IMG/VR virus record: IMGVR_UViG_3300030390_001226
Location: 1-62,744 of that record
DNA length: 62,744 bases
Source: a virus
Taxonomy: Duplodnaviria; Caudoviricetes
Reading direction: 5' to 3' (one strand)
Within the stretch, counting starts at the first letter, position 1, and every line of letters starts with the position of its first letter. The position numbers were made by a program, and so were the translations under genes. Under the pieces are notes generated by a model. That model was not told the DNA's origin. It saw only the letters and a list, made by a program, of their open reading frames with translations, and did not search any database. Of this stretch, positions 1-62,744 are shown in pieces.

Positions 1-113
1 CAAATGATAACTGTTATAATTGATACACCAAACGACCAAATCTTATTTTTTAAAGATGATGGAAGTGTAGAGTCAAAAACAGGAGCATCTTGGTCAGGTA
101 ACTTTAATAATAC
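1..113. repeat. Terminal direct repeat (circular assembly overlap), left copy
   Basis: 1-113 (caaatgataa...aactttaataatac) is identical to 62632-62744. Confidence 0.97.
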
Positions 114-264
114 AGAACCAATTACAATAGGAAATACATCAAGCGTTAGTGCAGGTCAATTCTTTAATGGCTTAGTGAGTGATGCTTTAGTTTACGACAA
201 ACTATTAACATCTGACGAAGTAGAAAACAATTATAAAGCAGGATTATCTGCCCATACAAATTAA
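1..264 (+). CDS. C-terminal part of the LamG/concanavalin-A-like tail fibre that starts at 61093
   Basis: In frame with ORF 61093-62631 across the overlap; LamG-like ending (ITIG...FNGLVSDALVYDKLLTSDEV). Confidence 0.85.
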   Translation, partial: QMITVIIDTPNDQILFFKDDGSVESKTGASWSGNFNNTEPITIGNTSSVSAGQFFNGLVSDALVYDKLLTSDEVENNYKAGLSAHTN

Positions 265-269
265 TTACT

Positions 270-629
270 ATGAGAGGAAATGTACACATGTGTCTAAATG
301 ACACAACTTTTAATCAATTAATTCCAAGTGAGTTATTGAGTACTTACGGAATACCTGAGTACGACGAAGAGGGTACTCAAAATGGTGTAACACATCCAAC
401 TTTTAAAGAGCTTGGAGAGTACAATCGTAGAAAATTTGGTCATAATCCTATGGTAGATATAGGTGATAATAAGTTTTATATTATTGAACTCGAAGCTAGT
501 TGGTTAAATGGTGAGTTGAGTTCTTTACTTATACTGGGAGAGGATTTAGCTTATCCACATAACTGTTTAATGACTCGCACAGAAGCTAGTCAATTTTTAC
601 AAGACAATCAAACTGATGATGGGATCTAA
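270..629 (+). CDS. Hypothetical protein, possibly tail-fibre associated
   Basis: 119-aa ORF directly after the fibre gene. Confidence 0.6.
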   Translation: MRGNVHMCLNDTTFNQLIPSELLSTYGIPEYDEEGTQNGVTHPTFKELGEYNRRKFGHNPMVDIGDNKFYIIELEASWLNGELSSLLILGEDLAYPHNCLMTRTEASQFLQDNQTDDGI

Positions 630-801
630 TTGTACTTGCACAGCTGTAAAGCGAAAAAAGAAAAGTAAGAAGGTTAAAACCATGAAGAAGGGAGGGTCTG
701 TAAAAGATTCTTGCTACCACAAGGTAAAGGCTAGTTATAAAGTCTTTCCTAGTGCTTACGCTTCTGGTGCTATAGCTAAGTGTAGAAAGAAAAGAGGGTA
801 A
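616..801 (+). CDS. Small Lys-rich protein (alternative start at 682, MKKGG)
   Basis: DSCYHKVK...PSAYASGAIAKCRK motif recalled from marine phage basic proteins. Confidence 0.6.
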   Translation: MMGSNCTCTAVKRKKKSKKVKTMKKGGSVKDSCYHKVKASYKVFPSAYASGAIAKCRKKRG

Positions 802-804
802 GGT

Positions 805-1338
805 ATGGCTGTTAGGAAAACGAAAGCAGGTTTAAACCTTAAACGTTGGTTTAAAGAAAACTGGAAAACACCTAAGGGTAAGAAAGATTACTCAAAAGGT
901 GAGAATACCTTTCGCCCTACCAAAAGGATTAGTAAAGATACTCCTTCTACTTGGAGTGAGGTTACCCCAGAAGAAAAAGCTAGAGCACAAAAAGAAAAGA
1001 ACGAAAAAGGAAGAGTATCTAGATATAAAAAAGTGAAAGCAGTAAAGAAAGCAAAAAAAGGAATGGGTATAAAGACTAGTATTAAGTCTGGTAACTTTAG
1101 ACCTACTAAATCTGGAGCTGGGATGACTTCTAAAGGCGTTAAGGCTTACAGACGTGCAAATCCTGGTAGTAAACTTAAAACTGCTGTAACTGGTAAAGTA
1201 AAGCCTGGTAGTAAGTCTGCTGGTAGAAGAAAGTCGTACTGTGCTAGATCTTTAGGTCAGTTAAAAGGAAGTAGTCAGAAGACTAAAAATGATCCTGACT
1301 CTAGGATTAGACAAGCAAGGAGAAGATGGAAATGTTAA
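805..1338 (+). CDS. Lys/Arg-rich two-module protein, putative internal virion/DNA-binding
   Basis: LKRWFKENW module and GMTSKGV...RRKSYCARS...RRRWKC module joined by VKAVKKAKKG. Confidence 0.7.
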   Translation: MAVRKTKAGLNLKRWFKENWKTPKGKKDYSKGENTFRPTKRISKDTPSTWSEVTPEEKARAQKEKNEKGRVSRYKKVKAVKKAKKGMGIKTSIKSGNFRPTKSGAGMTSKGVKAYRRANPGSKLKTAVTGKVKPGSKSAGRRKSYCARSLGQLKGSSQKTKNDPDSRIRQARRRWKC

Positions 1339-2405
1339 GAAAATTAATTTATGTAGGGTTGTTATTAACTGCTACTACAGTACAAGCACAATTAAATTTA
1401 TTTAGGTTTGCTACTTTTTACGCAAGTTATTCTACAACCACCCCTGCAGCAGAGCCTGTAGGATATAGAGTTCAAGGTATTTACGATCCTGGACATCAAG
1501 ATGATTACGTTAACGGTACTATAGTAGAGATGACTCAGTATAGCGAGCCTAACTTAAATATTACTGTTGGTATAAGAAAAATTGCTAGGTTCAACTACCA
1601 AGTAAAGCAAGGTTTGTTTTACGATGGGTCAGAGCATGAAATTAGTGATTACTCTACAGTGTCTAACGCTCCTGGACTGGAGTATTTGTTTCAGTATTCC
1701 TTCGTTAGAAACAGAGGTACTGAAGTAACTCAACAAGAGTATAAGCTAAGGTATATCTCTAATAACTTTACAGCAAAAGCTGCTTACGTTAATGATGGGT
1801 TAATAAACTTAAGGTATACACTAGGAGAAGCTAGATTACGTAAAAGTTTTGGGTCTTTCGATGTTACAGCAGGTGTAGCACATCGTTCTCATCCTGTTTA
1901 CGGTTACTCACCTATAGAAGAGTGGACTAGAACAAACGATAATGAAGATTGGAAAGATTTAGCAAATTCATATTACTACTTTAGCACATCTCAATCTGGA
2001 GAGTGGATACATATTGATGTTGATGCTGGTGAGTCAGAATGGATTTGTGCTGGCGATGATGAGTTTTATAAGTATTACTTTCCTACGGTACTTAACAGGT
2101 ATAATAAAGAACAACTCGACATAATAGGGTTGCAGCAAGAGGTGTCTGCAGTTATAGGATTAGATTATTATTACTATAACAAGAACTGCTGGTTACATAC
2201 CTGGGCTTCTGTATACCCTATACACAAAGGGTTGACTGATTATTCCTTTGTTAGGAATGGAGATCAATCAGAGTGGGATGCAGGATTAATATTCGGTGTA
2301 AATTTTAACAGACATTTTAGTATATTTGTAGAAGGCAGGCATTTAAAGTTTTGGGACAGACCTTCCTACCAGTTAAAGACTGGAATAAATTATTTAATAT
2401 TCTAA
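1326..2405 (+). CDS. Putative outer-membrane beta-barrel protein
   Basis: Signal peptide ending VQA-Q, amphipathic aromatic strands, C-terminal beta-signal-like KTGINYLIF. Confidence 0.6.
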   Translation: MEMLRKLIYVGLLLTATTVQAQLNLFRFATFYASYSTTTPAAEPVGYRVQGIYDPGHQDDYVNGTIVEMTQYSEPNLNITVGIRKIARFNYQVKQGLFYDGSEHEISDYSTVSNAPGLEYLFQYSFVRNRGTEVTQQEYKLRYISNNFTAKAAYVNDGLINLRYTLGEARLRKSFGSFDVTAGVAHRSHPVYGYSPIEEWTRTNDNEDWKDLANSYYYFSTSQSGEWIHIDVDAGESEWICAGDDEFYKYYFPTVLNRYNKEQLDIIGLQQEVSAVIGLDYYYYNKNCWLHTWASVYPIHKGLTDYSFVRNGDQSEWDAGLIFGVNFNRHFSIFVEGRHLKFWDRPSYQLKTGINYLIF

Positions 2406-2406
2406 C

Positions 2407-2685
2407 ATGGCGACACAGATTAGCGAAAATAGTGAAGTACAAGTAAGCTTAAAAACATTAGGTGGTATAATTGCTTTAATAGGAACATTGATAGGGATGT
2501 GGTTTACGCTACAAGCAGATATAGCAGAAGCTAAAAAACTTCCTTTGCCTACAGACCCAATAATAAGCAGAATAGAGTTTGACATGAAGGATAAGCTTAT
2601 CCGTCAAACTATTATGTCTACACAGGAAGATGTTACTGAGATTAAAGAAGATTTAAAGATGATTAAACAAAAGCTATATGAGTAG
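2407..2685 (+). CDS. Single-pass membrane protein with coiled coil
   Basis: TM helix TLGGIIALIGTLIGMWF followed by heptad pattern. Confidence 0.6.
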   Translation: MATQISENSEVQVSLKTLGGIIALIGTLIGMWFTLQADIAEAKKLPLPTDPIISRIEFDMKDKLIRQTIMSTQEDVTEIKEDLKMIKQKLYE

Positions 2686-3046
2686 GCTTTTACTTTTATT
2701 ACTACTTACTACAAATATTGTAGCTCAAGAGTTTATAACTTCTAGCTCATTTGACTCTAAGACAGCCAAGGGTACGGTGGTAATAGAGTTCTATGCAGAG
2801 TGGAACGATGGTAATAAAGTTAAGTTTTTACCTTCATTGAAAGATTGCAACGCATATAGAGTGGATATAGTAAAGCAATCCAAAATACAAAAAGAATTTA
2901 AAATTACTTCTGTTCCTACAGTTATAGTACTGAATAATGGTGTTGAAGAGTATAGATTTATATCTAACATTATGTTGCAACTAGATGGTAACAAAAAGAA
3001 AGTACAATCAGTCATAGATGACATAACCTTTGAAAAGTTTCAATAA
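2678..3046 (+). CDS. Exported thioredoxin-fold protein lacking CxxC
   Basis: Signal peptide; VVIEFYAEW, ITSVPTVIVLNNG (cis-Pro loop); WNDGN replaces WCxxC. Confidence 0.75.
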   Translation: MSRLLLLLLLTTNIVAQEFITSSSFDSKTAKGTVVIEFYAEWNDGNKVKFLPSLKDCNAYRVDIVKQSKIQKEFKITSVPTVIVLNNGVEEYRFISNIMLQLDGNKKKVQSVIDDITFEKFQ

Positions 3047-3636
3047 TGAACAAATTAAATTTAAAAAGATTTCAGAACTCAACTGTAGCTATATCTTTTT
3101 TTTGGGTTGCAATGATATTCCTATACATAATAGGTTTTGTATTTTTATCTTTTAACGCTAAAGCTCAAGGATATAAAAGGGTTATAGTGACAGAGTCTAG
3201 CTTAATGGATGGCATGTATTGGTCTATAGGTAACTGTGATTTAGATACCACTTTGTTTAGTGGTAATAATGCAGTTGATGAAATCGTTTATATGCCGAAG
3301 AATTATAAAGTATTAATGAGAGACTTTGATGGTAACGCTTGGGGTGGTTCTGTTATGATTATAGTTAATTACCCTGAACTAGATAGTGCACTTACTTTAG
3401 ATTACTATAACGCAACACAAAACTTAATAGTTCATGATTGCGGTTGTAATGACTCTACTTATTTTGATCAAAACCTACATCCTTATGACTTATCAGTAAG
3501 AGAGATAAGCAATATACTATTTAAGCCTACTATATATTATGATATGCTAGGTAGGGTGGTAACACCAACTAAAGGTATGTATATAGCAAGTGATGGAATA
3601 CTAAGAAAGAAGATATATATAGATGAGATTAAGTAA
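3046..3636 (+). CDS. Exported protein with T9SS type-A-like C-terminal sorting domain
   Basis: Hydrophobic N-terminus ending AKA-Q; C-terminal YYDMLGRVV...GMYI...KKIYI. Confidence 0.6.
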   Translation: MNKLNLKRFQNSTVAISFFWVAMIFLYIIGFVFLSFNAKAQGYKRVIVTESSLMDGMYWSIGNCDLDTTLFSGNNAVDEIVYMPKNYKVLMRDFDGNAWGGSVMIIVNYPELDSALTLDYYNATQNLIVHDCGCNDSTYFDQNLHPYDLSVREISNILFKPTIYYDMLGRVVTPTKGMYIASDGILRKKIYIDEIK

Positions 3637-4078
3637 AAACTTTGCGTTGTCTGAGATAACCCACAGCAACACAGCTAAAAGATTAGGTATAGACAATGAG
3701 CCGACTGAAACGCACCTACAGAATATGCAGCATCTTGTGGATGATATTTTACAGCCTCTTCGTGACGGTGTTGGTCCTATCAGGATCAGTAGTGGTTATC
3801 GCAACCCGTCACTCAATCGTGCTATTGGTGGCAGCCGTTCTTCGCAGCACTGCAAAGGTCAGGCATTGGACATCCAGTTTTGGGAGATGGGGCAGATGAA
3901 CAACAAAGTTATCTATGATTTTATTCTAGATTCGAATATGGAATTTGATCAAATGATAAATGAGTTTGACTTTGCTTGGATACATATATCTTTAAAAGAT
4001 AAAGGTAATAGAAAACAAGTACTCGAAGCCTACAAAGATGAGGATGGAGATACTAAATACAAATACGCAAATGTTTAA
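3623..4078 (+). CDS. Endolysin, peptidase M15 family
   Basis: LSKNFALSE, ISSGYR, SQHCKGQALD, WIHIS Zn-peptidase motifs. Confidence 0.9.
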   Translation: MRLSKNFALSEITHSNTAKRLGIDNEPTETHLQNMQHLVDDILQPLRDGVGPIRISSGYRNPSLNRAIGGSRSSQHCKGQALDIQFWEMGQMNNKVIYDFILDSNMEFDQMINEFDFAWIHISLKDKGNRKQVLEAYKDEDGDTKYKYANV

Positions 4079-4460
4079 AAATATACTTAAAAGTTTAGTA
4101 GGACAAGCCTCTAGTATAATAGACGAGGTTGTTACTACAGACGAAGAACGATTAGTCCTTAAGAATAAATTAGAGCAGTTAGGTAAGGAACATGAGCAGG
4201 AAGTATTCAAACTAGAAGTTGAGGATAGAAAAAGTGCTAGAACAATGTTTACTGATGATAGCGTTATACAAAAGTTGTTAGCTATTATTTTCACTTGCGC
4301 TTATTTTTTTATATCTTATTTTATGTTTAAATATTTTATAACTAACACACTAGATCTTTCTGACTACGAGATAGGATTTATCTCAACAGTCTTTGGAGCT
4401 ATGTCAAGTAAAGTGAACACAATAATTGACTTCTTCTTTGGAGGGTCTTCTAAAAAATAA
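4071..4460 (+). CDS. Holin-like membrane protein
   Basis: VVTTDEER, DRKSAR, two TM helices, FFFGGS ending; next to the endolysin. Confidence 0.7.
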   Translation: MFKNILKSLVGQASSIIDEVVTTDEERLVLKNKLEQLGKEHEQEVFKLEVEDRKSARTMFTDDSVIQKLLAIIFTCAYFFISYFMFKYFITNTLDLSDYEIGFISTVFGAMSSKVNTIIDFFFGGSSKK

Positions 4461-4464
4461 AAAA

Positions 4465-6012
4465 ATGTCTACACTTAAAGGTAAATCATTATCTTCAACA
4501 TATCAGAACTTATTAAAAACAGCTTCTGAAATAAAAAACACTAGTTTAAAGGATGTAGAGACTGGTTCTGGTAATGCTACAGCAATGAAGTTATCTACTG
4601 ATAAGGCTGAGTTTACAAAAGTTGGTATTGGTACTGCAGGATCCACTCCTGACGGTTTACTTCACGTTGTTGGAGTTAGTGCAGGTTCTGTTACGTCAAG
4701 CCTTTCAGCTAACCAACTAACTTTAGAGAACTCAAGCGACTCTGGTTTAACAATACTTTCTGGGGCTTCTTCATCTGGTAATATATTTTTTGGAGATGTT
4801 AATAGCAACTCTTCAGGTCAAATATTTTACGACCATAGTAGTGATTACTTAGGTATATCTACAGGTGGTTCTGAAAAGTTTAGAATTGATAGTAATGGTA
4901 ACTTAAATGTTTCTGGTACTATATCTCAGTCTGATGATCGATTTGAACTTAAAGAAAGTTTTGAAAAAGTTCCAAGCTTACAAACTGCTGTTGTAGATCA
5001 AGATACTAATGCAACTACTGCTGTAACACTAGATGCTAAGTATGGTATTATAACTATGCAGTCTCATGATTTAGCTGCTACAGATACGGTAGAATTTACA
5101 TTTAATAATAATCACATATTTGGATTATCATCTCAAGTTCATGTTCAACTTCATGGATGGGTAACTGACGATGATAATGCTATGGTTAATGTATTGGTTT
5201 ATGATGTAGCAGATGGTAGTTGCAAGATAAGACTAGGTACTAACGGTACTAATGTTACTGCACAAGTGTTTAAGTTGTCTTTTATTGTAGACCCATACAT
5301 CACCCCTAATCAAAACTTTGTTTTAAGTGGTGTTAATTCAGGAGGTTCTCAAGTATCTGGAAACACTGGTAGGAGTTTTACTTTTGCTGGTATTAAATTA
5401 ATTACTGGAACTACTAATGATGATAGGTCAGTAATAAGTCCTAGAAGAGGAAATACAGAGCTTAATGCAGGTATTAATTCTTCAGCTTTTGCTTCAGTAT
5501 TGTTTGGTACTGAAAATAAAACAGAGTATTCTGCAGCAATATCAACTTCTGGTAGTATAGCTGATTCTTCTTTTTGGTCTGGATTAAAGCTTACTGAAAC
5601 AGGTGTATACGCTACAGATGCTAATCAAGCTTATTTTTTATACTCTGCAGCTGATGATCAAGGAGCGTTAACTACAAATGGTAATTTACATTTTGTTTAC
5701 AGTATAGCTAACGTAGATTACGTTACTAACCTTGGTATAGTTGTAGAAGAAAATACAGTTTACAGAATTAAAATAGTATTTGACGAAAATAGACAAATAT
5801 CTATATCGGTTAACAATATAAAGTACGGTTTAACAACTACACCTACCAGCACAACTGCAGGTGGGTTAACTCAGTCTGTAGCTACAACTAAATCTTTAGC
5901 TATGACAAACGATATAGACCTACTTCCCTTTACAGGTATTCAAACACTTACAACGTCAAGTAGGGGAATGCAGATTGGATATATTAAATTATCAAGAGAT
6001 TTATACGAGTAA
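4465..6012 (+). CDS. Tail fibre/spike-like virion protein
   Basis: Gly/Ser/Thr-rich; VGIGT...LLHV and EKFRIDSNGN fibre repeats. Confidence 0.65.
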   Translation: MSTLKGKSLSSTYQNLLKTASEIKNTSLKDVETGSGNATAMKLSTDKAEFTKVGIGTAGSTPDGLLHVVGVSAGSVTSSLSANQLTLENSSDSGLTILSGASSSGNIFFGDVNSNSSGQIFYDHSSDYLGISTGGSEKFRIDSNGNLNVSGTISQSDDRFELKESFEKVPSLQTAVVDQDTNATTAVTLDAKYGIITMQSHDLAATDTVEFTFNNNHIFGLSSQVHVQLHGWVTDDDNAMVNVLVYDVADGSCKIRLGTNGTNVTAQVFKLSFIVDPYITPNQNFVLSGVNSGGSQVSGNTGRSFTFAGIKLITGTTNDDRSVISPRRGNTELNAGINSSAFASVLFGTENKTEYSAAISTSGSIADSSFWSGLKLTETGVYATDANQAYFLYSAADDQGALTTNGNLHFVYSIANVDYVTNLGIVVEENTVYRIKIVFDENRQISISVNNIKYGLTTTPTSTTAGGLTQSVATTKSLAMTNDIDLLPFTGIQTLTTSSRGMQIGYIKLSRDLYE

Positions 6013-6030
6013 AAACTAAATTAAATTAAA

Positions 6031-6306
6031 ATGGATTCAATTAACCCTATTATTAGAAAGATTACAATAGGGGACTTAAAGCAAGGATTGACTTACCAGG
6101 TAGGTCAAAGAATGTTAGGAGGTTCCTTAAAAATTACAGCCATCATACAAGACGAGGCAGCTTGGTATAAGCACCAACAAGTAGTGTATGATGTGTACAT
6201 AAAAAAAGAAGAAGAGGAATTTTCTAGACCTTGGAAAAGGTTTTTCTCTCAGCCAACAGCTATAGAATACAACACAGATGTCCTAGATGACTACGAAGTA
6301 AAGTAA
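6031..6306 (+). CDS. Hypothetical protein
   Basis: 91-aa ORF with A-rich leader (IIRKITIG...YQVGQ). Confidence 0.7.
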   Translation: MDSINPIIRKITIGDLKQGLTYQVGQRMLGGSLKITAIIQDEAAWYKHQQVVYDVYIKKEEEEFSRPWKRFFSQPTAIEYNTDVLDDYEVK

Positions 6307-6322
6307 AATTAAAAAACAAAAG

Positions 6323-6892
6323 ATGAAGCCAATTAAAGATCTCTACTGGATAGAAGTAGAAAAAGAAACAGAAGACACTATAATGCTTAATGGAGAAGAA
6401 TTGTATAGAGATACCTCTTACGATCCTATGAAGTTAGCTAGGCAGTATGGTACTATATATAAAACACCAATACAGGATACTAAAGATGTGGGTATACAGG
6501 AAGGGGATAAAGTTTGGTTTCACCACTTTATTGCAACACCAGTAAACCATGTTAAGCACGCAGACAGGGAAAATATATACCAAGCTTTCGCAGAGCAGAT
6601 ATACCTTATTAAAAGAGGTGAGGAGTATATACCAATAGGTGTCTGGAACTTTATGGAGCAAGAGATGCTTGACCCAAAAGAAACAAGTTCAGGTATTATT
6701 GTAGAGTCTCAAAGCAAAGAGAACGAGCTTCATGGTAAGGCAGTCTTTATAAATGACTGGATGAAGGATCAAGGAGTTGAAGAAGGAGATAGAGTGATGT
6801 GGAGCGAGAACTCTGAGTACGATATGGATATAGATGGTGTTAAGCTTCTTAGGATGCGTAATTTTGATGTATTAGCTGTATATGGAGACTAG
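6323..6892 (+). CDS. Co-chaperonin GroES-like protein with two tandem GroES-type domains
   Basis: MKPIKD...GIQEGDKVWF and TSSGII...GVEEGDRV...IDGVKLLRM motifs. Confidence 0.75.
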   Translation: MKPIKDLYWIEVEKETEDTIMLNGEELYRDTSYDPMKLARQYGTIYKTPIQDTKDVGIQEGDKVWFHHFIATPVNHVKHADRENIYQAFAEQIYLIKRGEEYIPIGVWNFMEQEMLDPKETSSGIIVESQSKENELHGKAVFINDWMKDQGVEEGDRVMWSENSEYDMDIDGVKLLRMRNFDVLAVYGD

Positions 6893-7169
6893 CGGTAAGA
6901 ATTATGCTTTAGACACCTTAGAGAGGCTTATAGAGGCTAGTAAGGGAGCTATAGATCTTTTAATAGAGGAGATTAGTAAACCATTACTAGAGGAAGATGA
7001 CGCAAAAAGAAGGCAAGCTATAAAAGCAAAGAGAGAATGTTTTGAAGATTGTCAAGAAATACTACTAGGTATTAAAAATCTAGAAGATAGAATTAAGGAC
7101 GGTTCTTCATTAATAGAAGATAAGAAAGATTTTAAAGGTTCTTTTGCAGAGAAGTATGCAAGAAAATAA
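6882..7169 (+). CDS. Possible terminase small subunit
   Basis: Helical 95-aa ORF overlapping the large terminase start; positional inference. Confidence 0.45.
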   Translation: METSGKNYALDTLERLIEASKGAIDLLIEEISKPLLEEDDAKRRQAIKAKRECFEDCQEILLGIKNLEDRIKDGSSLIEDKKDFKGSFAEKYARK

Positions 7170-9234
7170 CACGATATATTTAAGCGAAGAAAGTCATGGC
7201 GAGGTAATGAAGTTTGACAATTTAAAAATTGTCTTACCTAAAAAGCCCAGGTATAAGAAAGATATACTTTACCATAACTTACCCAAAGCAAAGCAGAAGT
7301 GGACTAGAATACCTCCACCAAAAGCTTTAACAAGGGCGAATGCTTCTGACTTTGTAGATTACATAGAGGAAGAGTTTAGACGTAGAATGGAAGGGTTATG
7401 GTTTTATAACAACGGAGTTCCTACGTATATCACTGGGTCACATTATATGTTCATCCAGTGGAGTAAGATTGATGTAGGGTATCCTGATTACAGAGATGCT
7501 AACAGAACGTTCTTTATTTTTTGGGAAGCGTGTAAATTAGATAAAAACTCTTATGGGATGTGTTTCCTTAAGAATAGACGTTCTGGTTTTTCATACATGG
7601 CTAGTAGTGAGACAGTTAATTTATCTACTATGACTTACGAAAGTAGGTTTGGTATATTATCAAAAACTGGGGCAGATGCTAAGACTATGTTTACTGATAA
7701 GGTGGTTCGTATATATCGTAACTACCCTTTCTTTTTTCAACCTATACAAGATGGTTCTAGTAATCCTCGTGTAGAGCTTGCGTTTAGAGAGCCTGCTAAA
7801 AAGATAACAAAGAATCAGAAGCACATAGAGGACTCTGAAGCTTTAAATTCTAGTATTGACTGGAAGAACACTGGTGATAACAGTTACGATGGGGAGAAGT
7901 TAAAACTTCTTGTTCATGACGAGGCTGCTAAGTGGATTGGTCAAAACTCTATAAAGAAGAACTGGGGTGTTACTCAGACTTGTTTATTGTTAGGTAGAAA
8001 AATTGTAGGTAAGTGTATGATGGGGTCTACTGCTAACAAGTTGCAGGATGGTGGCTCAGAGTATAAGGATATATTCTACGACTCTAACTCTGGAGACAAA
8101 GATTTAAACGGTAGAACTAAAAGCGGTTTATATCAGTTATTCATACCAGCTCAGGATAACCTTGAAGGTTTTATAGATGAGTATGGTTATAGTATAGTTG
8201 AAACTCCCGACAAGCCAGTAATGGGTGTTGACGAGATGATGATTGATGTAGGTGCTAAGGATTATATACAGAATAGAAGAGACGCATTAAAGAATGACAC
8301 TGTAGCTTTATCGGAATTTAAGAGACAATTTCCGTTTACTATAGAAGAAGCCTTTAGAAATGACACTCAAAGTTGTATCTTTGACGTTGAAAGAATCTAT
8401 CAACAAATGGATTACAACGAGGTTAATAGTATTACAACTACAAGAGGAGAGTTTATATGGAAAGGTGGAGTAAGAGATGCTGAAGTTATTTGGGTTCCTC
8501 ACGCAAAAGGAAAGTGGGATATTAGTTGGGTTCCAGAGACTCAAGATCAGAACGTTATTGGGAGTAGATTCAATAAGAAGTTCCCAGGAAGATCGGATAG
8601 CTTGGTGGCAGGCTGTGACCCTTATGATCATGACACCACTACTGATGGTAGGAGATCTGATGCTGCTGCTCATGTTTTTCACAAATTTAGTATGTCAAGC
8701 GATGCGTCTATGCAGTTTGTGTGCGAGTATATTAATAGACCTCCTAAGTCGGAGATTTTTTACGAGGACATGATTAAAATGTGTGTATTCTATGGTTGTC
8801 AAATATTAGTTGAGAATAACAAGGTAGGTATATTAAAGTACTTTGAGAACAGAGGTTACTACGAGTACTTAATGGATAGACCAGAAATGACTCATACTGA
8901 GTGGAGTAGAGGAAAGCAAAAGACAAAGGGTATACCTGGATCTGGAGCTGCTGTAATAAATGCGCAAGCAGAAGCTATAGCTACTTATATATATGACCAC
9001 GTGGGTATGAATACTGCAACAGGAGAAATGGGTAGGTGTTATTTTAACGTCTTACTTGATGACTGGAGTAGATTCGAGATAGATAATAGAACAAAATACG
9101 ATGCTAGTATTTCTTCATCATTAGCTTTACTAGCTTCTCAGAAATATATTAAACCAAAAAAGGAATTAAAAGTTTCATCTCCCTTAGTGAAGAGATACAC
9201 TAATAAAGGGATGTCTAGTAAAAAAATAAGATAG
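7156..9234 (+). CDS. terL: Terminase large subunit
   Basis: Walker A KNRRSGFS, Walker B LLVHDE, GST coupling motif, RNase-H-like GCDPYD. Confidence 0.92.
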   Translation: MQENNTIYLSEESHGEVMKFDNLKIVLPKKPRYKKDILYHNLPKAKQKWTRIPPPKALTRANASDFVDYIEEEFRRRMEGLWFYNNGVPTYITGSHYMFIQWSKIDVGYPDYRDANRTFFIFWEACKLDKNSYGMCFLKNRRSGFSYMASSETVNLSTMTYESRFGILSKTGADAKTMFTDKVVRIYRNYPFFFQPIQDGSSNPRVELAFREPAKKITKNQKHIEDSEALNSSIDWKNTGDNSYDGEKLKLLVHDEAAKWIGQNSIKKNWGVTQTCLLLGRKIVGKCMMGSTANKLQDGGSEYKDIFYDSNSGDKDLNGRTKSGLYQLFIPAQDNLEGFIDEYGYSIVETPDKPVMGVDEMMIDVGAKDYIQNRRDALKNDTVALSEFKRQFPFTIEEAFRNDTQSCIFDVERIYQQMDYNEVNSITTTRGEFIWKGGVRDAEVIWVPHAKGKWDISWVPETQDQNVIGSRFNKKFPGRSDSLVAGCDPYDHDTTTDGRRSDAAAHVFHKFSMSSDASMQFVCEYINRPPKSEIFYEDMIKMCVFYGCQILVENNKVGILKYFENRGYYEYLMDRPEMTHTEWSRGKQKTKGIPGSGAAVINAQAEAIATYIYDHVGMNTATGEMGRCYFNVLLDDWSRFEIDNRTKYDASISSSLALLASQKYIKPKKELKVSSPLVKRYTNKGMSSKKIR

Positions 9235-9236
9235 CT

Positions 9237-11627
9237 ATGCTTAACAAGAAACAAGAGTCAAACGGTTACCCTTCTCCTTTATCTTCAAACGAAGAAAAGG
9301 CATCATTAAGTTATGGGTTGCAGTACTTTAAAACTATGTATTACGAGTGGCACAACAACAGTGATATATACTTTAGAGATAAGAAACTAAGGTACTCTAG
9401 GAACAGGAGCTACGCTGAGGGAAATCAAGACGTTGGAAAGTACAAGGATTTGTTAGATGTTGGGGGAGATACTTCTTACTTAAATATTGACTGGACCCCT
9501 GTATCTGTTATACCTAAATTTGTTGACGTTATCGTTAACGGTATGGTTAATCAAGAGTACGACATAAAGGCTGAGTCTATAGATCCTGTTGCTGCAAACA
9601 AAAGGTTAGAGAAAAAGAAAAAGATGTATGGCGAGATGCTTACTAAAAGCTTTTTAACTAATCTTGAAGATGAGACTGGTATACCATTAACCCCTGATGG
9701 GTTTGTTGCTGATAGCTCTGAAGAAATTGAAATGTTTATGGCTCTTAACTATAAGCAGAATGTAGAGATTGCTTTGGAGAAGGCTATAGAGTACACGTTA
9801 GATATAAACGATTACTCTGAAGTAAAAAGATACATGATTCGTGATCTTGTTGTGCTAGGTTTATGTGCAGCTAAAACTGACCTATCACCTGTAAGTGGTC
9901 TTAGTATTCGCTACGTAGACCCTTCTAACCTTATAACATCTTTCTCTGCTTCTTCTGACTTTAAAAACATCAAGCATGCTGGAGAGGTTTACTCTATGAC
10001 TATAGCTGATTTAAAGCAGCAAGCAGGTAATGAGTTTAGTGAGGAGGATTATATTAAGATAGCTAATGAGTATGTAGGTAAGAATAATAACCCTATGTAC
10101 TTTAACACTTCAGCTAACTACGAGAATGGTGATAATACTTACGAGTATGATAAGTTTAGTATAAACATATTAGATGCTGAGTTTATTACGAGTCACGAAC
10201 TTAAATACGAAAAGAAAGATAATAAAAGTGGTGGTTACTCTGTAAATAAGAAGCCATCTAACTATAAGCAACCTAAAAACTCTAAGACTAATAGAAAAGC
10301 TATTGGGTCTACAGTTAAGGTTGTATATACAGGTAAATACATTGTAGGTTCTGATTACGTATTTAGTTACGGTTTAATGAAGGACATGCCTAGAAAGAAG
10401 TCTAACTTATCTGAGACTAGGTTGTCGTACATTGTGTACCAACCTAATTTATACAAAATGAAGAGTCGTTCTTTAGTTGATAGAATGGTTCCATTTGCTG
10501 ACCAAATACAATTAGCTCACCTTAAGATACAACACGTACTTGCCAAGGCTAGACCTAAGGGTGCTGCTTTTGAGATAGGTTCTTTAGAGAATGTATCTAA
10601 GGGAGATGGCGGTACATTTACCCCAATGGAGCTTCAAGAGATTTACGATCAAACTGGTAACATCTATTACAGACGTATAGACGATGAGGGTCAAATGACT
10701 GGATCAATGCCTATACAAGAGTTAGAGAATGGTATTGGTAGAGATTTCGGTACTCTTATAGGAGTATACAATCACAACATGCAGATGATTCGTGACGTAA
10801 CAGGTGTTAACGAGGCTCGTGACGCATCTAAACCATCAAGCGAGGCTTTGGTTGGGGTTCAGAAGTTATCGCTTCTAGCATCTAATAACGCTACTAGAGA
10901 TATTAATGATGCTTACCTAAATGTAACTAAGAGAGTGTCTCAAAGTATTACTGTTCGTATGCAGGACCTAATAAACTTCAAGAACCTTCATAGTATGTAT
11001 GCTAATGTTATTGGAGAGACTTCTATGGAATCTATAGACATGATGAATAAGCTTTCTATTCACGAATTTGGTATTACTCTAGAGGTAGCACCTAACGAGG
11101 AAGAGAAGCAAATTATGGAGCAAAACATTCAGGTTTCTTTATCTCAAAAAGAGTTAAGACTTGAGGATGCTATAATGATACGTTCTGTTAAAAATACTAA
11201 GATGGCTAATCAGATGCTTATCTTAAGAAGAAAGAAATACCAAGAAGAGCAACAGTCTCAAGCACAACAGGCTTCAGAGCAGAACGCTCAACTACAGCAA
11301 CAGTCTGCAGAACAAGCGGCACAACTTAAGCAGCAAAGCTTACAGTCAGAGATGCAAATAGAACAAGCTCGTGTACAAGCTAAGAGTCAAGCTGATATGC
11401 AGTTAAAACAATTAGACTATCAACTTAAGGAGCAGTTTGAGCAGGCTCAACACCAAAGAAGATTAAGAGAGATAGAGCTTGGTAACTTAGGTAAAGAGGG
11501 TGCAGCTTCATTACAAGGTGGAGTACGTAAAGAGGTTCAGCAACAGTCTGCTATAAACCAATCTCAGATGATAGAACAAAGAGAAGGTAAAAGAGGACCT
11601 TTAGGTTCTGAAGATAAAGCAGAGTAA
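9237..11627 (+). CDS. Portal protein
   Basis: Follows terL; IPKFVD, IRDVTGVNEARD, Q-rich C-terminal coiled coil. Confidence 0.85.
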   Translation: MLNKKQESNGYPSPLSSNEEKASLSYGLQYFKTMYYEWHNNSDIYFRDKKLRYSRNRSYAEGNQDVGKYKDLLDVGGDTSYLNIDWTPVSVIPKFVDVIVNGMVNQEYDIKAESIDPVAANKRLEKKKKMYGEMLTKSFLTNLEDETGIPLTPDGFVADSSEEIEMFMALNYKQNVEIALEKAIEYTLDINDYSEVKRYMIRDLVVLGLCAAKTDLSPVSGLSIRYVDPSNLITSFSASSDFKNIKHAGEVYSMTIADLKQQAGNEFSEEDYIKIANEYVGKNNNPMYFNTSANYENGDNTYEYDKFSINILDAEFITSHELKYEKKDNKSGGYSVNKKPSNYKQPKNSKTNRKAIGSTVKVVYTGKYIVGSDYVFSYGLMKDMPRKKSNLSETRLSYIVYQPNLYKMKSRSLVDRMVPFADQIQLAHLKIQHVLAKARPKGAAFEIGSLENVSKGDGGTFTPMELQEIYDQTGNIYYRRIDDEGQMTGSMPIQELENGIGRDFGTLIGVYNHNMQMIRDVTGVNEARDASKPSSEALVGVQKLSLLASNNATRDINDAYLNVTKRVSQSITVRMQDLINFKNLHSMYANVIGETSMESIDMMNKLSIHEFGITLEVAPNEEEKQIMEQNIQVSLSQKELRLEDAIMIRSVKNTKMANQMLILRRKKYQEEQQSQAQQASEQNAQLQQQSAEQAAQLKQQSLQSEMQIEQARVQAKSQADMQLKQLDYQLKEQFEQAQHQRRLREIELGNLGKEGAASLQGGVRKEVQQQSAINQSQMIEQREGKRGPLGSEDKAE

Positions 11628-11631
11628 ATAA

Positions 11632-11662
11632 TTTGACTTTACAATAAAAAAGTTTATATTTG
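11632..11662 (+). promoter_or_regulatory. Bacteroidota sigma-A-type promoter
   Basis: TTTG-N19-TATATTTG upstream of scaffold and capsid genes. Confidence 0.8.
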
Positions 11663-11689
11663 CGAAAATAAGTAATTAAATTTAAGACA

Positions 11690-12766
11690 ATGGATATACG
11701 TGACGAGTTAGTAAAACAGTTTGGAGGAGAGGTTGTTCAACCTCAAACTCAGGGAAATATTGTTGATTTAACTGGCGATGAAAACCAGCCAGCTGAATTA
11801 GAGCAATCTGTAACAGAGGAGAGATCTGATATTATAGACTTGACAGGTGAGAGTTCTTTAAATAATGGGGAGACCAACTTTGATGAGGATCAAACTTATC
11901 AACAAGAAGAGGGTGAAGAAATCAGTGATGATCAAGTTGTCTTAAACTACCTTAGCGAGAAGCTTGGGCGAGACATAGAATCATTTGATGATTTTGACAA
12001 CACTAGTGGAGAAGCAGAAAGCAATAACTTTGCAAGCGAGCAGCTACAAGTTATTAATGATTATGTAAGAGACACTGGTCGTTCAGTTCAAGATTACCTA
12101 AACACTCAAACTGTTGATTTATCTAACGTGTCTGATGACGCTGTAATAAAGGAGTATCTACAACTAGAGAATCCAACTTTAACTGAAGCTGAGTTAAGTG
12201 ATTACATTGCAGCAACATACAAAACAGATGCTGAGGAGTATAGTGCGAGAGACACCAACGCTGGTAAGGTTCAGCTTACTAAAGACGCTAGAGCTGCTAG
12301 AGATTACTTTAATCAGATAAAAGAGGATTACGCTATGCCAACTGAGGCTGGAGATCCTGGAGTATCTGATGCTGACAGAGGAGAATGGTTATCAGAAATG
12401 GAGGGAGAGGTTAATGACCTTGAAGGTTTATCTTTCTCTATGAATGACCAAGGTGAAGAGTTTACTTACAATCTAGATGACGAAGCTCGTCAGGAGATTA
12501 TGGGTTACAACTCAGATCTAGAAAACTTCTTTGATAAGTATGTAAACGAAAGCGGTGACTGGAACTTTGACGCTCTTAATACAGATATGTACATCATGAA
12601 TAACATCGACAAGATTGTTAGAGGTGTAGCTAATCAGTACAGAAGCAAGGGGACAGAGAACGTAATTAATGAGATTAAGAACCCATCGTTTGCCCAAGAT
12701 AAGCAAGCAGCACCTCAGAAACAAGAGTCAACTCTCGACATGTTAAGAAGACAAATACTTGGTTAA
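11690..12766 (+). CDS. Capsid scaffolding protein (putative)
   Basis: Very acidic, between portal and major capsid gene. Confidence 0.65.
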   Translation: MDIRDELVKQFGGEVVQPQTQGNIVDLTGDENQPAELEQSVTEERSDIIDLTGESSLNNGETNFDEDQTYQQEEGEEISDDQVVLNYLSEKLGRDIESFDDFDNTSGEAESNNFASEQLQVINDYVRDTGRSVQDYLNTQTVDLSNVSDDAVIKEYLQLENPTLTEAELSDYIAATYKTDAEEYSARDTNAGKVQLTKDARAARDYFNQIKEDYAMPTEAGDPGVSDADRGEWLSEMEGEVNDLEGLSFSMNDQGEEFTYNLDDEARQEIMGYNSDLENFFDKYVNESGDWNFDALNTDMYIMNNIDKIVRGVANQYRSKGTENVINEIKNPSFAQDKQAAPQKQESTLDMLRRQILG

Positions 12767-12802
12767 AACAAAAATTAATTTTCATTTTAAAAATATAAAA
12801 AA

Positions 12803-14221
12803 ATGGCAACAGTAAGTTTAGCTTCAGGTATGGTGGCAACACCATCAAATGTAGCAGTTGCAACTACATCTAACTATGTAGGTACTTCAACGTTAATTAA
12901 CGCTGATGGTACAGATGGTATTCCGTTACATAAACGTGATGTAGATGAGCAACTAATTAAGAGATACGGTGATCAAGGTATCACTGGATTGATGGAACTT
13001 TTAGGTTCTAAAAAAGAAACAACAGCTCAAACTTTTGAGCACTATGAGGAAACTCTTCTTCATAATCACTTCACAGGTGCTATCTCTAGTAACGATTTAA
13101 CAATCGCTAATGCTTTTGATGATACTGGGGACGCTGCAGGTAACACAGCAGTTCGTGATGGTGACCTTTTATTGGGTAACACAGGAGTTATGTACTACGT
13201 GGCTGGTAAAGCTGATGGTTCTGCTTCTACTCAACCAGAAGATAACTTTCAATTAAAATTAGTATCTAATGGTAATTTAGCTGGATCTCCTGCTGATACA
13301 TCATTTGCTATCGTAGGTAACGCTTACGCAGAAAGAACTGGTCAACCAGTTGGTATCACACCTCGTGTAGATCAATATCAAAACAAATGTCAGATTATTA
13401 AAGAATCTTTCACTGTTTCTGGTTCTGAAGCAACTAACGCAGTTTACGTAAAGGTTAACTCTCCTGAGATGGGTACTGGTTACTTATGGTACTTACAAGG
13501 TGAGGCTGATACTTACCAACGTTTTCAAGATTACGCTGAATTAGCAATGATTATTGGTCAATCTGCTGTAGGACTAGAAGATGGTGCTACTGATGGTGCT
13601 GGAGCTGCAGTTGTAACAACTGAAGGTCTTTTACCATTTATTGAAAACAAAGGTCAAACTATGGATCTTGGTTCTTCAGCAATTACCATGGCTGACTTTG
13701 ATGCTGCTGTTAAGTCTTTAGACAAGTACAGAGGTTCAAAAGAAATGGCTCTTTACGCTGGTATCAACTTATCTTTAGATATTGATGACTTATTAGCTTC
13801 TCAAGGTGCTTACGCAGCAGGTGGTGCTAACTACGGTACTTTCGCTAACAACAAAGATATGGCGTTGAACTTAGGCTTTAACTCGTTCTCTCGTGGTGGT
13901 TATACTTTCCACAAGAAAACTTACGACCTATTTAACAGACCTGACTTGTTAGGTGGTGATGGCTTTAAATACAATGGTTTCGGTATGTGTATTCCTATGG
14001 ATTCACAAAAAGATGCTAAGTCTGGTGAGAAAATTCCTTCGTTACGTATGCGATACAAAGCAGCTAACGGATACTCTCGTGAGATGGAGCACTGGTTAAC
14101 TGGATCTGCAGTTCTACAAAACAAAACTAACGAAACAGATGAGTTACGATGTAACTACAGAACTGAGCGTGGTTTTGAAGGATTTGCTCCTAACCGTTTC
14201 TTATTGTTCAAGAAATCATAA
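12803..14221 (+). CDS. Major capsid protein
   Basis: 472 aa, position, strongly biased codons, IIKESFTVSGS and TTEGLL motifs. Confidence 0.85.
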   Translation: MATVSLASGMVATPSNVAVATTSNYVGTSTLINADGTDGIPLHKRDVDEQLIKRYGDQGITGLMELLGSKKETTAQTFEHYEETLLHNHFTGAISSNDLTIANAFDDTGDAAGNTAVRDGDLLLGNTGVMYYVAGKADGSASTQPEDNFQLKLVSNGNLAGSPADTSFAIVGNAYAERTGQPVGITPRVDQYQNKCQIIKESFTVSGSEATNAVYVKVNSPEMGTGYLWYLQGEADTYQRFQDYAELAMIIGQSAVGLEDGATDGAGAAVVTTEGLLPFIENKGQTMDLGSSAITMADFDAAVKSLDKYRGSKEMALYAGINLSLDIDDLLASQGAYAAGGANYGTFANNKDMALNLGFNSFSRGGYTFHKKTYDLFNRPDLLGGDGFKYNGFGMCIPMDSQKDAKSGEKIPSLRMRYKAANGYSREMEHWLTGSAVLQNKTNETDELRCNYRTERGFEGFAPNRFLLFKKS

Positions 14222-14249
14222 TTATTAATATATAAAAAAACATAAGAAA

Positions 14250-14609
14250 ATGGAGAATTATTTATATTTCGCAAGTGCTGCTGCTGATGGAACAGCCTCT
14301 ACTGAAGAAGTAGCTTGCTTTCCTGCTGGTCAACTATCTCACTTTGAGATGGCAACAACGACATCAATGAGAGTTTACTTTGAGTCTAGTCAAGAAAATG
14401 ACGATGACTCAGGTATAGATGCAGCTCATGTTGTACTTACTATTACTATTGGTAAGCACAAAGAAGCTATACAGGATATTGTTGAAGCTATTAATAGACC
14501 AAGTGGAGGTAACTTTGGTTTTGTTAACATAGCAGACAGTGAACAATCAGTATTTTGCAGTGAGCATGTTACAGCTTGTGCATCTATGTCAGTAATTGAT
14601 GCTAGCTAA
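14250..14609 (+). CDS. Virion protein, possible capsid decoration
   Basis: Between major capsid gene and terminator. Confidence 0.5.
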   Translation: MENYLYFASAAADGTASTEEVACFPAGQLSHFEMATTTSMRVYFESSQENDDDSGIDAAHVVLTITIGKHKEAIQDIVEAINRPSGGNFGFVNIADSEQSVFCSEHVTACASMSVIDAS

Positions 14610-14638
14610 TAACTAGAGATAGTTAATTATATATTACT

Positions 14639-14664
14639 GGAGGGGGCTTTGTACCCCTCCTTTT
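14639..14664 (+). terminator. Intrinsic terminator
   Basis: GGAGGGG/CCCCTCC stem followed by TTTT. Confidence 0.75.
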
Positions 14665-14697
14665 ATAACTTCAAGTTAATTTTAGAAAATAATTATT

Positions 14698-15576
14698 ATG
14701 TCACCAACAAAAAGAAAGGCTGTAACGCCTCCAAGTACTACTAAGGTCGTAGCTCAAGCTCCCATAGTAGAAAAGAAATTCACCCCTCAGTTTACTAACA
14801 AGAAACAAGAGTACAAGCCATCTGTTTATCATTTAGTTTCTAAATCTAGAAATCCAAAAACTAGAATGCCTCAGTATCCTATTGTATCTTTATTAAAGGC
14901 TGAGGATATTATATTTGACCCTGAAACAGGGGAGAATAGAAAAATTAGATACGTTCCTGGAGAAGCTTCTATATTTGCAGATGATCATCCAGAAACAGCT
15001 AAGATGAGAGATCCTATTGCTTTTAACAATGGTTTTCTTTTTGTAGATCACACAAACCCTACCCTTAAAAAATATTTAGATACTTGTAACGCTAACGGTA
15101 GTAATCCTCACAGAATAAAATCTAAAAATATTTTATTTAACGTAAAGGATGAAGAGAAGAATGCACAAGATAGAATAGCTCAAGTGGCTGATGTTATGGA
15201 TGCTGTACAAAGTGCCCTTAAAATGCCTTTAAATGAGCTTGTAGGGTATGCTAAGGTATTAGGTGTCAACACTAACAAGAGTGTAGATGAGATTCGTTGG
15301 GACATGAAGGTTCAAGCAGAAAAGAATCCTACAGCTTTCTTAGCAGGAATGAATGACCCTCGTACAGAGATGAAGCAGTTACTACTTATGGCTCAAGAGT
15401 CAAGCATTATATCTATGAAGAAATCAGCTGTAACTTGGGTATCCTCAGGTAATACAATATGTGTCCCTGCAATTGGAGTTAAGCCTATCGAGAGAATGGT
15501 AGACTTCTGTTCTGAAGGCGAGGGAGAGCAGATATACGCAGAGATAGAGCGTAGACTGCAAGCGATTAATGGATAA
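14698..15576 (+). CDS. Hypothetical protein in the head module
   Basis: 292-aa ORF. Confidence 0.7.
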   Translation: MSPTKRKAVTPPSTTKVVAQAPIVEKKFTPQFTNKKQEYKPSVYHLVSKSRNPKTRMPQYPIVSLLKAEDIIFDPETGENRKIRYVPGEASIFADDHPETAKMRDPIAFNNGFLFVDHTNPTLKKYLDTCNANGSNPHRIKSKNILFNVKDEEKNAQDRIAQVADVMDAVQSALKMPLNELVGYAKVLGVNTNKSVDEIRWDMKVQAEKNPTAFLAGMNDPRTEMKQLLLMAQESSIISMKKSAVTWVSSGNTICVPAIGVKPIERMVDFCSEGEGEQIYAEIERRLQAING

Positions 15577-15599
15577 TGATTTAATGTAATATATTAAAG

Positions 15600-15627
15600 A
15601 GGGAGGCTTAGGCTTCCCTTTTTTTTT
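15600..15627 (+). terminator. Intrinsic terminator
   Basis: AGGGAGGC/GCTTCCCT stem followed by long T tract. Confidence 0.85.
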
Positions 15628-15654
15628 GTTATAAAGAATTATTTCGTACTTTTG
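15625..15654 (+). promoter_or_regulatory. Bacteroidota-type promoter
   Basis: TTTG-N18-TACTTTTG. Confidence 0.6.
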
Positions 15655-15675
15655 CTAGGAATAAATTACAGAATA

Positions 15676-16410
15676 ATGACAATTGATGAAATATACAAAC
15701 TAGTACAAGTCTTTGCAAACAAAGAGCAAAGAGGCTTTATAACGCCAGGTGATTTTAATTTACTAGCAAAACAAGCTGATCTAGAACTATACAATAAAAG
15801 ACTATCCACTATTATGGAGAAGTCTCAACCTAAGAAATCAGCAGGGTATTACGCAGAAAGTTTAACTCCTGAGTTAGCAGAGCAAGATATTGCTGCCTTC
15901 CTTAAGACTGAAGTTGTATCAACTACTGCTAATAGTTTGGTGGCTCACGTTGGTACTTCAAACTCTTTACTTACAGATTACATTGTTTCAATATCTACAG
16001 CAGACGCTGAGACTCAATCAATAACTACTAACGTACCAGTAGAGATAGTAAATAATAGAAATATAAATCAAATACTTAGGAGTAGTTTGGCAAAGCCTTC
16101 AGCTTCTTACCCTGTTGCTTTAATTGGTAACAACAACACTTCTAATAATAAAAAGTTAATTAACGTATTCCCAGACACTATTAAATCTGTAACTGTAGCT
16201 CATTACGTACATAATTACTCTCCAAAATGGAATTACGTAACTATAGCAGGTAAGCCTGTTTACGATAACGCTAATTCAACTCAGTTTAGATCATCTAATA
16301 GAACTCATGGAGAGTTAGTGGTTAAGATATTAGAATACTTAGGCGTTAGTATTAGAGAGGCAGATGTAGTGCAGTACGCACAGGCAAACGAATTAAAAGC
16401 AGATAGTTAA
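15676..16410 (+). CDS. Head-tail adaptor/ring protein (putative)
   Basis: ANKEQRGFITPGDFNLLA...ILEYLGVSIRE; position before tail gene. Confidence 0.6.
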   Translation: MTIDEIYKLVQVFANKEQRGFITPGDFNLLAKQADLELYNKRLSTIMEKSQPKKSAGYYAESLTPELAEQDIAAFLKTEVVSTTANSLVAHVGTSNSLLTDYIVSISTADAETQSITTNVPVEIVNNRNINQILRSSLAKPSASYPVALIGNNNTSNNKKLINVFPDTIKSVTVAHYVHNYSPKWNYVTIAGKPVYDNANSTQFRSSNRTHGELVVKILEYLGVSIREADVVQYAQANELKADS

Positions 16411-16412
16411 TT

Positions 16413-17138
16413 ATGGCAGCAGATTACACAAACATAGACGAGGTGATTAACGACTTTCAGCTGATGATGGACGACACTTCTTACGATAAAGAGGCTCAGA
16501 TATACCAATTAAGATTACTTGCCTTACAAGGGCTTAGAGAGCTTTCTTTTGATACTGGTCAAGAGATTAAAACAACTACATTAACTGTAAATAGTTCTCT
16601 TCAAGTTACTTTACCAACTGACTACTTAAAATTAATTAAGATTGGGTACAGAGGTGACGATAATGAGATTCACTCTTTAGGGGTAAACAATAAACTAGCT
16701 TTAGACAACTCTGTTGCTGCTGTAGTTAATGATGACTTTTATGACGAGAACAACCCCTACTACCACCTAGACTTAGGTAAAAAGTTTGGTATAGGTGGAG
16801 GTAAGAATGCTTTAGGGTATTATAGGCTTAATAGAAATGATGGTACTATTAATTTCTCTTCTGAGTTATTAAATAAAACTTTAGTTTTAGAGTATATATC
16901 TGATGGTGCAGAAGAAACTAATCCTAAGGTTCATAAGTTTTGTGAAGAGGCTTTACGTTCTTACATATACTACAGGTATATATTAAGAAAGCGTGGAATC
17001 CCTGCTAACGAGAAGCAATCAGCAAAAAGAACCTTCTACAATGAGAAGAGACTAGCTAGGGCTAGAATGATGAGCTTCAATAAAGAGGAAGCGTTACAGA
17101 CCTCAAGAAAAGCATTTAAGCAATCACCTAAGTTATAA
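16413..17138 (+). CDS. Second ring/tail tubular protein (putative)
   Basis: GLRELSFD, LPTDY, LEYISDG motifs; position. Confidence 0.55.
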   Translation: MAADYTNIDEVINDFQLMMDDTSYDKEAQIYQLRLLALQGLRELSFDTGQEIKTTTLTVNSSLQVTLPTDYLKLIKIGYRGDDNEIHSLGVNNKLALDNSVAAVVNDDFYDENNPYYHLDLGKKFGIGGGKNALGYYRLNRNDGTINFSSELLNKTLVLEYISDGAEETNPKVHKFCEEALRSYIYYRYILRKRGIPANEKQSAKRTFYNEKRLARARMMSFNKEEALQTSRKAFKQSPKL

Positions 17139-17144
17139 TAAGCA

Positions 17145-20100
17145 ATGGCACAAGATAAGAGAGTATTTACAGGTGGGATGGATAAGGATTCTGATCCTCG
17201 CCTAGTTAAGGGTGGTGACTATAGAGACGCTTTAAATATAAGAAACACATCTTCATCTGATGGTACGTCAGGATCTGTTGAGAACATGGAGGGTAACACG
17301 CTTGTTCATTATGGTTTTATTGATGAAGCAGACGAAATAACTGAAGTAACCCCAGTAGGTAATGGAGACTTTGAAATTATTGAAGTAGAACCTAGTCAAA
17401 CATTCTACCAACAACAAATAATTTTTTGTTGTAGAGAGATAGACCATGAATTTTATAATCACACTCTTTATTATTATAATACTAACACTAATGGATTTGC
17501 AGGAATACCTCCTAGTAATATCTATTGGGTTGGAACTCAATATCAAACAAATACAGCGAATCAATTATACAACTTATATGGTCCAGGTGGACCTCTTTCT
17601 GTCTTAAATGTTATAGATACAATTACTGGTAATGTTATTGAAATTCAAGCAGAGATTGATTTTGATAGTAATTCTCAACTTCAACCTGGTTATGACTCTC
17701 CTTTTACAGTAACATATACGTCAACCCAAGCTAACGCAGAATTCTTGCTTCAAGTTTATGGGGGGGTTAATGATGATGATTTAGCTATTAATATAAGTGA
17801 TTTTGATATATCCGACACAGAGCCTCTTGGACCTGGCATTAGCGTTACTTATCAAAAAAGTTTTGTAACTGTACCTAGTTACGATAGCAACGTAGATAAT
17901 GAAAACAACTCTTTTGGTTTAAATGGTGGTTCTAACAGTCAAGGTTCTGAGTATGAGTTCCAAGTTACTGGTCCAGAGCCTAAAGACCCAAGTAAAGAGG
18001 CTGCCGATGTGGGTATTTATAGTTACGATCAAGTAGGAGAGGGTGATTCTGAAGATGATTATATTGTAAGTCCTTTTATAGATTTAACTGATGTTTCTGC
18101 AGGGACAGGTTCTGGTGGGGATTATGAGTTTGGCTCAGGTACTAGCCTTTCAAATTCGCTATTAAATATATTAGAAACGGATAAGTATGGTAATGTTTTA
18201 ATTAGTGGTGGTTCAGGAACAACAACAACAGTTGGGTTAGTAACAGCTGATTTTGTTAATGATACAGTGCTTAAAGGTCATAATAGTGGCACACCAAGAA
18301 ACAACCCTTCTGAGGCATCTTACTCTCAAATAGAATATTACTATAACAATACTGAGGTTACAGAGGGTGATGGTTTTACCATATCCCAAGGTACTCTAAC
18401 GTTTAGTGGGGAAGAAGTTTTATCCTCTAATTATTATGTGTTAAAATCTAATATATTAGGTAATAAAAATTATTTATTATCATTTACAGTTTCTGGACTT
18501 ACTTTAGGTAAAAGTTTTACAATAACATCTGGTAATACAACTATAGGAAAGGTAAGTACTAATGGTATTCAATTACTTTATTTTGAGGCTACTGGGAACT
18601 CCTCAGTTATTTATTTACAAATTAGCTCTGATTTTTCAACATCAGAATCATTTACTATATCTAACTTAAGGTTATTTTTAGAGAAGATACCAGTAACTAA
18701 GTTATCTATTAACTTTAAGTCTTTAGGTTCTGCTCAATTTAAGTTAGCTCTTGCTACTAGTGCTGAACAATTAAAAATAGACCTTGTTGCTGGTAGGGTT
18801 AATTCTCAATTTAACGAGTGGTATCCTGGTGTTGGTTTATCTTTAATAAATAAATCTATAGGGTCAGATAACATTAGTGCTTTGGGTAATACTATTACTG
18901 AATTGAAAGAACAATTAATTGAGGCTAATGCTTCAATAGCTAGTCTTTATACTTCTATAGCAAACACTAACACAGCTCACGCTGAGGAGTTAGAAACACT
19001 TCAAACTGCTTTAAGCATAGCAGGAGTCAGTTTAGCGGAGGTTCAAAGCGAACTAACTGCTGCACAAGCTGCACAAACTGTTATAGACAATGAATTAATT
19101 GCCTTATACGATCAGTACGAAATATTATCTAGTGCTGTAAGTAATTTAGACCCAGAGGGAGGATCATCTTTATTAGATCAAGTTAGTACTATATCAGGAT
19201 TATCATTAGGGTTAGAAGCTGTAAACAATGCTTTAGCTTCTGTATCTACTTCTCATCTTACAAACGCAGAATTGGCGGCAGAGATTGATAAGCTTCAAGA
19301 TGATTACGATGATTTAATTATTGTGAACGATGGACTTTTAGCAGATTTAAATGATGCAGCCATTAGGATTGATGAGTTGGAGGGGAGTCTAACTACTATT
19401 AATTCAACTCTAGCAACCCAAAGTAATACTATTAATGAACTACAAGCTGAGTTACAAGCAGCAATTGACAATGAAGATAATGGAGATACACCTTTTGATC
19501 AAGATGATTTAAATCTTCTTACAGTTACTCACAACGATGAAATTAATGATATTAGAGAGGAATACAATGGAGCCATAACTTTATTAAATGCTACAATAGC
19601 TGGTCTGGAATCAGAGCTAGAAATTGCTGATGATGATATTACGCAGGCTGATATAACTACTTTAGAGGCTGAAGTAGATCGTATTCAGGCTGCACTTGAT
19701 CTTATTGAGGAGCAAGAAGCTGCAGACCCTACCGTATTGGATGTAGAACATTATATAAACGATACTAAATTTGAGGATGAAAGCGAGTGGTTACTAGGTA
19801 ACGATTGGAGTTTTGACACTAATGGTGCAACTTTTAGAGGTAATGGCGAAGGCTCAGCAAGTGATAAGAGGTTACAGAAATCTGTTACTTTAGATGCAGG
19901 TAATTATATTGTTAGCCTCAATGCTTCTATTGGATCTAATCTTGATTCTTTTTATGTTGCTACCATTGCTAGCTCAGGTTTCTATTTTACAAACCATGAA
20001 ACCATAACAACTAGCGGAAGGAGTGTGTTTAGAATTACAATTACTAATACTAAATCTAAATTTTGGATAATTCCTAGTTATATTAATTCTAACTTTTCTA

Positions 20101-23100
20101 TATCTGACATTTCTGTAGCTAAGGTTTCAGGCAGTTCTAGCATTAATATAGATACTATAGCTTATTTACTTGACTTCACAAACCAACTAGAAACTAGTAA
20201 TTCAGACTTAATAGAATCAAATTCATTAGCTATAGACCTTATAGATAGTAATCACCAAGTTGAGGTAGATGATTTAAATAGTCAGATAAGCGGTTTTGCT
20301 GATAATTTAAGTTCTATTCTTTCATCATTAGAAGGATTAGGTTCAAGTATTGATCTGGCGATAACAGACTTATCTCTTACTAGTAGTGTTACTCAAGCGG
20401 ACATAGATCAATTAATATCTGAATTTGATTTTACTAATACAACCATAAATGAACAAGTAGGGTTTTTATTAAATCTTATTAGTTTATTAAATAATCAGAT
20501 CAATGATTTACAGCTAAATGAAGGTATAGATAACAGCCTTAGTGATAATTGGATGTTTACCTTTAGTGGTGGTTCACCAATCACAACAGACGCTGTTCCT
20601 ACTATTTTCAGTACGGATTTAGTTATAAAAAATTCTGATACTAGTTTTTCTCCAGTATATGTAGCTAGTCTAGAAGTATACAGTCCTGCATCTTCATATT
20701 ATTATTTTGCAAATGATGATTACCCAAATGCTGGAGAAAGACATTTGTTGTTTAGTTTTTTACAAGGATTAAACATTTTAGCAGGTAGAGCTGATTATAC
20801 TATTGATCTTAAAGATGAAACAGGTGAAGTAATTACTTTTCCTGCTTCTTTTATAATACCATTTAGTAATGCTTCTGGTGATATAATAAATATAAAAGCT
20901 ACTGTATACAATTATAGTCTTGATTTTTTAGATGATAATGGTACTTTAAATAACCAAGGAGACATTCCCTTATACAAAGACTCTGTTTATTTAACTAGGC
21001 AAGATGTAACCGATGGAATACAGGTTGAATTTGAAGCTTTAAATGGGTCTACTGGTTGGGAGTTTTACACAAAAATTAATGAAGTAGAAACAAGATTAAC
21101 AAATGATAGCAAGATTCAGCTAGCTTTAGATAGTAATTTGAGTTACAGTTGGAATACAAATTACCCTACTACTTCTGGGTATGATGCTCCTAATGGTATA
21201 GATTTTAGAATGTATTTTGAGCAAAAACAAGCTTCAGAAGTATCACCCCTTGGTAGAAATCTTAAAGGGTCTGTAGAGAACTTCGTGTCTCGTGCTGCAG
21301 AACCAAGCTATTCTATGCTTGACCTTGCTGCGAGTGAAAACTTCATATACCCTTCAGGGTCTTCTGATATTATATTAAATAAGTCATCAGATGTAAAGGC
21401 TAACTTGTCTGGGAATATTATTGGAGCTAAGAAGTACATTAAGAACGTTCTACTTGGAACTACAAAGGTGTCTCCAAACTTAAGTGATGACTATAAGTGT
21501 ATAGGTACTTATGAAGATAAACCTACAAGCTCTATCTATTATTTTGTACACAACAACTCTAACGATAGGTTTGACTGTATTCTAGAGTATAACCTTATAG
21601 ATGATCAAGTTAGGACTGTATATCAAGACGGTAGAACAAGTAGTAAAGGTGAGGGCGAAACACTAAATATATTAAACTTTAGTAAAGACCATGCTATTAC
21701 AGGCGTTAATAAGGTGGATGATATACTTTACTGGACCGACAACCTTAATAGACCTAGAAAGATAAATGTTAGACTAGCTAAGAAAAATGAGTCTAATATA
21801 GTTAGCTCATCTAATAGGTTTGAAGATATTTACTTTAACACTTATAATAGCTCTGCTTTCTTAACCTATAAAGATCAGATGTTTGATGTTGGTGATGATA
21901 TATACACTCACGTAAATTATTCTGGTATTAGTTCTTTTAACGGTTACGCTGAAGTTACAGGTATTGTTAGGAAAATGCCTCAAGAATTAACGTTTGATGT
22001 TGATGGCACAACAACGGTTACCACTAGCTTTGCTTTATTGAACTCTCAGTTATCTGAAGGTGAGTTTATAGGAATTATGGATAGCACTGGATTTCCTACT
22101 TATTACCAAGTAGAGAGTATAAGTGGAACTACTATAACAACAGTTGAACCTGTTGGGTTTACGTTATCTAGCGCATCTCCTTTGCAGTTAAATGATCTTA
22201 GCATAGGGGCTGTTTTAACTAACTGTCCTTTCCTTCAGAGTTACGATTTACTTCCTGGGATTATGCTTTTAGCTAACCCTTCAGATGCTTATTCTCCATT
22301 AATTACTTATGGTACTTATGAGGATAAGATGCGTTACTTAGACGTTGTTAAGCACCAACCATATAAACGACCTAGCGTATTTCCTACAATAGATCCTGGT
22401 TACGCTAAAAACAACATACTAGATAATCTATTTCAATTTAAGTACAGGTATATACACCACGACAACGAGAACACCTCTTACAGTGGTATATCCAACATAG
22501 AGATAGATCCTGAGTTTGCTAGAAATACTCCGTTAAAGTTTACTGAGTATGCGTTAACAGCAAACAATATAGAGGTAGAGTACTTTGATAGCATATCTGA
22601 TGTTACTAAACTAGAGATTGTAGCTAGGAAGGGTAATAATGGGGAGTTTGTTCTTGTAGATACTGTTGAGAATAACTTTATAAAGTACTTAAAGGTATTA
22701 AAGAACGAACATATATCTACAGTACCAACTCAGGATGTTTCATTTTTTCTTTTTGAAATAAATAAATCATTCATTAATTTTAGAAATAATGGGGTTTATC
22801 CTTTTGTAGACAAAGGTGATTCTGACAAGTTATTTGATGCTGTACCTAAGTTGGCTAAGGCTCAAACTATTATATCAGACAACAGGTTAACCTATGGTAA
22901 TATCTTAGAGGGTTACGACAACACTCCTTTAGTTGTGAGTAGTAGTTTTAATGCTGATGGTCCTATAGTTGAAACTAACGAGTATAATTTTCCTGTTTAT
23001 GCTTTATCTACAGGTGCAAACCAAATAACTACGATAGACGTAGATGATAATGCTGCTGCAAACTCAGTTTTAGGTCAGGAATTAACTGGTAGCTCAGAAC

Positions 23101-26100
23101 CTAATATATGGGAACCAGGTGCAAATAAAAACTGTAAGGTTCATTTTTACATTGACCTTGAAGGTATGAATCTTAATCAAGAAAATTCTCAAACTCTTTC
23201 TATTGATTTAAGCTTTCACGTAGCAAGAAGATCTTTTACTGGTAAAGCAAAAAAGAGGGCTGGTAGATTTGCAATGAACGTAGACATAACGGGGTTGAGT
23301 ACAATTAACCAAGTTAGAGCTAAAATTATTGCTCAGTTTAACCAAGACAATTGGGAGGGTGGAACAAAAATGCAAACTGGAGATCCTGGTACCGCACATA
23401 TATGGGACTGCGTTAAAAACGAAGGAGGGGAGGCTGATGTGCAATGTACGTTGTCTGGTGCTTATATGATAAACGTCTATTGGAAGCAAAAGAAAAACTC
23501 TACTGATTCTAATAGTGGTGCACCTACTTCTTGGGGTGATTGGTCTAGAGTAATACAAAACGTAAAAGTTAAACTACTTAGTGGTGCACCAGGAGTTAAC
23601 TCGTTTAAAACGGGTGCGTTCCATGACTTTGGTATATCATACTTTGATGAGACCAATAGGTGTTCTTTTGTTAATGTTGCACCTGATTATGGTAATGAAG
23701 TTCCACTTCAAGATAAATTTAACGATGAAGTTTTAAACGTTAACTTAAACGGTACTAGGGCTTATAACGCATTACCTACAGAAGATGGTGGGCTAGGTTT
23801 AGGTCAGCCATCAAGTGTTAAGTTTTCTATATATAACAAGCCACCACTATGGGCTACGAGCTATCAGTTTGTTTACGCAGGTAACACCTCTGTAGATGAG
23901 TTTATGCAAGTTTCAGTGCCGTTGGTTATCCCTGGTTCTGGAAGTGGAGACACTCAAATGTATTTAAGCCTTCAGTCTTTAAAGGGACATAAGTCTAGTT
24001 ATACTGAGGCTACAGCTTCCTTAATTGACTTTGAGGTTGCAGATGGGGATAGAATTAGGTTTATTAGTTGTAATGTTGATGGCTCAAGAAGACGTTTTAC
24101 TAATTACTTAGACTTTGAGATTACAGGCTTTGATTTTTATCAAGAAGGAGCTGCTGATGTTAACGGGAACCCTATTACTATTGCTCCTGGTCAAGAAGGT
24201 TTTTACATCTCCATAGCAAACCCAGGAAGTGTACAAGTAGGATTGGAAGGTGCTTCTGACGTAAGTATAGACCACTCAGGTTTTTCTTTGGACGGTAGTG
24301 GTTATGACTTGCTAGTAGCAGAGCTTTATAGACCTAAGAAGACTCAAACACCTGAAAACTTGGTGTACTATGAGATTGGTGATAGGTATGAGATAGGTAA
24401 TCATGGTACTGGTCAAAGATACCATAATGGTGATATACCTCAGATACCTGACTATTTTACGGATAAAGATGTAAGTACAGAGGTTTCTTTAACGCCTGCT
24501 ATAATTTCTATAACTACTGGTGATGTATACATAAAGCCTAGGGTTATGTTTACTCAACAAGATGGTGCTGCGTTTGAAAGCTTTGCCTGTGAAGATTACT
24601 ACCTAAATGATTTCCATAACACAAATCACTACGACAAGGGTAGAGTTAATGTTATTAATAATAACGCTGCAGAGAGAAGGTTAGACGCTTCTGTTTATTA
24701 CTCTGAGACTTATGTTAGTACTGGAGCTATAAATGGACTGTCTTCGTTTAATCTAGCCCACACACCTTACTTTGATTATAACAAAGAGTTTGGGTCTATA
24801 CAATCGTTAAAAAATAGCGACAATGACCTAATGATATTCCACGAGAGTAAAGTAGGTAAAGTACTTGTTAAGGAGGATGTATTAAGAACTGCGTCAGGAG
24901 ATGGTTTAGTTTCTTTATCTAACAACATAATATCTAATTACGCTACCTTGTATGCTGGTCAGTTTGGGTGTGGTCTTAATCCTGAGTCTATTGTTAGACA
25001 TGGTAAGAAGTTCTACTTTGCTGATATAAAAAGAGGGTCTATACTTAGACTATCTACTGATGGCTTAACAGTTATCTCTGATTATGGTATGAAAGACTAC
25101 TTTAGAGATATTGGCGAGCTTTACATTAAGTACAACCCTGATAACATACAAACATTTGAGGATAGTAATTTTAATAAACTTGCTGCACCTTACTTAGTAA
25201 TAGGTGGTTACGACCCTAAGTATGATGAGTATGTTATAACAATACCTAGCATTGAGGTTGGTCGTAGAAACTACTCTACTGGTAATACTGATACGGTTAA
25301 AAATTGGAGCGATGGAATAGCTACTTGGGATAACTCAACATCTTTGGTTAATTTAAAAGTTGATGACACTGTATTTAACGCTGTAACCTTAGGGTTTAGT
25401 GAGGGAACTAATAGGTGGACTTCGTTCTACTCGTTTGTACCTGATTTTTACTCTAAGATAAACAAGCAATTTGTTAGCTTTAAAGAGGGTAGAACTTACA
25501 GACATAATGATTCTGATATATACTCTAGATCTCAATCTAAGTTTAACAAGTTTTATGGTAACGACAACTTATCTTATATAGACTTTATTTTTAACGCAGA
25601 CCCTTCTAGTATAAAAACTTATAACGCTATTTCTTTGGAGAGTGACACTAAGTTTATAACAGGAATGTTTACAAATATGGGTCAATATTATGGTAACTAC
25701 GATGATGTTATTACTACAAGTATAGCCTTTAAGAAGGTTGATGGGACCATAAACAATTACCAAGGAGTGGATAGTAATTATATATCTGGTAATAACACTG
25801 AGTTTTATGATAGTGTTTCTCCTGGTGATTTAGTTCGAGTTTTTGGTTACGAAAAGAGAGACGCTATAGTTAAGGATTTTATAGTAACTAAGATAGTATC
25901 AAATGAGCTTATCACTGTTAACGAACCTTTAAATCTTGATATAACTAATAGCTACATGCTAGTTATAGATTACAAGAGCAAGGAGAGTATTCAATACTCT
26001 AACATTCCTTTTGCAAGTTCAGGGGTAGATTCTTTAAATGATAACACTAATTTTGGTGACGGTTCTGAGATAATAGGTGTTGGTACTCCAGATTATGGGT

Positions 26101-26657
26101 TTGTCCTTCCAAACAATACTGGTGTATGTGGTGGTAAATTTAATGATGCGTCTATACCTTTAAGCCAAGTGCTACCTATTCAAATGATTTCTGGTGCTGA
26201 GTATGTGATTCATAGTTTAAATAGCGATACGACATTTGATGTTAGTGATGTAGACCCATCATTATCTTCTGCAGATACCGTTGTAGGTAAAGTGTTTACT
26301 TGTAAATACCCCTCTACAAATAGTAACGTATCTTTACTTAGCACAAATCACAAGTTGTATATTAAATTTGAAAACAATGAAACTTATTTTTTAGGTTACA
26401 TAAATACTTATGGTAATCCAGACTCTAATGGTATTATTACTGTTTTTTTTGTAAAGAATACTGGTTATACAAACACCACTAACCTAACTAAAGGTTTCTT
26501 ATTTATCGTTAAGAATGGTAACGTAGAGGGTGAGGGAATGAAAGGTAGTTACATGAGGACTATATTAGCTACGAATAATAATCAATCTAAAAAGAAATTT
26601 AATCTTTACTCTGCAAATGCAGACGTAGATAAGAGTGAGTTAAGTGGGACTAAATAA
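17145..26657 (+). CDS. Giant tail nozzle/stabilization-like protein with ~1400-aa insertion
   Basis: GGMDKDSDPRL..DALNI N-terminus; LYWTDNLNRPRKIN, FKYRY, FGSIQ, NPES, GGYDP, WTSFYSF motifs. Confidence 0.7.
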   Translation: MAQDKRVFTGGMDKDSDPRLVKGGDYRDALNIRNTSSSDGTSGSVENMEGNTLVHYGFIDEADEITEVTPVGNGDFEIIEVEPSQTFYQQQIIFCCREIDHEFYNHTLYYYNTNTNGFAGIPPSNIYWVGTQYQTNTANQLYNLYGPGGPLSVLNVIDTITGNVIEIQAEIDFDSNSQLQPGYDSPFTVTYTSTQANAEFLLQVYGGVNDDDLAINISDFDISDTEPLGPGISVTYQKSFVTVPSYDSNVDNENNSFGLNGGSNSQGSEYEFQVTGPEPKDPSKEAADVGIYSYDQVGEGDSEDDYIVSPFIDLTDVSAGTGSGGDYEFGSGTSLSNSLLNILETDKYGNVLISGGSGTTTTVGLVTADFVNDTVLKGHNSGTPRNNPSEASYSQIEYYYNNTEVTEGDGFTISQGTLTFSGEEVLSSNYYVLKSNILGNKNYLLSFTVSGLTLGKSFTITSGNTTIGKVSTNGIQLLYFEATGNSSVIYLQISSDFSTSESFTISNLRLFLEKIPVTKLSINFKSLGSAQFKLALATSAEQLKIDLVAGRVNSQFNEWYPGVGLSLINKSIGSDNISALGNTITELKEQLIEANASIASLYTSIANTNTAHAEELETLQTALSIAGVSLAEVQSELTAAQAAQTVIDNELIALYDQYEILSSAVSNLDPEGGSSLLDQVSTISGLSLGLEAVNNALASVSTSHLTNAELAAEIDKLQDDYDDLIIVNDGLLADLNDAAIRIDELEGSLTTINSTLATQSNTINELQAELQAAIDNEDNGDTPFDQDDLNLLTVTHNDEINDIREEYNGAITLLNATIAGLESELEIADDDITQADITTLEAEVDRIQAALDLIEEQEAADPTVLDVEHYINDTKFEDESEWLLGNDWSFDTNGATFRGNGEGSASDKRLQKSVTLDAGNYIVSLNASIGSNLDSFYVATIASSGFYFTNHETITTSGRSVFRITITNTKSKFWIIPSYINSNFSISDISVAKVSGSSSINIDTIAYLLDFTNQLETSNSDLIESNSLAIDLIDSNHQVEVDDLNSQISGFADNLSSILSSLEGLGSSIDLAITDLSLTSSVTQADIDQLISEFDFTNTTINEQVGFLLNLISLLNNQINDLQLNEGIDNSLSDNWMFTFSGGSPITTDAVPTIFSTDLVIKNSDTSFSPVYVASLEVYSPASSYYYFANDDYPNAGERHLLFSFLQGLNILAGRADYTIDLKDETGEVITFPASFIIPFSNASGDIINIKATVYNYSLDFLDDNGTLNNQGDIPLYKDSVYLTRQDVTDGIQVEFEALNGSTGWEFYTKINEVETRLTNDSKIQLALDSNLSYSWNTNYPTTSGYDAPNGIDFRMYFEQKQASEVSPLGRNLKGSVENFVSRAAEPSYSMLDLAASENFIYPSGSSDIILNKSSDVKANLSGNIIGAKKYIKNVLLGTTKVSPNLSDDYKCIGTYEDKPTSSIYYFVHNNSNDRFDCILEYNLIDDQVRTVYQDGRTSSKGEGETLNILNFSKDHAITGVNKVDDILYWTDNLNRPRKINVRLAKKNESNIVSSSNRFEDIYFNTYNSSAFLTYKDQMFDVGDDIYTHVNYSGISSFNGYAEVTGIVRKMPQELTFDVDGTTTVTTSFALLNSQLSEGEFIGIMDSTGFPTYYQVESISGTTITTVEPVGFTLSSASPLQLNDLSIGAVLTNCPFLQSYDLLPGIMLLANPSDAYSPLITYGTYEDKMRYLDVVKHQPYKRPSVFPTIDPGYAKNNILDNLFQFKYRYIHHDNENTSYSGISNIEIDPEFARNTPLKFTEYALTANNIEVEYFDSISDVTKLEIVARKGNNGEFVLVDTVENNFIKYLKVLKNEHISTVPTQDVSFFLFEINKSFINFRNNGVYPFVDKGDSDKLFDAVPKLAKAQTIISDNRLTYGNILEGYDNTPLVVSSSFNADGPIVETNEYNFPVYALSTGANQITTIDVDDNAAANSVLGQELTGSSEPNIWEPGANKNCKVHFYIDLEGMNLNQENSQTLSIDLSFHVARRSFTGKAKKRAGRFAMNVDITGLSTINQVRAKIIAQFNQDNWEGGTKMQTGDPGTAHIWDCVKNEGGEADVQCTLSGAYMINVYWKQKKNSTDSNSGAPTSWGDWSRVIQNVKVKLLSGAPGVNSFKTGAFHDFGISYFDETNRCSFVNVAPDYGNEVPLQDKFNDEVLNVNLNGTRAYNALPTEDGGLGLGQPSSVKFSIYNKPPLWATSYQFVYAGNTSVDEFMQVSVPLVIPGSGSGDTQMYLSLQSLKGHKSSYTEATASLIDFEVADGDRIRFISCNVDGSRRRFTNYLDFEITGFDFYQEGAADVNGNPITIAPGQEGFYISIANPGSVQVGLEGASDVSIDHSGFSLDGSGYDLLVAELYRPKKTQTPENLVYYEIGDRYEIGNHGTGQRYHNGDIPQIPDYFTDKDVSTEVSLTPAIISITTGDVYIKPRVMFTQQDGAAFESFACEDYYLNDFHNTNHYDKGRVNVINNNAAERRLDASVYYSETYVSTGAINGLSSFNLAHTPYFDYNKEFGSIQSLKNSDNDLMIFHESKVGKVLVKEDVLRTASGDGLVSLSNNIISNYATLYAGQFGCGLNPESIVRHGKKFYFADIKRGSILRLSTDGLTVISDYGMKDYFRDIGELYIKYNPDNIQTFEDSNFNKLAAPYLVIGGYDPKYDEYVITIPSIEVGRRNYSTGNTDTVKNWSDGIATWDNSTSLVNLKVDDTVFNAVTLGFSEGTNRWTSFYSFVPDFYSKINKQFVSFKEGRTYRHNDSDIYSRSQSKFNKFYGNDNLSYIDFIFNADPSSIKTYNAISLESDTKFITGMFTNMGQYYGNYDDVITTSIAFKKVDGTINNYQGVDSNYISGNNTEFYDSVSPGDLVRVFGYEKRDAIVKDFIVTKIVSNELITVNEPLNLDITNSYMLVIDYKSKESIQYSNIPFASSGVDSLNDNTNFGDGSEIIGVGTPDYGFVLPNNTGVCGGKFNDASIPLSQVLPIQMISGAEYVIHSLNSDTTFDVSDVDPSLSSADTVVGKVFTCKYPSTNSNVSLLSTNHKLYIKFENNETYFLGYINTYGNPDSNGIITVFFVKNTGYTNTTNLTKGFLFIVKNGNVEGEGMKGSYMRTILATNNNQSKKKFNLYSANADVDKSELSGTK

Positions 26658-26672
26658 TAGAAAAATAATTAG

Positions 26673-26680
26673 TATATTTG
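26673..26680 (+). promoter_or_regulatory. Bacteroidota -7 element
   Basis: TATATTTG upstream of cargo genes. Confidence 0.55.
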
Positions 26681-26695
26681 TAAAAATAAAAAATC

Positions 26696-27607
26696 ATGGC
26701 ACGTAAGATAAAAGCTAAAGTATCATATAGTAAAAATAAAAAAGTTCCTAAGGCTTTTGTTGGAGCAGCTTTACAGGCAGGTCTTGGAGCTGCTAAGATG
26801 ATTACTGGTGGTATTCAGAAAAAGAGAGCAAAGAAGGCTATGGCTAACTTTGATAAGGGTAGACTAGAAGATCAGGTTAGTTCAGCTACTATGAAGACTG
26901 CAGATCAACCTATGGATCAAAATTACATAGAACAGATGCAGGGTCAGCAAGCTGCTGATAGAGCTTCTGCAATGGGTGCTTTATCCAAAGATCCTAGAAA
27001 TGCTTTAGCTGGGGTGCAAGCCTTAGAATCTTCTGCTGCAAAGCAACGTACAGATCTTATGGGTATGCAACAAGACGCTAAGACTAAAGCTATGGATAAC
27101 TTAGGTAAAGCACAAGATAGAGTTAAGGCAAATAGTATGGCTGTTGCAGGTTCTGAACTTGAAGGTATTAAGGGTGAAATGTCAGCAGGTCAACAAAACA
27201 TGTTTGGTGGAGCTGAGGATATTGCTAGTAGTGCTGCATCTATATTTAAGAAGGGTGGATCTATTGAAGCTGAAGAAGGTGGAGTAACTCCTGGAGAGTT
27301 TAGTCACAAAGACAACCCTATTGACATGGTTCAAGACGGTGAGAAAATTGGTGAGGCTACAGGTGGAGAGCTTATACTACCTCCTGATGACGTTGAGGCT
27401 GTAAGGTCTGCGTTAGACGAGGGAGACAAGGATGCTGCATTTAAATTAATGGAGGACCTTGTAGCTAAGTATGATAAGAACGTTATAGAATCAGAAGAGG
27501 CAGAGGGTGAAGAACCTCAACAAGAACCTGCCCCAATGATGAAGCATGGTGGCTACCTAGAGAAGGTTAAAGCTCGTATGGGTGCTTACATGAAATCTAA
27601 ATACTAA
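26696..27607 (+). CDS. Internal virion (cargo/ejection) protein
   Basis: Ala/Gly/Gln/Met-rich, AFVGAALQAGLG, xxGG motifs, GEFSHKDNPI module. Confidence 0.55.
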   Translation: MARKIKAKVSYSKNKKVPKAFVGAALQAGLGAAKMITGGIQKKRAKKAMANFDKGRLEDQVSSATMKTADQPMDQNYIEQMQGQQAADRASAMGALSKDPRNALAGVQALESSAAKQRTDLMGMQQDAKTKAMDNLGKAQDRVKANSMAVAGSELEGIKGEMSAGQQNMFGGAEDIASSAASIFKKGGSIEAEEGGVTPGEFSHKDNPIDMVQDGEKIGEATGGELILPPDDVEAVRSALDEGDKDAAFKLMEDLVAKYDKNVIESEEAEGEEPQQEPAPMMKHGGYLEKVKARMGAYMKSKY

Positions 27608-27610
27608 GAC

Positions 27611-29113
27611 ATGGCTGGAGAAGGTTTATTTTTTACAGGGCAAGTACTTACGAACAATCGTGATCTTTTGGAGGAAGAGGCTACTCGCCAACAACTAGAT
27701 ATGCAAAGAGAGGAGCTTGAGCTTAAGAAGCAAGCTGCTGCAGACAAGAGAAAAGAGGCTAGGAAGAAGAATGAAGTTGATCCTAATTCTTACTCTTTAG
27801 ATGAGATGGATCCATTTTTGCAGGAACAATTTCAAGGTGAAGTGTCTGATTATCAAGGTTTTGTTATTGAAAACTCTCTAAACTTTGATGATAATATTGA
27901 ACTTAAAAATCAAAAATTAAAAAACGAAGGAAATCTTAATATTTCAGGGGGTAGATATAGATCTATCTCAACTGATTTGACTTCATACCAAAACCTTATT
28001 AAAAATGGTAAAGGCGATAAATTAGCTTTAGCAGAGGACGGTAGTTATCTTTATGATTATAACTATAAAAAAATTCAGGAAGAGGTTAACAAACGAAAAG
28101 CAAATCCTGATGAGGGAATGACTTTTGATGAAGCTATGGAGGCTTACCCTATAGACGCTGACACTGTAATGAAGAGGACTGAGTGGGTTGACCCAACTAT
28201 CGCTTTGTTTGCTACTGATAATGCTAATAGAAAAGGAACTTATGATAATGAAGATGACGGTTATAAGTATAAAACTATTTCAAATAGTCAAAAAAATATA
28301 ACTCAAACAGCTATAAAAAACAAGCTAACGGTTAACTCTCAAGGGTTTCATAACGACCCCAATTACAAAAGAATTTACGATACCAAATTACTTACTATAG
28401 AGGGTAATGAGATGACCGCTAAAGAGGCTTTCTTTTTAGAGGCTTATGTTGACCCTGAGACAGGAGAAAGAGCTGAGATAACTGACGCTACTAATCTATT
28501 AGATATACTAGATTCAGAAAGTGACAACTTTAACAAAGATGCTTCTAACGCTTACGCTGAGTATTTAGCTAAGAAAATATCTGACCAGGGCTATAAAGAC
28601 ATGACTGATGAAAGGGATGGTAAGATTCAAGGTGAGACTAGTGCTCAGAAGAAAGCTAGAGAAGCTGAGGAAGATCAGATGGAGTATAATGTAGATACAG
28701 CGAAAATTATCTCTTCTTCTAAACCAGGGGATGAGGCAAATACTGGTTACCAAACCTATTATGGTCATCCTAAATTAGCTAAAGACCTTACTAAGGGTAT
28801 TAAATCAGATTCTCCTTTGTCAGCTATATTAAACCCTAGTTCTGACCAAGCTATAGCATTTAAGAAAATGGCTCAAGCTAGTATGAAGGATGCTACAACT
28901 ATGGAGTTTGATGTAATAAGCATTACTTTGGATTCAAATGGTTTACCTGTAGCTTTAATTCAAATTCCAAATAATCCAAACTCTAAAGCTTTTATACCTT
29001 ACTCTAGATTGTCTTCAAAAACAATTGAAATGTTAGGTGATGACGTGAAGAATATAGTTAACTACAAGCAACCAGAAGTAAAATTTGATCCTAACTCACA
29101 TTCAAACACTTAA
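27611..29113 (+). CDS. Internal virion protein (putative)
   Basis: Charged 500-aa ORF between cargo genes. Confidence 0.5.
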   Translation: MAGEGLFFTGQVLTNNRDLLEEEATRQQLDMQREELELKKQAAADKRKEARKKNEVDPNSYSLDEMDPFLQEQFQGEVSDYQGFVIENSLNFDDNIELKNQKLKNEGNLNISGGRYRSISTDLTSYQNLIKNGKGDKLALAEDGSYLYDYNYKKIQEEVNKRKANPDEGMTFDEAMEAYPIDADTVMKRTEWVDPTIALFATDNANRKGTYDNEDDGYKYKTISNSQKNITQTAIKNKLTVNSQGFHNDPNYKRIYDTKLLTIEGNEMTAKEAFFLEAYVDPETGERAEITDATNLLDILDSESDNFNKDASNAYAEYLAKKISDQGYKDMTDERDGKIQGETSAQKKAREAEEDQMEYNVDTAKIISSSKPGDEANTGYQTYYGHPKLAKDLTKGIKSDSPLSAILNPSSDQAIAFKKMAQASMKDATTMEFDVISITLDSNGLPVALIQIPNNPNSKAFIPYSRLSSKTIEMLGDDVKNIVNYKQPEVKFDPNSHSNT

Positions 29114-29116
29114 AAG

Positions 29117-32100
29117 ATGAACGAAGAATATTTAAAAGGACTTCACGATTATTTAAAAATAAACGCTGATTACGATACTTGGGTTTCTGACATTGTTGGT
29201 AATGAAAGTTACCTTAACGAGTTACATGGTCACTTAGGTATTAAGGCTGACTATGAAACATGGAAGTCTGATGTTTTTACTGGAACTCAACAAGAGGAAG
29301 TAAAAAAAAAAGACCTTTCAACGGATGCTACTTTACCTACAGAGGGTGGAGAATCGGTTTCTGGAGGGAGTGATCTTCTTGACACGTCTATTCAAGACAG
29401 AGAGGCTCAAGGTCACCAAACAGACATATCTTTATTTACTGATGGCTCCGACAAGGATGCTGTAGCTGCTGCTGCAGAGCAAGAGAGAACAGTATTTTAT
29501 GAGGAGCAAGGTTTAGACTTCAAGAAGATTAACGAACTCAAGAAGAGAAGAGAAGAGTTAGAAGAGGAGAAGAAAGCTTATCAAGAAGACGTACTAAATA
29601 CTAAGTTTGAATTAAATGGAGGTATTAAAAGGGATGATAAATTTTTTGTACCTAAAGACAAAGGCTTCTTTGAATCTCAAAAAACTATCGAAGAGGGTGG
29701 GTATGATGAGGTAACTAAAGATAAAGCTTTAGAGTTTGCTACTGGTGCTACAGCCGTTAATGTGGCTATGACTATTGGAGATTATGTACTTCCTGGTGGT
29801 GGTAGTGAAGGTGGTAGAAGTGAGAGATCTATACTTGACGATATAGGTAGTGTAGAAGAAGAACTAAACGAATCAAGACCACAAGTTATTAAAGCTGAAG
29901 AGGCTTACAATACACAAATCACAAACTCATTTTTAGAACAAGGTTACAGAGGTGATAGGCTAACCCAGTTAATGGAGAACGCTGACATCAAGCAGGAGTA
30001 TGTTGAGTCTAAATTAATTACAATAAACGGACAGGAGAGTACTGGTGTGACTGTAGAGGAGGGAATCTACGATGACGAGTTTATTAGTGGGTTACAAGAT
30101 GGCTCAATCAAGGTTGAGATACACCCATCTATAAAAGATACTGATTACGGTAGATACTTAGAGAACGCTATAGCAGTACAGTCTAACGCTGGAGGAGCGT
30201 TTGGTGACATAAAAGATGCTCTTATGTCTGGTGGCTATGGGACTGTCGCTGGTACTCTTGAGGTTCTTGAGATAGGAGAAGGTGTAGACTCAAGTCTTGA
30301 GTACTCAGATAAAGGTGGTGTTTTAGCTAGAGAACTTAAAGACGTTCAAGATCAGTACACTGATATGCAAAGAATGTATCAGTACCCTGGGTTTATGCAG
30401 TCTATGAGGGCTGGTGAATACGCAGATGCTGGTTTTCAATTAGGTAGAGGTATAGCAGGGTCTACAGTTCAAATAGCTATATCAGCTATAGGTACAAGGC
30501 TTGGGATACCTCAGCCATATTTAATGGGGTTTATAGCTGTTTCTGCTGCAGGTCAAAAATCATTAAGTCTTAAAGAGCAAAGAAGAGAGGGTAATTTAGA
30601 TATTTCTAACTTCTACTTAGCTGCAAACGCTTTATTTTCTGGGGCTGCTGAGGCTGTATGGGAAATACCTACATTTCAGATTATCAAGGGTATTCAAGGT
30701 ATAACTAAGGGAGCTGGTAAGGCTGCCGTTAGAGAGGTAACAGAGAGGGCTGTTGATGGTTTGCTTAAGGATTTACTTAAAGAAGGTGGATCTGAGGCTG
30801 GTACTACAGTTACAGAGATGATAGTGGATCACGTTACTGGAGCAGGAACCCCTGAAAGTTTTGACGAGATAGTAAACGAAGTTGGTAACGCATTTGTTAC
30901 TGGCGTAGGTATGGCTGGTGGTATGAGAGCTGTTGGTGGAAGTGCTGCTGTTACTGCCTCTGTTATAAATAAACTTACAGGTGTGGACTTAACCAATCGT
31001 ATAGTTGCCACAGTAAGAAATGTAAACGAGGATGGTTCTCTTGGTGATAAACAAGAGCTAACTCAAGCTGAGTATAGAAAGTGGAGAAAAGATCCTAAGA
31101 ACTTAAAGGCTCAATTAGAGGGTGGTGTAAACGTAGAGGTTTTTAATAAAGATATAGAAGGAGACTTACAGGATTTAGTTGACTCAGCATCTGAGGATGT
31201 TGTAGACGCTAACGAGAGTGTTGATGTAGTTGGTCGAGAGGTTAACTCAGAGATTAACGAGCTTGGTAATGATCTTAAAGATAAGGACTCTGCACCTTCT
31301 GAAGGTAGGGTATCTAAGATAGCTCAGTTATTAAATAAGATGGGTTCTCTTATAGATGGCTCTAGTTCTAATAGGGGTGTTGATTTAAAGGCTTTAAAGG
31401 CTAACTTTAATGCTATTATGAATAAGGCTGGTTTTTCTGTAAACGATAACGTTACAAATCAAAACACTGATAACGCAAACATAGAGAGTACAGAGAATAT
31501 TACAGAGATACAAAGCAAAGAACAAGCTAATGCAATAGAGAAAGCTTTAGATGAAGGTGGAGACTTATCTGTAGTACTATCTCAAGATGGTGTTGGTGTA
31601 TCTAAGAGTGGTGAGAGCGTTTCTAAGAACAATATAAAGCTTGGTAAGTTTAAGAGTAAGGCTGCAGCTAAAAAGGCGTTAGATGCGTTTAATAAGAAGA
31701 ATTCTAAAGCTGAACAAAAGCAAAAAAGACACGTTGAGGTTCAGAAGAAGAACAATAAAGAGTTCAAGGCTGCCGATAAGGGTAAGATGGATGACGTATC
31801 TCAAGAAGATCTTGATGGAGACTTTAATGTAATGTCTGCTGAACTTGATGGACTTGATGCTGCAACTAACGATAAGAGAACGGATAACCTAGAGAAGGTT
31901 CTTAAAAATAAAGGTTTAAAATACAAGAAGGTTACCACTATAGAGAATGGTGTTAGTAAGACTTCGTTTATGGTTGAGGGTGTTGAGTCTAACGAGGCAT
32001 TAAGTATAGCCTCAGGATTTGGTCAGAAATCTATAACGTCTAGTAAGGATGGGGTGCTTCATTCAGATGGTACAGTAGAGGCTTTAGATGGTAACACTTA

Positions 32101-35100
32101 CGATGGTCCAGACGCTAGAGACGGTGCTAGGGTTATTGTTATAAAACAAAACGGCAAGAAGAAAGCTATACGACTTGGTACTGGGAAAAAGTCTTTTGCT
32201 AAGAAGTTCAATAGTAACAACATAGCTGATATAGCTAAGTTTGTAGAGTACCTACCTGATAATCAAAAGAAAATTCTTGGTCACGTACTAAACTTCTTTT
32301 CTAAGATTCAAGGGTTAAATATTGGTATCGTTAAGAATACCTACGCAATGAAGCAACAACTAGAGGCTGATGGTTACAACCCAGCTCAGATAGATGCCTA
32401 CGCAAAAAATAGAGCTATATATAGAGGTAGTGATGGTACTATGTATCTGAACCTTGAGGTGATGAATATGAACACTCCATTCCACGAGATCATACACCCA
32501 CTTGTTAACTTTATTAAAAAGACGGATTCTGAAACAAGAAATAAAGCTATTGAAGAAATAGAAAAATCTCAAGCTTACAAAGACGCTGATACTGAAGGTA
32601 AGAAGCAGATGATTGACGCTATACCTGAAGGAGTATACTCTAAGATAGAGGATATGGTTTCTAAGTCAGAGCCTGGAATGATTGGTTCTCCATTTAGAAA
32701 ACGATGGATAGACTCTAACGGTAGAAGACAGAGTGGTAGTTACCTTGACTGGGTTAAAGGTCAAGAGGCTTACGAGGACTTATCTAGACAAGATCAGGTA
32801 GAGGAGGCGTTTGCTGAGATGATGGGTGACGCTGCTGCTAATCAGTTTCAAAAAGATAACTCTAAGCTTAAGCAGATATACGATGCGATAAGAGAGATGT
32901 TATCTGTATTTAATATAAACATACCTGCGGATAAGAACTTAGCTTCATTAGATCTATCTGATTTACAGAATATAGGGGACCTAAGAAGTGGTATTGGTTC
33001 TGCCTTAGCTAAGGGTACTTCCTTGAATGTTGGTGGGGTTGACTTCTCTGTTAGTAAACCTAAGAACTCAGAGGTTGTAGATAAATCGATTAAAGCACAA
33101 GTTAATAGCCAAGAGCAGGGTCACGACCTTGGTGTGACTGAGGTTACAAGTTTTGAAGGAGTTGAAACTCAAGATATTAAAGCTCAACCAAGTGACTACA
33201 ATCCAAACTTTGATGATAGCAAAGTTAAGAGAGGTAGTATTAGTGAGTTTAATGGTCAGAAGGCTATGCTTATGTGTATAGACAGGTCTGTATCTGGAAC
33301 TGTAAATTCTCCATCTGGAGTGGTTAAAGAGTTTAATGGTGGTATGTACTTCTCTTACCAAGAGGGTAATGGGGTATGGGCATTCGCAGGAAAAGCTTCT
33401 GCATCTAAGGTTATTAATCAAGCTAAAAATAGTAACGGATTAATATTTCTTACCCTTATGGCTCCACAATCTATAGATGGAACTGTAGAGATGTTTGACT
33501 ATGTTATGGATGAGATTGATAACGCAGTTAAAAAAGGATTAGTTAAGAAGGATGTAGCTTTAGATTTTTTAAATAAAAAATTAAAACTAGGTAAGGTTCA
33601 AGATAAGTTAAGCAAAGAAGGTATATCTAAGGATAATGTTAAGTCAATTTCAGAGTTTAGAAAACTTATATTATCCCTTGAAGGAGCTTTCGATGTTAGA
33701 AAGGATTTAACTTCTAAAATGATTAAGGGTAAAGATCTGTCTAAGTGGGGTATACCTACAAGGGAAGAGATGTACTCTTTTGTTAACCAAGGAGAGATAA
33801 AAGACTTGACTGGTAACCCTGTTGTAGCTGCTATAAGAATTGATACTGAGACTGGATATATAGACTCAAGAGATAATGATAACGTAAAAGATCACCCTAC
33901 TTACCCATATCAAATTAAGGGAGAACCTTTAATGGTGTTTGATCAGGCTGTTGATGCTAGTGAGCTTTGGGGAGACCTAAACCTTGCAGATAAGTATTTA
34001 ATTGATCCTAAGACAGGTATACCTTTCAGTGAGGGTACAACTACAGCTAGAAGAAATGCTGCTGTAATGATGGCAACACCTGTTGTAGATATTAAAGCTC
34101 AAGCCCCTCAAGTTGAAGAGGTGCAGTGGCAAGAATCTAAGATAGGTAGAGGTGACTTAGCTATCACTAATAGAAGTGAAGAGGTTAGAGAGGCTGCACA
34201 GGATTATTTTGATAGAAAGATAACTCAACAGGAACATTTAGATATTGTTCAAGAGAACAGTCCTATCAAGCCTATAACACAGTTTATGAATCCTGCGAGC
34301 CTAGAGGATATTGAAACTGCTATAGGATCAAAGGTTGAAGGTAAGCTAGACGTTTCTATACCAGAGGGAACTAAGGTTGGTGTACGACTAGACATTTCTG
34401 CTTACACAAATAAGAATATATGGGCTATTACTGTACACGAAGATGGTAGAGGTAAGGCTATGTCTTACACAAACGTTGCGAGAATAAACAATGTTGAGTT
34501 TATATCTAGCCCTAAAGTTGCATTAAACATTGCTAGAGGAAAGTCATCAAAAGCTACCATTGCTAGAATGCTAGGTGAGTGGAGTCCTATTGAGGGAGCT
34601 GATGCTAAAGCTAGAGGTGAGAGTGCTAAACAAATTATAGTTGAGGTAATGAATGACCCTTCGTGGTCACAGATTGGTATGAACCCATTTAGACACTCAT
34701 ACTTCTACGATAGGTTAGATGGTATGCCAGTTGTTAATGCAGAGCAGGTTGTTCAGATTGGTGGGTTAGTTTACGCTAAGAATGCTGAGAAGACTACTCC
34801 TTTTGATGAAAGGTTTGAAGATAAGAGAACTGGTTTAAAATTCCAAGCCCCTGATAACGATGGGTTTACAGGTGGTAGAAGCCAGTACGCAAGATTTAAC
34901 GTTACACCTAATACAGACAGACCTAACGCATTGATTGAGGACTTATCTGAGGATAGAGTATCTGAGATAGCGATGAAGGGTAACTGGTCTATAATAACAG
35001 GTACGGTTGAGGCTGAAGGTAAATACAATAACGAAGCTAACGTATCTAATAATGCTAAACTGTACAAAGAATTAGTCGAGGAGTTTGGTGCTGAAAACAT

Positions 35101-38100
35101 AGAGGTAGTTCAGGGTGTCTATATGAAAAAGGATCAAGGACCTAGTTTATTTGTTACTGGTATAACAGAGCATAGAGCTATGCAGATAGGGAAAAGCTAC
35201 TCTCAGGAGGGTGTCTTAACTAGAAGGGGTAATATATTTACTGATGGTTCTGGTATGAACCCTGCATCTGAGACTGTATTTGTTGGAGATAACGCTTTAA
35301 ATAAAGATGGTAACTCAACCACAACAAGTGGTGTTACATTCTCTCTAGACGTAAACTGGAAGAGTAAAGTACCTTTAGCTACAGGCATTAAAGCTCCAAC
35401 TGATAAGGTTGGTCCACTTAGGTTTCAAGCCCCTCAAGAGGAGTCTTTAAGTGATTTTCAAAAAATATTTGCTTTAGATTTAAACTTGCTAACTGAAGAT
35501 TTAAAAGAGTTAGATGATAATTTTATTATTGACTATAACGCTACTAATTTTGGATTAAACCCTAGAAATCGTAGAGTCGTATTATTTGATATAGAACAAG
35601 TTAATTTAAGTGCTTCAAAAGCATTTTCTGAGATTAAAGATAGTTACCCTGAATTAAACAAGGAGAAACCATTGATTGATGATCCTTATTCAAGCGAAAA
35701 TTATAGCTTAATTTCTAAGGGAGTAGGAAGCCAAGGGGATGTATTTTTAGATAATAGAGATAATTCAATTCTTAAATTAACTAAAAGTCCTTACGAGGTT
35801 ATTGGCTCATTAAAAGTGATGTCAGCTCAAAAATCTAAAGCTAAATTTAAAATTAATTTTCCTGAGATTTATTCAATACAAAAAATTAACTCTGAAAATA
35901 ATTTTTATGCAATAAAAAGAGAAAATGTAGAACCATTTAATGAGGAGAAATTAAGTGAGGTAAAGGATGTTTTTAGTGTAATTAAAAATTATTACCCTAA
36001 TTATGGTGAAGGAATAGAGTTTGGAGAACTTCTAGCTAAAGAAGATGTTTACCTTCCTATAATGGAGAGTATTAGATTTCAGGCTGGTAACGGTGTTACT
36101 GAAGATCAGTTAACAGTACTAAAGTCTACATACTCAGATATAGAGAAGAAATACCCTAACATAAATGTAGATGAGGGTATGATTAAATTATATCACTACT
36201 CTGATGAGAGGCTTAATACTGTAGACCCTAGGATAGCATCACGTCAAACTTACTCTAATCAAGAGTATAGAACGTGGGGTAGATCAAGAGTCTTCTTCTA
36301 CACAGATGCTGACATGAAAGAGGGAGTAGTTGGTGGATCTGTAATGAATGAAACCTTACTGCCTATAGACAGGGTATACCCTCTAACTGAGGACCCTTTA
36401 AACCTTGAAGAGGTTGTAAAGAATAACTTAGACGCTAAAAGAAATAGTGGAGATAAAACTCAAAGTACTATAACTCTTAACACTAAGTCAATGGATAGTA
36501 GTGTATTGGCTATATCTAAACTTAAGTCTTTACTTAAGGATATGGGACTATCTGATGTTGTAGACTTTGGGGATGTTACAGAGAACTTTACGTATAATAA
36601 AGATGATAGTGGTAAGTACCAGAGAGCTGGAATTAAAGACTTAAGCTTTACAGTTAATTACCCTATAGATTCTGACAACATAACATCTGTTATAAAAGAT
36701 ACATTCGACAAGGCTTCATTTGAGAAAGTGGACCCAGCTACACTACCATTCAACTACTTTGAAGAGATGGCTAACGTCGCAGAAGGACTTGGTTTTCAAG
36801 GGTTTATATACGACCACGTAGGTGGTAAGACAGTATCTTCATGGAAACCAGTTAGTGTTGTTGGTGATAGATTTCAAGCTGCTTCACAGGAAGATACAGA
36901 CGTATACGTGTCTGGTCTTGGTGCTATAATGTGGGATCTAGCTAAACCAATTATTGATGCTGACTATGAGCTTGGAGGTTGGATGAGTAATATAGGCGAT
37001 TCAGACAAGAGATATATGAAAAAAGACTCTGAAGGTTTAATGGTTTCAACTGTTCGTGCTACAGAGTTATTTGGTAGACCTAAAGGCTTACATACCAATC
37101 AAGAAATAAAAGAAATGATTATAGCTGGTAGAGCTCAACTTAACCACCAGTTATATGTAGCTAATAAAAATCAAAAGAACCTTAAGAAGGTTGTTGAGGC
37201 AGAGGAGAAGAGAATAAAGTCTGAGGATTCGTATAAAAATGCTACCCCAGAACAGCAAGAAGCTATGCTAGAGCACTTGACTCCTGAAGCGTTAAACAAT
37301 ACAATGAGTAGTATTGACGCAATACAATTACTTCCTGAACAGTCTAAGCTTAGAGAAGCTATGACTACGGTTAGAAATCATATAGATGTCTTAAGTATGA
37401 CTATGTATGAGGAGGGATTAGTTAGTGGACCAATGCGGTACACAATTGAGGGGAACCTTGGTTATTACCTGACTAGATCTTATAATCACTTTGAAGACTC
37501 TAATTGGAAACAAAAAGATCAAGAGGTTATAAGAAGAGCTGAGGTGTTTGTAATGAATCAGCTTATGGCAGAGTCTAAGAATATGAGTCTAGAAGAGGCT
37601 CAGGTTGTTGCTCAACAAATGGTAAATCAAATTGTAAATAAAAAAGATGATTCTCCTGGCATGAAATTCATTCATAACTCAGGTGTTTCGGGGTCTTTAA
37701 AGATACAGAATTCTATATTTGAAAGAAGAAAGGTAGTCCCAGAGGAAATAAGAGAGCTTCTTGGAGAAAGAACGGATCCACTAACCAACTATGTCAACAC
37801 AATATCTAAGTTATCTAGAACCCTTATATCTAATCAGATGTATGAAGACATGATAGATTTTGGTATGGGTAAGTTTATAGCGGATCCTAACCCTAATAAA
37901 CCTACAGTTTCTAGCATACCAGGTATAGAAAATAAGTTAGAAGGTAAAAAGTGGGGTCCTCTAGATGGTAAGTTCGTGGATAACGAAATGCTTGACGTAT
38001 TAAGCTATTATAACGATTCAGACGGAGAGATGGGTCTTGCTACCAAGGCTTGGATGACGTTTGTGTATGCGACTAAGAAATCTGCTACAGTTTATAACCC

Positions 38101-39694
38101 AGCAACACACGCAGTAAACCTATTTGGTAACTCTTACTTCTCTTTAATGAATGGGCACACAAGTCCAGCTAAATTCTTCGAGTCATTTAGGGTTGCTGCA
38201 GGTCAGATAACTAACTTAAATGGGAAAGAAAGACAAGCGTTTTACGAGGAGTTAATCTCACTAGGTGTTGTTGATTCTTCAGCGTCACTCGCAGAGGTTG
38301 TACAGATAGGTGAAGACTTAATTAAAGGAGTTGACATGAATAAAATCATGGATAAGCTTGGGGATAGAATGGCTGGTAAATCTGCTAAATTCCTTCTTGC
38401 TGCAGCAGGTAAAGCTGACAAGGTAGCCACTAAATCCTACCAAGCTGAGGATGATTTGTTTAAGATCTTTGGATATATGTCTGAGAAAGCTAAGTACATG
38501 GAGGCTGGTCTTAGTGAGAAAGAATCTAAAGCTATAGCTGTTAGAAATACTGCTAATATATACCCTAACTACAGTAGAATACCTGCTATTGTTAGGTATA
38601 TTGGTAGAAATAACTTTGTAGGTACATTCGTATCATTTACTTCAGAGTCTATAAGATGCACTAAGAATGCCTTAAAACTATCCCTTGATGAGATAGGGGA
38701 TCCAAACCCTAAGATTAAGAAAATGGGAGCTAAAAGATTAGCCTCTTCATTGCTTACTCTTAAGTTTGCTGAAAGTTTAGCATCAACGGGTATATCAATG
38801 TTTTTCGGTGCGTTTGGAGATGACGAAGAGGAGTTTCATAAAGAGCTATTTGGTCTAAGACACTTACTTGCCCCATGGGATAAAGATGGTAAGATAGCCC
38901 CAATAGATAAAGGCTTCTTTGAAAGAGGTATGGATGGATTTACAGAGGAGAATAGTGGTCACGCCTTTGTTGAGTACATGAATACATCTAGACTTTCAGG
39001 TGGTGGGTTCGTAAAGGATTTATTGAGAATAGCATTTACTGACATGAATAGCCCAGATTATAAGGGTACTATGGGTAGAATACTGTATAAGTTTTACAGT
39101 GCCTTCCTTAGTGAGGATATGGCTCTTGGAGTTGTAAAGGATATTATAGAAAATAAGGGTAATAAGTATTATAACCCAACCGATCATTTTCTTGAAATTA
39201 GCTGGGACGTACTTAATAACGGATTATTTGCTAAACTTGGACCAGGAGTGTTTAAATCTATTAGTAGAATAGAGGAGTCAATGCAGGAGGATAGTGATAA
39301 AATAACTTCTAACGAAATTAGAGCTATGATTGGTTTAAGAACAACTACATTAGACGTGAACAAATCTTTATTCTTTAAGTCTAGAGAGATAATTAAAGAT
39401 ATGAGAGATCGTTCTGAGTCTTTAGAGTTTGATCTTAGACAGAAAGACATGACCCTTGCGCATACCCTTAACCCTAGTCACGAGATGTTTGATAAGAAAA
39501 TGTCTAAATACTTTAATGGTCTTGTTAGTGCTGTGCAAACAGCCAGAAGACTTGGTGTTAATATAAGTGGTACTAAAGATAACTGTATCGACATGCTTAA
39601 GAAGGCTAACGTGCCTCAAGAGGTTATAGATAGAGTTATACGTGCTGCATTAAACGGAGAGGGAAGTGAGACGCTTCGTATAGGAGATAAATAA
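29117..39694 (+). CDS. Large polyvalent protein: metallopeptidase, DUF3293-like repeats, kinase-like and ART-like modules, helical C-terminal region
   Basis: HEIIH...EEAFA zincin motif, repeated [KR][AF]Q linkers, module motifs described in findings. Confidence 0.8.
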   Translation: MNEEYLKGLHDYLKINADYDTWVSDIVGNESYLNELHGHLGIKADYETWKSDVFTGTQQEEVKKKDLSTDATLPTEGGESVSGGSDLLDTSIQDREAQGHQTDISLFTDGSDKDAVAAAAEQERTVFYEEQGLDFKKINELKKRREELEEEKKAYQEDVLNTKFELNGGIKRDDKFFVPKDKGFFESQKTIEEGGYDEVTKDKALEFATGATAVNVAMTIGDYVLPGGGSEGGRSERSILDDIGSVEEELNESRPQVIKAEEAYNTQITNSFLEQGYRGDRLTQLMENADIKQEYVESKLITINGQESTGVTVEEGIYDDEFISGLQDGSIKVEIHPSIKDTDYGRYLENAIAVQSNAGGAFGDIKDALMSGGYGTVAGTLEVLEIGEGVDSSLEYSDKGGVLARELKDVQDQYTDMQRMYQYPGFMQSMRAGEYADAGFQLGRGIAGSTVQIAISAIGTRLGIPQPYLMGFIAVSAAGQKSLSLKEQRREGNLDISNFYLAANALFSGAAEAVWEIPTFQIIKGIQGITKGAGKAAVREVTERAVDGLLKDLLKEGGSEAGTTVTEMIVDHVTGAGTPESFDEIVNEVGNAFVTGVGMAGGMRAVGGSAAVTASVINKLTGVDLTNRIVATVRNVNEDGSLGDKQELTQAEYRKWRKDPKNLKAQLEGGVNVEVFNKDIEGDLQDLVDSASEDVVDANESVDVVGREVNSEINELGNDLKDKDSAPSEGRVSKIAQLLNKMGSLIDGSSSNRGVDLKALKANFNAIMNKAGFSVNDNVTNQNTDNANIESTENITEIQSKEQANAIEKALDEGGDLSVVLSQDGVGVSKSGESVSKNNIKLGKFKSKAAAKKALDAFNKKNSKAEQKQKRHVEVQKKNNKEFKAADKGKMDDVSQEDLDGDFNVMSAELDGLDAATNDKRTDNLEKVLKNKGLKYKKVTTIENGVSKTSFMVEGVESNEALSIASGFGQKSITSSKDGVLHSDGTVEALDGNTYDGPDARDGARVIVIKQNGKKKAIRLGTGKKSFAKKFNSNNIADIAKFVEYLPDNQKKILGHVLNFFSKIQGLNIGIVKNTYAMKQQLEADGYNPAQIDAYAKNRAIYRGSDGTMYLNLEVMNMNTPFHEIIHPLVNFIKKTDSETRNKAIEEIEKSQAYKDADTEGKKQMIDAIPEGVYSKIEDMVSKSEPGMIGSPFRKRWIDSNGRRQSGSYLDWVKGQEAYEDLSRQDQVEEAFAEMMGDAAANQFQKDNSKLKQIYDAIREMLSVFNINIPADKNLASLDLSDLQNIGDLRSGIGSALAKGTSLNVGGVDFSVSKPKNSEVVDKSIKAQVNSQEQGHDLGVTEVTSFEGVETQDIKAQPSDYNPNFDDSKVKRGSISEFNGQKAMLMCIDRSVSGTVNSPSGVVKEFNGGMYFSYQEGNGVWAFAGKASASKVINQAKNSNGLIFLTLMAPQSIDGTVEMFDYVMDEIDNAVKKGLVKKDVALDFLNKKLKLGKVQDKLSKEGISKDNVKSISEFRKLILSLEGAFDVRKDLTSKMIKGKDLSKWGIPTREEMYSFVNQGEIKDLTGNPVVAAIRIDTETGYIDSRDNDNVKDHPTYPYQIKGEPLMVFDQAVDASELWGDLNLADKYLIDPKTGIPFSEGTTTARRNAAVMMATPVVDIKAQAPQVEEVQWQESKIGRGDLAITNRSEEVREAAQDYFDRKITQQEHLDIVQENSPIKPITQFMNPASLEDIETAIGSKVEGKLDVSIPEGTKVGVRLDISAYTNKNIWAITVHEDGRGKAMSYTNVARINNVEFISSPKVALNIARGKSSKATIARMLGEWSPIEGADAKARGESAKQIIVEVMNDPSWSQIGMNPFRHSYFYDRLDGMPVVNAEQVVQIGGLVYAKNAEKTTPFDERFEDKRTGLKFQAPDNDGFTGGRSQYARFNVTPNTDRPNALIEDLSEDRVSEIAMKGNWSIITGTVEAEGKYNNEANVSNNAKLYKELVEEFGAENIEVVQGVYMKKDQGPSLFVTGITEHRAMQIGKSYSQEGVLTRRGNIFTDGSGMNPASETVFVGDNALNKDGNSTTTSGVTFSLDVNWKSKVPLATGIKAPTDKVGPLRFQAPQEESLSDFQKIFALDLNLLTEDLKELDDNFIIDYNATNFGLNPRNRRVVLFDIEQVNLSASKAFSEIKDSYPELNKEKPLIDDPYSSENYSLISKGVGSQGDVFLDNRDNSILKLTKSPYEVIGSLKVMSAQKSKAKFKINFPEIYSIQKINSENNFYAIKRENVEPFNEEKLSEVKDVFSVIKNYYPNYGEGIEFGELLAKEDVYLPIMESIRFQAGNGVTEDQLTVLKSTYSDIEKKYPNINVDEGMIKLYHYSDERLNTVDPRIASRQTYSNQEYRTWGRSRVFFYTDADMKEGVVGGSVMNETLLPIDRVYPLTEDPLNLEEVVKNNLDAKRNSGDKTQSTITLNTKSMDSSVLAISKLKSLLKDMGLSDVVDFGDVTENFTYNKDDSGKYQRAGIKDLSFTVNYPIDSDNITSVIKDTFDKASFEKVDPATLPFNYFEEMANVAEGLGFQGFIYDHVGGKTVSSWKPVSVVGDRFQAASQEDTDVYVSGLGAIMWDLAKPIIDADYELGGWMSNIGDSDKRYMKKDSEGLMVSTVRATELFGRPKGLHTNQEIKEMIIAGRAQLNHQLYVANKNQKNLKKVVEAEEKRIKSEDSYKNATPEQQEAMLEHLTPEALNNTMSSIDAIQLLPEQSKLREAMTTVRNHIDVLSMTMYEEGLVSGPMRYTIEGNLGYYLTRSYNHFEDSNWKQKDQEVIRRAEVFVMNQLMAESKNMSLEEAQVVAQQMVNQIVNKKDDSPGMKFIHNSGVSGSLKIQNSIFERRKVVPEEIRELLGERTDPLTNYVNTISKLSRTLISNQMYEDMIDFGMGKFIADPNPNKPTVSSIPGIENKLEGKKWGPLDGKFVDNEMLDVLSYYNDSDGEMGLATKAWMTFVYATKKSATVYNPATHAVNLFGNSYFSLMNGHTSPAKFFESFRVAAGQITNLNGKERQAFYEELISLGVVDSSASLAEVVQIGEDLIKGVDMNKIMDKLGDRMAGKSAKFLLAAAGKADKVATKSYQAEDDLFKIFGYMSEKAKYMEAGLSEKESKAIAVRNTANIYPNYSRIPAIVRYIGRNNFVGTFVSFTSESIRCTKNALKLSLDEIGDPNPKIKKMGAKRLASSLLTLKFAESLASTGISMFFGAFGDDEEEFHKELFGLRHLLAPWDKDGKIAPIDKGFFERGMDGFTEENSGHAFVEYMNTSRLSGGGFVKDLLRIAFTDMNSPDYKGTMGRILYKFYSAFLSEDMALGVVKDIIENKGNKYYNPTDHFLEISWDVLNNGLFAKLGPGVFKSISRIEESMQEDSDKITSNEIRAMIGLRTTTLDVNKSLFFKSREIIKDMRDRSESLEFDLRQKDMTLAHTLNPSHEMFDKKMSKYFNGLVSAVQTARRLGVNISGTKDNCIDMLKKANVPQEVIDRVIRAALNGEGSETLRIGDK

Positions 39695-39737
39695 ATAAAA
39701 ACCCTAGTATTATAAAATTAATACGTATATTTATATC

Positions 39738-39804
39738 GCTTTGAAATTCATAGTTTTAAGCGTTTTGGTTGATTTGTGGGAGGGGTGGTTCCCTCCCTTT
39801 TTTT
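39738..39804 (+). ncRNA. Candidate antisense small RNA
   Basis: TATATTTA -7-like element at 39726-39733, core TCATAGTTTTAAGCGTTTTGGTT complementary to - strand leaders, own terminator. Confidence 0.45.
39778..39804 (+). terminator. Intrinsic terminator
   Basis: GGGAGGG/CCCTCCC stem followed by T7. Confidence 0.85.
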
Positions 39805-39813
39805 ATATAAAAT

Positions 39814-39945
39814 ATGGAGATAGGAATACAATTAATTCAGGGAATATTGTTTGGTCTTAGAACTTTTGAGGCAAACGAAGATATACCATACAACGAAGTC
39901 CAGCTATTTGCTGGACCTATATGCGTATATATTATATGGAATTAA
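39814..39945 (+). CDS. Small hypothetical protein, 43 aa (not in ORF track)
   Basis: MEIGIQLIQGILFGLRTF...YIIWN read from sequence. Confidence 0.55.
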   Translation: MEIGIQLIQGILFGLRTFEANEDIPYNEVQLFAGPICVYIIWN

Positions 39946-40178
39946 GAATCTATTCCATAAGGACATATAAAATTAAAATAATTTTCGTCTAAATCTTTTA
40001 TCTCAAGGGCTAATTCTTGCCACTTACTTTCACCTGCTTCTCTAGTCTTAAGATCCAATGGAGTTCCTGTCCCCATGTTAGACCATATAATAGAGTTTTC
40101 ATTTAATAGCTTATCTACTTTTGACTTAACAGACTTGTTAGTGTAGTAGGGACTTGTACCATCTTTTCTTTGCTTCAT
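39942..40178 (-). CDS. Hypothetical protein
   Basis: 78-aa ORF at end of - strand operon. Confidence 0.6.
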   Translation of the reverse strand: MKQRKDGTSPYYTNKSVKSKVDKLLNENSIIWSNMGTGTPLDLKTREAGESKWQELALEIKDLDENYFNFICPYGIDS

Positions 40179-40182
40179 AGCT

Positions 40183-40839
40183 TTAGTATCCAGTTAATAA
40201 TTTAAGTACGTCATCAATAGCCTTATGTCTGTGGTTATCTTCTAGAATTACCTTGTATACATGTTTGCTATCTTTTATCTTATGTACATCATCTATAGCT
40301 GAGTTAAGTGGTGAACCTAAGTCTATCTGTTGGTTATCCCCACAGAATATCATTACAGAGCTTTTACCTAACCTACCTAAAGCCATTCTTAATTGTGGCT
40401 TAGTTAAGTTTTGAAACTCATCTATAATAACTACAGCGTTATCAAATGTCCTACCTCTAAAATGAGCAAGAGAAACTAACTCAACCTCCTCATTTTCTAC
40501 CATCTTCTGAATCTTATCAGGCTTATTATAAACCTTACGCATATTCGACATGATTGGTACAAGCCAAGGCTCTAACTTTTCCTTCTCGTCTCCAGGAAGA
40601 AATCCATTATCCTCTGTAGCTATAGTAGGTCTTGTAATGATAATCTTATTGTATTGTCTCTTAAAGAACATGTCCAAAGCTATCTGAACAGCTAGAAGCG
40701 TTTTACCAGATCCAGCCTTACCGACAATAAAGTTGAAGGCGTGATTTAGTATTTGCTCCTTAGCTATCTTTTGTTCTTCAGATAGGGTTATGTTAAACTT
40801 AACATTCCCTTTAGGTGGTTGCTTTTTCTTGTTATCCAT
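40183..40839 (-). CDS. phoH: PhoH-family ATPase
   Basis: GKAGSGKT, GFLPGD, FRGRTF, IIDEFQN, GDNQQID, NHRH; start set at MDNKK. Confidence 0.93.
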   Translation of the reverse strand: MDNKKKQPPKGNVKFNITLSEEQKIAKEQILNHAFNFIVGKAGSGKTLLAVQIALDMFFKRQYNKIIITRPTIATEDNGFLPGDEKEKLEPWLVPIMSNMRKVYNKPDKIQKMVENEEVELVSLAHFRGRTFDNAVVIIDEFQNLTKPQLRMALGRLGKSSVMIFCGDNQQIDLGSPLNSAIDDVHKIKDSKHVYKVILEDNHRHKAIDDVLKLLTGY

Positions 40840-40840
40840 A

Positions 40841-40999
40841 CTACGAACCACAAGCTTCACAATCCTCGTCATCTATGTTGCAAGCCTCAGGCTGATCTTT
40901 TTCTTCTAGATCTACTATCCAAGAATCTAAAGTATCTTGTCTTGATTCGTCTGCTCTTCTTGCTGAGTCTTTAATGAAATCGTCATCGAATTTGTTCAT
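40841..40999 (-). CDS. 52-aa acidic peptide ending in RNR-like CxxC tail (not in ORF track)
   Basis: MNKFDDDF...PEACNIDDEDCEACGS*, tightly coupled to both neighbours. Confidence 0.75.
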   Translation of the reverse strand: MNKFDDDFIKDSARRADESRQDTLDSWIVDLEEKDQPEACNIDDEDCEACGS

Positions 41000-41466
41000 G
41001 TTTTTTGTTTTTTAAAGGTTCCCCTGCTTAGTATGGATTCTATTGTTGCGTTAACTTCTTTTTGATTCGATGGGATGTATACGTCTAATTTTTGATCACT
41101 ATCATGTAGATACTTCAAAAACAATTTGAATCTCATACTAAACACTGGGGTTCTTAAACCTTTGGTTTCTATTATGAATCCAGCATCTAAGTTTATAAAG
41201 TCAGGTGTATAAGATATGTTCCTTACGTTACCAGTCATTTCCTTAAATACCTTTTTTCCTTTAGTAGTTCCCTTATCCATAAGGAGACCCTCGAACTTGA
41301 ATTTTTCTACAAGCTCGAAGGTCTTGCCCTCATACTCATGGGGGATTTCAGCTTTATTTAAGGCTCTATAGCAATACAACTCTAAGCCTGAGGCGAATGT
41401 AATTCCATCCTCAGTATGTTTCTTAGCGTTAGTTATCTGCTTACCTTTTCTTCTTTTGTATCGCAT
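40996..41466 (-). CDS. Endonuclease I-like / Holliday junction resolvase (PD-(D/E)xK)
   Basis: FASGLE...YE...YTPDF...IIETKG. Confidence 0.8.
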   Translation of the reverse strand: MRYKRRKGKQITNAKKHTEDGITFASGLELYCYRALNKAEIPHEYEGKTFELVEKFKFEGLLMDKGTTKGKKVFKEMTGNVRNISYTPDFINLDAGFIIETKGLRTPVFSMRFKLFLKYLHDSDQKLDVYIPSNQKEVNATIESILSRGTFKKQKT

Positions 41467-41486
41467 GATGGGAATTTACGAAATAA

Positions 41487-41759
41487 TTATTTCCTCCCTC
41501 TATTTCTAGCACGATTATTTTTCTGTGACTCTAAGACTGTACCTCCATCTTTAGTGTGAGATACATCTTTACCATCACCCTTCTTACCTTTCTTTCTATT
41601 GATAGCGTTAAGTCCTGCCCTGTATAGTTTCCTAGATAGACTAGCTCCATACTTAGCGTTGTACTTATCTTTTTTATCCTTAGCCTTAGGGTTGTTCTGG
41701 TAGTACTTAGCACTTTTGCTATCCCCTACCTTAGTTCCTGCTAACTTATTTCTAGCCAT
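41487..41759 (-). CDS. Basic protein with degenerate HNH-like motif
   Basis: GDGKDVSH...NRARN. Confidence 0.55.
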   Translation of the reverse strand: MARNKLAGTKVGDSKSAKYYQNNPKAKDKKDKYNAKYGASLSRKLYRAGLNAINRKKGKKGDGKDVSHTKDGGTVLESQKNNRARNRGRK

Positions 41760-41798
41760 GTTGCAATTATTTTATAAGTTGCAAGATACAAATTATTA

Positions 41799-42242
41799 TT
41801 AGAACTTAATTATAGTTAGTAGGTCTAGGTCTATGTAAAACAGAAGCTCTCTATCCCATATAGATCCTGGTCGGGGGTTCTTCATTCCTCCCCACTCAAC
41901 TGTAGCCTTAGTTATCTCGTGCATCCATATATAACCAATACCATCATTAAACCTCCAAGCTATACATAAAGGTAGATCTTTTTGTAAGGATTCTTTTTGG
42001 CAATGCTGTATCTTTCTAACAGAAGTTCTGACTCTTTTTATATCAGACATATTTAAGGACATAGTTTTTATCTCGCAAAGAGATACAATATCCATAGTTT
42101 TGTTGTTGATTATCTCAGCGTCTACTGGAGCATACCTACCTAACTGATTAAAGGTTAGGTCCTTACCTTCAAGGAGTATACGAAGAGTTTCCTCTTCCCT
42201 AACTCTATCAGATTCTTTCTCAAACTTAGGTTCTTTCTTCAT
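41799..42242 (-). CDS. PD-(D/E)xK nuclease-like protein
   Basis: PVD...LCEIK motif. Confidence 0.5.
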   Translation of the reverse strand: MKKEPKFEKESDRVREEETLRILLEGKDLTFNQLGRYAPVDAEIINNKTMDIVSLCEIKTMSLNMSDIKRVRTSVRKIQHCQKESLQKDLPLCIAWRFNDGIGYIWMHEITKATVEWGGMKNPRPGSIWDRELLFYIDLDLLTIIKF

Positions 42243-42537
42243 TTGATTTTTCTTTTACGTTATTATCAAACCCCCACTCAATGTTAGCATCCATGTCCTC
42301 CTTCATTATCTGAAGAAGTATTAGGTATCCAGTAAGGTCAAGTAAGTCGTTATCGCTTTGATATACTGTATTATTCTTAAGCCTGTTAAGTTTGTCGTTT
42401 ATCCTAGCTTGTATAGCGTATATAGGTTCAACATCAAACAGAACACCTCTCTCGAATACTGCATTGCCATAAGCCTCGTTTTTCTCTACTAAAAGATCTC
42501 TGATCTCATTGCATTTTTTTTTAATTTTCTCTTGCAT
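42226..42537 (-). CDS. DUF1599/Nmad1-like nucleotide-modification-associated helical protein
   Basis: KNEAYGN...RINDKLNRL...DLTGY. Confidence 0.75.
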   Translation of the reverse strand: MQEKIKKKCNEIRDLLVEKNEAYGNAVFERGVLFDVEPIYAIQARINDKLNRLKNNTVYQSDNDLLDLTGYLILLQIMKEDMDANIEWGFDNNVKEKSNEERT

Positions 42538-42733
42538 CTCTTTTCTTTAATTGTTTATATTCTTCTTTCTTTTTGCAAGCACAACTTCGCTTACAGATAT
42601 TCTGTACTTCATCCTCAGGAATCTCTGTAAAACCTTTAAGGTTATACCTTTCTTGATTGATATTCGGAGCATTCTTGAAATTATCCCAACCATCTTTAAT
42701 TAGTTTTATGATTAATGAAATATGTTGTATCAT
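42521..42733 (-). CDS. Hypothetical protein
   Basis: Overlap-coupled ORF. Confidence 0.5.
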   Translation of the reverse strand: MIQHISLIIKLIKDGWDNFKNAPNINQERYNLKGFTEIPEDEVQNICKRSCACKKKEEYKQLKKRDAREN

Positions 42734-42927
42734 CTTTTACCTCTTACTCTACCTCCTGGGCGTTTAATGATACCACCTAAGCCACCACCTTCTTCTTTAA
42801 TCGATTCCATAAACTCATCACAACATACAGCTTCTGGACAAACTACTTCACCATTCACTATCTTCATCGTGTGTTTCTGTATCTCTTTTATAGTGGAGTT
42901 ACACTTGTTGCATTTAAACTTTGCCAT
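42730..42927 (-). CDS. Small zinc-ribbon protein
   Basis: CNKC...C-x3-CC. Confidence 0.6.
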   Translation of the reverse strand: MAKFKCNKCNSTIKEIQKHTMKIVNGEVVCPEAVCCDEFMESIKEEGGGLGGIIKRPGGRVRGKR

Positions 42928-43013
42928 AATTTTTTATTTATCTCGATTAATAAATGGTTCTACTACTAAAATAATGCACAATATAGTTACGATTAAAATT
43001 ATTACGTTCTGTA

Positions 43014-43262
43014 TCATAGTGTTTCTTTTTCTTTGTTAATTTCTGCATCGATTATTACATCCCCCCAAGCGTATGCCTCTGAAGGAGTTTTAAATTGCTT
43101 AGAGTATTGCGTACTCCAGTTTCCTGTCTTAACACCTCTCTTATATAGTCCACAGATCCAACCGCTATCTTTTTCTGCCAATGGGCTTACTTGAATCCAC
43201 CAACCTATCTCTAGGTAAAAATTAATGTTCTCCATTACTCTTGTTTTAGTTATTGCCTCCAT
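43014..43262 (-). CDS. Hypothetical protein
   Basis: 82-aa ORF. Confidence 0.6.
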   Translation of the reverse strand: MEAITKTRVMENINFYLEIGWWIQVSPLAEKDSGWICGLYKRGVKTGNWSTQYSKQFKTPSEAYAWGDVIIDAEINKEKETL

Positions 43263-43603
43263 TCGTTCTTAGGTAATCTCTTAAACTTTGTAGTTATTCC
43301 AAAGTAAGTTACATCGCATTGAGCAACCTCTTGCCAGAACTTAGATTTAGTCATGTCCCACCATTGATTATGTAATCTGTCTTTAGATGGTATAGAAAAT
43401 AGTTTCTTTTCAGCTTCTTTAATTTCTTTCCAATCTGCTTCTGCTAGTAAGCGTTTCTTTTCTTTTGCTCCGTACCTATCTCTCTCATAAGTATACACCT
43501 TTGTTCTGTCTTCAGATGTAAACCCAAAGTGCAACTCAAACATAGTCTTACCATCTTTTAAGGTTTTAAATACGGTTTCCTTAGGATCTAGTGGGTGTGT
43601 CAT
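43250..43603 (-). CDS. Hypothetical protein
   Basis: 117-aa ORF. Confidence 0.6.
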   Translation of the reverse strand: MTHPLDPKETVFKTLKDGKTMFELHFGFTSEDRTKVYTYERDRYGAKEKKRLLAEADWKEIKEAEKKLFSIPSKDRLHNQWWDMTKSKFWQEVAQCDVTYFGITTKFKRLPKNEWRQ

Positions 43604-43625
43604 AAGTATATGCTTTACTTTAAGT

Positions 43626-43805
43626 TAGGTAATCCAGTAAGGTGCAGATCCCCTACACCTTACCTTCAAAACAAATTGAGAACCTGACCTCTCATCGCCT
43701 AAGTATTAGCATTACCTAGGACTTTTTATGCAGCACTCAAGTAGCTTACTCACTTAAAAAGAATTGCAACCGACTTGTTACATTTTAATAGGTAGATCGT
43801 ACCTA
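43626..43805 (-). ncRNA. Candidate structured RNA (multi-way junction plus hairpins)
   Basis: Nested stems 43626-33/43711-18, 43637-47/43653-63, 43677-81/43690-94, 43699-702/43706-09; G-U pairs favour - strand. Confidence 0.5.
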
Positions 43806-43809
43806 ATCT

Positions 43810-44076
43810 TTAAACTTGTTTATCAACGTTTTCACGAATCATATACACCATATCAGTAATAGAATCATTAAGATCCTCTATTACTTTTTGATTATCTTTT
43901 AACCACGTAGAGTCGATTTGTTTCTCGTAGTTGCTTACGTAGTTTTGTAGTAGGTTGAATTTCTTTTTTACTAAACCACTATGCAACCCTTTCATGTTGT
44001 GAAGTTGTTCGCTAAATGACTTGTAAGTACCTAGTAATAATAATAGGTCTATCTGTTGTTCTTTATTTAAATCCAT
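43810..44076 (-). CDS. Hypothetical protein
   Basis: 88-aa helical ORF. Confidence 0.6.
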   Translation of the reverse strand: MDLNKEQQIDLLLLLGTYKSFSEQLHNMKGLHSGLVKKKFNLLQNYVSNYEKQIDSTWLKDNQKVIEDLNDSITDMVYMIRENVDKQV

Positions 44077-44079
44077 ATC

Positions 44080-44343
44080 TTAGTAAACATCGTGTGACAT
44101 ACATAAAAACTTATGAACCACAACATCTGTTATTTTAATTTCTATACCTAGTTTAGCGTTATGAATATAACTTAAGGAATTGCAAAACCTTTCGTTTTTT
44201 TCTAACTTTAATGGTTCTATTTCTGTAACGCAGGTTGTGTGTTTGTCTTCGTTCCACTTCTTAGAAACCACCTCAATTCCTTTCTGCATTCTAAATGATC
44301 TCCACTTATAATGTACTGTGACATAGTGTATCTTTTTCCTCAT
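44080..44343 (-). CDS. Hypothetical protein
   Basis: 87-aa ORF. Confidence 0.55.
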   Translation of the reverse strand: MRKKIHYVTVHYKWRSFRMQKGIEVVSKKWNEDKHTTCVTEIEPLKLEKNERFCNSLSYIHNAKLGIEIKITDVVVHKFLCMSHDVY

Positions 44344-44851
44344 TGCTTAACTTTTCTTTAAGATTATGTACCTCATTCTTTAAACTTGAATTGATAACCT
44401 TTAGTGATGAAATGTCTCTCATTAATTTTTCCACCAACAACTCTCTCTCTTCTGTTAAAGAATTGTAATCAAATTTAACTTCGTTATAACTTCTTTTATA
44501 GTTATCAACCATCATGTTTAATTTTCTAATCAACTTTAAGTAGTTCTTATCATGAGATAAACAACCATCGTTAAGCTTCTGATAGTGAATTATAGTAGAG
44601 TAATGCTTACCTATAATCTTACCTATTAATACAACGGGAAAATTAAAATGCTTCCTAATGATATTTGATATAGCTGCGTTAGCTTCTACTAAATCTCTCT
44701 TTCTACTTCCTATGATTGAATGTAGTATATCTTTTTCTTTGTAAGTAAATTCAAACAAAGCTTTTATTATCTGCAGATCATCATCTTTAATATTTAATGA
44801 GTCAAGATGTTTAGTTGCTTTATTTAGTGCTAATTTTGTACCTTCTTTCAT
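44306..44851 (-). CDS. DnaA domain IV-like HTH protein with C-terminal coiled coil
   Basis: SRKRDLVEA...IGKIIGKHYSTIIH signature. Confidence 0.7.
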   Translation of the reverse strand: MKEGTKLALNKATKHLDSLNIKDDDLQIIKALFEFTYKEKDILHSIIGSRKRDLVEANAAISNIIRKHFNFPVVLIGKIIGKHYSTIIHYQKLNDGCLSHDKNYLKLIRKLNMMVDNYKRSYNEVKFDYNSLTEERELLVEKLMRDISSLKVINSSLKNEVHNLKEKLSNEEKDTLCHSTL

Positions 44852-44946
44852 GTCTTTTATTTTAAAATTTCGTAAATGATTTGTCTTGCAAATAAAAATA
44901 AAAAGTATAAACCACTAAGGGTTAATAATATTTCTGAAATCATACC

Positions 44947-46281
44947 TTAGAATGCTTGTGATGTTTCTACTCCTTGAACTGCTGAATAGTCGTTACCATA
45001 ATCTGCAGGGTCACTAAACCTAGTGTACTCCTTCTCAAATTTAAGGGGTAACACTCCAGTACCTATATTTCTACCTTTGGCAAAGATTAGGTCTACTAAA
45101 CCCTCTGTATTGTTTCCGTTATCATCCTGCATAATACCATAGTATTCTGGTCTATACACAAGCATAACAATATCTGATGCCTGCTCTATCTCTCCACTCT
45201 CTCTAAGATCAGATAGCATAGGTCTATTACCTCCACCCCTCTTCTCTACACTTCTACTAAGCTGAGATAATGCTACGATTGTTATGTTTAATTCCTTAGC
45301 TATATTCTTAAGTTCACGAGCAACCATAGCTACCTCCTGCTCTCTTGAGTGACCACTACCCTTTACTAATTGAAGGTAATCAACTAAGACAAACTTAACA
45401 CTCTTAGTTATAACGTACTGACGTATCTTATTCAGCAGGTATCTAAGTGAGGAATCCTTACACTCATCAACGTATAGTTCAGTTCTTTCTAGCTTACCTA
45501 TAGCAGTATCTACCCTAGCCAACTCATCGTTCTGTAGCGTACCCTTCATTATGTATCTGTTATTAACAGAACTTTCTAATGATACTAACCTCTGTAATAG
45601 TTGTGTCTCCCCCATCTCGTAAGAGAATACTGCTGATGGTATACCTGCCTTAGAGCAGTTGTAACAAAAGGCTAAACCTAAAGATGTCTTACCCATAGAG
45701 GATGCACCACCTATTACTATAAAGTCAGTCTCTTGCCAACCTCCAGTAAATTTATCTATTGATTGAAACCCAGTAGGCACACCAACCATTTCATCTGAGG
45801 ACATTCTTCTTTGTATGTCATCGTGTAGTACCTTTAGTTGTTTCTTTATGTCGGGAATATCGCTACCCCTAACCTCTGATATAGGCTTAAGTTCTGTCTC
45901 TACATAGTCTAGTACCTCAAACAAGTCATCATTCCTATTCAGCTTATTATTAGTTACCTCTATTAACTTTTTTAATCTGATCTTCTTCTCTTCTTGAGAT
46001 AAGAAAAGAATCATATGTTCTGTGTTGTAATGGCTAAAATCTAAAGAGTAACACTCAGCTAACCTATAAGGTGCTAGAGAGTCTTTAACTAGCTTAGTAA
46101 GTATAATTAAGTCTACCTTTTCCCCTAAGTCTAACCTATTTGATACTACCTTGTAAATCTTTCTATTAAGAGGGTCAGTAAACATTCCCTCAGACATAAG
46201 GCTGTGATTATTATAATACTCTTTTGGTATAGACATTATACGACCAAGCAACCTCATTTCCATGTCTTTATTATCTGTCAT
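44947..46281 (-). CDS. dnaB: Replicative DNA helicase
   Basis: GVPTGF, GASSMGKT, FSYEM, LVDYLQL, LSQLSR, DLRESGEIEQ, KGRN. Confidence 0.95.
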   Translation of the reverse strand: MTDNKDMEMRLLGRIMSIPKEYYNNHSLMSEGMFTDPLNRKIYKVVSNRLDLGEKVDLIILTKLVKDSLAPYRLAECYSLDFSHYNTEHMILFLSQEEKKIRLKKLIEVTNNKLNRNDDLFEVLDYVETELKPISEVRGSDIPDIKKQLKVLHDDIQRRMSSDEMVGVPTGFQSIDKFTGGWQETDFIVIGGASSMGKTSLGLAFCYNCSKAGIPSAVFSYEMGETQLLQRLVSLESSVNNRYIMKGTLQNDELARVDTAIGKLERTELYVDECKDSSLRYLLNKIRQYVITKSVKFVLVDYLQLVKGSGHSREQEVAMVARELKNIAKELNITIVALSQLSRSVEKRGGGNRPMLSDLRESGEIEQASDIVMLVYRPEYYGIMQDDNGNNTEGLVDLIFAKGRNIGTGVLPLKFEKEYTRFSDPADYGNDYSAVQGVETSQAF

Positions 46282-46774
46282 CAGTAACGTATTTTGGTTG
46301 TGTGTATCGGTTTAACTCTTTCTTATCATCACTAGATAATAATACTTCACTCTCCCATCCCTTTGAGTTTATCCAAGTTCTAGGGTTCTTTCTGTACTTC
46401 TTATCTGGAGTAGACTCTATGTAAGACTTAACACCCTTAATAGCTTTACCCATCTCCTCCAATGTAAGCCTCATAAAGGATATTCTAGCGTTCTTCTCGT
46501 CTATCCTCTTGTCGTACATAGACCAGAACATATCGAATCCCTTAGACCTTCTCTGATCTTCTTCCTTAGGACTTGTTTCGTTTAAGAACCTAGCGTCTGT
46601 TACCTTAAGATAGTGATTTATATTATTGAATGTAGTTTGTGACTCAAACTCATTATTGTATAGAGACTTATACACTTTTTCTTTAGAGTGGAATACTATA
46701 TACCTACCATCCATCTCTATAAAGTCAACGTTATCCGTATTGATTATGTCGTTATCTGATACTCTTAATCTCAT
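46271..46774 (-). CDS. Phage replication initiator/helicase-loader-like protein
   Basis: FDMFWSMY...KNPRTWIN..GWE motif, upstream of dnaB. Confidence 0.6.
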   Translation of the reverse strand: MRLRVSDNDIINTDNVDFIEMDGRYIVFHSKEKVYKSLYNNEFESQTTFNNINHYLKVTDARFLNETSPKEEDQRRSKGFDMFWSMYDKRIDEKNARISFMRLTLEEMGKAIKGVKSYIESTPDKKYRKNPRTWINSKGWESEVLLSSDDKKELNRYTQPKYVTDDR

Positions 46775-46793
46775 AGCTTTGGTTTGGTTTGGT

Positions 46794-46824
46794 AAAAAAA
46801 ATAGGGGAGGTGGTTTGCCTCCCC
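46794..46824 (-). terminator. Intrinsic terminator inside the replication operon
   Basis: GGGGAGG/CCTCCCC stem with A8 on + strand (U tract on -). Confidence 0.7.
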
Positions 46825-46838
46825 ATATAATCTATATA

Positions 46839-47111
46839 CTAGAACGGTAAATCATCGCTCTTTGCTGGTGCAGTAGAACCCTTTGGTTCTGGCTTAAAGG
46901 TATCAACCTCTACGTAGTGAGTCTTTCCGTACTCATCCTCTTCACGCTTCTTTACAACCTTTAACTTGATGTATTTATCTCCGTTGTAGTCGAACATAAA
47001 GTCACTAGCTTCTTTACCTAACTTGGTAAGGTTTAATGAAAAGTTAACCATTCCACCATCGAACTTCTCAGTTCCGTTTCCAATGTAAATTTTTTCTGTC
47101 TTGTTACTCAT
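46839..47111 (-). CDS. Putative single-stranded DNA-binding protein
   Basis: DEYGKTHYV motif, acidic DDLPF C-terminus, next to recombination genes. Confidence 0.6.
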   Translation of the reverse strand: MSNKTEKIYIGNGTEKFDGGMVNFSLNLTKLGKEASDFMFDYNGDKYIKLKVVKKREEDEYGKTHYVEVDTFKPEPKGSTAPAKSDDLPF

Positions 47112-47116
47112 AGCTT

Positions 47117-47314
47117 TTAGCTTTTAATAAAATAATTAATAAGTGCCTCTCTTTCTGTTATATCTAAATACTTTACGATCTTTTTGAAGTGTTTTATTTT
47201 AAACTCTTCGGGAGTGTCTAAGTATTTAAATAGGGTAGGTCGGCTTAACCCCATTCTTTCTGATAGAAACTGAACAGTTATCCCTTTTCTAAACAATTCA
47301 TCTCTTAATGTCAT
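47117..47314 (-). CDS. Cro/XRE-like HTH protein
   Basis: LSERMGLSRPTLFKY. Confidence 0.7.
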   Translation of the reverse strand: MTLRDELFRKGITVQFLSERMGLSRPTLFKYLDTPEEFKIKHFKKIVKYLDITEREALINYFIKS

Positions 47315-48078
47315 AGCGTGTCTGTTATTAAATGCTCCTCTACAACAGCCTCATTATCTATAAAGAATCTTCTATAGGTATCGAGTAGGTACTTATACTC
47401 ATCTCTACCCCTATCCATAAACTCTTTACCTGCATAAAATATAGACACGTTGTAGGGCATTGTTTTCTCTTGTGTTATGAAGATGAACTCGTCACATCCA
47501 AAACCATCTGAGTAAAATGCTGCCTGCCTATCGTAGCCATACTTTCTACATGAGCCTGAGAAACCATATAGACTCCCATCTCCAGTAGTCTTGAGGTCTA
47601 TAAGCGTTTTACCATTACGGTAATCTGCTTTACCCTTGCAGAACACACCAGTATCATCGTCTTGCCAAGCGTTAGCTATCTCTCTTTCGCCCTCTGCTAC
47701 CAGCAAATCCTTAACCTCTTTATGTGAGAACAACACATCCTGCATACGCATTATCTGGTCGTACTCTTTGGTTAATATGATAGTGGGTGCTTTAGAGTTC
47801 TCTGACTTAAACTCTTTGTATCCTTTAGTAGTCCTTGTAGCTGAGTCGAATACCTTAACCTTATCGTTAAACTCATTAGGTTCTAGCATTGCTACATGGT
47901 AAGCCCTCCCAAAGATCATTGGAAAGGTCTCCGTTCTTAAATGAGGGTTATCCCTCATAAGTTTGTAGGTACGTACATCCTTCTTTATCAACCCCAACTG
48001 CGAGTTCGTAACAAACTCGTAGTCGGAGTAATAGAAAGAGTCATCCTCTATCTTCTTTATAAAACTATCTAAACTCAC
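47311..48078 (-). CDS. RecE/exonuclease VIII-like PD-(D/E)xK exonuclease
   Basis: TNSQL, FGRAYH, KGKAD...IDLKT, YDRQAAFY. Confidence 0.85.
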   Translation of the reverse strand: MSLDSFIKKIEDDSFYYSDYEFVTNSQLGLIKKDVRTYKLMRDNPHLRTETFPMIFGRAYHVAMLEPNEFNDKVKVFDSATRTTKGYKEFKSENSKAPTIILTKEYDQIMRMQDVLFSHKEVKDLLVAEGEREIANAWQDDDTGVFCKGKADYRNGKTLIDLKTTGDGSLYGFSGSCRKYGYDRQAAFYSDGFGCDEFIFITQEKTMPYNVSIFYAGKEFMDRGRDEYKYLLDTYRRFFIDNEAVVEEHLITDTL

Positions 48079-48647
48079 TAAGCTAGTGTGTTAGCAACTT
48101 TTATAAATTTCCCTAGATTTTCTTCTTGAGATTTAGTAAGAGAATAACCACTCATTTTCTGCTGAACAACTGCACCTTTACCATCTTCTATAGCCTTAAC
48201 CATAGCTTTGTATTGGTCTGATGATAGCTTAGGTTTAGCACCTGCAACCTTCTTAACTATGGGTGCGTTACCTTTAACTGCTCCATTACCATCGTCATCT
48301 CCAGTAACTACACCAACAAATGATGCTAAAGCGTATCTTCTGGCGTAGGATATAGCTGAACCAACACCATGAGCATCTTCCTTAGATGGAATATACATGG
48401 TAGAGGATAGGTACTCGCCACTTGAATGTGATAGTATTGTTGTTAGCCCACCGACATCTGTAGGCATTTGAATAATTGATAGCTCATTTTCGGACAATAA
48501 TGCACGAACAGAATCCCATACTGAACCTAAGTCAGCATAGTTTGATTTGAAAAAAGGATTCTTTGAGTTTTCTTTAGCAGGTCGTAATTGAGCCTGTACT
48601 TTTGATAGGGCAAGGGTTAGATTCCCAATGCTTTCTGACTTTTCCAT
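48078..48647 (-). CDS. ERF-family ssDNA annealing protein
   Basis: NPFFKSNYADL, HSSGE, GSAISYARRYAL, DDDG. Confidence 0.92.
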   Translation of the reverse strand: MEKSESIGNLTLALSKVQAQLRPAKENSKNPFFKSNYADLGSVWDSVRALLSENELSIIQMPTDVGGLTTILSHSSGEYLSSTMYIPSKEDAHGVGSAISYARRYALASFVGVVTGDDDGNGAVKGNAPIVKKVAGAKPKLSSDQYKAMVKAIEDGKGAVVQQKMSGYSLTKSQEENLGKFIKVANTLA

Positions 48648-48679
48648 AGTTTTGGTTTGATTAAATTAACTTTCTGTTG

Positions 48680-48687
48680 CAAATATA
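48680..48687 (-). promoter_or_regulatory. Bacteroidota -7 element
   Basis: TATATTTG on - strand upstream of ERF gene. Confidence 0.6.
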
Positions 48688-48728
48688 GTGAACTTTTTTT
48701 ACTCCTGAAACGTTTTTAGTAAAAATAT

Positions 48729-49097
48729 TTAACTAAATCCTATAATTTCGTAATTTAAATTAGCAGGAAATATGTCTTTTATGATGTTCTGTACTGACAT
48801 TAAATGTTCTTGTGCTTGAAGTTCATCTTCGGTATTGTAGAACGAAATGATAGTGATGCCATCAAATTTTGGAGAGAGTATACACTCATTTAAATCTAGG
48901 TACTTATCCTTACAAGAACCTAGTATTATAATGTTTTCTGTCTCGTGAAAATAATTGTACTTAATTTTATGCTTGTTAAATGTTTTTATCAACATTTTAA
49001 TGTAAGGGTGCTTAATGGGTGTTATCCTCTTGTCTAACTTTACTTTTATACCCACGCCTCTTAGCATTGATTCTATTGCGTTCGTCTCGTATTCCAT
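48729..49097 (-). CDS. Hypothetical protein
   Basis: 122-aa ORF. Confidence 0.55.
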   Translation of the reverse strand: MEYETNAIESMLRGVGIKVKLDKRITPIKHPYIKMLIKTFNKHKIKYNYFHETENIIILGSCKDKYLDLNECILSPKFDGITIISFYNTEDELQAQEHLMSVQNIIKDIFPANLNYEIIGFS

Positions 49098-49395
49098 TTA
49101 TCTTGCGTATAAAACTAGTTAGTGTACAGTTGCTCTCCAGTAAGTAATTTAAATGCTTCAACTCGAGTTTTTCTACTGAGTTCAAAAGGTAACGTATTTT
49201 AAGTTTACATTTGTAGGGTGTCATCTTAAATTGTTTGCTACCAGACATTTTCTTGGATAAATCATTCATACTTTCAATTATAGGTACTACGTACTTACTT
49301 CTTATCTTTGAGTATTTAACGTATGATTGGCAGGGGTCTTGCTCCCCATCCATCCATATCTGGTCTACATCAATTGTCTTTACTTGATTCTGCAT
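49012..49395 (-). CDS. Hypothetical protein
   Basis: Start set at MQNQVK. Confidence 0.5.
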   Translation of the reverse strand: MQNQVKTIDVDQIWMDGEQDPCQSYVKYSKIRSKYVVPIIESMNDLSKKMSGSKQFKMTPYKCKLKIRYLLNSVEKLELKHLNYLLESNCTLTSFIRKINGIRDERNRINAKRRGYKSKVRQEDNTH

Positions 49396-49537
49396 CTTTA
49401 ATTTGTTTAAGTTCTTCTTCGGCTGTTTCTGATTCGTTCTGTAGAGCATCTATACACTCCATCAATTCCTTTACCCTATTCTCTAGGGCTTGTATCCTTA
49501 AGAGGTTATACTCTTCTTGTTGCTCGTCTCTACTCAT
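49370..49537 (-). CDS. 55-aa coiled-coil protein (not in ORF track)
   Basis: MSRDEQQEEYNLLRIQALENRVKEL...; conserved CTAGAAATTATG leader. Confidence 0.6.
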   Translation of the reverse strand: MSRDEQQEEYNLLRIQALENRVKELMECIDALQNESETAEEELKQIKDAESSKDN

Positions 49538-49542
49538 AATTT

Positions 49543-49728
49543 CTAGTTGGTTATTTCGTCTATTGCTTTAATTAAATTGATTCTTAAGAGTTTCCACGCT
49601 CCATCGCAATCAAAGTCTAGACCCTCGTTTTCTCTTGCTAGGTTTATTAGCATATGAATTTCTTTTGTTATCTCCATAACTTCTAATGATAGTGTAGCTG
49701 AGTATGATTCTAATTGATCTAATGTCAT
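49543..49728 (-). CDS. Hypothetical early protein
   Basis: Start set at MTLDQ by conserved leader. Confidence 0.55.
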   Translation of the reverse strand: MTLDQLESYSATLSLEVMEITKEIHMLINLARENEGLDFDCDGAWKLLRINLIKAIDEITN

Positions 49729-49892
49729 AGTCTTAGTTGTTTTGGTTTTTAGGTTTAACGTCTTTAGTCTTAAGGATAGTGAATTGATGTTCCTCATCCT
49801 CTAATCTTCTGTCGTGTTTAATCTTAGGTAGTAAATCCTCGTTAAAGGTGTTTAGGTAGTCCTCACCCATCTGGATGAATAATTCTTTTAAG

Positions 49893-50114
49893 TTATTCAT
49901 AGTACTGCTCATTTTGGTTAATAATGGTTTGCTCTAACTCATCTATAGCATCTGTGCTTAGGTAGTCATATATAAAGTCTGTAATGTCCACTGCGTTCAT
50001 AGATGTCTTGCAGTGGTACATTAAGGATTCTAATTCGAAGTGTTCTCTTGATACGTGAGCGTGTGCTACTACCTCGTAGGTCTCACTCTCTTTGATTGTC
50101 TGTGTGATATTCAT
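49893..50114 (-). CDS. Hypothetical early protein
   Basis: 73 aa; AAACCAAAACACTATG leader. Confidence 0.6.
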   Translation of the reverse strand: MNITQTIKESETYEVVAHAHVSREHFELESLMYHCKTSMNAVDITDFIYDYLSTDAIDELEQTIINQNEQYYE

Positions 50115-50122
50115 AGTGTTTT

Positions 50123-50152
50123 GGTTTATCGGTTTATCGGTTTATCGGTTTA
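50123..50152. repeat. Tandem 8-mer (GGTTTATC) x3.75
   Basis: Direct reading. Confidence 0.9.
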
Positions 50153-50313
50153 AGGGTGTATATATACCCTTTGCAAACCGATGGAATCCTTCCTTTAGCA
50201 AATTGTTGCATCATCTGTAGGTTAGCCTTGAATAGCTTGATGCATCTGTCTATTTGTTTATCTGTTCCGTTCTGTCCGTTGTACTGGCAGATTTGTTTAG
50301 CTAGGTCTCTCAT
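50134..50313 (-). CDS. 59-aa hypothetical protein (not in ORF track)
   Basis: MRDLAKQICQYNGQNG...; conserved leader and promoter directly upstream. Confidence 0.6.
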   Translation of the reverse strand: MRDLAKQICQYNGQNGTDKQIDRCIKLFKANLQMMQQFAKGRIPSVCKGYIYTLKPINR

Positions 50314-50337
50314 AGTGTTTTGGTTTGGTTTAGACTA

Positions 50338-50369
50338 CAAACATAGTAAACTTATTTTACTTTACCAAA
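50338..50369 (-). promoter_or_regulatory. Bacteroidota-type promoter
   Basis: TTTG-N20-TATGTTTG on - strand. Confidence 0.75.
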
Positions 50370-50494
50370 TAAATTTACATCTATATAAAAATAACACTTG
50401 ATTATGTCATTTATTTCGTGTAACTTCGTAAAATATAATATTAAGTATAACAAATACCCTTACCTCCCTTTAAAAAATCTTAAAAGAATCAGTC

Positions 50495-50609
50495 CAAGTG
50501 AGGTTCAGTTAAGCCAATGGAGCATTATAAGGGCTTGGCGCAACGTAAGCGAGCTTCTTGTTACCCAACCAATCACTTGTACCCTTTTATGTATTAAGCC
50601 CATATTATG
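50495..50609 (-). ncRNA. Candidate pseudoknotted RNA
   Basis: Interleaved inverted repeats 50495-501/50573-79 and 50523-36/50596-609. Confidence 0.35.
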
Positions 50610-50622
50610 TTCTGTAAGTTCA

Positions 50623-50826
50623 TTAATAAAACAAGGACATACAAGTCTTGTAAGCCTCAGGGTTCTTATCTACCCTCTTAAACGTACTCGCAATAGGATT
50701 CAAGGTATTGCTATCCTTGTATTCTTTTAATGCTTTAGTAATAGCACCACGCTTAGTCTTAGCGTATACGGTGTTCCATCCTCCACCCTCGAAGTTGAAC
50801 ATAAATTCTTTTAATGGTAATTCCAT
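50623..50826 (-). CDS. Hypothetical early protein
   Basis: 67 aa with conserved leader. Confidence 0.6.
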   Translation of the reverse strand: MELPLKEFMFNFEGGGWNTVYAKTKRGAITKALKEYKDSNTLNPIASTFKRVDKNPEAYKTCMSLFY

Positions 50827-50845
50827 AATGATAGTGTGTTTTGGT

Positions 50846-51106
50846 TTAACAATATATTTCTGGAGGTATACTCTCTTGTAGTATACGTATCTGCTTAATG
50901 TGTCGCATATATTTTAAGCAGACCTCATACTCTTTTATCAATCCTTCCCAATCTTCATCTTCTTCGTATATGTCCATAGCATCAGACGAACCTTGTGCTT
51001 GACACCACATAGAATCGTTATAGTCATACCCACTATACTCAGTATAGATGTCCCATATTTCGTTGTACATCTCTTGTGCTAATTCTTTTGCTTTTCCTTT
51101 ATTCAT
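50846..51106 (-). CDS. Hypothetical acidic early protein
   Basis: 86 aa with conserved leader. Confidence 0.6.
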   Translation of the reverse strand: MNKGKAKELAQEMYNEIWDIYTEYSGYDYNDSMWCQAQGSSDAMDIYEEDEDWEGLIKEYEVCLKYMRHIKQIRILQESIPPEIYC

Positions 51107-51123
51107 GATGGTAGTGTTTTTTG

Positions 51124-51363
51124 TTAGTAATAGTATAGTTGAAATTGCTCTTTCAAAGCTCTGCCCTCTCTAGTATTGAAACCATAGCTATGTGTGTACA
51201 TACCCTCTATTGGTTCATTCTCTACCATAAAGAGGAATACTTCTTTTGGGGTTGCTTCGTGTCGCTTTGATACTTCCTTACAAGCATACTCCATTTTATC
51301 AATATCGTGTACTACCTTACCATAGTTATCCATAAGGTATTTGTGCATTTGTTTTGCTTTCAT
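51124..51363 (-). CDS. Hypothetical early protein
   Basis: 79 aa. Confidence 0.6.
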   Translation of the reverse strand: MKAKQMHKYLMDNYGKVVHDIDKMEYACKEVSKRHEATPKEVFLFMVENEPIEGMYTHSYGFNTREGRALKEQFQLYYY

Positions 51364-51686
51364 AGTTATTTAATTTTGTATTCATCATAGGTTAAACAAT
51401 AGTGTACACTATTAGGTTGTAGGTCTAATAGGTGTTTACAACAATCCATATAAGAACCTTTGTGTAAGATTTCTTCGTTGTAGTATAGAGTGTATGTTTT
51501 ATCCATAGTTTATAAGGGTTAGGTTAATTATTGGAAACATAATGTAAGGAATATTCTAGCAAGGTATTGTACCCTGCAAATTCTACTAGTAATTCAGATC
51601 GTATTAATGATAGTGAAATTTCTACCACCTCATCTTGAGGCAGTAGTATTTCCGTATGGTTGGTTAGGTATTGTTGTCGCATAGTC

Positions 51687-51998
51687 TTAGTCTTCTAATT
51701 CAATTAATTTTCCGTTTACTTCTTTGTATTGTAAGTCATCCTCACATTCCCACTCAGTCCAATAGTAGTAGTCTGCTTTGTAGTAGTCTTCAATTAGCCA
51801 ATCATCCGTTAGCCTACCCTCTGATACATCTTTATCATACTCAAGGTTACCCTTTTTCTCTACCTCTCTAAGATGCTTAATCATATCCTTCTCGTACTTT
51901 ATGTACATTAGTCCATCTTCTATGCAGTATCCCTCATTCATTCCCTCACCAGTAATATCGCATTGTCTGGCGTATAGTATTTCTTCTTGCTTTGTCAT
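51687..51998 (-). CDS. Hypothetical early protein
   Basis: ARQCDITGEGMNEGY...YYWTEWE. Confidence 0.65.
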   Translation of the reverse strand: MTKQEEILYARQCDITGEGMNEGYCIEDGLMYIKYEKDMIKHLREVEKKGNLEYDKDVSEGRLTDDWLIEDYYKADYYYWTEWECEDDLQYKEVNGKLIELED

Positions 51999-52019
51999 AA
52001 TTTTGTAATTTGATAGTGA

Positions 52020-52370
52020 TTAATTAATTCCCCAACCTTGTCCATAAGTACCACATTCTTCTTGTGGTCTAGCATCCTCTTTTGATACTATCTCCCAAGA
52101 GCATTTACCCTCTACGCTATCTGCAAATGAATACTCCCCATCCTTGTACTCTTCTAGGGTAGTATAAACATAGCTACCATAAGACTCAACTCCATCGCAG
52201 TCTTGAGAGTAGGTGTTTACATATATAGCACCATCCTCTGCAAGTGCTTTGTATACCTTGTGGTGTTGTGTAGATTGGCTTAAGGCTTTAAGTCGAGCCT
52301 TTAACTTAGCAATCTCTAAGTCTTTCTCCTTTAGTACTTCAAGAACGAAATCTTTTTCTTCTGTATTCAT
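52020..52370 (-). CDS. Hypothetical early protein
   Basis: 116 aa, DCDG motif. Confidence 0.6.
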   Translation of the reverse strand: MNTEEKDFVLEVLKEKDLEIAKLKARLKALSQSTQHHKVYKALAEDGAIYVNTYSQDCDGVESYGSYVYTTLEEYKDGEYSFADSVEGKCSWEIVSKEDARPQEECGTYGQGWGIN

Positions 52371-52382
52371 AATTTCTAAATT

Positions 52383-52616
52383 TTAGTTACATCTATCTAA
52401 GTAGTCATCGTGTATACCCAAGTCAACCTCCTGCTGGTGTTCGCATTCAGTCTCCCATTCTTGCTCTTCTATATATGGTATGGTTTTCTCTAAGACATCG
52501 TTAAATGAATCTAAAGTCCTTCTTAGATATTCGGAATTTATGTAAACTCCGTTAAACTCCTTATTTTCCTTTAACTTTCTAAGTAAAAAGGTTAATTCTT
52601 TTAAGTCATCAATCAT
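52383..52616 (-). CDS. Hypothetical early protein
   Basis: 77 aa with conserved leader. Confidence 0.6.
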   Translation of the reverse strand: MIDDLKELTFLLRKLKENKEFNGVYINSEYLRRTLDSFNDVLEKTIPYIEEQEWETECEHQQEVDLGIHDDYLDRCN

Positions 52617-52621
52617 AATTT

Positions 52622-52828
52622 CTAGCTTTCCTTGTTAAGTTCTTCCTTTGTCTTGATGGCATGGAGTAGTCTCCAATGCTCATCTTTAGTACCAAATATG
52701 TTGATGTAGTCGATAAGTTCTTGAGACGATGATAGAGAATTAATATCTTCGTTCCATACCTTGTTAAGGTTTAGTGGCATACGTACCATCTTAGATTGTA
52801 GGTAGCCTATTGTAATGTGTTGTCCCAT
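52622..52828 (-). CDS. Hypothetical early protein
   Basis: 68 aa with conserved leader. Confidence 0.6.
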   Translation of the reverse strand: MGQHITIGYLQSKMVRMPLNLNKVWNEDINSLSSSQELIDYINIFGTKDEHWRLLHAIKTKEELNKES

Positions 52829-52841
52829 AATTTCTATGTGT

Positions 52842-53024
52842 TTATCTTAGTTCTTGCCACGATTGATTCATATCCCCATAAATATCTCTTACATCTCTTA
52901 AATCTAAAGACCTTAACCAAGCTATGGCTTGCGAGTTAGTATCGCAATCAAAATCCTTTAACTTAAAGTTCGGTAGATTAATAATTTTTAAAGCTAATAG
53001 ATGCTTGTTTTCAAATACATTCAT
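52842..53024 (-). CDS. Hypothetical early protein
   Basis: 60 aa with conserved leader. Confidence 0.6.
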   Translation of the reverse strand: MNVFENKHLLALKIINLPNFKLKDFDCDTNSQAIAWLRSLDLRDVRDIYGDMNQSWQELR

Positions 53025-53033
53025 AATTTCTAG

Positions 53034-53204
53034 TTATTTAGTTAGTGTTTCATTGTAGTAGTCAGCACAAGCCATCGTTAGCTTTAATGCTTTTGAATCT
53101 GTTACATCGTAGACCATCTTAAAGATGGTAGCTACCTGTAATGCACTGCTCATCCCCGATTCAATGCATCTAGCGAATGTAATTCTGTGTTTTGTCGTAA
53201 TCAT
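53034..53204 (-). CDS. 56-aa early protein (not in ORF track)
   Basis: MITTKHRITF...; conserved leader. Confidence 0.55.
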   Translation of the reverse strand: MITTKHRITFARCIESGMSSALQVATIFKMVYDVTDSKALKLTMACADYYNETLTK

Positions 53205-53221
53205 AATGATAGTGTTTAGGT

Positions 53222-53395
53222 TTATCTTGTTCTGAATAGTAATCTCTCTTGTCTTTTTGAGTAACTATTGTCATTGTAGTTAGCTATCTTTCTCATCTTA
53301 GCTTCTGATAATATTCTACTGAATTGTTCAGCCTTATCATCATTATAATCGTAAGCCTTTTTTCTAAGGTTATGTACTAATCTTTCGTAATTCAT
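53222..53395 (-). CDS. 57-aa early protein (not in ORF track)
   Basis: MNYERLVHNL...; conserved leader. Confidence 0.55.
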   Translation of the reverse strand: MNYERLVHNLRKKAYDYNDDKAEQFSRILSEAKMRKIANYNDNSYSKRQERLLFRTR

Positions 53396-53408
53396 ATTTT
53401 CTAGTTGT

Positions 53409-53567
53409 TTAGTTTTCCTCTTCTAGGTGTAGTGCTATAAGGACTATGATAGGTAAGTCCATTAAGGTTATTAGAGCCTTAATCTCTATGCTGTCTGATG
53501 TAGTGTATACTATAGCCGTTAATGTTACGGCTAGTATAGTGATAATCGTTAAGATAAATTTATTCAT
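53409..53567 (-). CDS. 52-aa two-TM membrane protein
   Basis: Start set at MNKFILTII by conserved leader; two hydrophobic helices. Confidence 0.6.
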   Translation of the reverse strand: MNKFILTIITILAVTLTAIVYTTSDSIEIKALITLMDLPIIVLIALHLEEEN

Positions 53568-53592
53568 AGTTTCTAGTTGTTTAGTTTGACTA

Positions 53593-53754
53593 TTATTCTT
53601 CCTCCCAAAACTCAGCATCTCCATACACTCCAATGCTTTGCATATTACCTAGCATTGTTTCTGTCATAGCTTGTGTTTTTTCATTGGTCATCTCTTCCAC
53701 AGATAATGCTAATGCAGTTGCGATAATCTCTAGTTGTTTCTTGTTGAATCTCAT
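53593..53754 (-). CDS. 53-aa first early protein (not in ORF track)
   Basis: MRFNKKQLEI...FWEEE; directly downstream of the ribozyme. Confidence 0.6.
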   Translation of the reverse strand: MRFNKKQLEIIATALALSVEEMTNEKTQAMTETMLGNMQSIGVYGDAEFWEEE

Positions 53755-53780
53755 AATCTTAGTTGTTTAGGTTAATGTAT

Positions 53781-53833
53781 CCTTCTACTCAGCTTTTATG
53801 CAGACTTGTAACTGCCTTAGGTAGCTTTAAAGG
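53781..53833 (-). ncRNA. Twister ribozyme, type P1
   Basis: CCUU-UAA-AGCU-ACC-UAAG-GCAG-UUACAAGU-CUGC-AUAAA-AGCU-GAGUAG-AAGG: P1, P2, P4 and both pseudoknots (AC/GU, UAC/GUA) present. Confidence 0.85.
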
Positions 53834-54217
53834 GTTAAGATAAGGTAGGCTCAAGCACCACCTAATTAAGCCACAGCGTGTAGCCCTCATCTTAACATCC
53901 CATCGAATCAATAGGTACTGCCTACCATTGCAGTATTAAAGTCCTTAGAAGGACTGCCTTAATTTCTGTATCCTCTTACTAATTTGGTGTTGGTAAACGT
54001 CCTGTCGATTGAGTAGCTTATCGTATGCTACAGATTGCCAATAGATTCTAATGCCTTATAAGTGAACGAATATCTTAACACTTACCACAAGGTGGATAAC
54101 CTTGTCCCTCTGTTGAGTTTGGGCAATAGAGCCGTACAAAGCCGACTGCTGAATTTTGCGAATACCTCTTCCAATATGTCAATGAACGAGCAGTTAGGTG
54201 GATTACCTCATCTGCCC
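53829..54217 (-). ncRNA. Long structured leader RNA upstream of the twister cleavage site
   Basis: At least seven hairpins, no ORF of 60 aa or more, G-U pairs favour - strand. Confidence 0.55.
54172..54187 (-). promoter_or_regulatory. boxA-like antitermination element
   Basis: GTTCATTGACATATTG directly after the first transcript hairpin; resembles rrn boxA (GYTCTTT core). Confidence 0.55.
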
Positions 54218-54219
54218 TG

Positions 54220-54249
54220 CAAATAACGTAAAAGTTTTTTACTTACCAA
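54220..54249 (-). promoter_or_regulatory. Putative early promoter
   Basis: TTGGtaagtaaaaaacttttacGTTATTTG, similar to the 50338-50369 promoter; -7 element imperfect. Confidence 0.5.
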
Positions 54250-54505
54250 CTATAAAAAGTAAACTATTTTTACTTTATTTTTAAGATTGTACTGATACCA
54301 AGGGCTTCAGAGGGTAAAAAATGTTGGCTGTATAAGTGTATAGGCTGTGGGTAAGGGATTGATTGGGGGTAATTACTCCACCTCTCTCTACACCTCTTGC
54401 TACCAGAGGGATTGTACGATCTTTCTTTTATGGTGTATTGATACCACAATAGGTACATGATGCATTAGAAGGGCTAATATGTAGCTTTACTGGAGTGGTA
54501 TGTAT

Positions 54506-54575
54506 ATACTATTCATTGCATTGCAATTGCCTGCTCAACAATACTATTCATTGCATTGTATTTACCTGCTCAAGA
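54506..54575. repeat. Tandem 35-bp repeat x2 (31/35 identical)
   Basis: ATACTATTCATTGCATTG..T.CCTGCTCAA.A at 54506 and 54541. Confidence 0.9.
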
Positions 54576-54805
54576 TAATATTAGGTACTGCATACAATTA
54601 AATACACATAGATAGTAGGTAGTAGTCGGTGCATAACATAAATAGTAAATCGACATTTGAAATGCACGCATTGGATTTTGGTTTGGGTACACCCTTTGCA
54701 GATTTCGGTTTCGGTATAGGAAACACGCACGCAGATTAAATATATAACCCCCACCCCTTTCACACCTCACAAAAAATTTTTACCTTGCAAAAAAAATAGA
54801 GTAGT

Positions 54806-55159
54806 ATGTCTAAAATTAAAAAAGCAAAAAAGGGTTCTTCTTTAGAAAACATTTCTAAGTACGGTGGAAAGAAGGTAGTTTCTGGTGCAGAAAAGCGCAA
54901 CACTATAGGTGGTATGTCTAATTACAGACAGAATAAAATATCTAAACGAAATGACGTTTTAGCTGAAAGGCAAATAGGCAAGGCTAAGGGTTCTGAGAAA
55001 AGAATGTCTAAAAAGTTAGGTCGTGAAATAACTTCAGGTGAGCGTAAAGGTATATTAAGATCCTCTAACTCTTCTAACTCAAGAACTTCAAACGCTTTAA
55101 ATAAGGGTAGTAAGTTTGGGAATATGCTTAGATCTATAAACCCGTTTAAAAGAAGATAA
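54806..55159 (+). CDS. Lys/Arg-rich protein
   Basis: 117 aa, KKAKKG motif. Confidence 0.6.
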   Translation: MSKIKKAKKGSSLENISKYGGKKVVSGAEKRNTIGGMSNYRQNKISKRNDVLAERQIGKAKGSEKRMSKKLGREITSGERKGILRSSNSSNSRTSNALNKGSKFGNMLRSINPFKRR

Positions 55160-55164
55160 TAATT

Positions 55165-55467
55165 ATGCCAGATCCAATTAAAAAGAAAAAGAGTTTCGGA
55201 GTTTTAAAGTCTGACTCTAATAAGCTTAAGGATAAATTTACAGGTCCAAGAAACTTAAATAAGAAAAAAGTTGCAGAACTTAATTCTAAGATTGCAAGTT
55301 TAGAAAAGAGCTTTAATACTGAAGAAAGAAGGTATAGAGCAAAAGGTAATGCTGGCTTTAGTGTCGGAATGAAAAGATATAGTAAAGAGGCTACAAAGAT
55401 TAACGAGGAGTTAATAAAGCTCACAGGTAAAGGTTCTTCTTTTTACGAGTCTAAAAGAAAAAAATAA
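55165..55467 (+). CDS. Lys-rich protein
   Basis: Starts MPDPIK. Confidence 0.6.
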   Translation: MPDPIKKKKSFGVLKSDSNKLKDKFTGPRNLNKKKVAELNSKIASLEKSFNTEERRYRAKGNAGFSVGMKRYSKEATKINEELIKLTGKGSSFYESKRKK

Positions 55468-55469
55468 TT

Positions 55470-55760
55470 ATGCCAGACCCAATAAAACGAGGAAGAAAAA
55501 GAAAAGCACGAAAGATCCGTAAGGGTAAAGGTGTTAGAAAAAACGATGACGGAACAGTCTCCACTCACTTAATGGCTACGTACACAGGTGAGGGTGGTAA
55601 GAATTATGTTGCTCCAACTATAGCTCCTAATAAGGACGGAGTATATAAGCCTCAGTCTTTCTCTCAAGCGTTAAAGAAGGGAGAGGTGTTTGAGTTTAAA
55701 AATAAAAAACGTGCTGACAAGTTTGCTAAAGGAAGTTGGAAAAATAAAAACTATAAGTAA
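55470..55760 (+). CDS. Lys/Arg-rich protein
   Basis: Starts MPDPIK; NDDGTVSTHLM...FAKGSWK. Confidence 0.65.
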   Translation: MPDPIKRGRKRKARKIRKGKGVRKNDDGTVSTHLMATYTGEGGKNYVAPTIAPNKDGVYKPQSFSQALKKGEVFEFKNKKRADKFAKGSWKNKNYK

Positions 55761-55766
55761 AGATAT

Positions 55767-55931
55767 ATGTTCGATAACGTTTACGGTGGTTTAGACCCAA
55801 AAGATTTAGAGTCAAAGATAGTAGCTTCAGGTCACTTTGTAGGTGATTCTCATTACGTGGCTGTAATACAGGACATGAAGGGTAATGTTATAGACATAGA
55901 CGTTACGACTGTAGACGAGGAGATCTTTTAG
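55767..55931 (+). CDS. 54-aa acidic protein (not in ORF track)
   Basis: MFDNVYGGLDPKD...EEIF. Confidence 0.5.
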   Translation: MFDNVYGGLDPKDLESKIVASGHFVGDSHYVAVIQDMKGNVIDIDVTTVDEEIF

Positions 55932-55933
55932 TC

Positions 55934-56323
55934 TTGGATAATAGCAAGAAGATTAAAAAGGATCAGCTTGGTATGGATCCTAGCACAGCCTCTAACAGGT
56001 TAAAGAAACAGTTGATGTACACCTTAGCTGTAAAGTTAGATATGCACTGGTGTTTTCAGTGTGCTGCAAAGATAGAGTCCTCAAAAGACATGAGTATAGA
56101 ACATAAAACCCCTTGGCTTCATTCGGAAGATCCTAAGGGGTTATTTTTTGATATAGATAATATAGCATTCTCTCACAACAGCTGCAATTATAAAGCGTCT
56201 AGAGGTTCATCTCCTAGAGTTCCTTGCCCCTCAACAGCAGCATACAGAAGAGGATGCCGATGTGAAGGTTGCAAGAAGTCTAATAGTGATTATAAAAGAG
56301 AGCTAAGGTCTAGATCCTATTGA
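55934..56323 (+). CDS. HNH-like endonuclease with Cys-rich C-terminus
   Basis: CFQC...IEHK...NIAFSHNSCN and YRRGCRCEGC. Confidence 0.65.
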   Translation: MDNSKKIKKDQLGMDPSTASNRLKKQLMYTLAVKLDMHWCFQCAAKIESSKDMSIEHKTPWLHSEDPKGLFFDIDNIAFSHNSCNYKASRGSSPRVPCPSTAAYRRGCRCEGCKKSNSDYKRELRSRSY

Positions 56324-56709
56324 TCAGTACCGAATACCATAAACTCAACTACAGAAGTTGCGTTAGTACCGTAAGCTTTAAGTCCCATATCTGCGTTAGT
56401 AGGTAAGAATGCAAAGTCCCCACCAGCTAATTTTAATATCTCAGGGTTACCAGTTGTTGTTGCGTCATACACGTAGATGAAGTTTGTTGCTGTAGCATCA
56501 GTATTCTTGATGTATACATAAGCAATAGCTGCGTAGTCATCTGCTGTATATATAACAGCTGCACTAGCGTGAACTGCTGTTTGACCTACCTTAGTACGAG
56601 CGACACCTGTTGTGTGTGAAGCTGTTATAGCTTTATTAATTGCTAGGCTTAATGTCTGTGACGTTAAATCAGAGCTAGTAATTGTTAGTTTTGTTGTTAC
56701 TGTTGCCAT
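56317..56709 (-). CDS. Virion structural protein (putative)
   Basis: Thr/Ala-rich beta protein, YVYIKNTD. Confidence 0.55.
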   Translation of the reverse strand: MATVTTKLTITSSDLTSQTLSLAINKAITASHTTGVARTKVGQTAVHASAAVIYTADDYAAIAYVYIKNTDATATNFIYVYDATTTGNPEILKLAGGDFAFLPTNADMGLKAYGTNATSVVEFMVFGTDQ

Positions 56710-56752
56710 CTTGTTTTATATTATTTGTGTTTGTAAAGATATGAATTTATTA

Positions 56753-57427
56753 TTATATATCCGCTAAAGTTAATGTAGCTCCGTATATTATTTGATTTGT
56801 TGATGTTGTTGTTATTTTAAGGGCTACATAGTTAGTCTCAGTTGAGTTGTAATTGTTTCTTACATCTATAGTAGCTCCAGAATTCCCACTAGCTAGTGTT
56901 GTTATAGCTCCAGTTGTGTACGTACCACCGAATAAAGATGTTGCAACAGATGCTGAGGAGTAAACCCTGTAGTTAGTTACTTTTTTATTCTTAGGTATAG
57001 ATACATTTGCAAATATCTCTTGAGATGAACTAGCTACTCTAACACCTAACTTATCTCTTATATCATCTTCAATTACGGTACGCTCTAAACTAGCGTCATC
57101 GTTACCCATAAATTGAGTTGGTAGTATTTTTAATGTGTTATCATAAGTACCTGAGTCAGCTCCATCGCTACCATCAGCTCCATCGCTACCGTCAGATCCA
57201 TCTGAACCATTACTCCCATCAGCTCCATTACCAACCTCTGCAGTTAAGTACCTACGAAGTTCTTCTATATCCTCTTGCATTTGTTGCATCTGATATAGCA
57301 TAGCTGCTTCAGGTGGGTATGCTTCTAGATCTGTATGCTTGGCATTGTCAAAACTTGCTTTTAACGCTGCCTTATCAGATCCTGTTCTACTGTGTACTGC
57401 TTCTGATTTCCTCGCTGCTAATGCCAT
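56753..57427 (-). CDS. Short fibre with collagen-like G-X-Y repeat
   Basis: GADGSNGSDGSDGSDGADGSDGAD; tip domain shared with the next gene. Confidence 0.7.
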   Translation of the reverse strand: MALAARKSEAVHSRTGSDKAALKASFDNAKHTDLEAYPPEAAMLYQMQQMQEDIEELRRYLTAEVGNGADGSNGSDGSDGSDGADGSDGADSGTYDNTLKILPTQFMGNDDASLERTVIEDDIRDKLGVRVASSSQEIFANVSIPKNKKVTNYRVYSSASVATSLFGGTYTTGAITTLASGNSGATIDVRNNYNSTETNYVALKITTTSTNQIIYGATLTLADI

Positions 57428-57431
57428 ATTG

Positions 57432-59114
57432 TTATGCTTTCGCTATTGTCATTACTCCTCCGTAAACTTTTTCTCCTGATGCTTGTGCTATTTCTATCAT
57501 AATGTAATTAGTGGCATCTGCTGTAACATCTGTTATATTTATTTGAGTACCTATATTACCTGTACCTTTACTAGTTACTGTAGCACTATTTACATCAGCC
57601 TCGTATACTGTAACCGCTGAGCTAGCACTACCAAATATATCAATAAGGGTTGCTTTAAACCCTGGAGGTATTTCTACAGAAGCAAACATAGGGTTAGCAC
57701 TGTGACTCTCTAACCATCTATCTGAACTTGTATCATCTATTGCAAGTGGTCTACCTCCATCATCTGCTATAAAATCACTTGGTAATATTTTTATAGTTGT
57801 TATACCAGGTAGTACATTCCCAGAAACTGATAAGTCACCAGTAACATCTAGTTCATAAGCAGGGGCATTTGTTCCTATACCAACTAAACCAGTATCTAAC
57901 ACTGTAACTCTAGCTGTATTTTGTGTTGCTATCTGTACTTTACGAGCAGCACCTGTTCCTGTTGCCCCCACAATAAGGGCATTAGTTATAGCTCCTGTAC
58001 AAGTAGAAGCATCAGGGTATTCGTTGTTACCACCTGAGAACCCTATCTGAGCTGTTACCCCTGCACCATCTTGTTCAAATGCCACGTAAGGATTGTCGGC
58101 TTCATTACTATTATCTGTATCTGCTTTTAGTGTTAACGTAGCGTCACCAGACGTACCTGCTGTAACTATAAGGTTACCGTTAATTGTTTTATTACCTGTT
58201 GTTAAGCTAACTGCAGTAGTTGCTGCTATACCCAAAGCGTCTATGTCAGACTTTGTTTGGTCAGCAGTAGCACTGTCTTCAATACTATCTAATTTATCGT
58301 GGTGTGCAACTGTCATTACACCTGCAATAGAACCAGATGCTTCTGCTATTACAACATTAGTTCCATCTGAAGAAACTATTGTGATTCGATCTGAACCAGT
58401 AGTGTATGTTAAGTTAGTAGAAACGTTTGTAACCTTTGCTGTATTAGCGTCTATCTCTGCTAAAAGTGCGTTAGCTAGTTTACCTTCTGTTACAGCATCA
58501 TCTGCTAATTGATCCGTATCGACAACTCCATTAGCTATAGTTGTGGCTCTATTGATAGAGGTTACGTCACCAGTTAAATTACCTATAGAGGTAACTGTAC
58601 CTGAGCTTCCTGAAACAGTTGTTTGCACAACGTTCTCAATATAATTATCGGTGTGTATAGTTCCAGCACCTGAAGCCGCCCAATCAACATGCTCTGCAGC
58701 TACATAATTAGTAGCAGCATCGTGGTCAACAACAAAGTCTACATCTCCTGTAGCGTCTTGATATGTTACAGCGATACCAGTCTTGGTTCCTCCAGTAGCA
58801 ACTAAAGCACCAGCAATATCTTGAACCTCTTCAGTGGATAGTCCAGTATGTGCACTAAGCTCTACCTCTGCAACTTCGTTACTTTTGTAGTATAGTTTAC
58901 CATCAGCTGTTTTAACGTATACAACTCCTCCATCTTGATCTATAGGTGTCTGAGGTACTGAAGGAGATTCTTTTACTCTGAGGGCGTTAGTCTTAACATC
59001 CCCATAAAAATCGAAAAGGCTACGTCCTAGTAGCCCCTTCTTTATAACCTTCATCACCTTAGCACCATAATCGGTGACAACTTCACCTATGCCTTTAATT
59101 TTCGGTGACTTCAT
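57432..59114 (-). CDS. Tail fibre protein
   Basis: EEVQDI, LADDAVT, KLDSIEDSATADQT, VGIGTNAP fibre motifs. Confidence 0.75.
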   Translation of the reverse strand: MKSPKIKGIGEVVTDYGAKVMKVIKKGLLGRSLFDFYGDVKTNALRVKESPSVPQTPIDQDGGVVYVKTADGKLYYKSNEVAEVELSAHTGLSTEEVQDIAGALVATGGTKTGIAVTYQDATGDVDFVVDHDAATNYVAAEHVDWAASGAGTIHTDNYIENVVQTTVSGSSGTVTSIGNLTGDVTSINRATTIANGVVDTDQLADDAVTEGKLANALLAEIDANTAKVTNVSTNLTYTTGSDRITIVSSDGTNVVIAEASGSIAGVMTVAHHDKLDSIEDSATADQTKSDIDALGIAATTAVSLTTGNKTINGNLIVTAGTSGDATLTLKADTDNSNEADNPYVAFEQDGAGVTAQIGFSGGNNEYPDASTCTGAITNALIVGATGTGAARKVQIATQNTARVTVLDTGLVGIGTNAPAYELDVTGDLSVSGNVLPGITTIKILPSDFIADDGGRPLAIDDTSSDRWLESHSANPMFASVEIPPGFKATLIDIFGSASSAVTVYEADVNSATVTSKGTGNIGTQINITDVTADATNYIMIEIAQASGEKVYGGVMTIAKA

Positions 59115-59131
59115 GTGTTATGTATCTTTTA

Positions 59132-60250
59132 TTATTTTACTGGCTTAGTTGGTTTTGCAGGAATTAGCTTCCCGTCAAACTCACCATTTCTATCAGCTTT
59201 TTTCCAAGCAGCCATATCCTTCTCCCACTTTTTCATATTAGCAGTAAAAGAACTTAAGATCTTCTTGTTAACTCTAACGTTTGGGGTTTTTGTGTTATCC
59301 GATTTAGACGAAATATCAGGGGCGGATGCTTTTGGTGGTTTAACTGGTTTAGTCGGGGGTCCTGGTATTAACTGACCTTTACTAATAGCTTCTTTTTTAG
59401 TAACCCTCCAAGCGTCCATTGCTTTTTCCCACTTAGCCATTGCAGCCTCATAAGGGCTACCTACAGAAGCTCCTTTTTTAGCTTTTTTAACATTTAAGCC
59501 TTTATCTGCATCACCTCTCCAAACAGAATTCTTTCTGTCCCAAGTGTAATTGATACCATTCTTAGTGTAAGGCTTTTTGCCTGGCTCCATCTTAGGACCA
59601 TCCTTGTTAGTATCAGATTTAAGTACACCAACAGACTTAGATTTTACTTTACCACCTTCTTGCATGTACCCCATTTTGTTACGTACACCTTTTGGTAGTT
59701 TAGATAAACCTTTAGCTTTTGATGGTACTGATTTAAGTGCAGCACCTGATTTAGCTTTCTTAACAGCTTTTACTTTAGCACCGTACATAGCTTTTGTTTT
59801 TATTGTTTTGTATCCACTACGATTAGTTATATCGTATTCTCCACCTGGTTTTGCAGTAGCTTCAGATTTAATGTTAGACCTAACTCTTTCGTTAGTAGCA
59901 CCTTGAGCTTTTCTAGACTTAATGTCTTTATTTGCTGCGTCAGCTTTTGACTGCATAGAAGCTTGTCTTTCTGCTGATCTGTTAGATCTTTCTGTAGCCA
60001 TGTCTTTTGATGTTGCTACCGAACTTTCTTTTTTTGCTATGTTATCTGAAGCCTTCTTAGCTGTTACATTTCTTTTTCTAATAACGGCTTTCTCTGCTAT
60101 ACGTTTACGAATACCTTCTTTCATTTCTTTTTTAGAAAGACCAAGCCCTTTAGCCTTTTTTACGTCACCACTTTTTTTAAGAGCTTTATATTCTCTTTTT
60201 ACTTTCTTTTTTAATTGCTTATTGCCCTTAGACCTTCCGAATATTCCCAT
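59132..60250 (-). CDS. Lys-rich multi-repeat protein, putative internal/DNA-condensing
   Basis: KKAK(K/S)G and MQEGG motifs; duplicated KWEK.M.AW...LIP..PTKPVK. Confidence 0.65.
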   Translation of the reverse strand: MGIFGRSKGNKQLKKKVKREYKALKKSGDVKKAKGLGLSKKEMKEGIRKRIAEKAVIRKRNVTAKKASDNIAKKESSVATSKDMATERSNRSAERQASMQSKADAANKDIKSRKAQGATNERVRSNIKSEATAKPGGEYDITNRSGYKTIKTKAMYGAKVKAVKKAKSGAALKSVPSKAKGLSKLPKGVRNKMGYMQEGGKVKSKSVGVLKSDTNKDGPKMEPGKKPYTKNGINYTWDRKNSVWRGDADKGLNVKKAKKGASVGSPYEAAMAKWEKAMDAWRVTKKEAISKGQLIPGPPTKPVKPPKASAPDISSKSDNTKTPNVRVNKKILSSFTANMKKWEKDMAAWKKADRNGEFDGKLIPAKPTKPVK

Positions 60251-60259
60251 GACTATTAT

Positions 60260-60583
60260 TTATATTGTTTCCGTCCCTTCAAGGACATTGTAAAATTTAT
60301 TAACCAATCTTTGGCACTTTGCCGTTACTCTATATTTATTGGGTAGATTTGATCCCCATAACCTTCTTTCGAATACAAATATGTAATCCCTCTCAACTAA
60401 CTCAGGAAACTTCCTATCGTTAAAGTTCTTACTAATGTACATATTTTCTCTTATATACCTTTTAGTGAAGGATCCTTTCTCATCATTTATAAAGATAAGG
60501 AATTTTAACTGGTTATCACTAAGGTCGTACTTTCTTTGGAAGAGGTACGTGGTATCGCTAAGATACTTCAGGTAATTCTTCAT
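60260..60583 (-). CDS. Winged-helix (MarR-like) regulator
   Basis: YDLSDNQLKFLIF...ELVERDYI...YRVTAK. Confidence 0.55.
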   Translation of the reverse strand: MKNYLKYLSDTTYLFQRKYDLSDNQLKFLIFINDEKGSFTKRYIRENMYISKNFNDRKFPELVERDYIFVFERRLWGSNLPNKYRVTAKCQRLVNKFYNVLEGTETI

Positions 60584-60603
60584 TTGAATAAATTAAATTA
60601 GGT

Positions 60604-60649
60604 CAAAGATAATAAATTTATGATAATAAAAAAAATATCACTACATTTG
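60604..60649. promoter_or_regulatory. Divergent pair of Bacteroidota -7 elements
   Basis: TATCTTTG (- strand, 60604-11) and TACATTTG (+ strand, 60642-49). Confidence 0.65.
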
Positions 60650-60681
60650 CGTATAAATAAAAACTTTAAAATAAAAATATT

Positions 60682-61089
60682 ATGGCTTTATCAGGAGCAA
60701 AACACGAATTAGCTGGGTTAGGACAATTTGGATCTATCTTTGTAGATACAGCAGGAGTTGTTTCTCCACCAGCTGATTATGTTATTTGTGCTATTACATT
60801 TTTAAGTGACAGTACTTTTCATACTACTAATGGTATGATACCAGAAAATAATAAAGAAGATGAATCAAATTTTATAAAAACAATAACAACTGCTGCTGCT
60901 ACTGACCCTAGTGTAACAGTGACTAACAATAATGGCTCTCATTCTCAAGATGATGGAGTAGAGGGTAGCGGTGGTAATCCTATTACTAGTAGCGACACAT
61001 TTCCTAAAGGTATTACTGTATTTGGTAGGTGGATAGAGTTAAAGCATGCTACAGGTATTTTTATCGCTTACCTAGCACCTAAACACTAA
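60682..61089 (+). CDS. Virion structural protein (putative)
   Basis: LGQFGS...AITFL...FPKGITVFGRW...IAY. Confidence 0.6.
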   Translation: MALSGAKHELAGLGQFGSIFVDTAGVVSPPADYVICAITFLSDSTFHTTNGMIPENNKEDESNFIKTITTAAATDPSVTVTNNNGSHSQDDGVEGSGGNPITSSDTFPKGITVFGRWIELKHATGIFIAYLAPKH

Positions 61090-61092
61090 AAT

Positions 61093-62744
61093 ATGCTAGG
61101 TCTATATAATAATATAGTATCATCGGCATTTGTTCAATCAATTTCTGTGATAACTAGTGGACTTAAAATGTGGCTTAAATTTGAAGCGAGTGAACCATTA
61201 GGTAGGGAAGAAGTGGTTAATGGTGATTTTAGTGATGGGGAGGCAGGTTGGACTTTTGGCGGTGGGTGGAGTGTTAACGCTCAAAATCAAGCCACGACAC
61301 AAGGTGTGTCTAAAACACCAATCTCTCAAGCCGTTTTAGTTAACGGAACGAATAGATTAACATTTAATATTGAATCGGGTGGTGTATCTGTTTACACTAA
61401 CTACCCAGACTTTACTAAAAAAGGAACATTTTTAACAGAGGGATTGCATACCATAGATTTAGAATCTGATGGTGTTGGAAGTAACAATCTTTTATACATC
61501 TATAATAATGTAGCAGGTAATCCTGCTACAATAGACAACATCTCTGTAAAAGAATTAATCCAAATAACGCCTGACTTATCGGGTAATTCAAATGTAGGTG
61601 AGTTGTATACAGGTAAAGCACTTGATTTTGATGGTTCGAATGATTCAATAGATATAGATGGGTTTCAACTTGCAGGATCAGATGCTACTTTTGCGTTTTG
61701 GATAAATCCAACCGAAGCACAAAATACGTACATTTTAGATGTAAACATTAATAGATTTGTTATTGCCTTTAGTGGTTATGAGCTTTCAATTTATTCGGGA
61801 GCGGCGTTTTTTAAGTTTGGTGTAATAGAATATGGCGAATGGAGTAGAGTTGCTATTGTTATAAATGGAACAAGTGCAAGTTGTTACGTTGATGGAGTTC
61901 AGTTAGGTACAACTAAAACAATAACTGCTATCAGTATAGGTTCTGCTGCCACAGCATCGATAGGCTCTATTTTCAATGGTACAAGTACCTATTACGATGG
62001 TAAACTTTCAGACTTTCAAGTATATAATGCAGTTTGGAGTGCAAGTGATATAGCTTATGACTACGAAAACCCAAATCACTTAGTTACAGATAATACTAGC
62101 ACTTCTTTAACTGTTTCAAACTTAAAAGGCTATTGGGCTTTAAGTGAGGGAGCAGGTACAGTAGCTTATGATAGTTCAGGAGAAGGTATAAATGGTACTA
62201 TAAGTGGTGCAACTTATACAGAACACGAAACAAGAATCCCACAGTTAGGAATGGTTGACTACTCAATTAGTACGCCTGTATCTAATGCAATTACTTTAAT
62301 AGCAAACCCAAGCAATCCAAGTCAAGATATTCGAGGGACTTCTGTTAGATTAAGAGAGAAAGCTTTTAATTTAGATGGAAGTGGCTATTCAAGTGCTGAT
62401 AATAGTTCTACTTTGCAATTTGGTACAAATGCTTTTACAATTCAAGCGTGGATAAAACCATTTAGTTTAGCATCAAATAATAGAATCCTTACAAAAGGAG
62501 TTACAGGGAATGGCGAGTTTATGATAAGCGTAGGAGGTGATAATGCATCTCTTAGGGTATATGCAAAAGACTCAAGTGGGAATGCTCTTGACACTTCTAA
62601 TGATTTTAGTTCTTTGACTGCTGATTCTTGGCAAATGATAACTGTTATAATTGATACACCAAACGACCAAATCTTATTTTTTAAAGATGATGGAAGTGTA
62701 GAGTCAAAAACAGGAGCATCTTGGTCAGGTAACTTTAATAATAC
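61093..62744 (+). CDS. LamG/concanavalin-A-like tail fibre or receptor-binding protein, ~600 aa, continues at 114-264
   Basis: Open frame from MLGL; ALDFDGSND, WINP, GYWALSEGAG, FTIQAWIKP LamG motifs; absent from the track because it crosses the junction. Confidence 0.8.
   Translation, partial: MLGLYNNIVSSAFVQSISVITSGLKMWLKFEASEPLGREEVVNGDFSDGEAGWTFGGGWSVNAQNQATTQGVSKTPISQAVLVNGTNRLTFNIESGGVSVYTNYPDFTKKGTFLTEGLHTIDLESDGVGSNNLLYIYNNVAGNPATIDNISVKELIQITPDLSGNSNVGELYTGKALDFDGSNDSIDIDGFQLAGSDATFAFWINPTEAQNTYILDVNINRFVIAFSGYELSIYSGAAFFKFGVIEYGEWSRVAIVINGTSASCYVDGVQLGTTKTITAISIGSAATASIGSIFNGTSTYYDGKLSDFQVYNAVWSASDIAYDYENPNHLVTDNTSTSLTVSNLKGYWALSEGAGTVAYDSSGEGINGTISGATYTEHETRIPQLGMVDYSISTPVSNAITLIANPSNPSQDIRGTSVRLREKAFNLDGSGYSSADNSSTLQFGTNAFTIQAWIKPFSLASNNRILTKGVTGNGEFMISVGGDNASLRVYAKDSSGNALDTSNDFSSLTADSWQMITVIIDTPNDQILFFKDDGSVESKTGASWSGNFNN
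62632..62744. repeat. Terminal direct repeat (circular assembly overlap), right copy
   Basis: Identical to 1-113. Confidence 0.97.

Follow-up and report, generated by a model that had tools for sequence, protein, structure and literature searches.

Organization of the phage genome around the convergent gap

The window analyzed here (62,744 nucleotides) represents an entire phage genome of 62.7 kb, which has direct repeats at its ends and a G+C content of about 36%. Its late genes lie on the positive strand and its early and replication genes on the negative strand, and the two blocks converge on a short gap (positions 39695-39941) that holds the unit described in this work. The main features of the setting are as follows:

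1-39694, + strand, structural block, containing the portal gene and two giant virion genes
9237-11627, + strand, portal gene
17145-26657 and 29117-39694, + strand, giant virion genes
39814-39945, + strand, conserved 43-aa open reading frame (ORF), function not assigned, separated from the terminator by 9 nt
About 54000 down to 39942, - strand, early/replication block with numerous small ORFs and with genes for an Erf-like recombinase, exonuclease, replication initiator, DnaB, and PhoH

In convergent orientation, the last gene of the negative strand shares 4 nt with the 43-aa ORF, so that convergent transcripts would be expected to overlap as well. The closest cultured phages, whose portal proteins are 30-37% identical to that of the window, have Maribacter, Flavobacterium, and Cellulophaga as hosts. 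Hosts of this Flavobacteriia type fit the Bacteroidota-type TAnnTTTG boxes that were found at sensible distances ahead of several genes, for example at 48687-48680 and 50345-50338 on the negative strand.

No tRNA genes were found in the window, and a scan of its whole length with Rfam returned no family at or above its gathering score. The ORF-free gap of 290 nt at 50331-50622 carried no fold signal (z of 0.19 for 50440-50625). Searches of cultured phages gave zero matches, both with the DNA of positions 38700-41000 and with the 43-aa ORF. As far as sequence comparison reaches, only uncultivated marine relatives have the module. Cellulophaga phage phi18:3, which is in culture, is arranged in the same convergent way but has only a short inverted repeat and no sRNA-like unit.

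Anatomy of the unit at 39726-39804

Within the convergent gap, a promoter-like box is followed by two potential hairpins, the second of which has the form of an intrinsic terminator. The parts of the unit are listed below:

39726-39733, + strand, -7-like promoter box TATATTTA, agreeing with the Bacteroidota -7 consensus TAnnTTTG at 7 of 8 positions
39739-39804, + strand, predicted sRNA of about 66 nt, its 5' end inferred from the position of the box and its 3' end from the T run
39740-39760, + strand, 5' hairpin of 9 pairs, 3 of them G.U, with CAU (39749-39751) in the loop
39748-39770, + strand, 23-nt stretch TCATAGTTTTAAGCGTTTTGGTT, complement of the negative-strand start cassette
39763-39770, + strand, conserved single-stranded core TTTTGGTT, unpaired in the predicted fold
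39778-39804, + strand, intrinsic terminator GGGAGGGG-TGGT-TCCCTCCC with an 8-bp G+C stem, followed by seven Ts

The -7-like element and the strong terminator had both been noted in a preliminary description of this DNA, as had a negative-strand ATG that opens only six codons, and all three were found again here. A script that derived the limits independently, from the start of the box to the end of the T run, returned exactly 39726-39804. The terminator is one of only two strong terminator-like sites within positions 38000-56000. The sequence TAnnTTTG is named as the canonical sigma-ABfr promoter in PMC11697453. In the window, TANNTTTG by itself is not enriched, with 84 matches as opposed to 74.7 expected.

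The predicted RNA folds into the 5' hairpin, 17 unpaired nucleotides, and the terminator, with a free energy of -17.7 kcal/mol and a z-score of -2.0. The fold of the opposite strand is devoid of the 39740-39760 hairpin, which, given its three G.U pairs, is predicted to form in positive-strand RNA only. Because only the positive strand is compatible with the box, the T run, and the G.U pairs, we take this strand to be the functional one. When read on the negative strand, the stretch is AACCAAAACGCTTAAAACT-ATG followed by six codons (ATG at 39751-39749; MNFKAI, then stop), that is, another copy of the start cassette described below.

A covariance model of the unit (R1) found exactly one copy per genome in G000 to G004, with scores of 72-88 bits. 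Possible paralogues were considered and rejected: the next matches to R1 scored at most 28.6 bits and corresponded to the antisense of target leaders.

Conservation among relatives

Relatives were gathered by an exact search with the hairpin and by a search with the 43-aa ORF, the latter yielding 29 loci each from viral and from metagenome contigs. The resulting comparison set consisted of 57 related loci with 35 distinct upstream sequences. Two loci with a truncated ORF and no upstream sequence (L046 and L082) and three with a 19-mer match in unrelated contexts (L006, L008, and L013) were left out.

The order of parts was common to the relatives: box, 5' hairpin, seed stretch, core, G+C hairpin with T run, and ORF. 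The anatomy of an sRNA gene was thus kept in the 35 distinct sequences, in accord with the conservation for which the preliminary description had asked. A TAnnTTT[GA] box was present in 34 of 35, located 52-89 nt upstream of the terminator hairpin and at a homologous position in the alignments. Its last base was the consensus G in 6 sequences and A in 28, including the window. As most boxes end in A rather than G and no -33 element is evident upstream of the box, the promoter may be weak. The TTTGGTT core was found in 33 of the 35 sequences, the remaining two having TTCGGT, and the hairpin with its T run was found in all 35. In the seed stretch, TTCATAG or TTCATGA is the usual sequence; 24 variants have CAT and 11 lack it. 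The sequence between the conserved parts varies freely. Furthermore, the end of the upstream gene is of two different types among the relatives, and the intergenic unit is kept throughout. In the lineage with TTCGGT (L033 and L074), no cassette genes were found within about 3 kb downstream, which is the extent of those loci.

Base pairing is conserved as well. In an alignment fold, 3 of the 8 terminator pairs showed compensatory changes, and the innermost pair was G.U in 19 of 21 sequences, which makes it specific to the positive strand. Short-form relatives keep a 5' hairpin at the same place with different arms. In long-form relatives, another 5' hairpin closes the loop (G/A)TTCT, and across six sequences each of its 5 pairs had changed on both sides. 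In this hairpin, 27 of 30 cells were paired (90%), the three unpaired cells all coming from L026, which is one base out of register. Its covariation score was reached by none of 500 shuffles; the arms were picked by eye around the conserved loop, and the count therefore leans toward structure.

By comparison, the open reading frame on the negative strand is poorly kept. It ranges from 0 to 19 codons, encodes unrelated peptides, and has no ATG in 11 of the 35 variants; thus, it is not a conserved ORF. The possibility that the stretch is the relic leader of a deleted negative-strand gene, which the preliminary description had named as a refutation of its proposal, is weakened by this pattern, in which TTTGGTT (33 of 35) and CAT (24 of 35) are kept and the mini-ORF and the spacers change freely. 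A neutral 3' untranslated region (3' UTR) would be expected to show conservation limited to the hairpin and the U run. This expectation fails, the box, the 5' hairpin, and the core being kept as well. A box that is kept, a 5' hairpin that covaries, and a core that is invariant amid changing neighbors point to purifying selection on the positive-strand unit.

A start cassette ahead of early and replication genes

Many of the early and replication genes on the negative strand are preceded by a common sequence, in short form AACCAAAAC...ACT-ATG and in full consensus AAC(C/T)AAAC-AACTAGAAA(C/T)T-ATG. We refer to it as the start cassette. Cassette ATGs are located at 53754, 53567, 51506, 50826, 50313, 50114, 49900, 49728, 48647, 46774, and 46281, and the cassettes at 49919 and 49747 are embedded in the end of the upstream coding sequence. 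No cassette was found at 13 gene starts of the positive strand or at 5 further starts of the negative strand (56709-60583). The heptamer AACCAAA occurs 23 times in the window as opposed to 13.3 expected, a number reached by none of 100 shuffles. All but 2 of these copies are on the negative strand, and 15 of the 21 lie between 39764 and 54683.

The 23-nt stretch of the unit is complementary to this cassette. It agrees with the positive strand at 49725-49747 in 19 of 23 positions, as had been reported in the preliminary description, and none of 200 first-order Markov simulations reached 19 or more. Four sites matched in at least 17 of 23 positions (49725, 49897, 53564, and 53751), compared with a simulated mean of 0.28 and a largest simulated value of 2, and all four fall on negative-strand ATGs. 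The partial matches reported earlier at the starts 46774, 48647, 50114, 50313, and 50826 were also recovered, each with CAT followed by TTTGGTT within 25 nt on the positive strand. The principal predicted targets are listed below:

49725-49747, - strand, best predicted target, start of a 61-aa gene (ATG 49728), 19/23 matches, duplex of -23.0 kcal/mol from -20 to +12
49897-49919, - strand, cassette of a 55-aa ORF (ATG 49900), 17/23 matches, duplex of -25.5 kcal/mol
53564-53586, - strand, cassette with ATG 53567, 17/23 matches, duplex of -20.9 kcal/mol
53751-53773, - strand, cassette with ATG 53754, 17/23 matches, duplex of -24.4 kcal/mol
48645-48657, - strand, start region of the Erf-like recombinase (PHROG Erf, 4e-38), AAACCAAAACT-ATG, duplex of -18.8 kcal/mol
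46772-46789, - strand, start region of the replication initiator (PHROG replication initiation, 4e-12)
46279-46299, - strand, start region of the DnaB-like helicase (PHROG DnaB, 5e-76)

The start of the ORF with ATG 49900 is embedded in the end of the upstream gene. The start of the Erf-like recombinase had perfect complementarity of at least 9 nt to the RNA of its own phage in 9 of the 9 phages in which the gene was found, and a perfect site of 9 nt lies at the DnaB start in the window, G004, and L009. The replication-initiator start lies directly behind a negative-strand terminator (46824-46804). At 46824-46772, hairpin, cassette, and ATG form a module that resembles the negative strand of the sRNA unit.

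Pairing energies and co-variation

Duplex energies were calculated for the seed of the window against the start windows of the negative strand. The mean of the five best duplexes was -22.7 kcal/mol, compared with -16.6 kcal/mol for random windows of the same RNA and -16.5 ± 1.2 kcal/mol for 60 shuffled seeds. The seed of the window was thus about 5 standard deviations better than shuffled seeds that keep its mononucleotide, not its dinucleotide, content. Duplexes of -17 kcal/mol or lower were predicted for 12 of 71 start windows of the negative strand, 2 of 71 control windows of the same RNA, and 0 of 26 gene starts of the positive strand. The predicted duplexes span from about -27 to +15, with the AUG covered.

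An excess of pairing was also found in some of the related phages, each taken with its own seed. The means of the five best duplexes for own and shuffled seeds were, respectively, -19.5 and -13.4 kcal/mol in L009, -19.6 and -15.4 kcal/mol in G004, -23.3 and -19.4 kcal/mol in G003, and -23.0 and -19.6 kcal/mol in G001. The excess was weak in L017 (-18.6 and -16.2 kcal/mol), and in the lineage of G002 and L011 the pairing energy was not above that of shuffled seeds (-16.7 versus -16.6 kcal/mol). Perfect sites of at least 9 nt fell just before ORF starts in 14 of 16 cases in the window, 7 of 8 in L009, 5 of 7 in L017, 6 of 10 in G004, 9 of 16 in G003, 11 of 24 in G001, and 6 of 12 in G002. The proposal of an sRNA antisense to the shared start motif, as put forward in the preliminary description, thus stands in part: the RNA is complementary to the starts of the negative strand (12/71 as opposed to 0/26), but the anti-AUG element is absent from 11 of 35 variants, and the excess of pairing is weak in L017 and missing from the G002/L011 lineage.

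Co-variation of the seed with its targets is partial and mixed in these sequences. When both are taken from one phage, the replication-initiator leader has 15 nt in common with the seed in L009, 16 nt in G001, 14 nt in G003, and 12 nt in G004, and these four values are the highest in their rows. In the window and five other phages, perfect complementarity to the replication-initiator start extends to only 7 nt. A cross-phage matrix of pairing energies, which served as a test of co-evolution, showed no diagonal dominance, and neither did the cross-phage comparison of the Erf leader. The complementarity amounts to the cassette being present in inverted form, so that repeats evolving in concert could give the impression of co-variation.

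The 43-aa ORF and RNA-library contigs

The conserved 43-aa ORF behind the terminator was missed in the preliminary description, and it opens a reading of the unit as a leader or attenuator. The relatives of the ORF, found at 29 viral-contig and 29 metagenome-contig loci, are 56-100% identical to it, and 25 columns are invariant among six aligned sequences. It has no Pfam or PHROG match and no name. In every relative the ORF begins 9-22 nt behind the T run, and the distance from the T run to its ATG is too short for a promoter of its own.

Contigs from four RNA libraries (X15, X16, X19, and X20) cover the region. They come from relatives of about 88-95% similarity and carry no information on strand, start, or end; for this reason, they were not used as evidence on the RNA in either direction. 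In X15 and X16, which are from the same sample, a single contig each covers position 39813 onward and extends upstream by a further 113 and 160 letters, respectively, with another variant of the terminator. No RNA-library contig was found over 37500-39503, the end of the giant gene. These contigs do not decide among the readings of the locus considered below.

A putative trans-acting sRNA and alternative readings

Building on the anatomy of the unit, its conservation, its strand-specific features, and the bias of its complementarity toward negative-strand starts, we propose that 39726-39804 is a single-copy, phage-encoded gene for a trans-acting sRNA that most likely masks the SD-less start regions of early and middle genes. 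We give this proposal an even chance of being correct. The production of this RNA, its timing, and the repression of translation by its pairing are our inference. The host-type (Bacteroidota sigma-A) -7 box would start transcription at about 39739. The RNA would then fold into a small 5' hairpin with CAU in the loop, followed by a 17-nt unpaired stretch with the core UUUUGGUU, and end at about 39804 at the intrinsic terminator, giving a length of about 66 nt. This terminator is also the end of the long late operon; the seed is thus part of the 3' UTR of late mRNAs, and the effect would be tied to late transcription. The unpaired part is predicted to pair with the SD-less starts (from about -25 to +10) of genes with the AACCAAAAC...ACU-AUG cassette, which include several small early ones as well as those for the Erf-like recombinase, the replication initiator, and DnaB. 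By analogy with FopS and GibS of Bacteroides, such pairing might exclude the 30S subunit. Read-through of the terminator would, in addition, express the 43-aa ORF.

These elements may be combined into a more speculative model, which we offer tentatively and consider rather less than an even bet. The locus would act as an RNA-based temporal switch, in which the cassette marks a regulon of at least 10 early, recombination, and replication genes. One sRNA carrying the complement of the cassette, made both from its own promoter and as part of late 3' ends, would titrate the initiation regions as late transcription rises. The seed and the cassette would drift together, as the replication-initiator leader suggests in three lineages, and read-through would couple the switch to a 43-aa membrane-like peptide.

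Two alternatives concern the ORF and the late operon that flank the unit. The unit could mainly be the 5' leader or attenuator of the 43-aa ORF, with the box as the promoter of the ORF and the hairpin with its U run setting the level of read-through; the likeness to the cassette would then have no function in trans. In favor of this reading, the ORF is conserved at 56-100% identity in 29 plus 29 loci, lies 9-22 nt behind the T run in every relative with no room for its own promoter, and is bridged to the terminator by one RNA-library contig of a relative. We nevertheless regard this explanation as unlikely, as a leader would have no need of the CAU or the invariant TTTGGTT, and pairing of these with the start of the ORF itself is not evident. 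Furthermore, a terminator with 7-9 Us between promoter and ORF wastes most transcripts unless the short RNA is useful, and read-through from the late operon could equally feed the ORF. It is still less probable, in our view, that there is no separate gene at all and that 39695-39804 serves only as 3' UTR and terminator for the late operon, in which a decayed or inverted copy of a gene start has been kept by hitch-hiking or gene conversion. In its negative-strand reading, the stretch does fit well into the cassette family, a comparable hairpin-cassette-ATG module exists at 46824-46772, the anti-AUG has been lost in 11 of 35 variants, and phi18:3 has the same convergent layout without the unit. 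Yet no relative has an intact negative-strand gene here, the longest mini-ORF being 19 codons, and the box at a homologous place in 34 of 35 sequences, the covarying 5' hairpin, and the invariant core amid changing neighbors would not be explained.

The two other alternatives concern the strand that functions and the mRNAs that are bound. The negative strand could be functional, either as the 3' UTR of read-through early and middle transcripts, carrying a cassette with a mini-ORF or a protein-binding site, or as the target of the positive-strand RNA acting as a cis-antisense RNA of the lambda OOP type. No negative-strand terminator lies between 39942 and the hairpin, the hairpin has no U run in that direction, and the 43-aa ORF overlaps the last negative-strand gene by 4 nt. 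In addition, strandless contigs of relatives cover sequence before the hairpin, cross the ORF, and reach into the negative-strand genes, and none lies on the end of the giant gene. Against this stand the lack of conservation of the mini-ORF, which 11 of 35 variants do not have at all, and the G.U pairs, promoter box, and U run, which are features of the positive strand; a cis-antisense role would also leave the identity of the core with that of the cassette unexplained. We see little chance that this account holds. We are similarly doubtful of a real sRNA whose main targets are host mRNAs, the match to the phage cassette being secondary. Flavobacterial start regions are A-rich and often begin with AUG-AA, and initiation in Flavobacterium is said to need A at -3, -6, and -12/-13 (Baez et al. 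2019). The complement of the seed (AAAACUAUGAA, AACCAAAAC) resembles such generic SD-less, A-rich starts, and G002 and L017 keep the core without clear extra pairing to phage starts. However, the A-rich starts on the positive strand of the phage itself pair poorly (0 of 26 at -17 kcal/mol or lower), which argues for specificity for the cassette.

Comparison with known regulatory RNAs

The closest counterparts of the candidate are the FopS sRNAs of Bacteroides, which are described in PMC11697453 as RNAs of about 65-70 nt with a canonical promoter, a single-stranded 5' seed, and one Rho-independent terminator. In the same text, FopS and GibS bind next to the start codons of several SD-less mRNAs and block the initiation of translation, and FopS is conserved within the Bacteroidaceae. 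The phage candidate is like FopS/GibS of Bacteroides thetaiotaomicron (Rfam RF04319) in predicted size, in its build from seed and terminator, and perhaps in the type of promoter. Unlike FopS, it is phage encoded, single copy, and found with marine, Flavobacteriia-like hosts, and its predicted targets are genes of the phage itself. When aligned to RF04319, the window shares UUCAU.GU and GGUU.AU. Membership in this family was rejected: the window scored 22.1 bits, whereas the gathering score is 56, and 0 of 13 relatives matched at an E value of 10 or lower. Given these scores and the reported conservation of FopS within the Bacteroidaceae, we treat the candidate as an analogue and not a member of the family.

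Short, terminator-ended phage RNAs that regulate by base pairing include OOP of lambda, c4 of P1 and P7, CI of P4, and the prophage RNAs DicF and IsrK. Of these, c4 and CI mask the ribosome-binding region of the target via short repeated sites. The sRNAs of Proteobacteria phages act on one operon or on host genes, in hosts that use SD sequences and mostly contain Hfq, whereas the one seed of the candidate would match a cassette ahead of at least 10 genes in an SD-less system. Phage T4 offers a parallel at the protein level in RegA, a translational repressor that occupies a shared sequence at the initiation regions of many early mRNAs. The logic of shutting down many early mRNAs would be the same in the two cases; RegA is a protein, whereas the candidate would act as an RNA by base pairing.

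sRNAs derived from 3' UTRs are also known, FopS-14 (PMC11697453) and CisR (PMC13250501) being examples. The seed of the candidate likewise directly precedes the terminator of a long operon, and processing of the late mRNA could release the same RNA. In contrast to such sRNAs, the conserved promoter-like box inside the 3' UTR of the candidate suggests a primary transcript, too.

To our knowledge, regulatory RNAs of phages have been described almost only from phages of Proteobacteria. Bacteroidota are without SD-led initiation and without Hfq, and RNA-based control in this phylum was opened up recently by GibS and FopS. Our literature search found no sRNA encoded by phages of Bacteroidota, and a 2025 review (PMC12197685) contains 0 occurrences of 'Bacteroid' or 'Flavobacter'. 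A conserved sRNA in an abundant group of marine phages with Flavobacteria-like hosts would thus be the first case found by this search. Phage-encoded sRNAs are in themselves a known kind; what would be new, in a judgment that could fall either way, is a conserved, FopS-like sRNA gene with a seed that mirrors the repeated start cassette of the early and replication genes of the phage. If the predicted pairing is true, it would offer a simple model, open to testing, of the recognition and masking of SD-less start regions, as well as one of the post-transcriptional timing of phage gene classes. The start cassette counts as a separate finding, since it also corrects the gene calls in the early region.

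Start cassette and organization of the early block

Features of the early block
46270-53780, minus strand: start cassette, AAC(C/T)AAAC-AACTAGAAA(C/T)T-ATG, repeated
46804-46824, minus strand: strong terminator
50331-50622, minus strand: gap that is ORF-free on this strand, about 290 nt long

The start cassette was found upstream of at least 11 genes, all on the minus strand between 46270 and 53780, with the stop codon or last codons of the upstream gene sometimes lying inside it. Comparison with relatives showed that the cassette is kept at the homologous genes. Its presence implies other gene calls, with ORFs of 55 aa (ATG at 49900) and 61 aa (ATG at 49728) in place of the 84-aa ORF at 49543..49797.

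The terminator at 46804-46824, the sole strong one on the minus strand of the early block, divides the Erf and exonuclease genes from those for the replication initiator and DnaB. Read on the minus strand, the candidate small-RNA region (39726-39804) resembles the loop of this terminator (CAAACCA) together with the cassette behind the loop.

Within the feature at 50118-50171, AAACCGAT occurs three times in tandem (50151-50128, minus strand), leading straight into the cassette AAACCAAAAC and then the ATG at 50114; a 6-bp hairpin, AAGGGT...ACCCTT (50171-50152), lies upstream of the tandem copies. After the ORF-free gap comes a -7 box that fits the consensus perfectly (50345-50338, minus strand). 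The gap had no Rfam match and no significant fold signal (z 0.19, 50440-50625).

Convergent junction at the end of the giant gene

Features of the plus-strand genes and the junction
17145-26657, plus strand: giant virion-protein gene, 3,170 aa
29117-39694, plus strand: giant virion-protein gene, 3,525 aa, with a DUF3293 match
39707-39724, both strands: A+T palindrome GTATTA-TAAAAT-TAATAC, directly adjoining the -7-like box on its upstream side
39814-39945, plus strand: conserved 43-aa ORF, MEIGIQLIQG...PYNEVQLFAGP...IIWN

For the last 751 residues of the 3,525-aa protein, the distant homologues belong to the virion structural proteins of Cellulophaga Pachyviridae phages; a homologue from a Pseudoalteromonas phage is labelled an ADP-ribosyltransferase. 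The stop of this gene is the site of a mosaic joint (39640-39700): in the related loci L012, L004, L005, L014, L015, and L017, the C-terminal coding end differs from that of the window, whereas the intergenic unit and the 43-aa ORF are the same, the unit of L012 being identical.

The palindrome, similar versions of which occur in several relatives, might serve as the promoter's operator or act as a weak minus-strand terminator, the latter because TAGGGTTTTTATTTAT comes next on that strand.

The 43-aa ORF begins 9 nt behind the terminator of the unit and overlaps the stop of the last minus-strand gene by 4 nt. Its product has two hydrophobic stretches and no assigned family or name; the 29 + 29 loci that encode it, with 12 protein clusters, all belong to this phage group.

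At the equivalent convergent junction of the cultured Cellulophaga phage phi18:3 (L083/L084, the end and start of the record), the sole feature is a perfect inverted repeat (AAAAACCAACCC...GGGTTGGTTTTT); it spans the stop of the giant gene and is likely a two-way terminator. Some phi18:3 start regions contain TTAACCTAAA.

Follow-up and report, generated by a model that had tools for sequence, protein, structure and literature searches.

Twister ribozymes are chemically well understood, and their architecture has been described by Gebetsberger and Micura. As set out in that description (PMC5408937), helices P1, P2 and P4 are essential and P0, P3 and P5 are optional, with P3 present in 78% of twister members; pseudoknot T1 consists of three Watson-Crick pairs between L4 and L1, T2 connects L4 with a GC of L2, and the cleavage site of the family is defined together with its adenine. 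In the accounts of PMC6765202 and PMC8782182, bacterial and prophage twisters and hammerheads lie near phage genes in clustered, intercistronic arrangements and are proposed to process mRNA, with their function given as unknown, and PMC6765202 describes the biological role of bacterial and phage twisters in the same terms. Our literature search turned up no phage twister with a demonstrated function. The lineage described here may already be listed in the supplements of the discovery papers. The glmS ribozyme, as described in the sources consulted, is a self-cleaving RNA in an mRNA leader whose cut depends on a metabolite cofactor, decides the fate of the downstream message and leads to its decay. 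In RiboJ-type synthetic insulators, a ribozyme placed between a promoter or leader and a gene cuts away the variable 5' portion, so that the message begins with a structured 5'-OH end. Although twisters near phage genes are on record, the present locus has an informative context, namely a single copy, a position at the head of an operon, presence or absence among relatives, and a possible swap.

The locus lies in a complete virus record of 62,744 bp with direct terminal repeats (100% complete), which was analysed as a whole and which we call the window. The source is an uncultured marine podophage for which the host call is weak; the capsid protein's only cultured relatives are marine Flavobacteriia podophages at 26-30% identity, and judged from those capsid matches the host group is probably Flavobacteriia. 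Our main reading, to which we assign a probability of roughly 0.6, is that the locus contains a minimal type-P1 twister in the leader of a leftward host-takeover and replication operon, and that this ribozyme would uncouple the mRNA from its leader. The parts of the element are these:

53781..53833, minus strand: P3-less type-P1 twister core of 53 nt, from the full-length RF03160 match, covariation and conservation
53833-53830 with 53784-53781, minus strand: P1, CCUU/AAGG, 4 bp
53829/53828, minus strand: scissile U-A, followed by A53827 and aligned to the UAA of the model in junction J1-2
53826-53823 with 53794-53791, minus strand: P2, AGCU/AGCU, 4 bp
53822-53820, minus strand: ACC
53819-53816, minus strand: UAAG linker
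53815-53812 with 53803-53800, minus strand: P4, GCAG/CUGC, with loop UUACAAGU
53799-53795, minus strand: AUAAA
53790-53785, minus strand: GAGUAG
A53822-U53804 and C53821-G53805, minus strand: pseudoknot T2, AC/GU
U53810-A53786, A53809-U53787 and C53808-G53788, minus strand: pseudoknot T1, UAC/GUA

All of the twister features described in PMC5408937 are found in this element, including the helices, T1, T2 and the cleavage-site adenine. P1 is just 4 bp long with G53785 left unpaired, P4 in the Rfam alignment comprises three model pairs plus a G-C extension, and the conserved L1 and L4 letters (UAA, the L4 AAG, UAAA and GAG) are all there. The original prediction had named P1, P2, ACC, P4, AUAAA and GAGUAG, each of which is present and correct to the base, and had omitted only the UAAG linker from its list; its two pseudoknots, AC-GU and UAC-GUA, pair fully at the window positions, and the cut that it placed about 75 nt before the first AUG lies 74 nt from the ATG at 53754.

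In comparison with type-P1 twister (RF03160), the window element shares the P1-P2-P4 arrangement, the double pseudoknot T1/T2, the U-A site in J1-2, the L1 and L4 letters and termini in P1. It differs in lacking P3, the helix held by 78% of members according to PMC5408937, and its T1 and T2 read UAC/GUA and AC/GU where the consensus has CCC/GGG and GC/GC. The minimal crystallised rice twister is likewise a type-P1 form without P3 and P5, a likeness drawn from its description in PMC5408937 and not from its sequence, although that ribozyme is eukaryotic and of unknown context in that source whereas the one in the window follows a structured domain and heads a phage operon. The window twister is nearest to the minimal P3-less type-P1 form. 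Unlike the clustered, intercistronic ribozymes of bacteria and prophages as they are described, the twister in this lineage is a single copy behind a 540-970-nt leader at an operon head. With glmS it shares a predicted place as a self-cleaving RNA in an mRNA leader, although its fold is unrelated to that of glmS and neither a cofactor site nor a switch is seen in it, and its likeness to the engineered, hammerhead-based RiboJ is at most functional.

The covariance model RF03160 (twister-P1) aligns with Infernal over all 68 model positions to exactly 53781-53833 on the minus strand, with a score of 41.8 bits and E values of 4.6e-8 on 351 nt and 8.3e-6 on the whole window with both strands and 4227 Rfam families. 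One further Rfam match in the window reaches E ≤1, and it is unrelated (E 0.31). Lower-scoring matches from the same clan are suppressed beneath the P1-type model, so that the termini in P1 fit the permutation type. A default Rfam scan of the window at the gathering threshold nevertheless returns no entries because 41.8 bits falls under the gathering score of 67.2 bits. The original prediction had proposed a cmsearch with this model as a check and the lack of a hit as a refutation; a full-length match is there, and none is present at the curated threshold.

The shortfall of 25 bits has two sources, deletion of the P3 hairpin and a change in eight consensus letters. Every mismatched conserved consensus letter is half of a compensated pair in P4, T1 or T2. 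Relative to the RF03160 consensus, one P4 pair changes from G-C to A-U, T2 changes from G-C to A-U at A53822-U53804, and T1 changes from C-G to U-A (U53810-A53786) and from C-G to A-U (A53809-U53787). Other viral twisters mostly fall short of the gathering score as well. A pattern scan of a viral-contig collection gave at least 118 stretches and at least 64 distinct hits with P2, P4, T1 and T2 pairing; among the matches listed, all 48 other viral twister records match RF03160 at E ≤0.01, and only one of them exceeds 67.2 bits, the best match lying below that score in 47/48. Twister hits in the relatives of this phage (n=10) range from 39.5 to 44.9 bits, all under the gathering score. The gathering score is a very strict curation threshold and not a structural feature, and the shortfall in the window poses no problem for twister identity. 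Several phage or provirus records in the collection carry many twisters (G090, G077, G060 and G062), with up to seven matches in one viral record and four in another of just 7 kb; within such multi-copy records they are mostly a few hundred nucleotides apart.

We aligned the window element with 44 distinct P3-less viral twisters from the matches listed (n=45), requiring the fixed pattern letters, a 43-nt core and 4/4 P2 pairs. Sequences with fewer than 4/4 P2 pairs, with a core other than 43 nt, in exact duplicate or too near a locus end were left out, as was L189, which has no P4 pairing. The search pattern fixed TTAA, CC, CAAGY, TAAA and GAG, so that those letters and P2 are not independent evidence; pairs were counted in P2, P4, T1, T2 and the C-G that replaces P3, and T1 and T2 had not been selected for. 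Across the 45 sequences, 99.7% of 630 cells pair, as against 74.0% when shuffled and 17-34% when the partners are slid, and the covariation score is 0.686 against 0.166 for shuffled alignments. Pairing is 100% in P2, which was a selection criterion, and 99.4% of cells in P4. T1 is paired at all three positions in 45/45 and two of the positions covary, the first being UA in 20, CG in 16 and GC in 9, and the second AU in 33, GC in 7, CG in 4 and GU in 1; the first position of T2 is GC in 26 and AU in 19, and is broken in 0/45.

Conservation was also examined within the phage's own lineage. The viral collection holds 277 ERF relatives of the window, of which 80 were fetched, and 13 distinct twister-bearing sequences were recovered in the lineage, the window included. 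Among these 13 the mean pairwise identity is 92% over the 53-nt core, as against 30% and 50% respectively in the segments that precede and follow it, and blastn similarity to four of them (L006, L042, L061 and L068) starts within 2 nt of the ribozyme 5' end. L044 carries compensatory changes in P2, P4 and T1, L061 one in P1, and L047 a G-U intermediate in T1. The twister is present in 10/50 related records and in 3/7 near-complete relatives, 4/7 being without it, and it is dispensable in the lineage; in three relatives that lack it (L028, L070 and L039) the search revealed no Rfam family at E ≤1 and no other known ribozyme. The type-P1 assignment of the original prediction is borne out by the full-length match, the compensated pseudoknots and the covariation of P1, P2, P4, T1 and T2 in relatives. 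By every structural criterion testable at the sequence level the element is a genuine member of the twister class, and we consider it very probably an active one. The identity of the fold, its evolutionary conservation and its position can all be read from the alignments and coordinates.

A rightward gene set and a leftward operon are separated by about 1050 nt (53755-54805), and the ribozyme lies in this interval. The operon is made up as follows:

40183..53754, minus strand: leftward operon, with about 20 small ORFs followed by replication and recombination genes
53593..53754, minus strand: first ORF of the operon, 53 aa, with its ATG 26 nt after the ribozyme and no family match
48078-48647, minus strand: ERF, within the operon
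47311-48078, minus strand: PDDEXK exonuclease-like protein, within the operon
44947-46281, minus strand: DnaB helicase, within the operon

The operon-head position that had been proposed is confirmed, with the twister 26 nt before the first ORF of this leftward operon of small ORFs, ERF, exonuclease and DnaB. We infer that the operon is early from its gene content. The first ORF of the relatives differs from that of the window, and it starts within 60 nt of the twister in 9/11. No ORF of at least 40 aa is present on the minus strand in the leader upstream of a 40-aa TTG frame at 53789-53911, which itself overlaps the twister. The 1-kb region had no counterpart among cultured phages in a blastn search, and no tRNA was found in a scan of the window. 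Elsewhere in the genome, a small rightward gene set divergent from the leader ends with an HNH endonuclease (55934-56323, plus strand; phrog_23251, E 1.3e-31), and two giant ORFs on the plus strand (17145-26657 and 29117-39694, 3170 and 3525 aa) have partial matches to 'virion structural protein' PHROGs only.

Upstream of the twister, the following features were recognised:

54153..54182, minus strand: sigma-70-like promoter candidate TTGACA-N18-CAAAAT, from a consensus scan and block conservation
53829..54146, minus strand: leader RNA, the predicted 5' cleavage product of about 318 nt, with predicted ends
53834..53901, minus strand: Y-shaped structured domain directly 5' of P1, from RNAalifold
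53899..53911, minus strand: conserved motif UUGAUUCGAUGGG, with 80% mean identity in 13 relatives, the 5' strand of a possible closing helix
53772..53777, minus strand: CAUUAA, what would remain in the window of the 3' strand of that helix, where the pairing lacks significance

The predicted start of the promoter candidate is at about 54146, some 318 nt before the cut. The candidate falls within a block at 54141-54188 on the minus strand (GTTCATTGACATA ... TTCGCAAAATTCAGCAGTCGGC) without any variation among the window, L014, L047 and L208; the sequences on both sides differ, those after the block diverging, and the block looks like the boundary of a recombination module. Similarity to L014, to L047 and to one RNA-library contig begins in all cases at 54187-54188. 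The promoter scan finds two sites as against 5.1 in shuffles, and since this gives no enrichment, the promoter call is drawn from conservation of the block and not from the scan. Flavobacteriia use a promoter consensus different from the sigma-70 type, and the Bacteroidota -7 motif is TAnnTTTG. This motif has 84 matches in the window against 74.7 expected and none within 52005-55111, a segment that includes the leader, and the scan lends support neither for nor against a promoter in the leader.

Several other features of the region deserve mention. There is a terminator-like hairpin at 53935-53916. In the divergent intergenic region two tandem 33-nt repeats (54506-54573) are 91% alike with a spacing of 35. 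A further pair, of 20-nt repeats, occupies 54225-54275. These repeats could be protein-binding sites. Six relatives (L006, L042, L044, L061, L065 and L068) have an H-type-pseudoknot-like sequence about 60-110 nt before their twisters, in which a hairpin loop UGUGUGUU is complementary to AACACACA just downstream and both stems vary among relatives; the surrounding block, some 390 nt long with 82-92% conservation across those six, is absent from the window.

The original prediction envisaged an upstream RNA freed by cleavage, and the sequence upstream of the cut does correspond to a conserved, partly structured leader. The Y-shaped domain has 18 predicted pairs, nine of them with compensatory changes (RNAalifold, seven relatives), and varies in length from 19 to 78 nt among relatives with its inner sequence conserved; other relatives have a simple 19-22-nt hairpin or a different insert in its place. 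It matches no Rfam family. The domain may be the P0 of the twister literature, a stem named as optional in PMC5408937, and a literature search for 'stem P0' returned nothing. A closing helix around both domain and twister is possible as a lead only. Relatives have longer complements to the closing-helix motif (CAUUAAUCAA, CAAAUCAA and CUAUCAAUCAA), and a three-way junction enclosing hairpin and twister is predicted in nine of 12 minimum free energy folds, a set that includes the window, whose own fold is without it. The duplex energies beat 95% of shuffles in only four of 13 sequences and that of the window is worse than the mean shuffle, such that the modelled helix is weak and is unsupported in the window itself.

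These observations can be assembled into a proposal for what the cut would do. Transcription would start at the conserved promoter candidate near 54182-54153, and a leader of about 318 nt ending in the covarying Y-shaped domain would be transcribed. Once the 53-nt core is made the RNA would cut itself between U53829 and A53828, releasing the leader with a 2',3'-cyclic phosphate, and the operon mRNA would start 74 nt ahead of its first AUG, its 5'-OH enclosed by the compact twister fold. The consequence would be a fixed, structured mRNA 5' end that is independent of the upstream sequence, together with a separate leader RNA. The promoter, the cut in vivo and all that would follow from it are inferred. 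In our estimate there is somewhat less than an even chance that selection acts on the parting of the mRNA, with its 5' end thereby defined, from the leader. The original prediction went further in describing the ribozyme as gating the early operon, a term that we do not retain, as no sensor, switch, alternative fold or sign of ligand control was found in the element. Its further suggestion, that a 5'-OH end shields the mRNA from decay, likewise gains no support from our results.

The alternative that survives best is that the ribozyme mainly makes the 3' end of the leader RNA, with the leader acting as a functional non-coding RNA (the Y-shaped domain plus the 2',3'-cyclic phosphate) and any effects on the mRNA being incidental. 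RNA-library data are relevant here. Contigs from three metatranscriptome runs in two studies match 53903-54187, 53896-54108 and 53983-54144 at 95-99% identity; within the 1-kb stretch they are confined to the leader (53896-54187), leaving the ribozyme and ORFs uncovered, which speaks for this alternative. One of the contigs terminates at 54144, 2 nt away from where transcription is predicted to begin, another (X18) continues for 183 unlike letters beyond 54187, and a further run (X21) had no contig placed on the region. The window and L014 also share 85.7% identity over the leader, covariation is seen in the Y-shaped domain immediately 5' of the cut, and L038 retains this domain with another element standing in place of its twister. 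However, contig ends are not RNA ends and cannot show cleavage either way, and the signal may reflect either an abundant phage non-coding RNA or DNA carry-over in the libraries. The two nearest contigs reach no further than 53896-53903, where the variable domain starts, which leaves some 70 nt between them and the cut. The fold of the whole leader shows no unusual stability (z -1.08), and relatives have unrelated leaders before the same twister. We regard a leader-centred role as unlikely, and continue to favor uncoupling of the mRNA from its leader.

A second alternative is that cleavage lowers expression, with a 5'-OH mRNA that decays faster, so that the ribozyme would limit early-gene expression or cut it short. 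Instead of protecting an RNA, a 5'-OH end can target it for decay, as with glmS and RNase J1. The dispensability of the twister in relatives is compatible with such a role, and in the account of PMC6765202 glmS, the only well-understood bacterial case, works by cleavage followed by RNase degradation. However, neither a sensor domain nor an alternative fold was found in the element, and the 3' product would keep the compact ribozyme fold at its 5' end, which reviews, as far as consulted, describe as burying that end. The strong conservation of twisters immediately ahead of a start codon, both in this lineage and in 27/48 others among the matches listed, fits a positive role at least equally. 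A decay-promoting role is improbable on this evidence.

It is also conceivable that the twister is a generic intercistronic processing site, placed behind a long leader by accident through loss of upstream genes. PMC6765202, as presented there, proposes such a role for bacterial hammerheads and twisters, and among the matches listed many phage records carry several twisters, up to seven. The context counts, which use crude ORFs of at least 60 aa and not gene calls, place 62/64 viral twisters outside any same-strand ORF among the matches listed, and outside the lineage 36/48 lie within 60 nt after a same-strand ORF and 27/48 within 60 nt before the start of the next one. The lineage itself departs from this pattern, with none of the seven members that have enough sequence showing an upstream same-strand ORF within 60 nt; the nearest is 542-968 nt away in 7/7. 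The leader of the window is without a minus-strand ORF of at least 40 aa upstream of the TTG frame that overlaps the twister, and a conserved promoter-like block lies between the upstream genes and the twister. An accidental intercistronic origin is thus very improbable for this lineage. The feature that viral twisters appear to share is a predicted cut shortly before a start codon, which would leave a folded ribozyme on the downstream message, and the position at an operon head behind a long leader appears particular to this lineage; with most other viral twisters lying between genes inside operons, the operon-head reading may not be general. Finally, chance resemblance or a dead relic, to which the score under the Rfam cut-off might point, is close to refuted already by the E value on the whole window, the compensatory changes in every helix and both pseudoknots, and a core that is an island of conservation.

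The relatives without a twister raise a further possibility for the site before the first gene. L038 has the same upstream motif and Y-shaped domain, followed by a tRNA-like element of about 155 nt in place of the twister. A perfect T arm and an acceptor-like 3' strand with discriminator A close this element, and some 20 nt separate it from the first start codon. The element is located as follows:

L038:2020-2180 and L059:415-535, and also in L214, L215 and L216: tRNA-like element of 115-160 nt

It has the T arm GGTTCGATTCC and discriminator A and is without CCA. The putative acceptor-stem pairing changes on both strands between copies, as read by eye and not counted. Against the tRNA model the L038 element scores just 15.9 bits (E 3), and no tRNA was found in it by ARAGORN. 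Nine stretches share the tRNA-like pattern, of which L212 is L038 again, L059, L214, L215 and L216 carry the element, and L209, L210, L211 and L213 are other contexts. In the four further carriers the element also precedes a start codon, at a site not demonstrably homologous to that of the twister. This arrangement suggests that different cleavage modules may occupy the same slot before the operon. We tentatively propose, as a doubtful reading, that the site is a swappable slot for RNA 'punctuation', filled by a twister or, in at least one sister (L038), by a tRNA-like element that host RNase P or RNase Z would cut. Selection would then act on the cut itself, through which an abundant leader RNA would be set free and the 5' end of the mRNA fixed.

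These findings bear on viral twisters in general, in that the Rfam gathering score hides nearly all of them (47/48 records among the matches listed), which constitutes an annotation gap. The lineage also offers a test case, in which a single-copy twister heads an operon between a leader with its candidate promoter and a start codon, and in which close relatives have no twister or a different RNA module at the site. It is abundant in marine metagenomes (277 ERF-encoding relatives), making the role of the cut approachable. The chemistry of twisters is well understood, and their role in bacteria and phages, given as unknown in the sources consulted, is what this lineage could address. If the slot reading is true, the lineage would be a natural experiment on the purpose of bacterial and phage twisters.

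Follow-up and report, generated by a model that had tools for sequence, protein, structure and literature searches.

A modular leader RNA ahead of a predicted twister ribozyme in a group of uncultured marine phages

The window, by which the whole stretch of DNA analysed here is meant, is a complete phage genome of 62,744 bp with direct terminal repeats. On its minus strand, which is the sense of the RNA, a 389-nt ORF-poor stretch (54217 to 53829) is placed between a promoter-like box (54232-54220) and a type-P1 twister ribozyme without P3 (53833-53781), and the most economical reading of this arrangement, which is held to be probable, is that of a discrete leader RNA severed from the mRNA behind it. 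What is notable is the modular body of the leader, together with the hint at a role for the twister; structured ncRNAs of phages and ribozyme-processed transcripts are already known. All features of the RNA given below lie on the minus strand.

Genome setting and promoter-like box

In its large terminase, this phage shares 84-91% identity with a small number of uncultured marine viral contigs and 37-48% with Flavobacterium, Maribacter and Cellulophaga phages and with crAss-like phages. As judged by this protein, the leader-bearing phages are distant kin of the crAss-like and Flavobacteriia phages. The locus is a 1,050-nt gene-free space between divergent gene sets, in which the minus-strand ORFs stop at 53754 and the plus-strand ORFs begin at 54806. 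The space holds direct repeats (54506-54573) and numerous inverted repeats, which, together with a part conserved even in the related contig G001, lie upstream of the promoter-like box (54320-54830) and outside the leader. The first ORF 3' of the ribozyme (53593..53754, 53 aa, assigned to no family and no PHROG) opens a run of small ORFs, which is followed by recombination and replication genes, the downstream gene set including ERF, PDDEXK, PhoH, a DnaB-like helicase and an exonuclease. No homologues of this first ORF were found in the viral collection, and none were found for the divergent ORF (54806-55159), which was searched to reach relatives.

The promoter-like box (TTTACGTTATTTG, 54220..54232) ends 2 nt before the 5' hairpin of the leader, and both the box and its spacing to this hairpin are conserved among relatives; the transcription start would lie near 54217 (± 5 nt). 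At the box, some relatives have TATCTTTG, TACATTTG or TATATTTG, which fit TAnnTTTG, the -7 consensus of Bacteroidetes. The window's own box, TTATTTG, is an inexact match to this consensus. Neither pattern was enriched in the genome, with 7 matches to the box pattern vs 3.9 expected (7 being reached by 13 of 100 shuffles) and 84 matches to TAnnTTTG vs 74.7 expected, and a scan for sigma-70 promoters and terminators was uninformative for such an organism type.

The twister at the 3' boundary

A twister ribozyme had been proposed as the 3' boundary of the leader in the initial annotation, and this boundary was confirmed by the presence of the essential stems, the pseudoknots and the conserved nucleotides, together with compensatory pairs. 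The type-P1 twister without P3 (53781..53833) was identified by a sub-threshold match to RF03160 (41.8 bits vs the gathering score of 67.2; E of 2.1e-7 in 1.6 kb and 2.0e-9 in the genome) and by covariation, and this match, seen at relaxed thresholds, is the only one in the genome. The score falls under the Rfam cut-off because P3 is absent (16 model positions deleted) and because of pairs that are changed and compensated. According to the description of the twister architecture in PMC5408937, P1, P2 and P4 are essential, P0, P3 and P5 are optional, and in about 20% of twisters a short junction stands in for P3. P1 is formed by CCUU/AAGG (53833-53830/53784-53781), P2 by AGCU/AGCU (53826-53823/53794-53791) and P4 by GCAG/CUGC (53815-53812/53803-53800). 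The positions of the pseudoknots were put on the Rfam consensus by hand, following the same description, by which T1 consists of three pairs between L4 and L1, and T2 of a dinucleotide of L2 paired with L4 (PMC5408937). T1 is UAC/GUA (53810-53808 with 53788-53786; consensus CCC/GGG), and T2 is AC/GU (A53822 and C53821 with G53805 and U53804; consensus GC/GC).

The departures from the consensus (positions 12, 37, 40, 41, 46, 48, 63 and 64) all lie in pairs and are compensated, namely one G-C to A-U in T2, two C-G to U-A and A-U in T1, and one G-C to A-U in P4. The unpaired consensus nucleotides (U5, A6, A7, G38, U39, A43, A44, G45, U52, A53-A55, G60 and A61) are kept. The U-A cleavage dinucleotide is present, and the cut is predicted between U53829 and A53828, so that the lower bound initially given for the RNA, 53829, coincides with the U on the 5' side of this cut. 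In 14 distinct twister homologues, standard pairs make up 99.6% of the cells, and 5 of the 17 pairs are changed on both sides vs 0-1 with the partners slid. These double-sided changes fall in P1 (1), P2 (1), P4 (2) and T1 (1 pair), the cells of P1, P2 and P4 are 98-100% paired, and both T1 and T2 are complementary in 14/14. The T1 change of A-U to G-C is found in L151 and L156, which form a second twister sequence class that is recognised by RF03160. As judged from these comparisons, the fold is that of a genuine twister, with catalysis predicted. The predicted folded ribozyme ends 27 nt ahead of the first start codon of the operon.

No other ribozymes were found in the operon (40000-53800, E <= 2). 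A hammerhead-looking motif noticed by eye after the first gene of L093 (CUGAUGAG ... CGAAAC) received no Rfam call at E <= 10 and was rejected.

The 3' three-way element and the 3' junction

A three-way element (53834..53896) directly abuts P1 of the twister. It is composed of a 12-bp outer stem (GUUAAGAUGAGG/CCUUAUCUUAAC, 53896-53885/53845-53834) and the two hairpins GCUAC/GUGGC (53884-53880/53874-53870) and (C)UUAA/UUGA(G). The outer stem covaries from AAGAUGAGG/CCUUAUCUU to AAGUAAGG/CCUUACUU, UGCAAGG/CCUUGUA or UGUAAGG/CCUUACA, and the hairpin GCUAC/GUGGC to GUUAC/GUAAC and GCUAU/AUAGC. The relatives show four alternative forms of the 3' element, two of which are simple hairpins. From the position at which P0 is presumably found, the element may correspond to this optional twister stem.

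The element is preceded by the 3' junction (UUGAUUCGAUGGG, 53901..53913; variants GAUUUGGUGGG and GAUUAGAUGGG), which stands before the 3' hairpin in 25/25 of the distinct 3' ends listed. With RNAalifold, a body-closing stem AUUGA/UCGAU was obtained, by which the 3' and 5' junctions are joined. This stem is unproven because it is invariant in type A, the form of the body found in the window, and broken elsewhere, being mismatched in L121 and in the other major form, type B.

Coding status and structure of the leader

As stated initially, the leader is free of any substantial ORF: on the RNA strand, the two longest, both opened by TTG, encode 40 aa and 35 aa, and indels of 1, 9, 11 and 30 columns among the aligned relatives disrupt any reading frame. 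The leader is non-coding. The evidence for structure from the single sequence is marginal, with an MFE of -107.8 kcal/mol and z = -2.03, and 1 of 100 shuffles was equally stable.

All eight hairpins named in the initial annotation are present in the window, and one of them was contradicted in part. They are GGGCAG/CUGCUC (54217-54212/54193-54188), ACAAGGU/ACCUUGU (54105-54099/54093-54087), UAAGUG/CACUUA (54084-54079/54064-54059), GUAGC/GCUAC (54031-54027/54017-54013), AGUCCU/AGGACU (53955-53950/53945-53940), UACUGC/GCAGUA (53935-53930/53921-53916), the 12-bp stem next to the twister and, enclosed by it, GGCUUAA/UUGAGCC. In the last of these, the GGC/GCC portion competes with the covarying hairpin GCUAC/GUGGC, and in L096 GGC is changed to AAC without a matching change of GCC; this portion was rejected.

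The 5'-terminal hairpin (54188..54217) folds with GGGCAG...CUGCUC as the outer and AGGU/ACCU as the inner stem. It is found in every complete relative at the same position, in at least four unrelated sequence classes, which include GAGCAG/CUGCUC, AGACA/UGUCU and the CAACAAUG-type. It is followed by the junction motif GUUCAUUG (54180..54187), whose family form is (C)GUUC(A/U)UU.

For the body of the window's type (type A), 7 sequences (about 5 independent), which are 70-91% identical to the window, were aligned, and the structure was obtained by RNAalifold and hand drawing based on the window's own sequence. Standard pairs were found in 86.5% of the pair cells vs 34-41% with the partners slid (n=7), the former percentage being inflated because the drawing was based on the window itself. 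Both sides were changed in 17 of the 91 pairs vs 4-7 with the partners slid (n=7), and the covariation score was reached by 0 of 500 shuffles. The cells comprise 47 G.U vs 15 A.C, which fits an RNA of minus-strand sense.

These changes are spread unevenly over the body. The long-range arm (53984..54183) consists of UUGG/CCAA, GGUA/UACC, CG/CG, UUC/GGA and GUCGG/UCGAC, and 2 of the 4 pairs of UUGG/CCAA covary, the remaining arm helices being invariant. Within the arm lie two variable hairpins, ACAAGGU and UAAGUG, and a conserved one, GUAGC-AUACGAUAA-GCUAC (54031-54013). In the conserved one, 4 of the 5 pairs covary, 100% of the cells are paired, and the loop does not vary. Least well supported are ACAAGGU and UAAGUG (66% and 71% of the type-A cells paired, respectively), which are replaced or deleted in L135, L111 and L095; the arm as a whole is deleted in L139, L143 and L146. 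The two distal hairpins (53916..53955), AGUCCU-UCUA-AGGACU and UACUGC-AAUGGUAG-GCAGUA, were assessed by pair counts, and 4 of the 6 pairs of the former covary. The loop AAUGGUAG was found on four different stems, in 8 of 33 leaders. Conservation of structure among related phages had been named initially as a point on which the proposal depended, and several hairpins are indeed kept by compensatory changes. The structure of the leader body is, on mainly comparative support from a small and related sample, a conserved one.

Relatives and the modular body

A search for homologues, as proposed initially, gave related leaders in marine viral and metagenome sequences. The relatives were found through terminase-based loci and DNA patterns. 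The pattern of the promoter-like box plus the 5' hairpin gave five related viral contigs and one chance match, and the twister core pattern gave 11 viral and 47 metagenome stretches, which make, with the window, 59 sequences (45 distinct). Among them is a scaffold from TARA (L117) identical to the window. The layout common to the relatives is a conserved upstream region, the promoter-like box, the 5' hairpin, (C)GUUC(A/U)UU, the body, the 3' junction, the 3' hairpin element and the twister. The complete leaders are about 386-718 nt long (estimates from 23 leaders with a recognisable promoter box), and that of the window is the shortest.

The region had been described initially as one unit of about 390 nt, a view that the relatives overturn, since they show exchangeable modules, some of which are dispensable. 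The body of the window is of type A, and that of most relatives is of type B (535-591 nt), in which many hairpins covary visibly (19 distinct sequences). Each module of the body starts after the junction motif, which is repeated before every module, and is closed by its own stem. In L090 and L112, type A is preceded by the first type-B module, the insert of about 170 nt in L090 being homologous to it. In L110, type A is preceded by a small extra hairpin module; in L139 and L143, two further modules accompany a type A whose long arm is deleted between two AAGAGG repeats; and L107 has almost no type-A body left. By these comparisons, the body is a chain of exchangeable modules, which appear to be swapped, inserted and deleted while the ends and the ribozyme stay fixed. 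For a structured RNA, it is uncommon that modules turn over in this way among phages that are nearly identical, and this suggests an evolution driven by conflict.

The window genome has a single copy of the type-A body, whose pattern was found in 2 stretches of the viral collection, both of them leaders; the type-B core pattern was found at this locus only, besides three chance matches in GC-rich coding sequence. By blastn of the region and of a type-B leader, no match was obtained in 50,697 deposited phage records, and no cultured phage among them carries the leader. Neither the leader nor the twister was found in G001 and G002, which are the closest by terminase among the long contigs (86-87% identity); in G001, convergent genes follow the conserved upstream region.

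The body matches no known RNA family, as had been stated initially: a search of the whole genome with Rfam 15 at gathering thresholds gave no match of any kind, and the region 53400-55000 gave at E <= 10 the twister and chance-level matches and nothing else. In L093, L095, L096, L101, L151, L153 and L156, twisters and one chance-level lncRNA match were the only results at E <= 1. The covariance models of GOLLD, ROOL, OLE and HEARO (Rfam 15) gave no match to the body, ARAGORN gave 0 tRNA/tmRNA genes in the window, and a literature search found no description of the leader RNA family. The leaders are an uncatalogued RNA family of uncultured marine phages, absent from Rfam 15.

Release of the leader

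The twister is kept in every relative found but L153, which has a type-B leader with the 3' hairpin and, at the spot of the twister, a 151-nt element. By unconstrained MFE folding, this element shows an acceptor-like stem beside a T-arm with the loop UUCGAUU. ARAGORN gave 0 genes in L151, L153 and L156, and Rfam likewise made no call on the element. As judged by inspection and the MFE fold, this tRNA-like element is a plausible candidate substrate of RNase P. A different cutting device at the same spot (at one locus) suggests that the separation of leader and mRNA is what selection keeps. Release of the leader is also suggested by the hairpins at both of its ends and the 3' element that abuts P1, and by a twister that hardly changes among relatives with differing bodies and downstream genes.

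We infer cleavage and leader release on these grounds, and the steps would be as follows. Transcription would start just past the conserved promoter-like box (54232-54220), and the RNA would begin with the terminal hairpin, followed by the stem-closed multi-helix body and then by the three-way hairpin element, which adjoins the P3-less type-P1 twister. Once transcribed, the twister would cleave at U53829/A53828, and two products would be formed, namely a free leader with the 5' and 3' hairpins and a 2',3'-cyclic phosphate, and a polycistronic mRNA that has a 5'-OH end and carries the folded ribozyme 27 nt before the first start codon. With the twister tied to one fixed partner, the proposition that the ribozyme exists to free the leader RNA becomes testable.

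RNA libraries were also considered. Out of 24 public runs listed, three metatranscriptomes (2 studies) contained a few words of the query, and each of these runs gave one contig (470, 215 and 162 nt), 95-99% alike to the window. The contigs cover 53903-54187, 53896-54108 and 53983-54144, respectively, that is, the leader body only, with no cover of the twister, which is the most conserved part at the DNA level, or of the ORFs; this lack of cover does not show that these parts are missing from the RNA. Two of them end just before the 3' hairpin, not at the predicted cleavage site. The longest is from a relative, because it runs upstream into a type-B-like first module. The contigs hint, weakly, at a leader that persists longer than the remainder of the transcript; they are without ends or strand and could be carried-over DNA. 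In the further metatranscriptome run X21, a 37-nt piece under 90% identity lies inside the first ORF, and it was regarded as noise.

Possible functions and alternative explanations

The likeliest rival to a discrete free leader is a 5' UTR that is processed for the benefit of the mRNA in cis; this reading is, on balance, unlikely. By this account, the twister gives the operon mRNA a defined 5'-OH and a compact fold for stability or translation, and the leader has no life after cleavage, being discarded or acting co-transcriptionally, for example as a spacer of the divergent control region or as a tethered scaffold for antitermination or pausing. Transcript processing is what has been suggested for bacterial and phage twisters and hammerheads in a 2019 review (PMC6765202), the fixed parts of the present leaders are the ends and the ribozyme, and the body is dispensable in L107, L139, L143 and L146. 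However, a discarded spacer would not retain compensatory hairpins, nor a covarying type-B body of 535-591 nt, and the hairpins at both termini fit a molecule built for persistence. The contigs from the RNA libraries fall on the leader body and not on the mRNA, which weakly points the same way, as do the non-coding RNAs of the Cellulophaga phage phi14:2, which are described as stable through infection (bioRxiv 10.1101/2020.03.07.982082).

A riboswitch or another gene-specific leader acting in cis was rejected, with no consistent downstream gene family. The first ORF after the twister is not the same among the window, L090, L092 and L093, despite their common leader and twister, and this variation indicates that the leader is not a gene-specific regulator.

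For the severed leader itself, our guess is that the RNA, once freed, works in trans on a factor of the host or the phage, in host take-over or as a counter-defence decoy, because of its place at the head of the operon, the rapid turnover of modules between close relatives and its independence from the downstream gene. In a more specific form, which is offered as a doubtful proposal, the leaders would be cassette arrays, a new class of phage ncRNA, in which a fixed chassis made up of promoter, 5' hairpin, junction motif, 3' hairpin and twister launches and frees interchangeable and independently folded RNA domains, each of them a decoy or inhibitor aimed at its own host factor, such as a nuclease or a defence sensor. 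If so, the phages would swap RNA modules in an arms race, as they do small anti-defence proteins, and the release of an RNA would be the first defined job of a twister in phages, for which RNase P and a tRNA-like element could substitute.

It is far less probable that the modules are MITE-like or similar insertions, selfish or mobile, which accumulated at a permissive non-coding target (GTTCNTT) where the operon begins, with the stems being terminal inverted repeats and not functional helices of an RNA. The repeated junction (C)GTTC(A/T)TT that flanks the modules does resemble a target-site duplication, the modules are bounded by inverted repeats (for example, UUACUGA/UCAGUAA), and their presence or absence varies between close relatives. 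Against this, the type-A body is single-copy in the genome and the type-A and type-B patterns are confined to this locus apart from the chance matches, and the internal hairpins covary too, with an excess of G.U over A.C (47 to 15), which argues for selection on RNA. The least credible explanation, a DNA-level element (a replication origin, packaging or control region) with incidental RNA structure, would suit a 1,050-nt gene-free divergent region with direct and inverted repeats, but neither these repeats nor the part conserved in G001 are in the leader, both being upstream of the promoter-like box, the ribozyme that follows the leader is meaningful only as RNA, and the asymmetry of G.U over A.C favours one transcribed strand.

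Comparison with known systems

Roth et al. are said to have reported in 2014 that twister and hammerhead ribozymes occur in gene clusters of phages and prophages. The present twister shares with these a place inside a phage polycistronic transcript and a suspected role in its processing, which is the role suggested for such ribozymes in the review cited above (PMC6765202). It differs from other phage twisters in having a fixed partner, the structured promoter-proximal ncRNA, and in being substituted once by a tRNA-like element.

Nearest to the leaders in kind are GOLLD and ROOL, large 'ornate' RNAs of bacteria, phages and prophages, whose structures have been studied by cryo-EM (PMC12286853). 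As far as they are described there, the leaders resemble them in being large, intricately folded, phage-associated RNAs of no known function that were found by comparative genomics, and the type-B body (535-591 nt) is in the same size class; the window RNA is smaller (389 nt) and without an Rfam match. GOLLD and ROOL each have one fixed architecture and a free-standing gene, whereas the leaders have exchangeable modules and are ribozyme-terminated operon leaders. With about 560-720 nt, the larger leaders match in size the ornate RNAs whose cryo-EM structures have proved surprising.

The nearest precedent in print, as far as the account in bioRxiv 10.1101/2020.03.07.982082 goes, is given by the early stable lncRNAs of phi14:2, a crAss-like Cellulophaga phage. 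[quoted passage not shown] Both phages belong to the wider assemblage of crAss-like and marine Flavobacteriia phages, and in both a long gene-free stretch heads an operon of small genes. The phi14:2 region differs in that blastn detected no sequence similarity to the leaders and a search at E <= 1 no twister; it includes a tmRNA-like RNA (RF00023, 46 bits vs the gathering score of 47).

Possible control region upstream of the leader promoter

Immediately 5' of the promoter box of the leader RNA, 2-3 copies of a GTAAAAA(N2-3)TTTAC element were found at window 54221-54280, where they form a direct repeat (D2) and an inverted repeat (I1). These copies are also kept in relatives, and they may be the binding sites of a regulator or stacked promoters. 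Farther upstream, a gene-free stretch (window 54320-54830, both strands) showed approximately 68% conservation with the related sequences L082 and L089, and part of it is still kept in G001, a long contig devoid of the leader. This stretch contains GGGGTGGGGGTTATATAT, CCGAAACCGAAATC and a tandem pair of 33-nt repeats at 54506-54573, and none of the metatranscriptome contigs lay over window 54320-54830. The stretch may serve as a control region or as an origin, or it may encode another RNA.

Possible leader-twister contact, and the operon head

The recurrent hairpin loop AAUGGUAG (loop at window 53921-53930) contains GGUAG, the complement of the twister's invariant CUACC (window 53821-53825), which is formed by the 3' end of P2 together with the T2 strand. 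A ribozyme-masking contact between the two is possible on the basis of this complementarity.

Downstream, CTAAACAACTAGAAA was found on the minus strand 5' of the start codons of consecutive small ORFs at the operon head (window 53027-53041, 53398-53412, 53570-53584 and 53756-53770). With up to 3 mismatches allowed, 13 matches were obtained against 7.0 expected, a count reached in 3 of 100 shuffles. CTAAACAACTAGAAA is probably a translation-initiation region common to the operon-head ORFs.

RNA elements in the relatives

At the site where all other relatives have the twister, L153 (a relative with a type-B leader) has a 151-nt element (3390-3540) in which an acceptor-like stem is combined with a T-arm whose loop reads UUCGAUU. 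Its 5' part is similar to a tmRNA start (GGG..CUGGUU), and the element was called by neither ARAGORN nor Rfam. In phage phi14:2 (NC_021806), a tmRNA-like RNA was detected at 4031-4502 (RF00023, 46.0 bits against a gathering threshold of 47, E 7e-16), for which the record carries no RNA annotation. It falls within the long intergenic region reported to be an abundant, stable non-coding transcript (bioRxiv 10.1101/2020.03.07.982082).

In the relative L093, approximately 200 nt 3' of the twister and past the first ORF, a hammerhead-like core was recognized by eye as CUGAUGAG, a hairpin, CGAAAC, a second hairpin and GUC, with GGUUAA/UUAACC as the closing stem. It is treated as an unconfirmed candidate, because no Rfam hammerhead match was obtained at E <= 10.

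Other ORFs

The structural module includes a pair of giant plus-strand ORFs, one of 3,170 aa (window 17145-26657) and one of 3,525 aa (window 29117-39694). In crAss-like phages, the injected RNA polymerase is a giant virion protein. An HNH endonuclease ORF (window 55934-56323, plus strand; phrog_23251, E 1e-31) sits amid small divergent genes.
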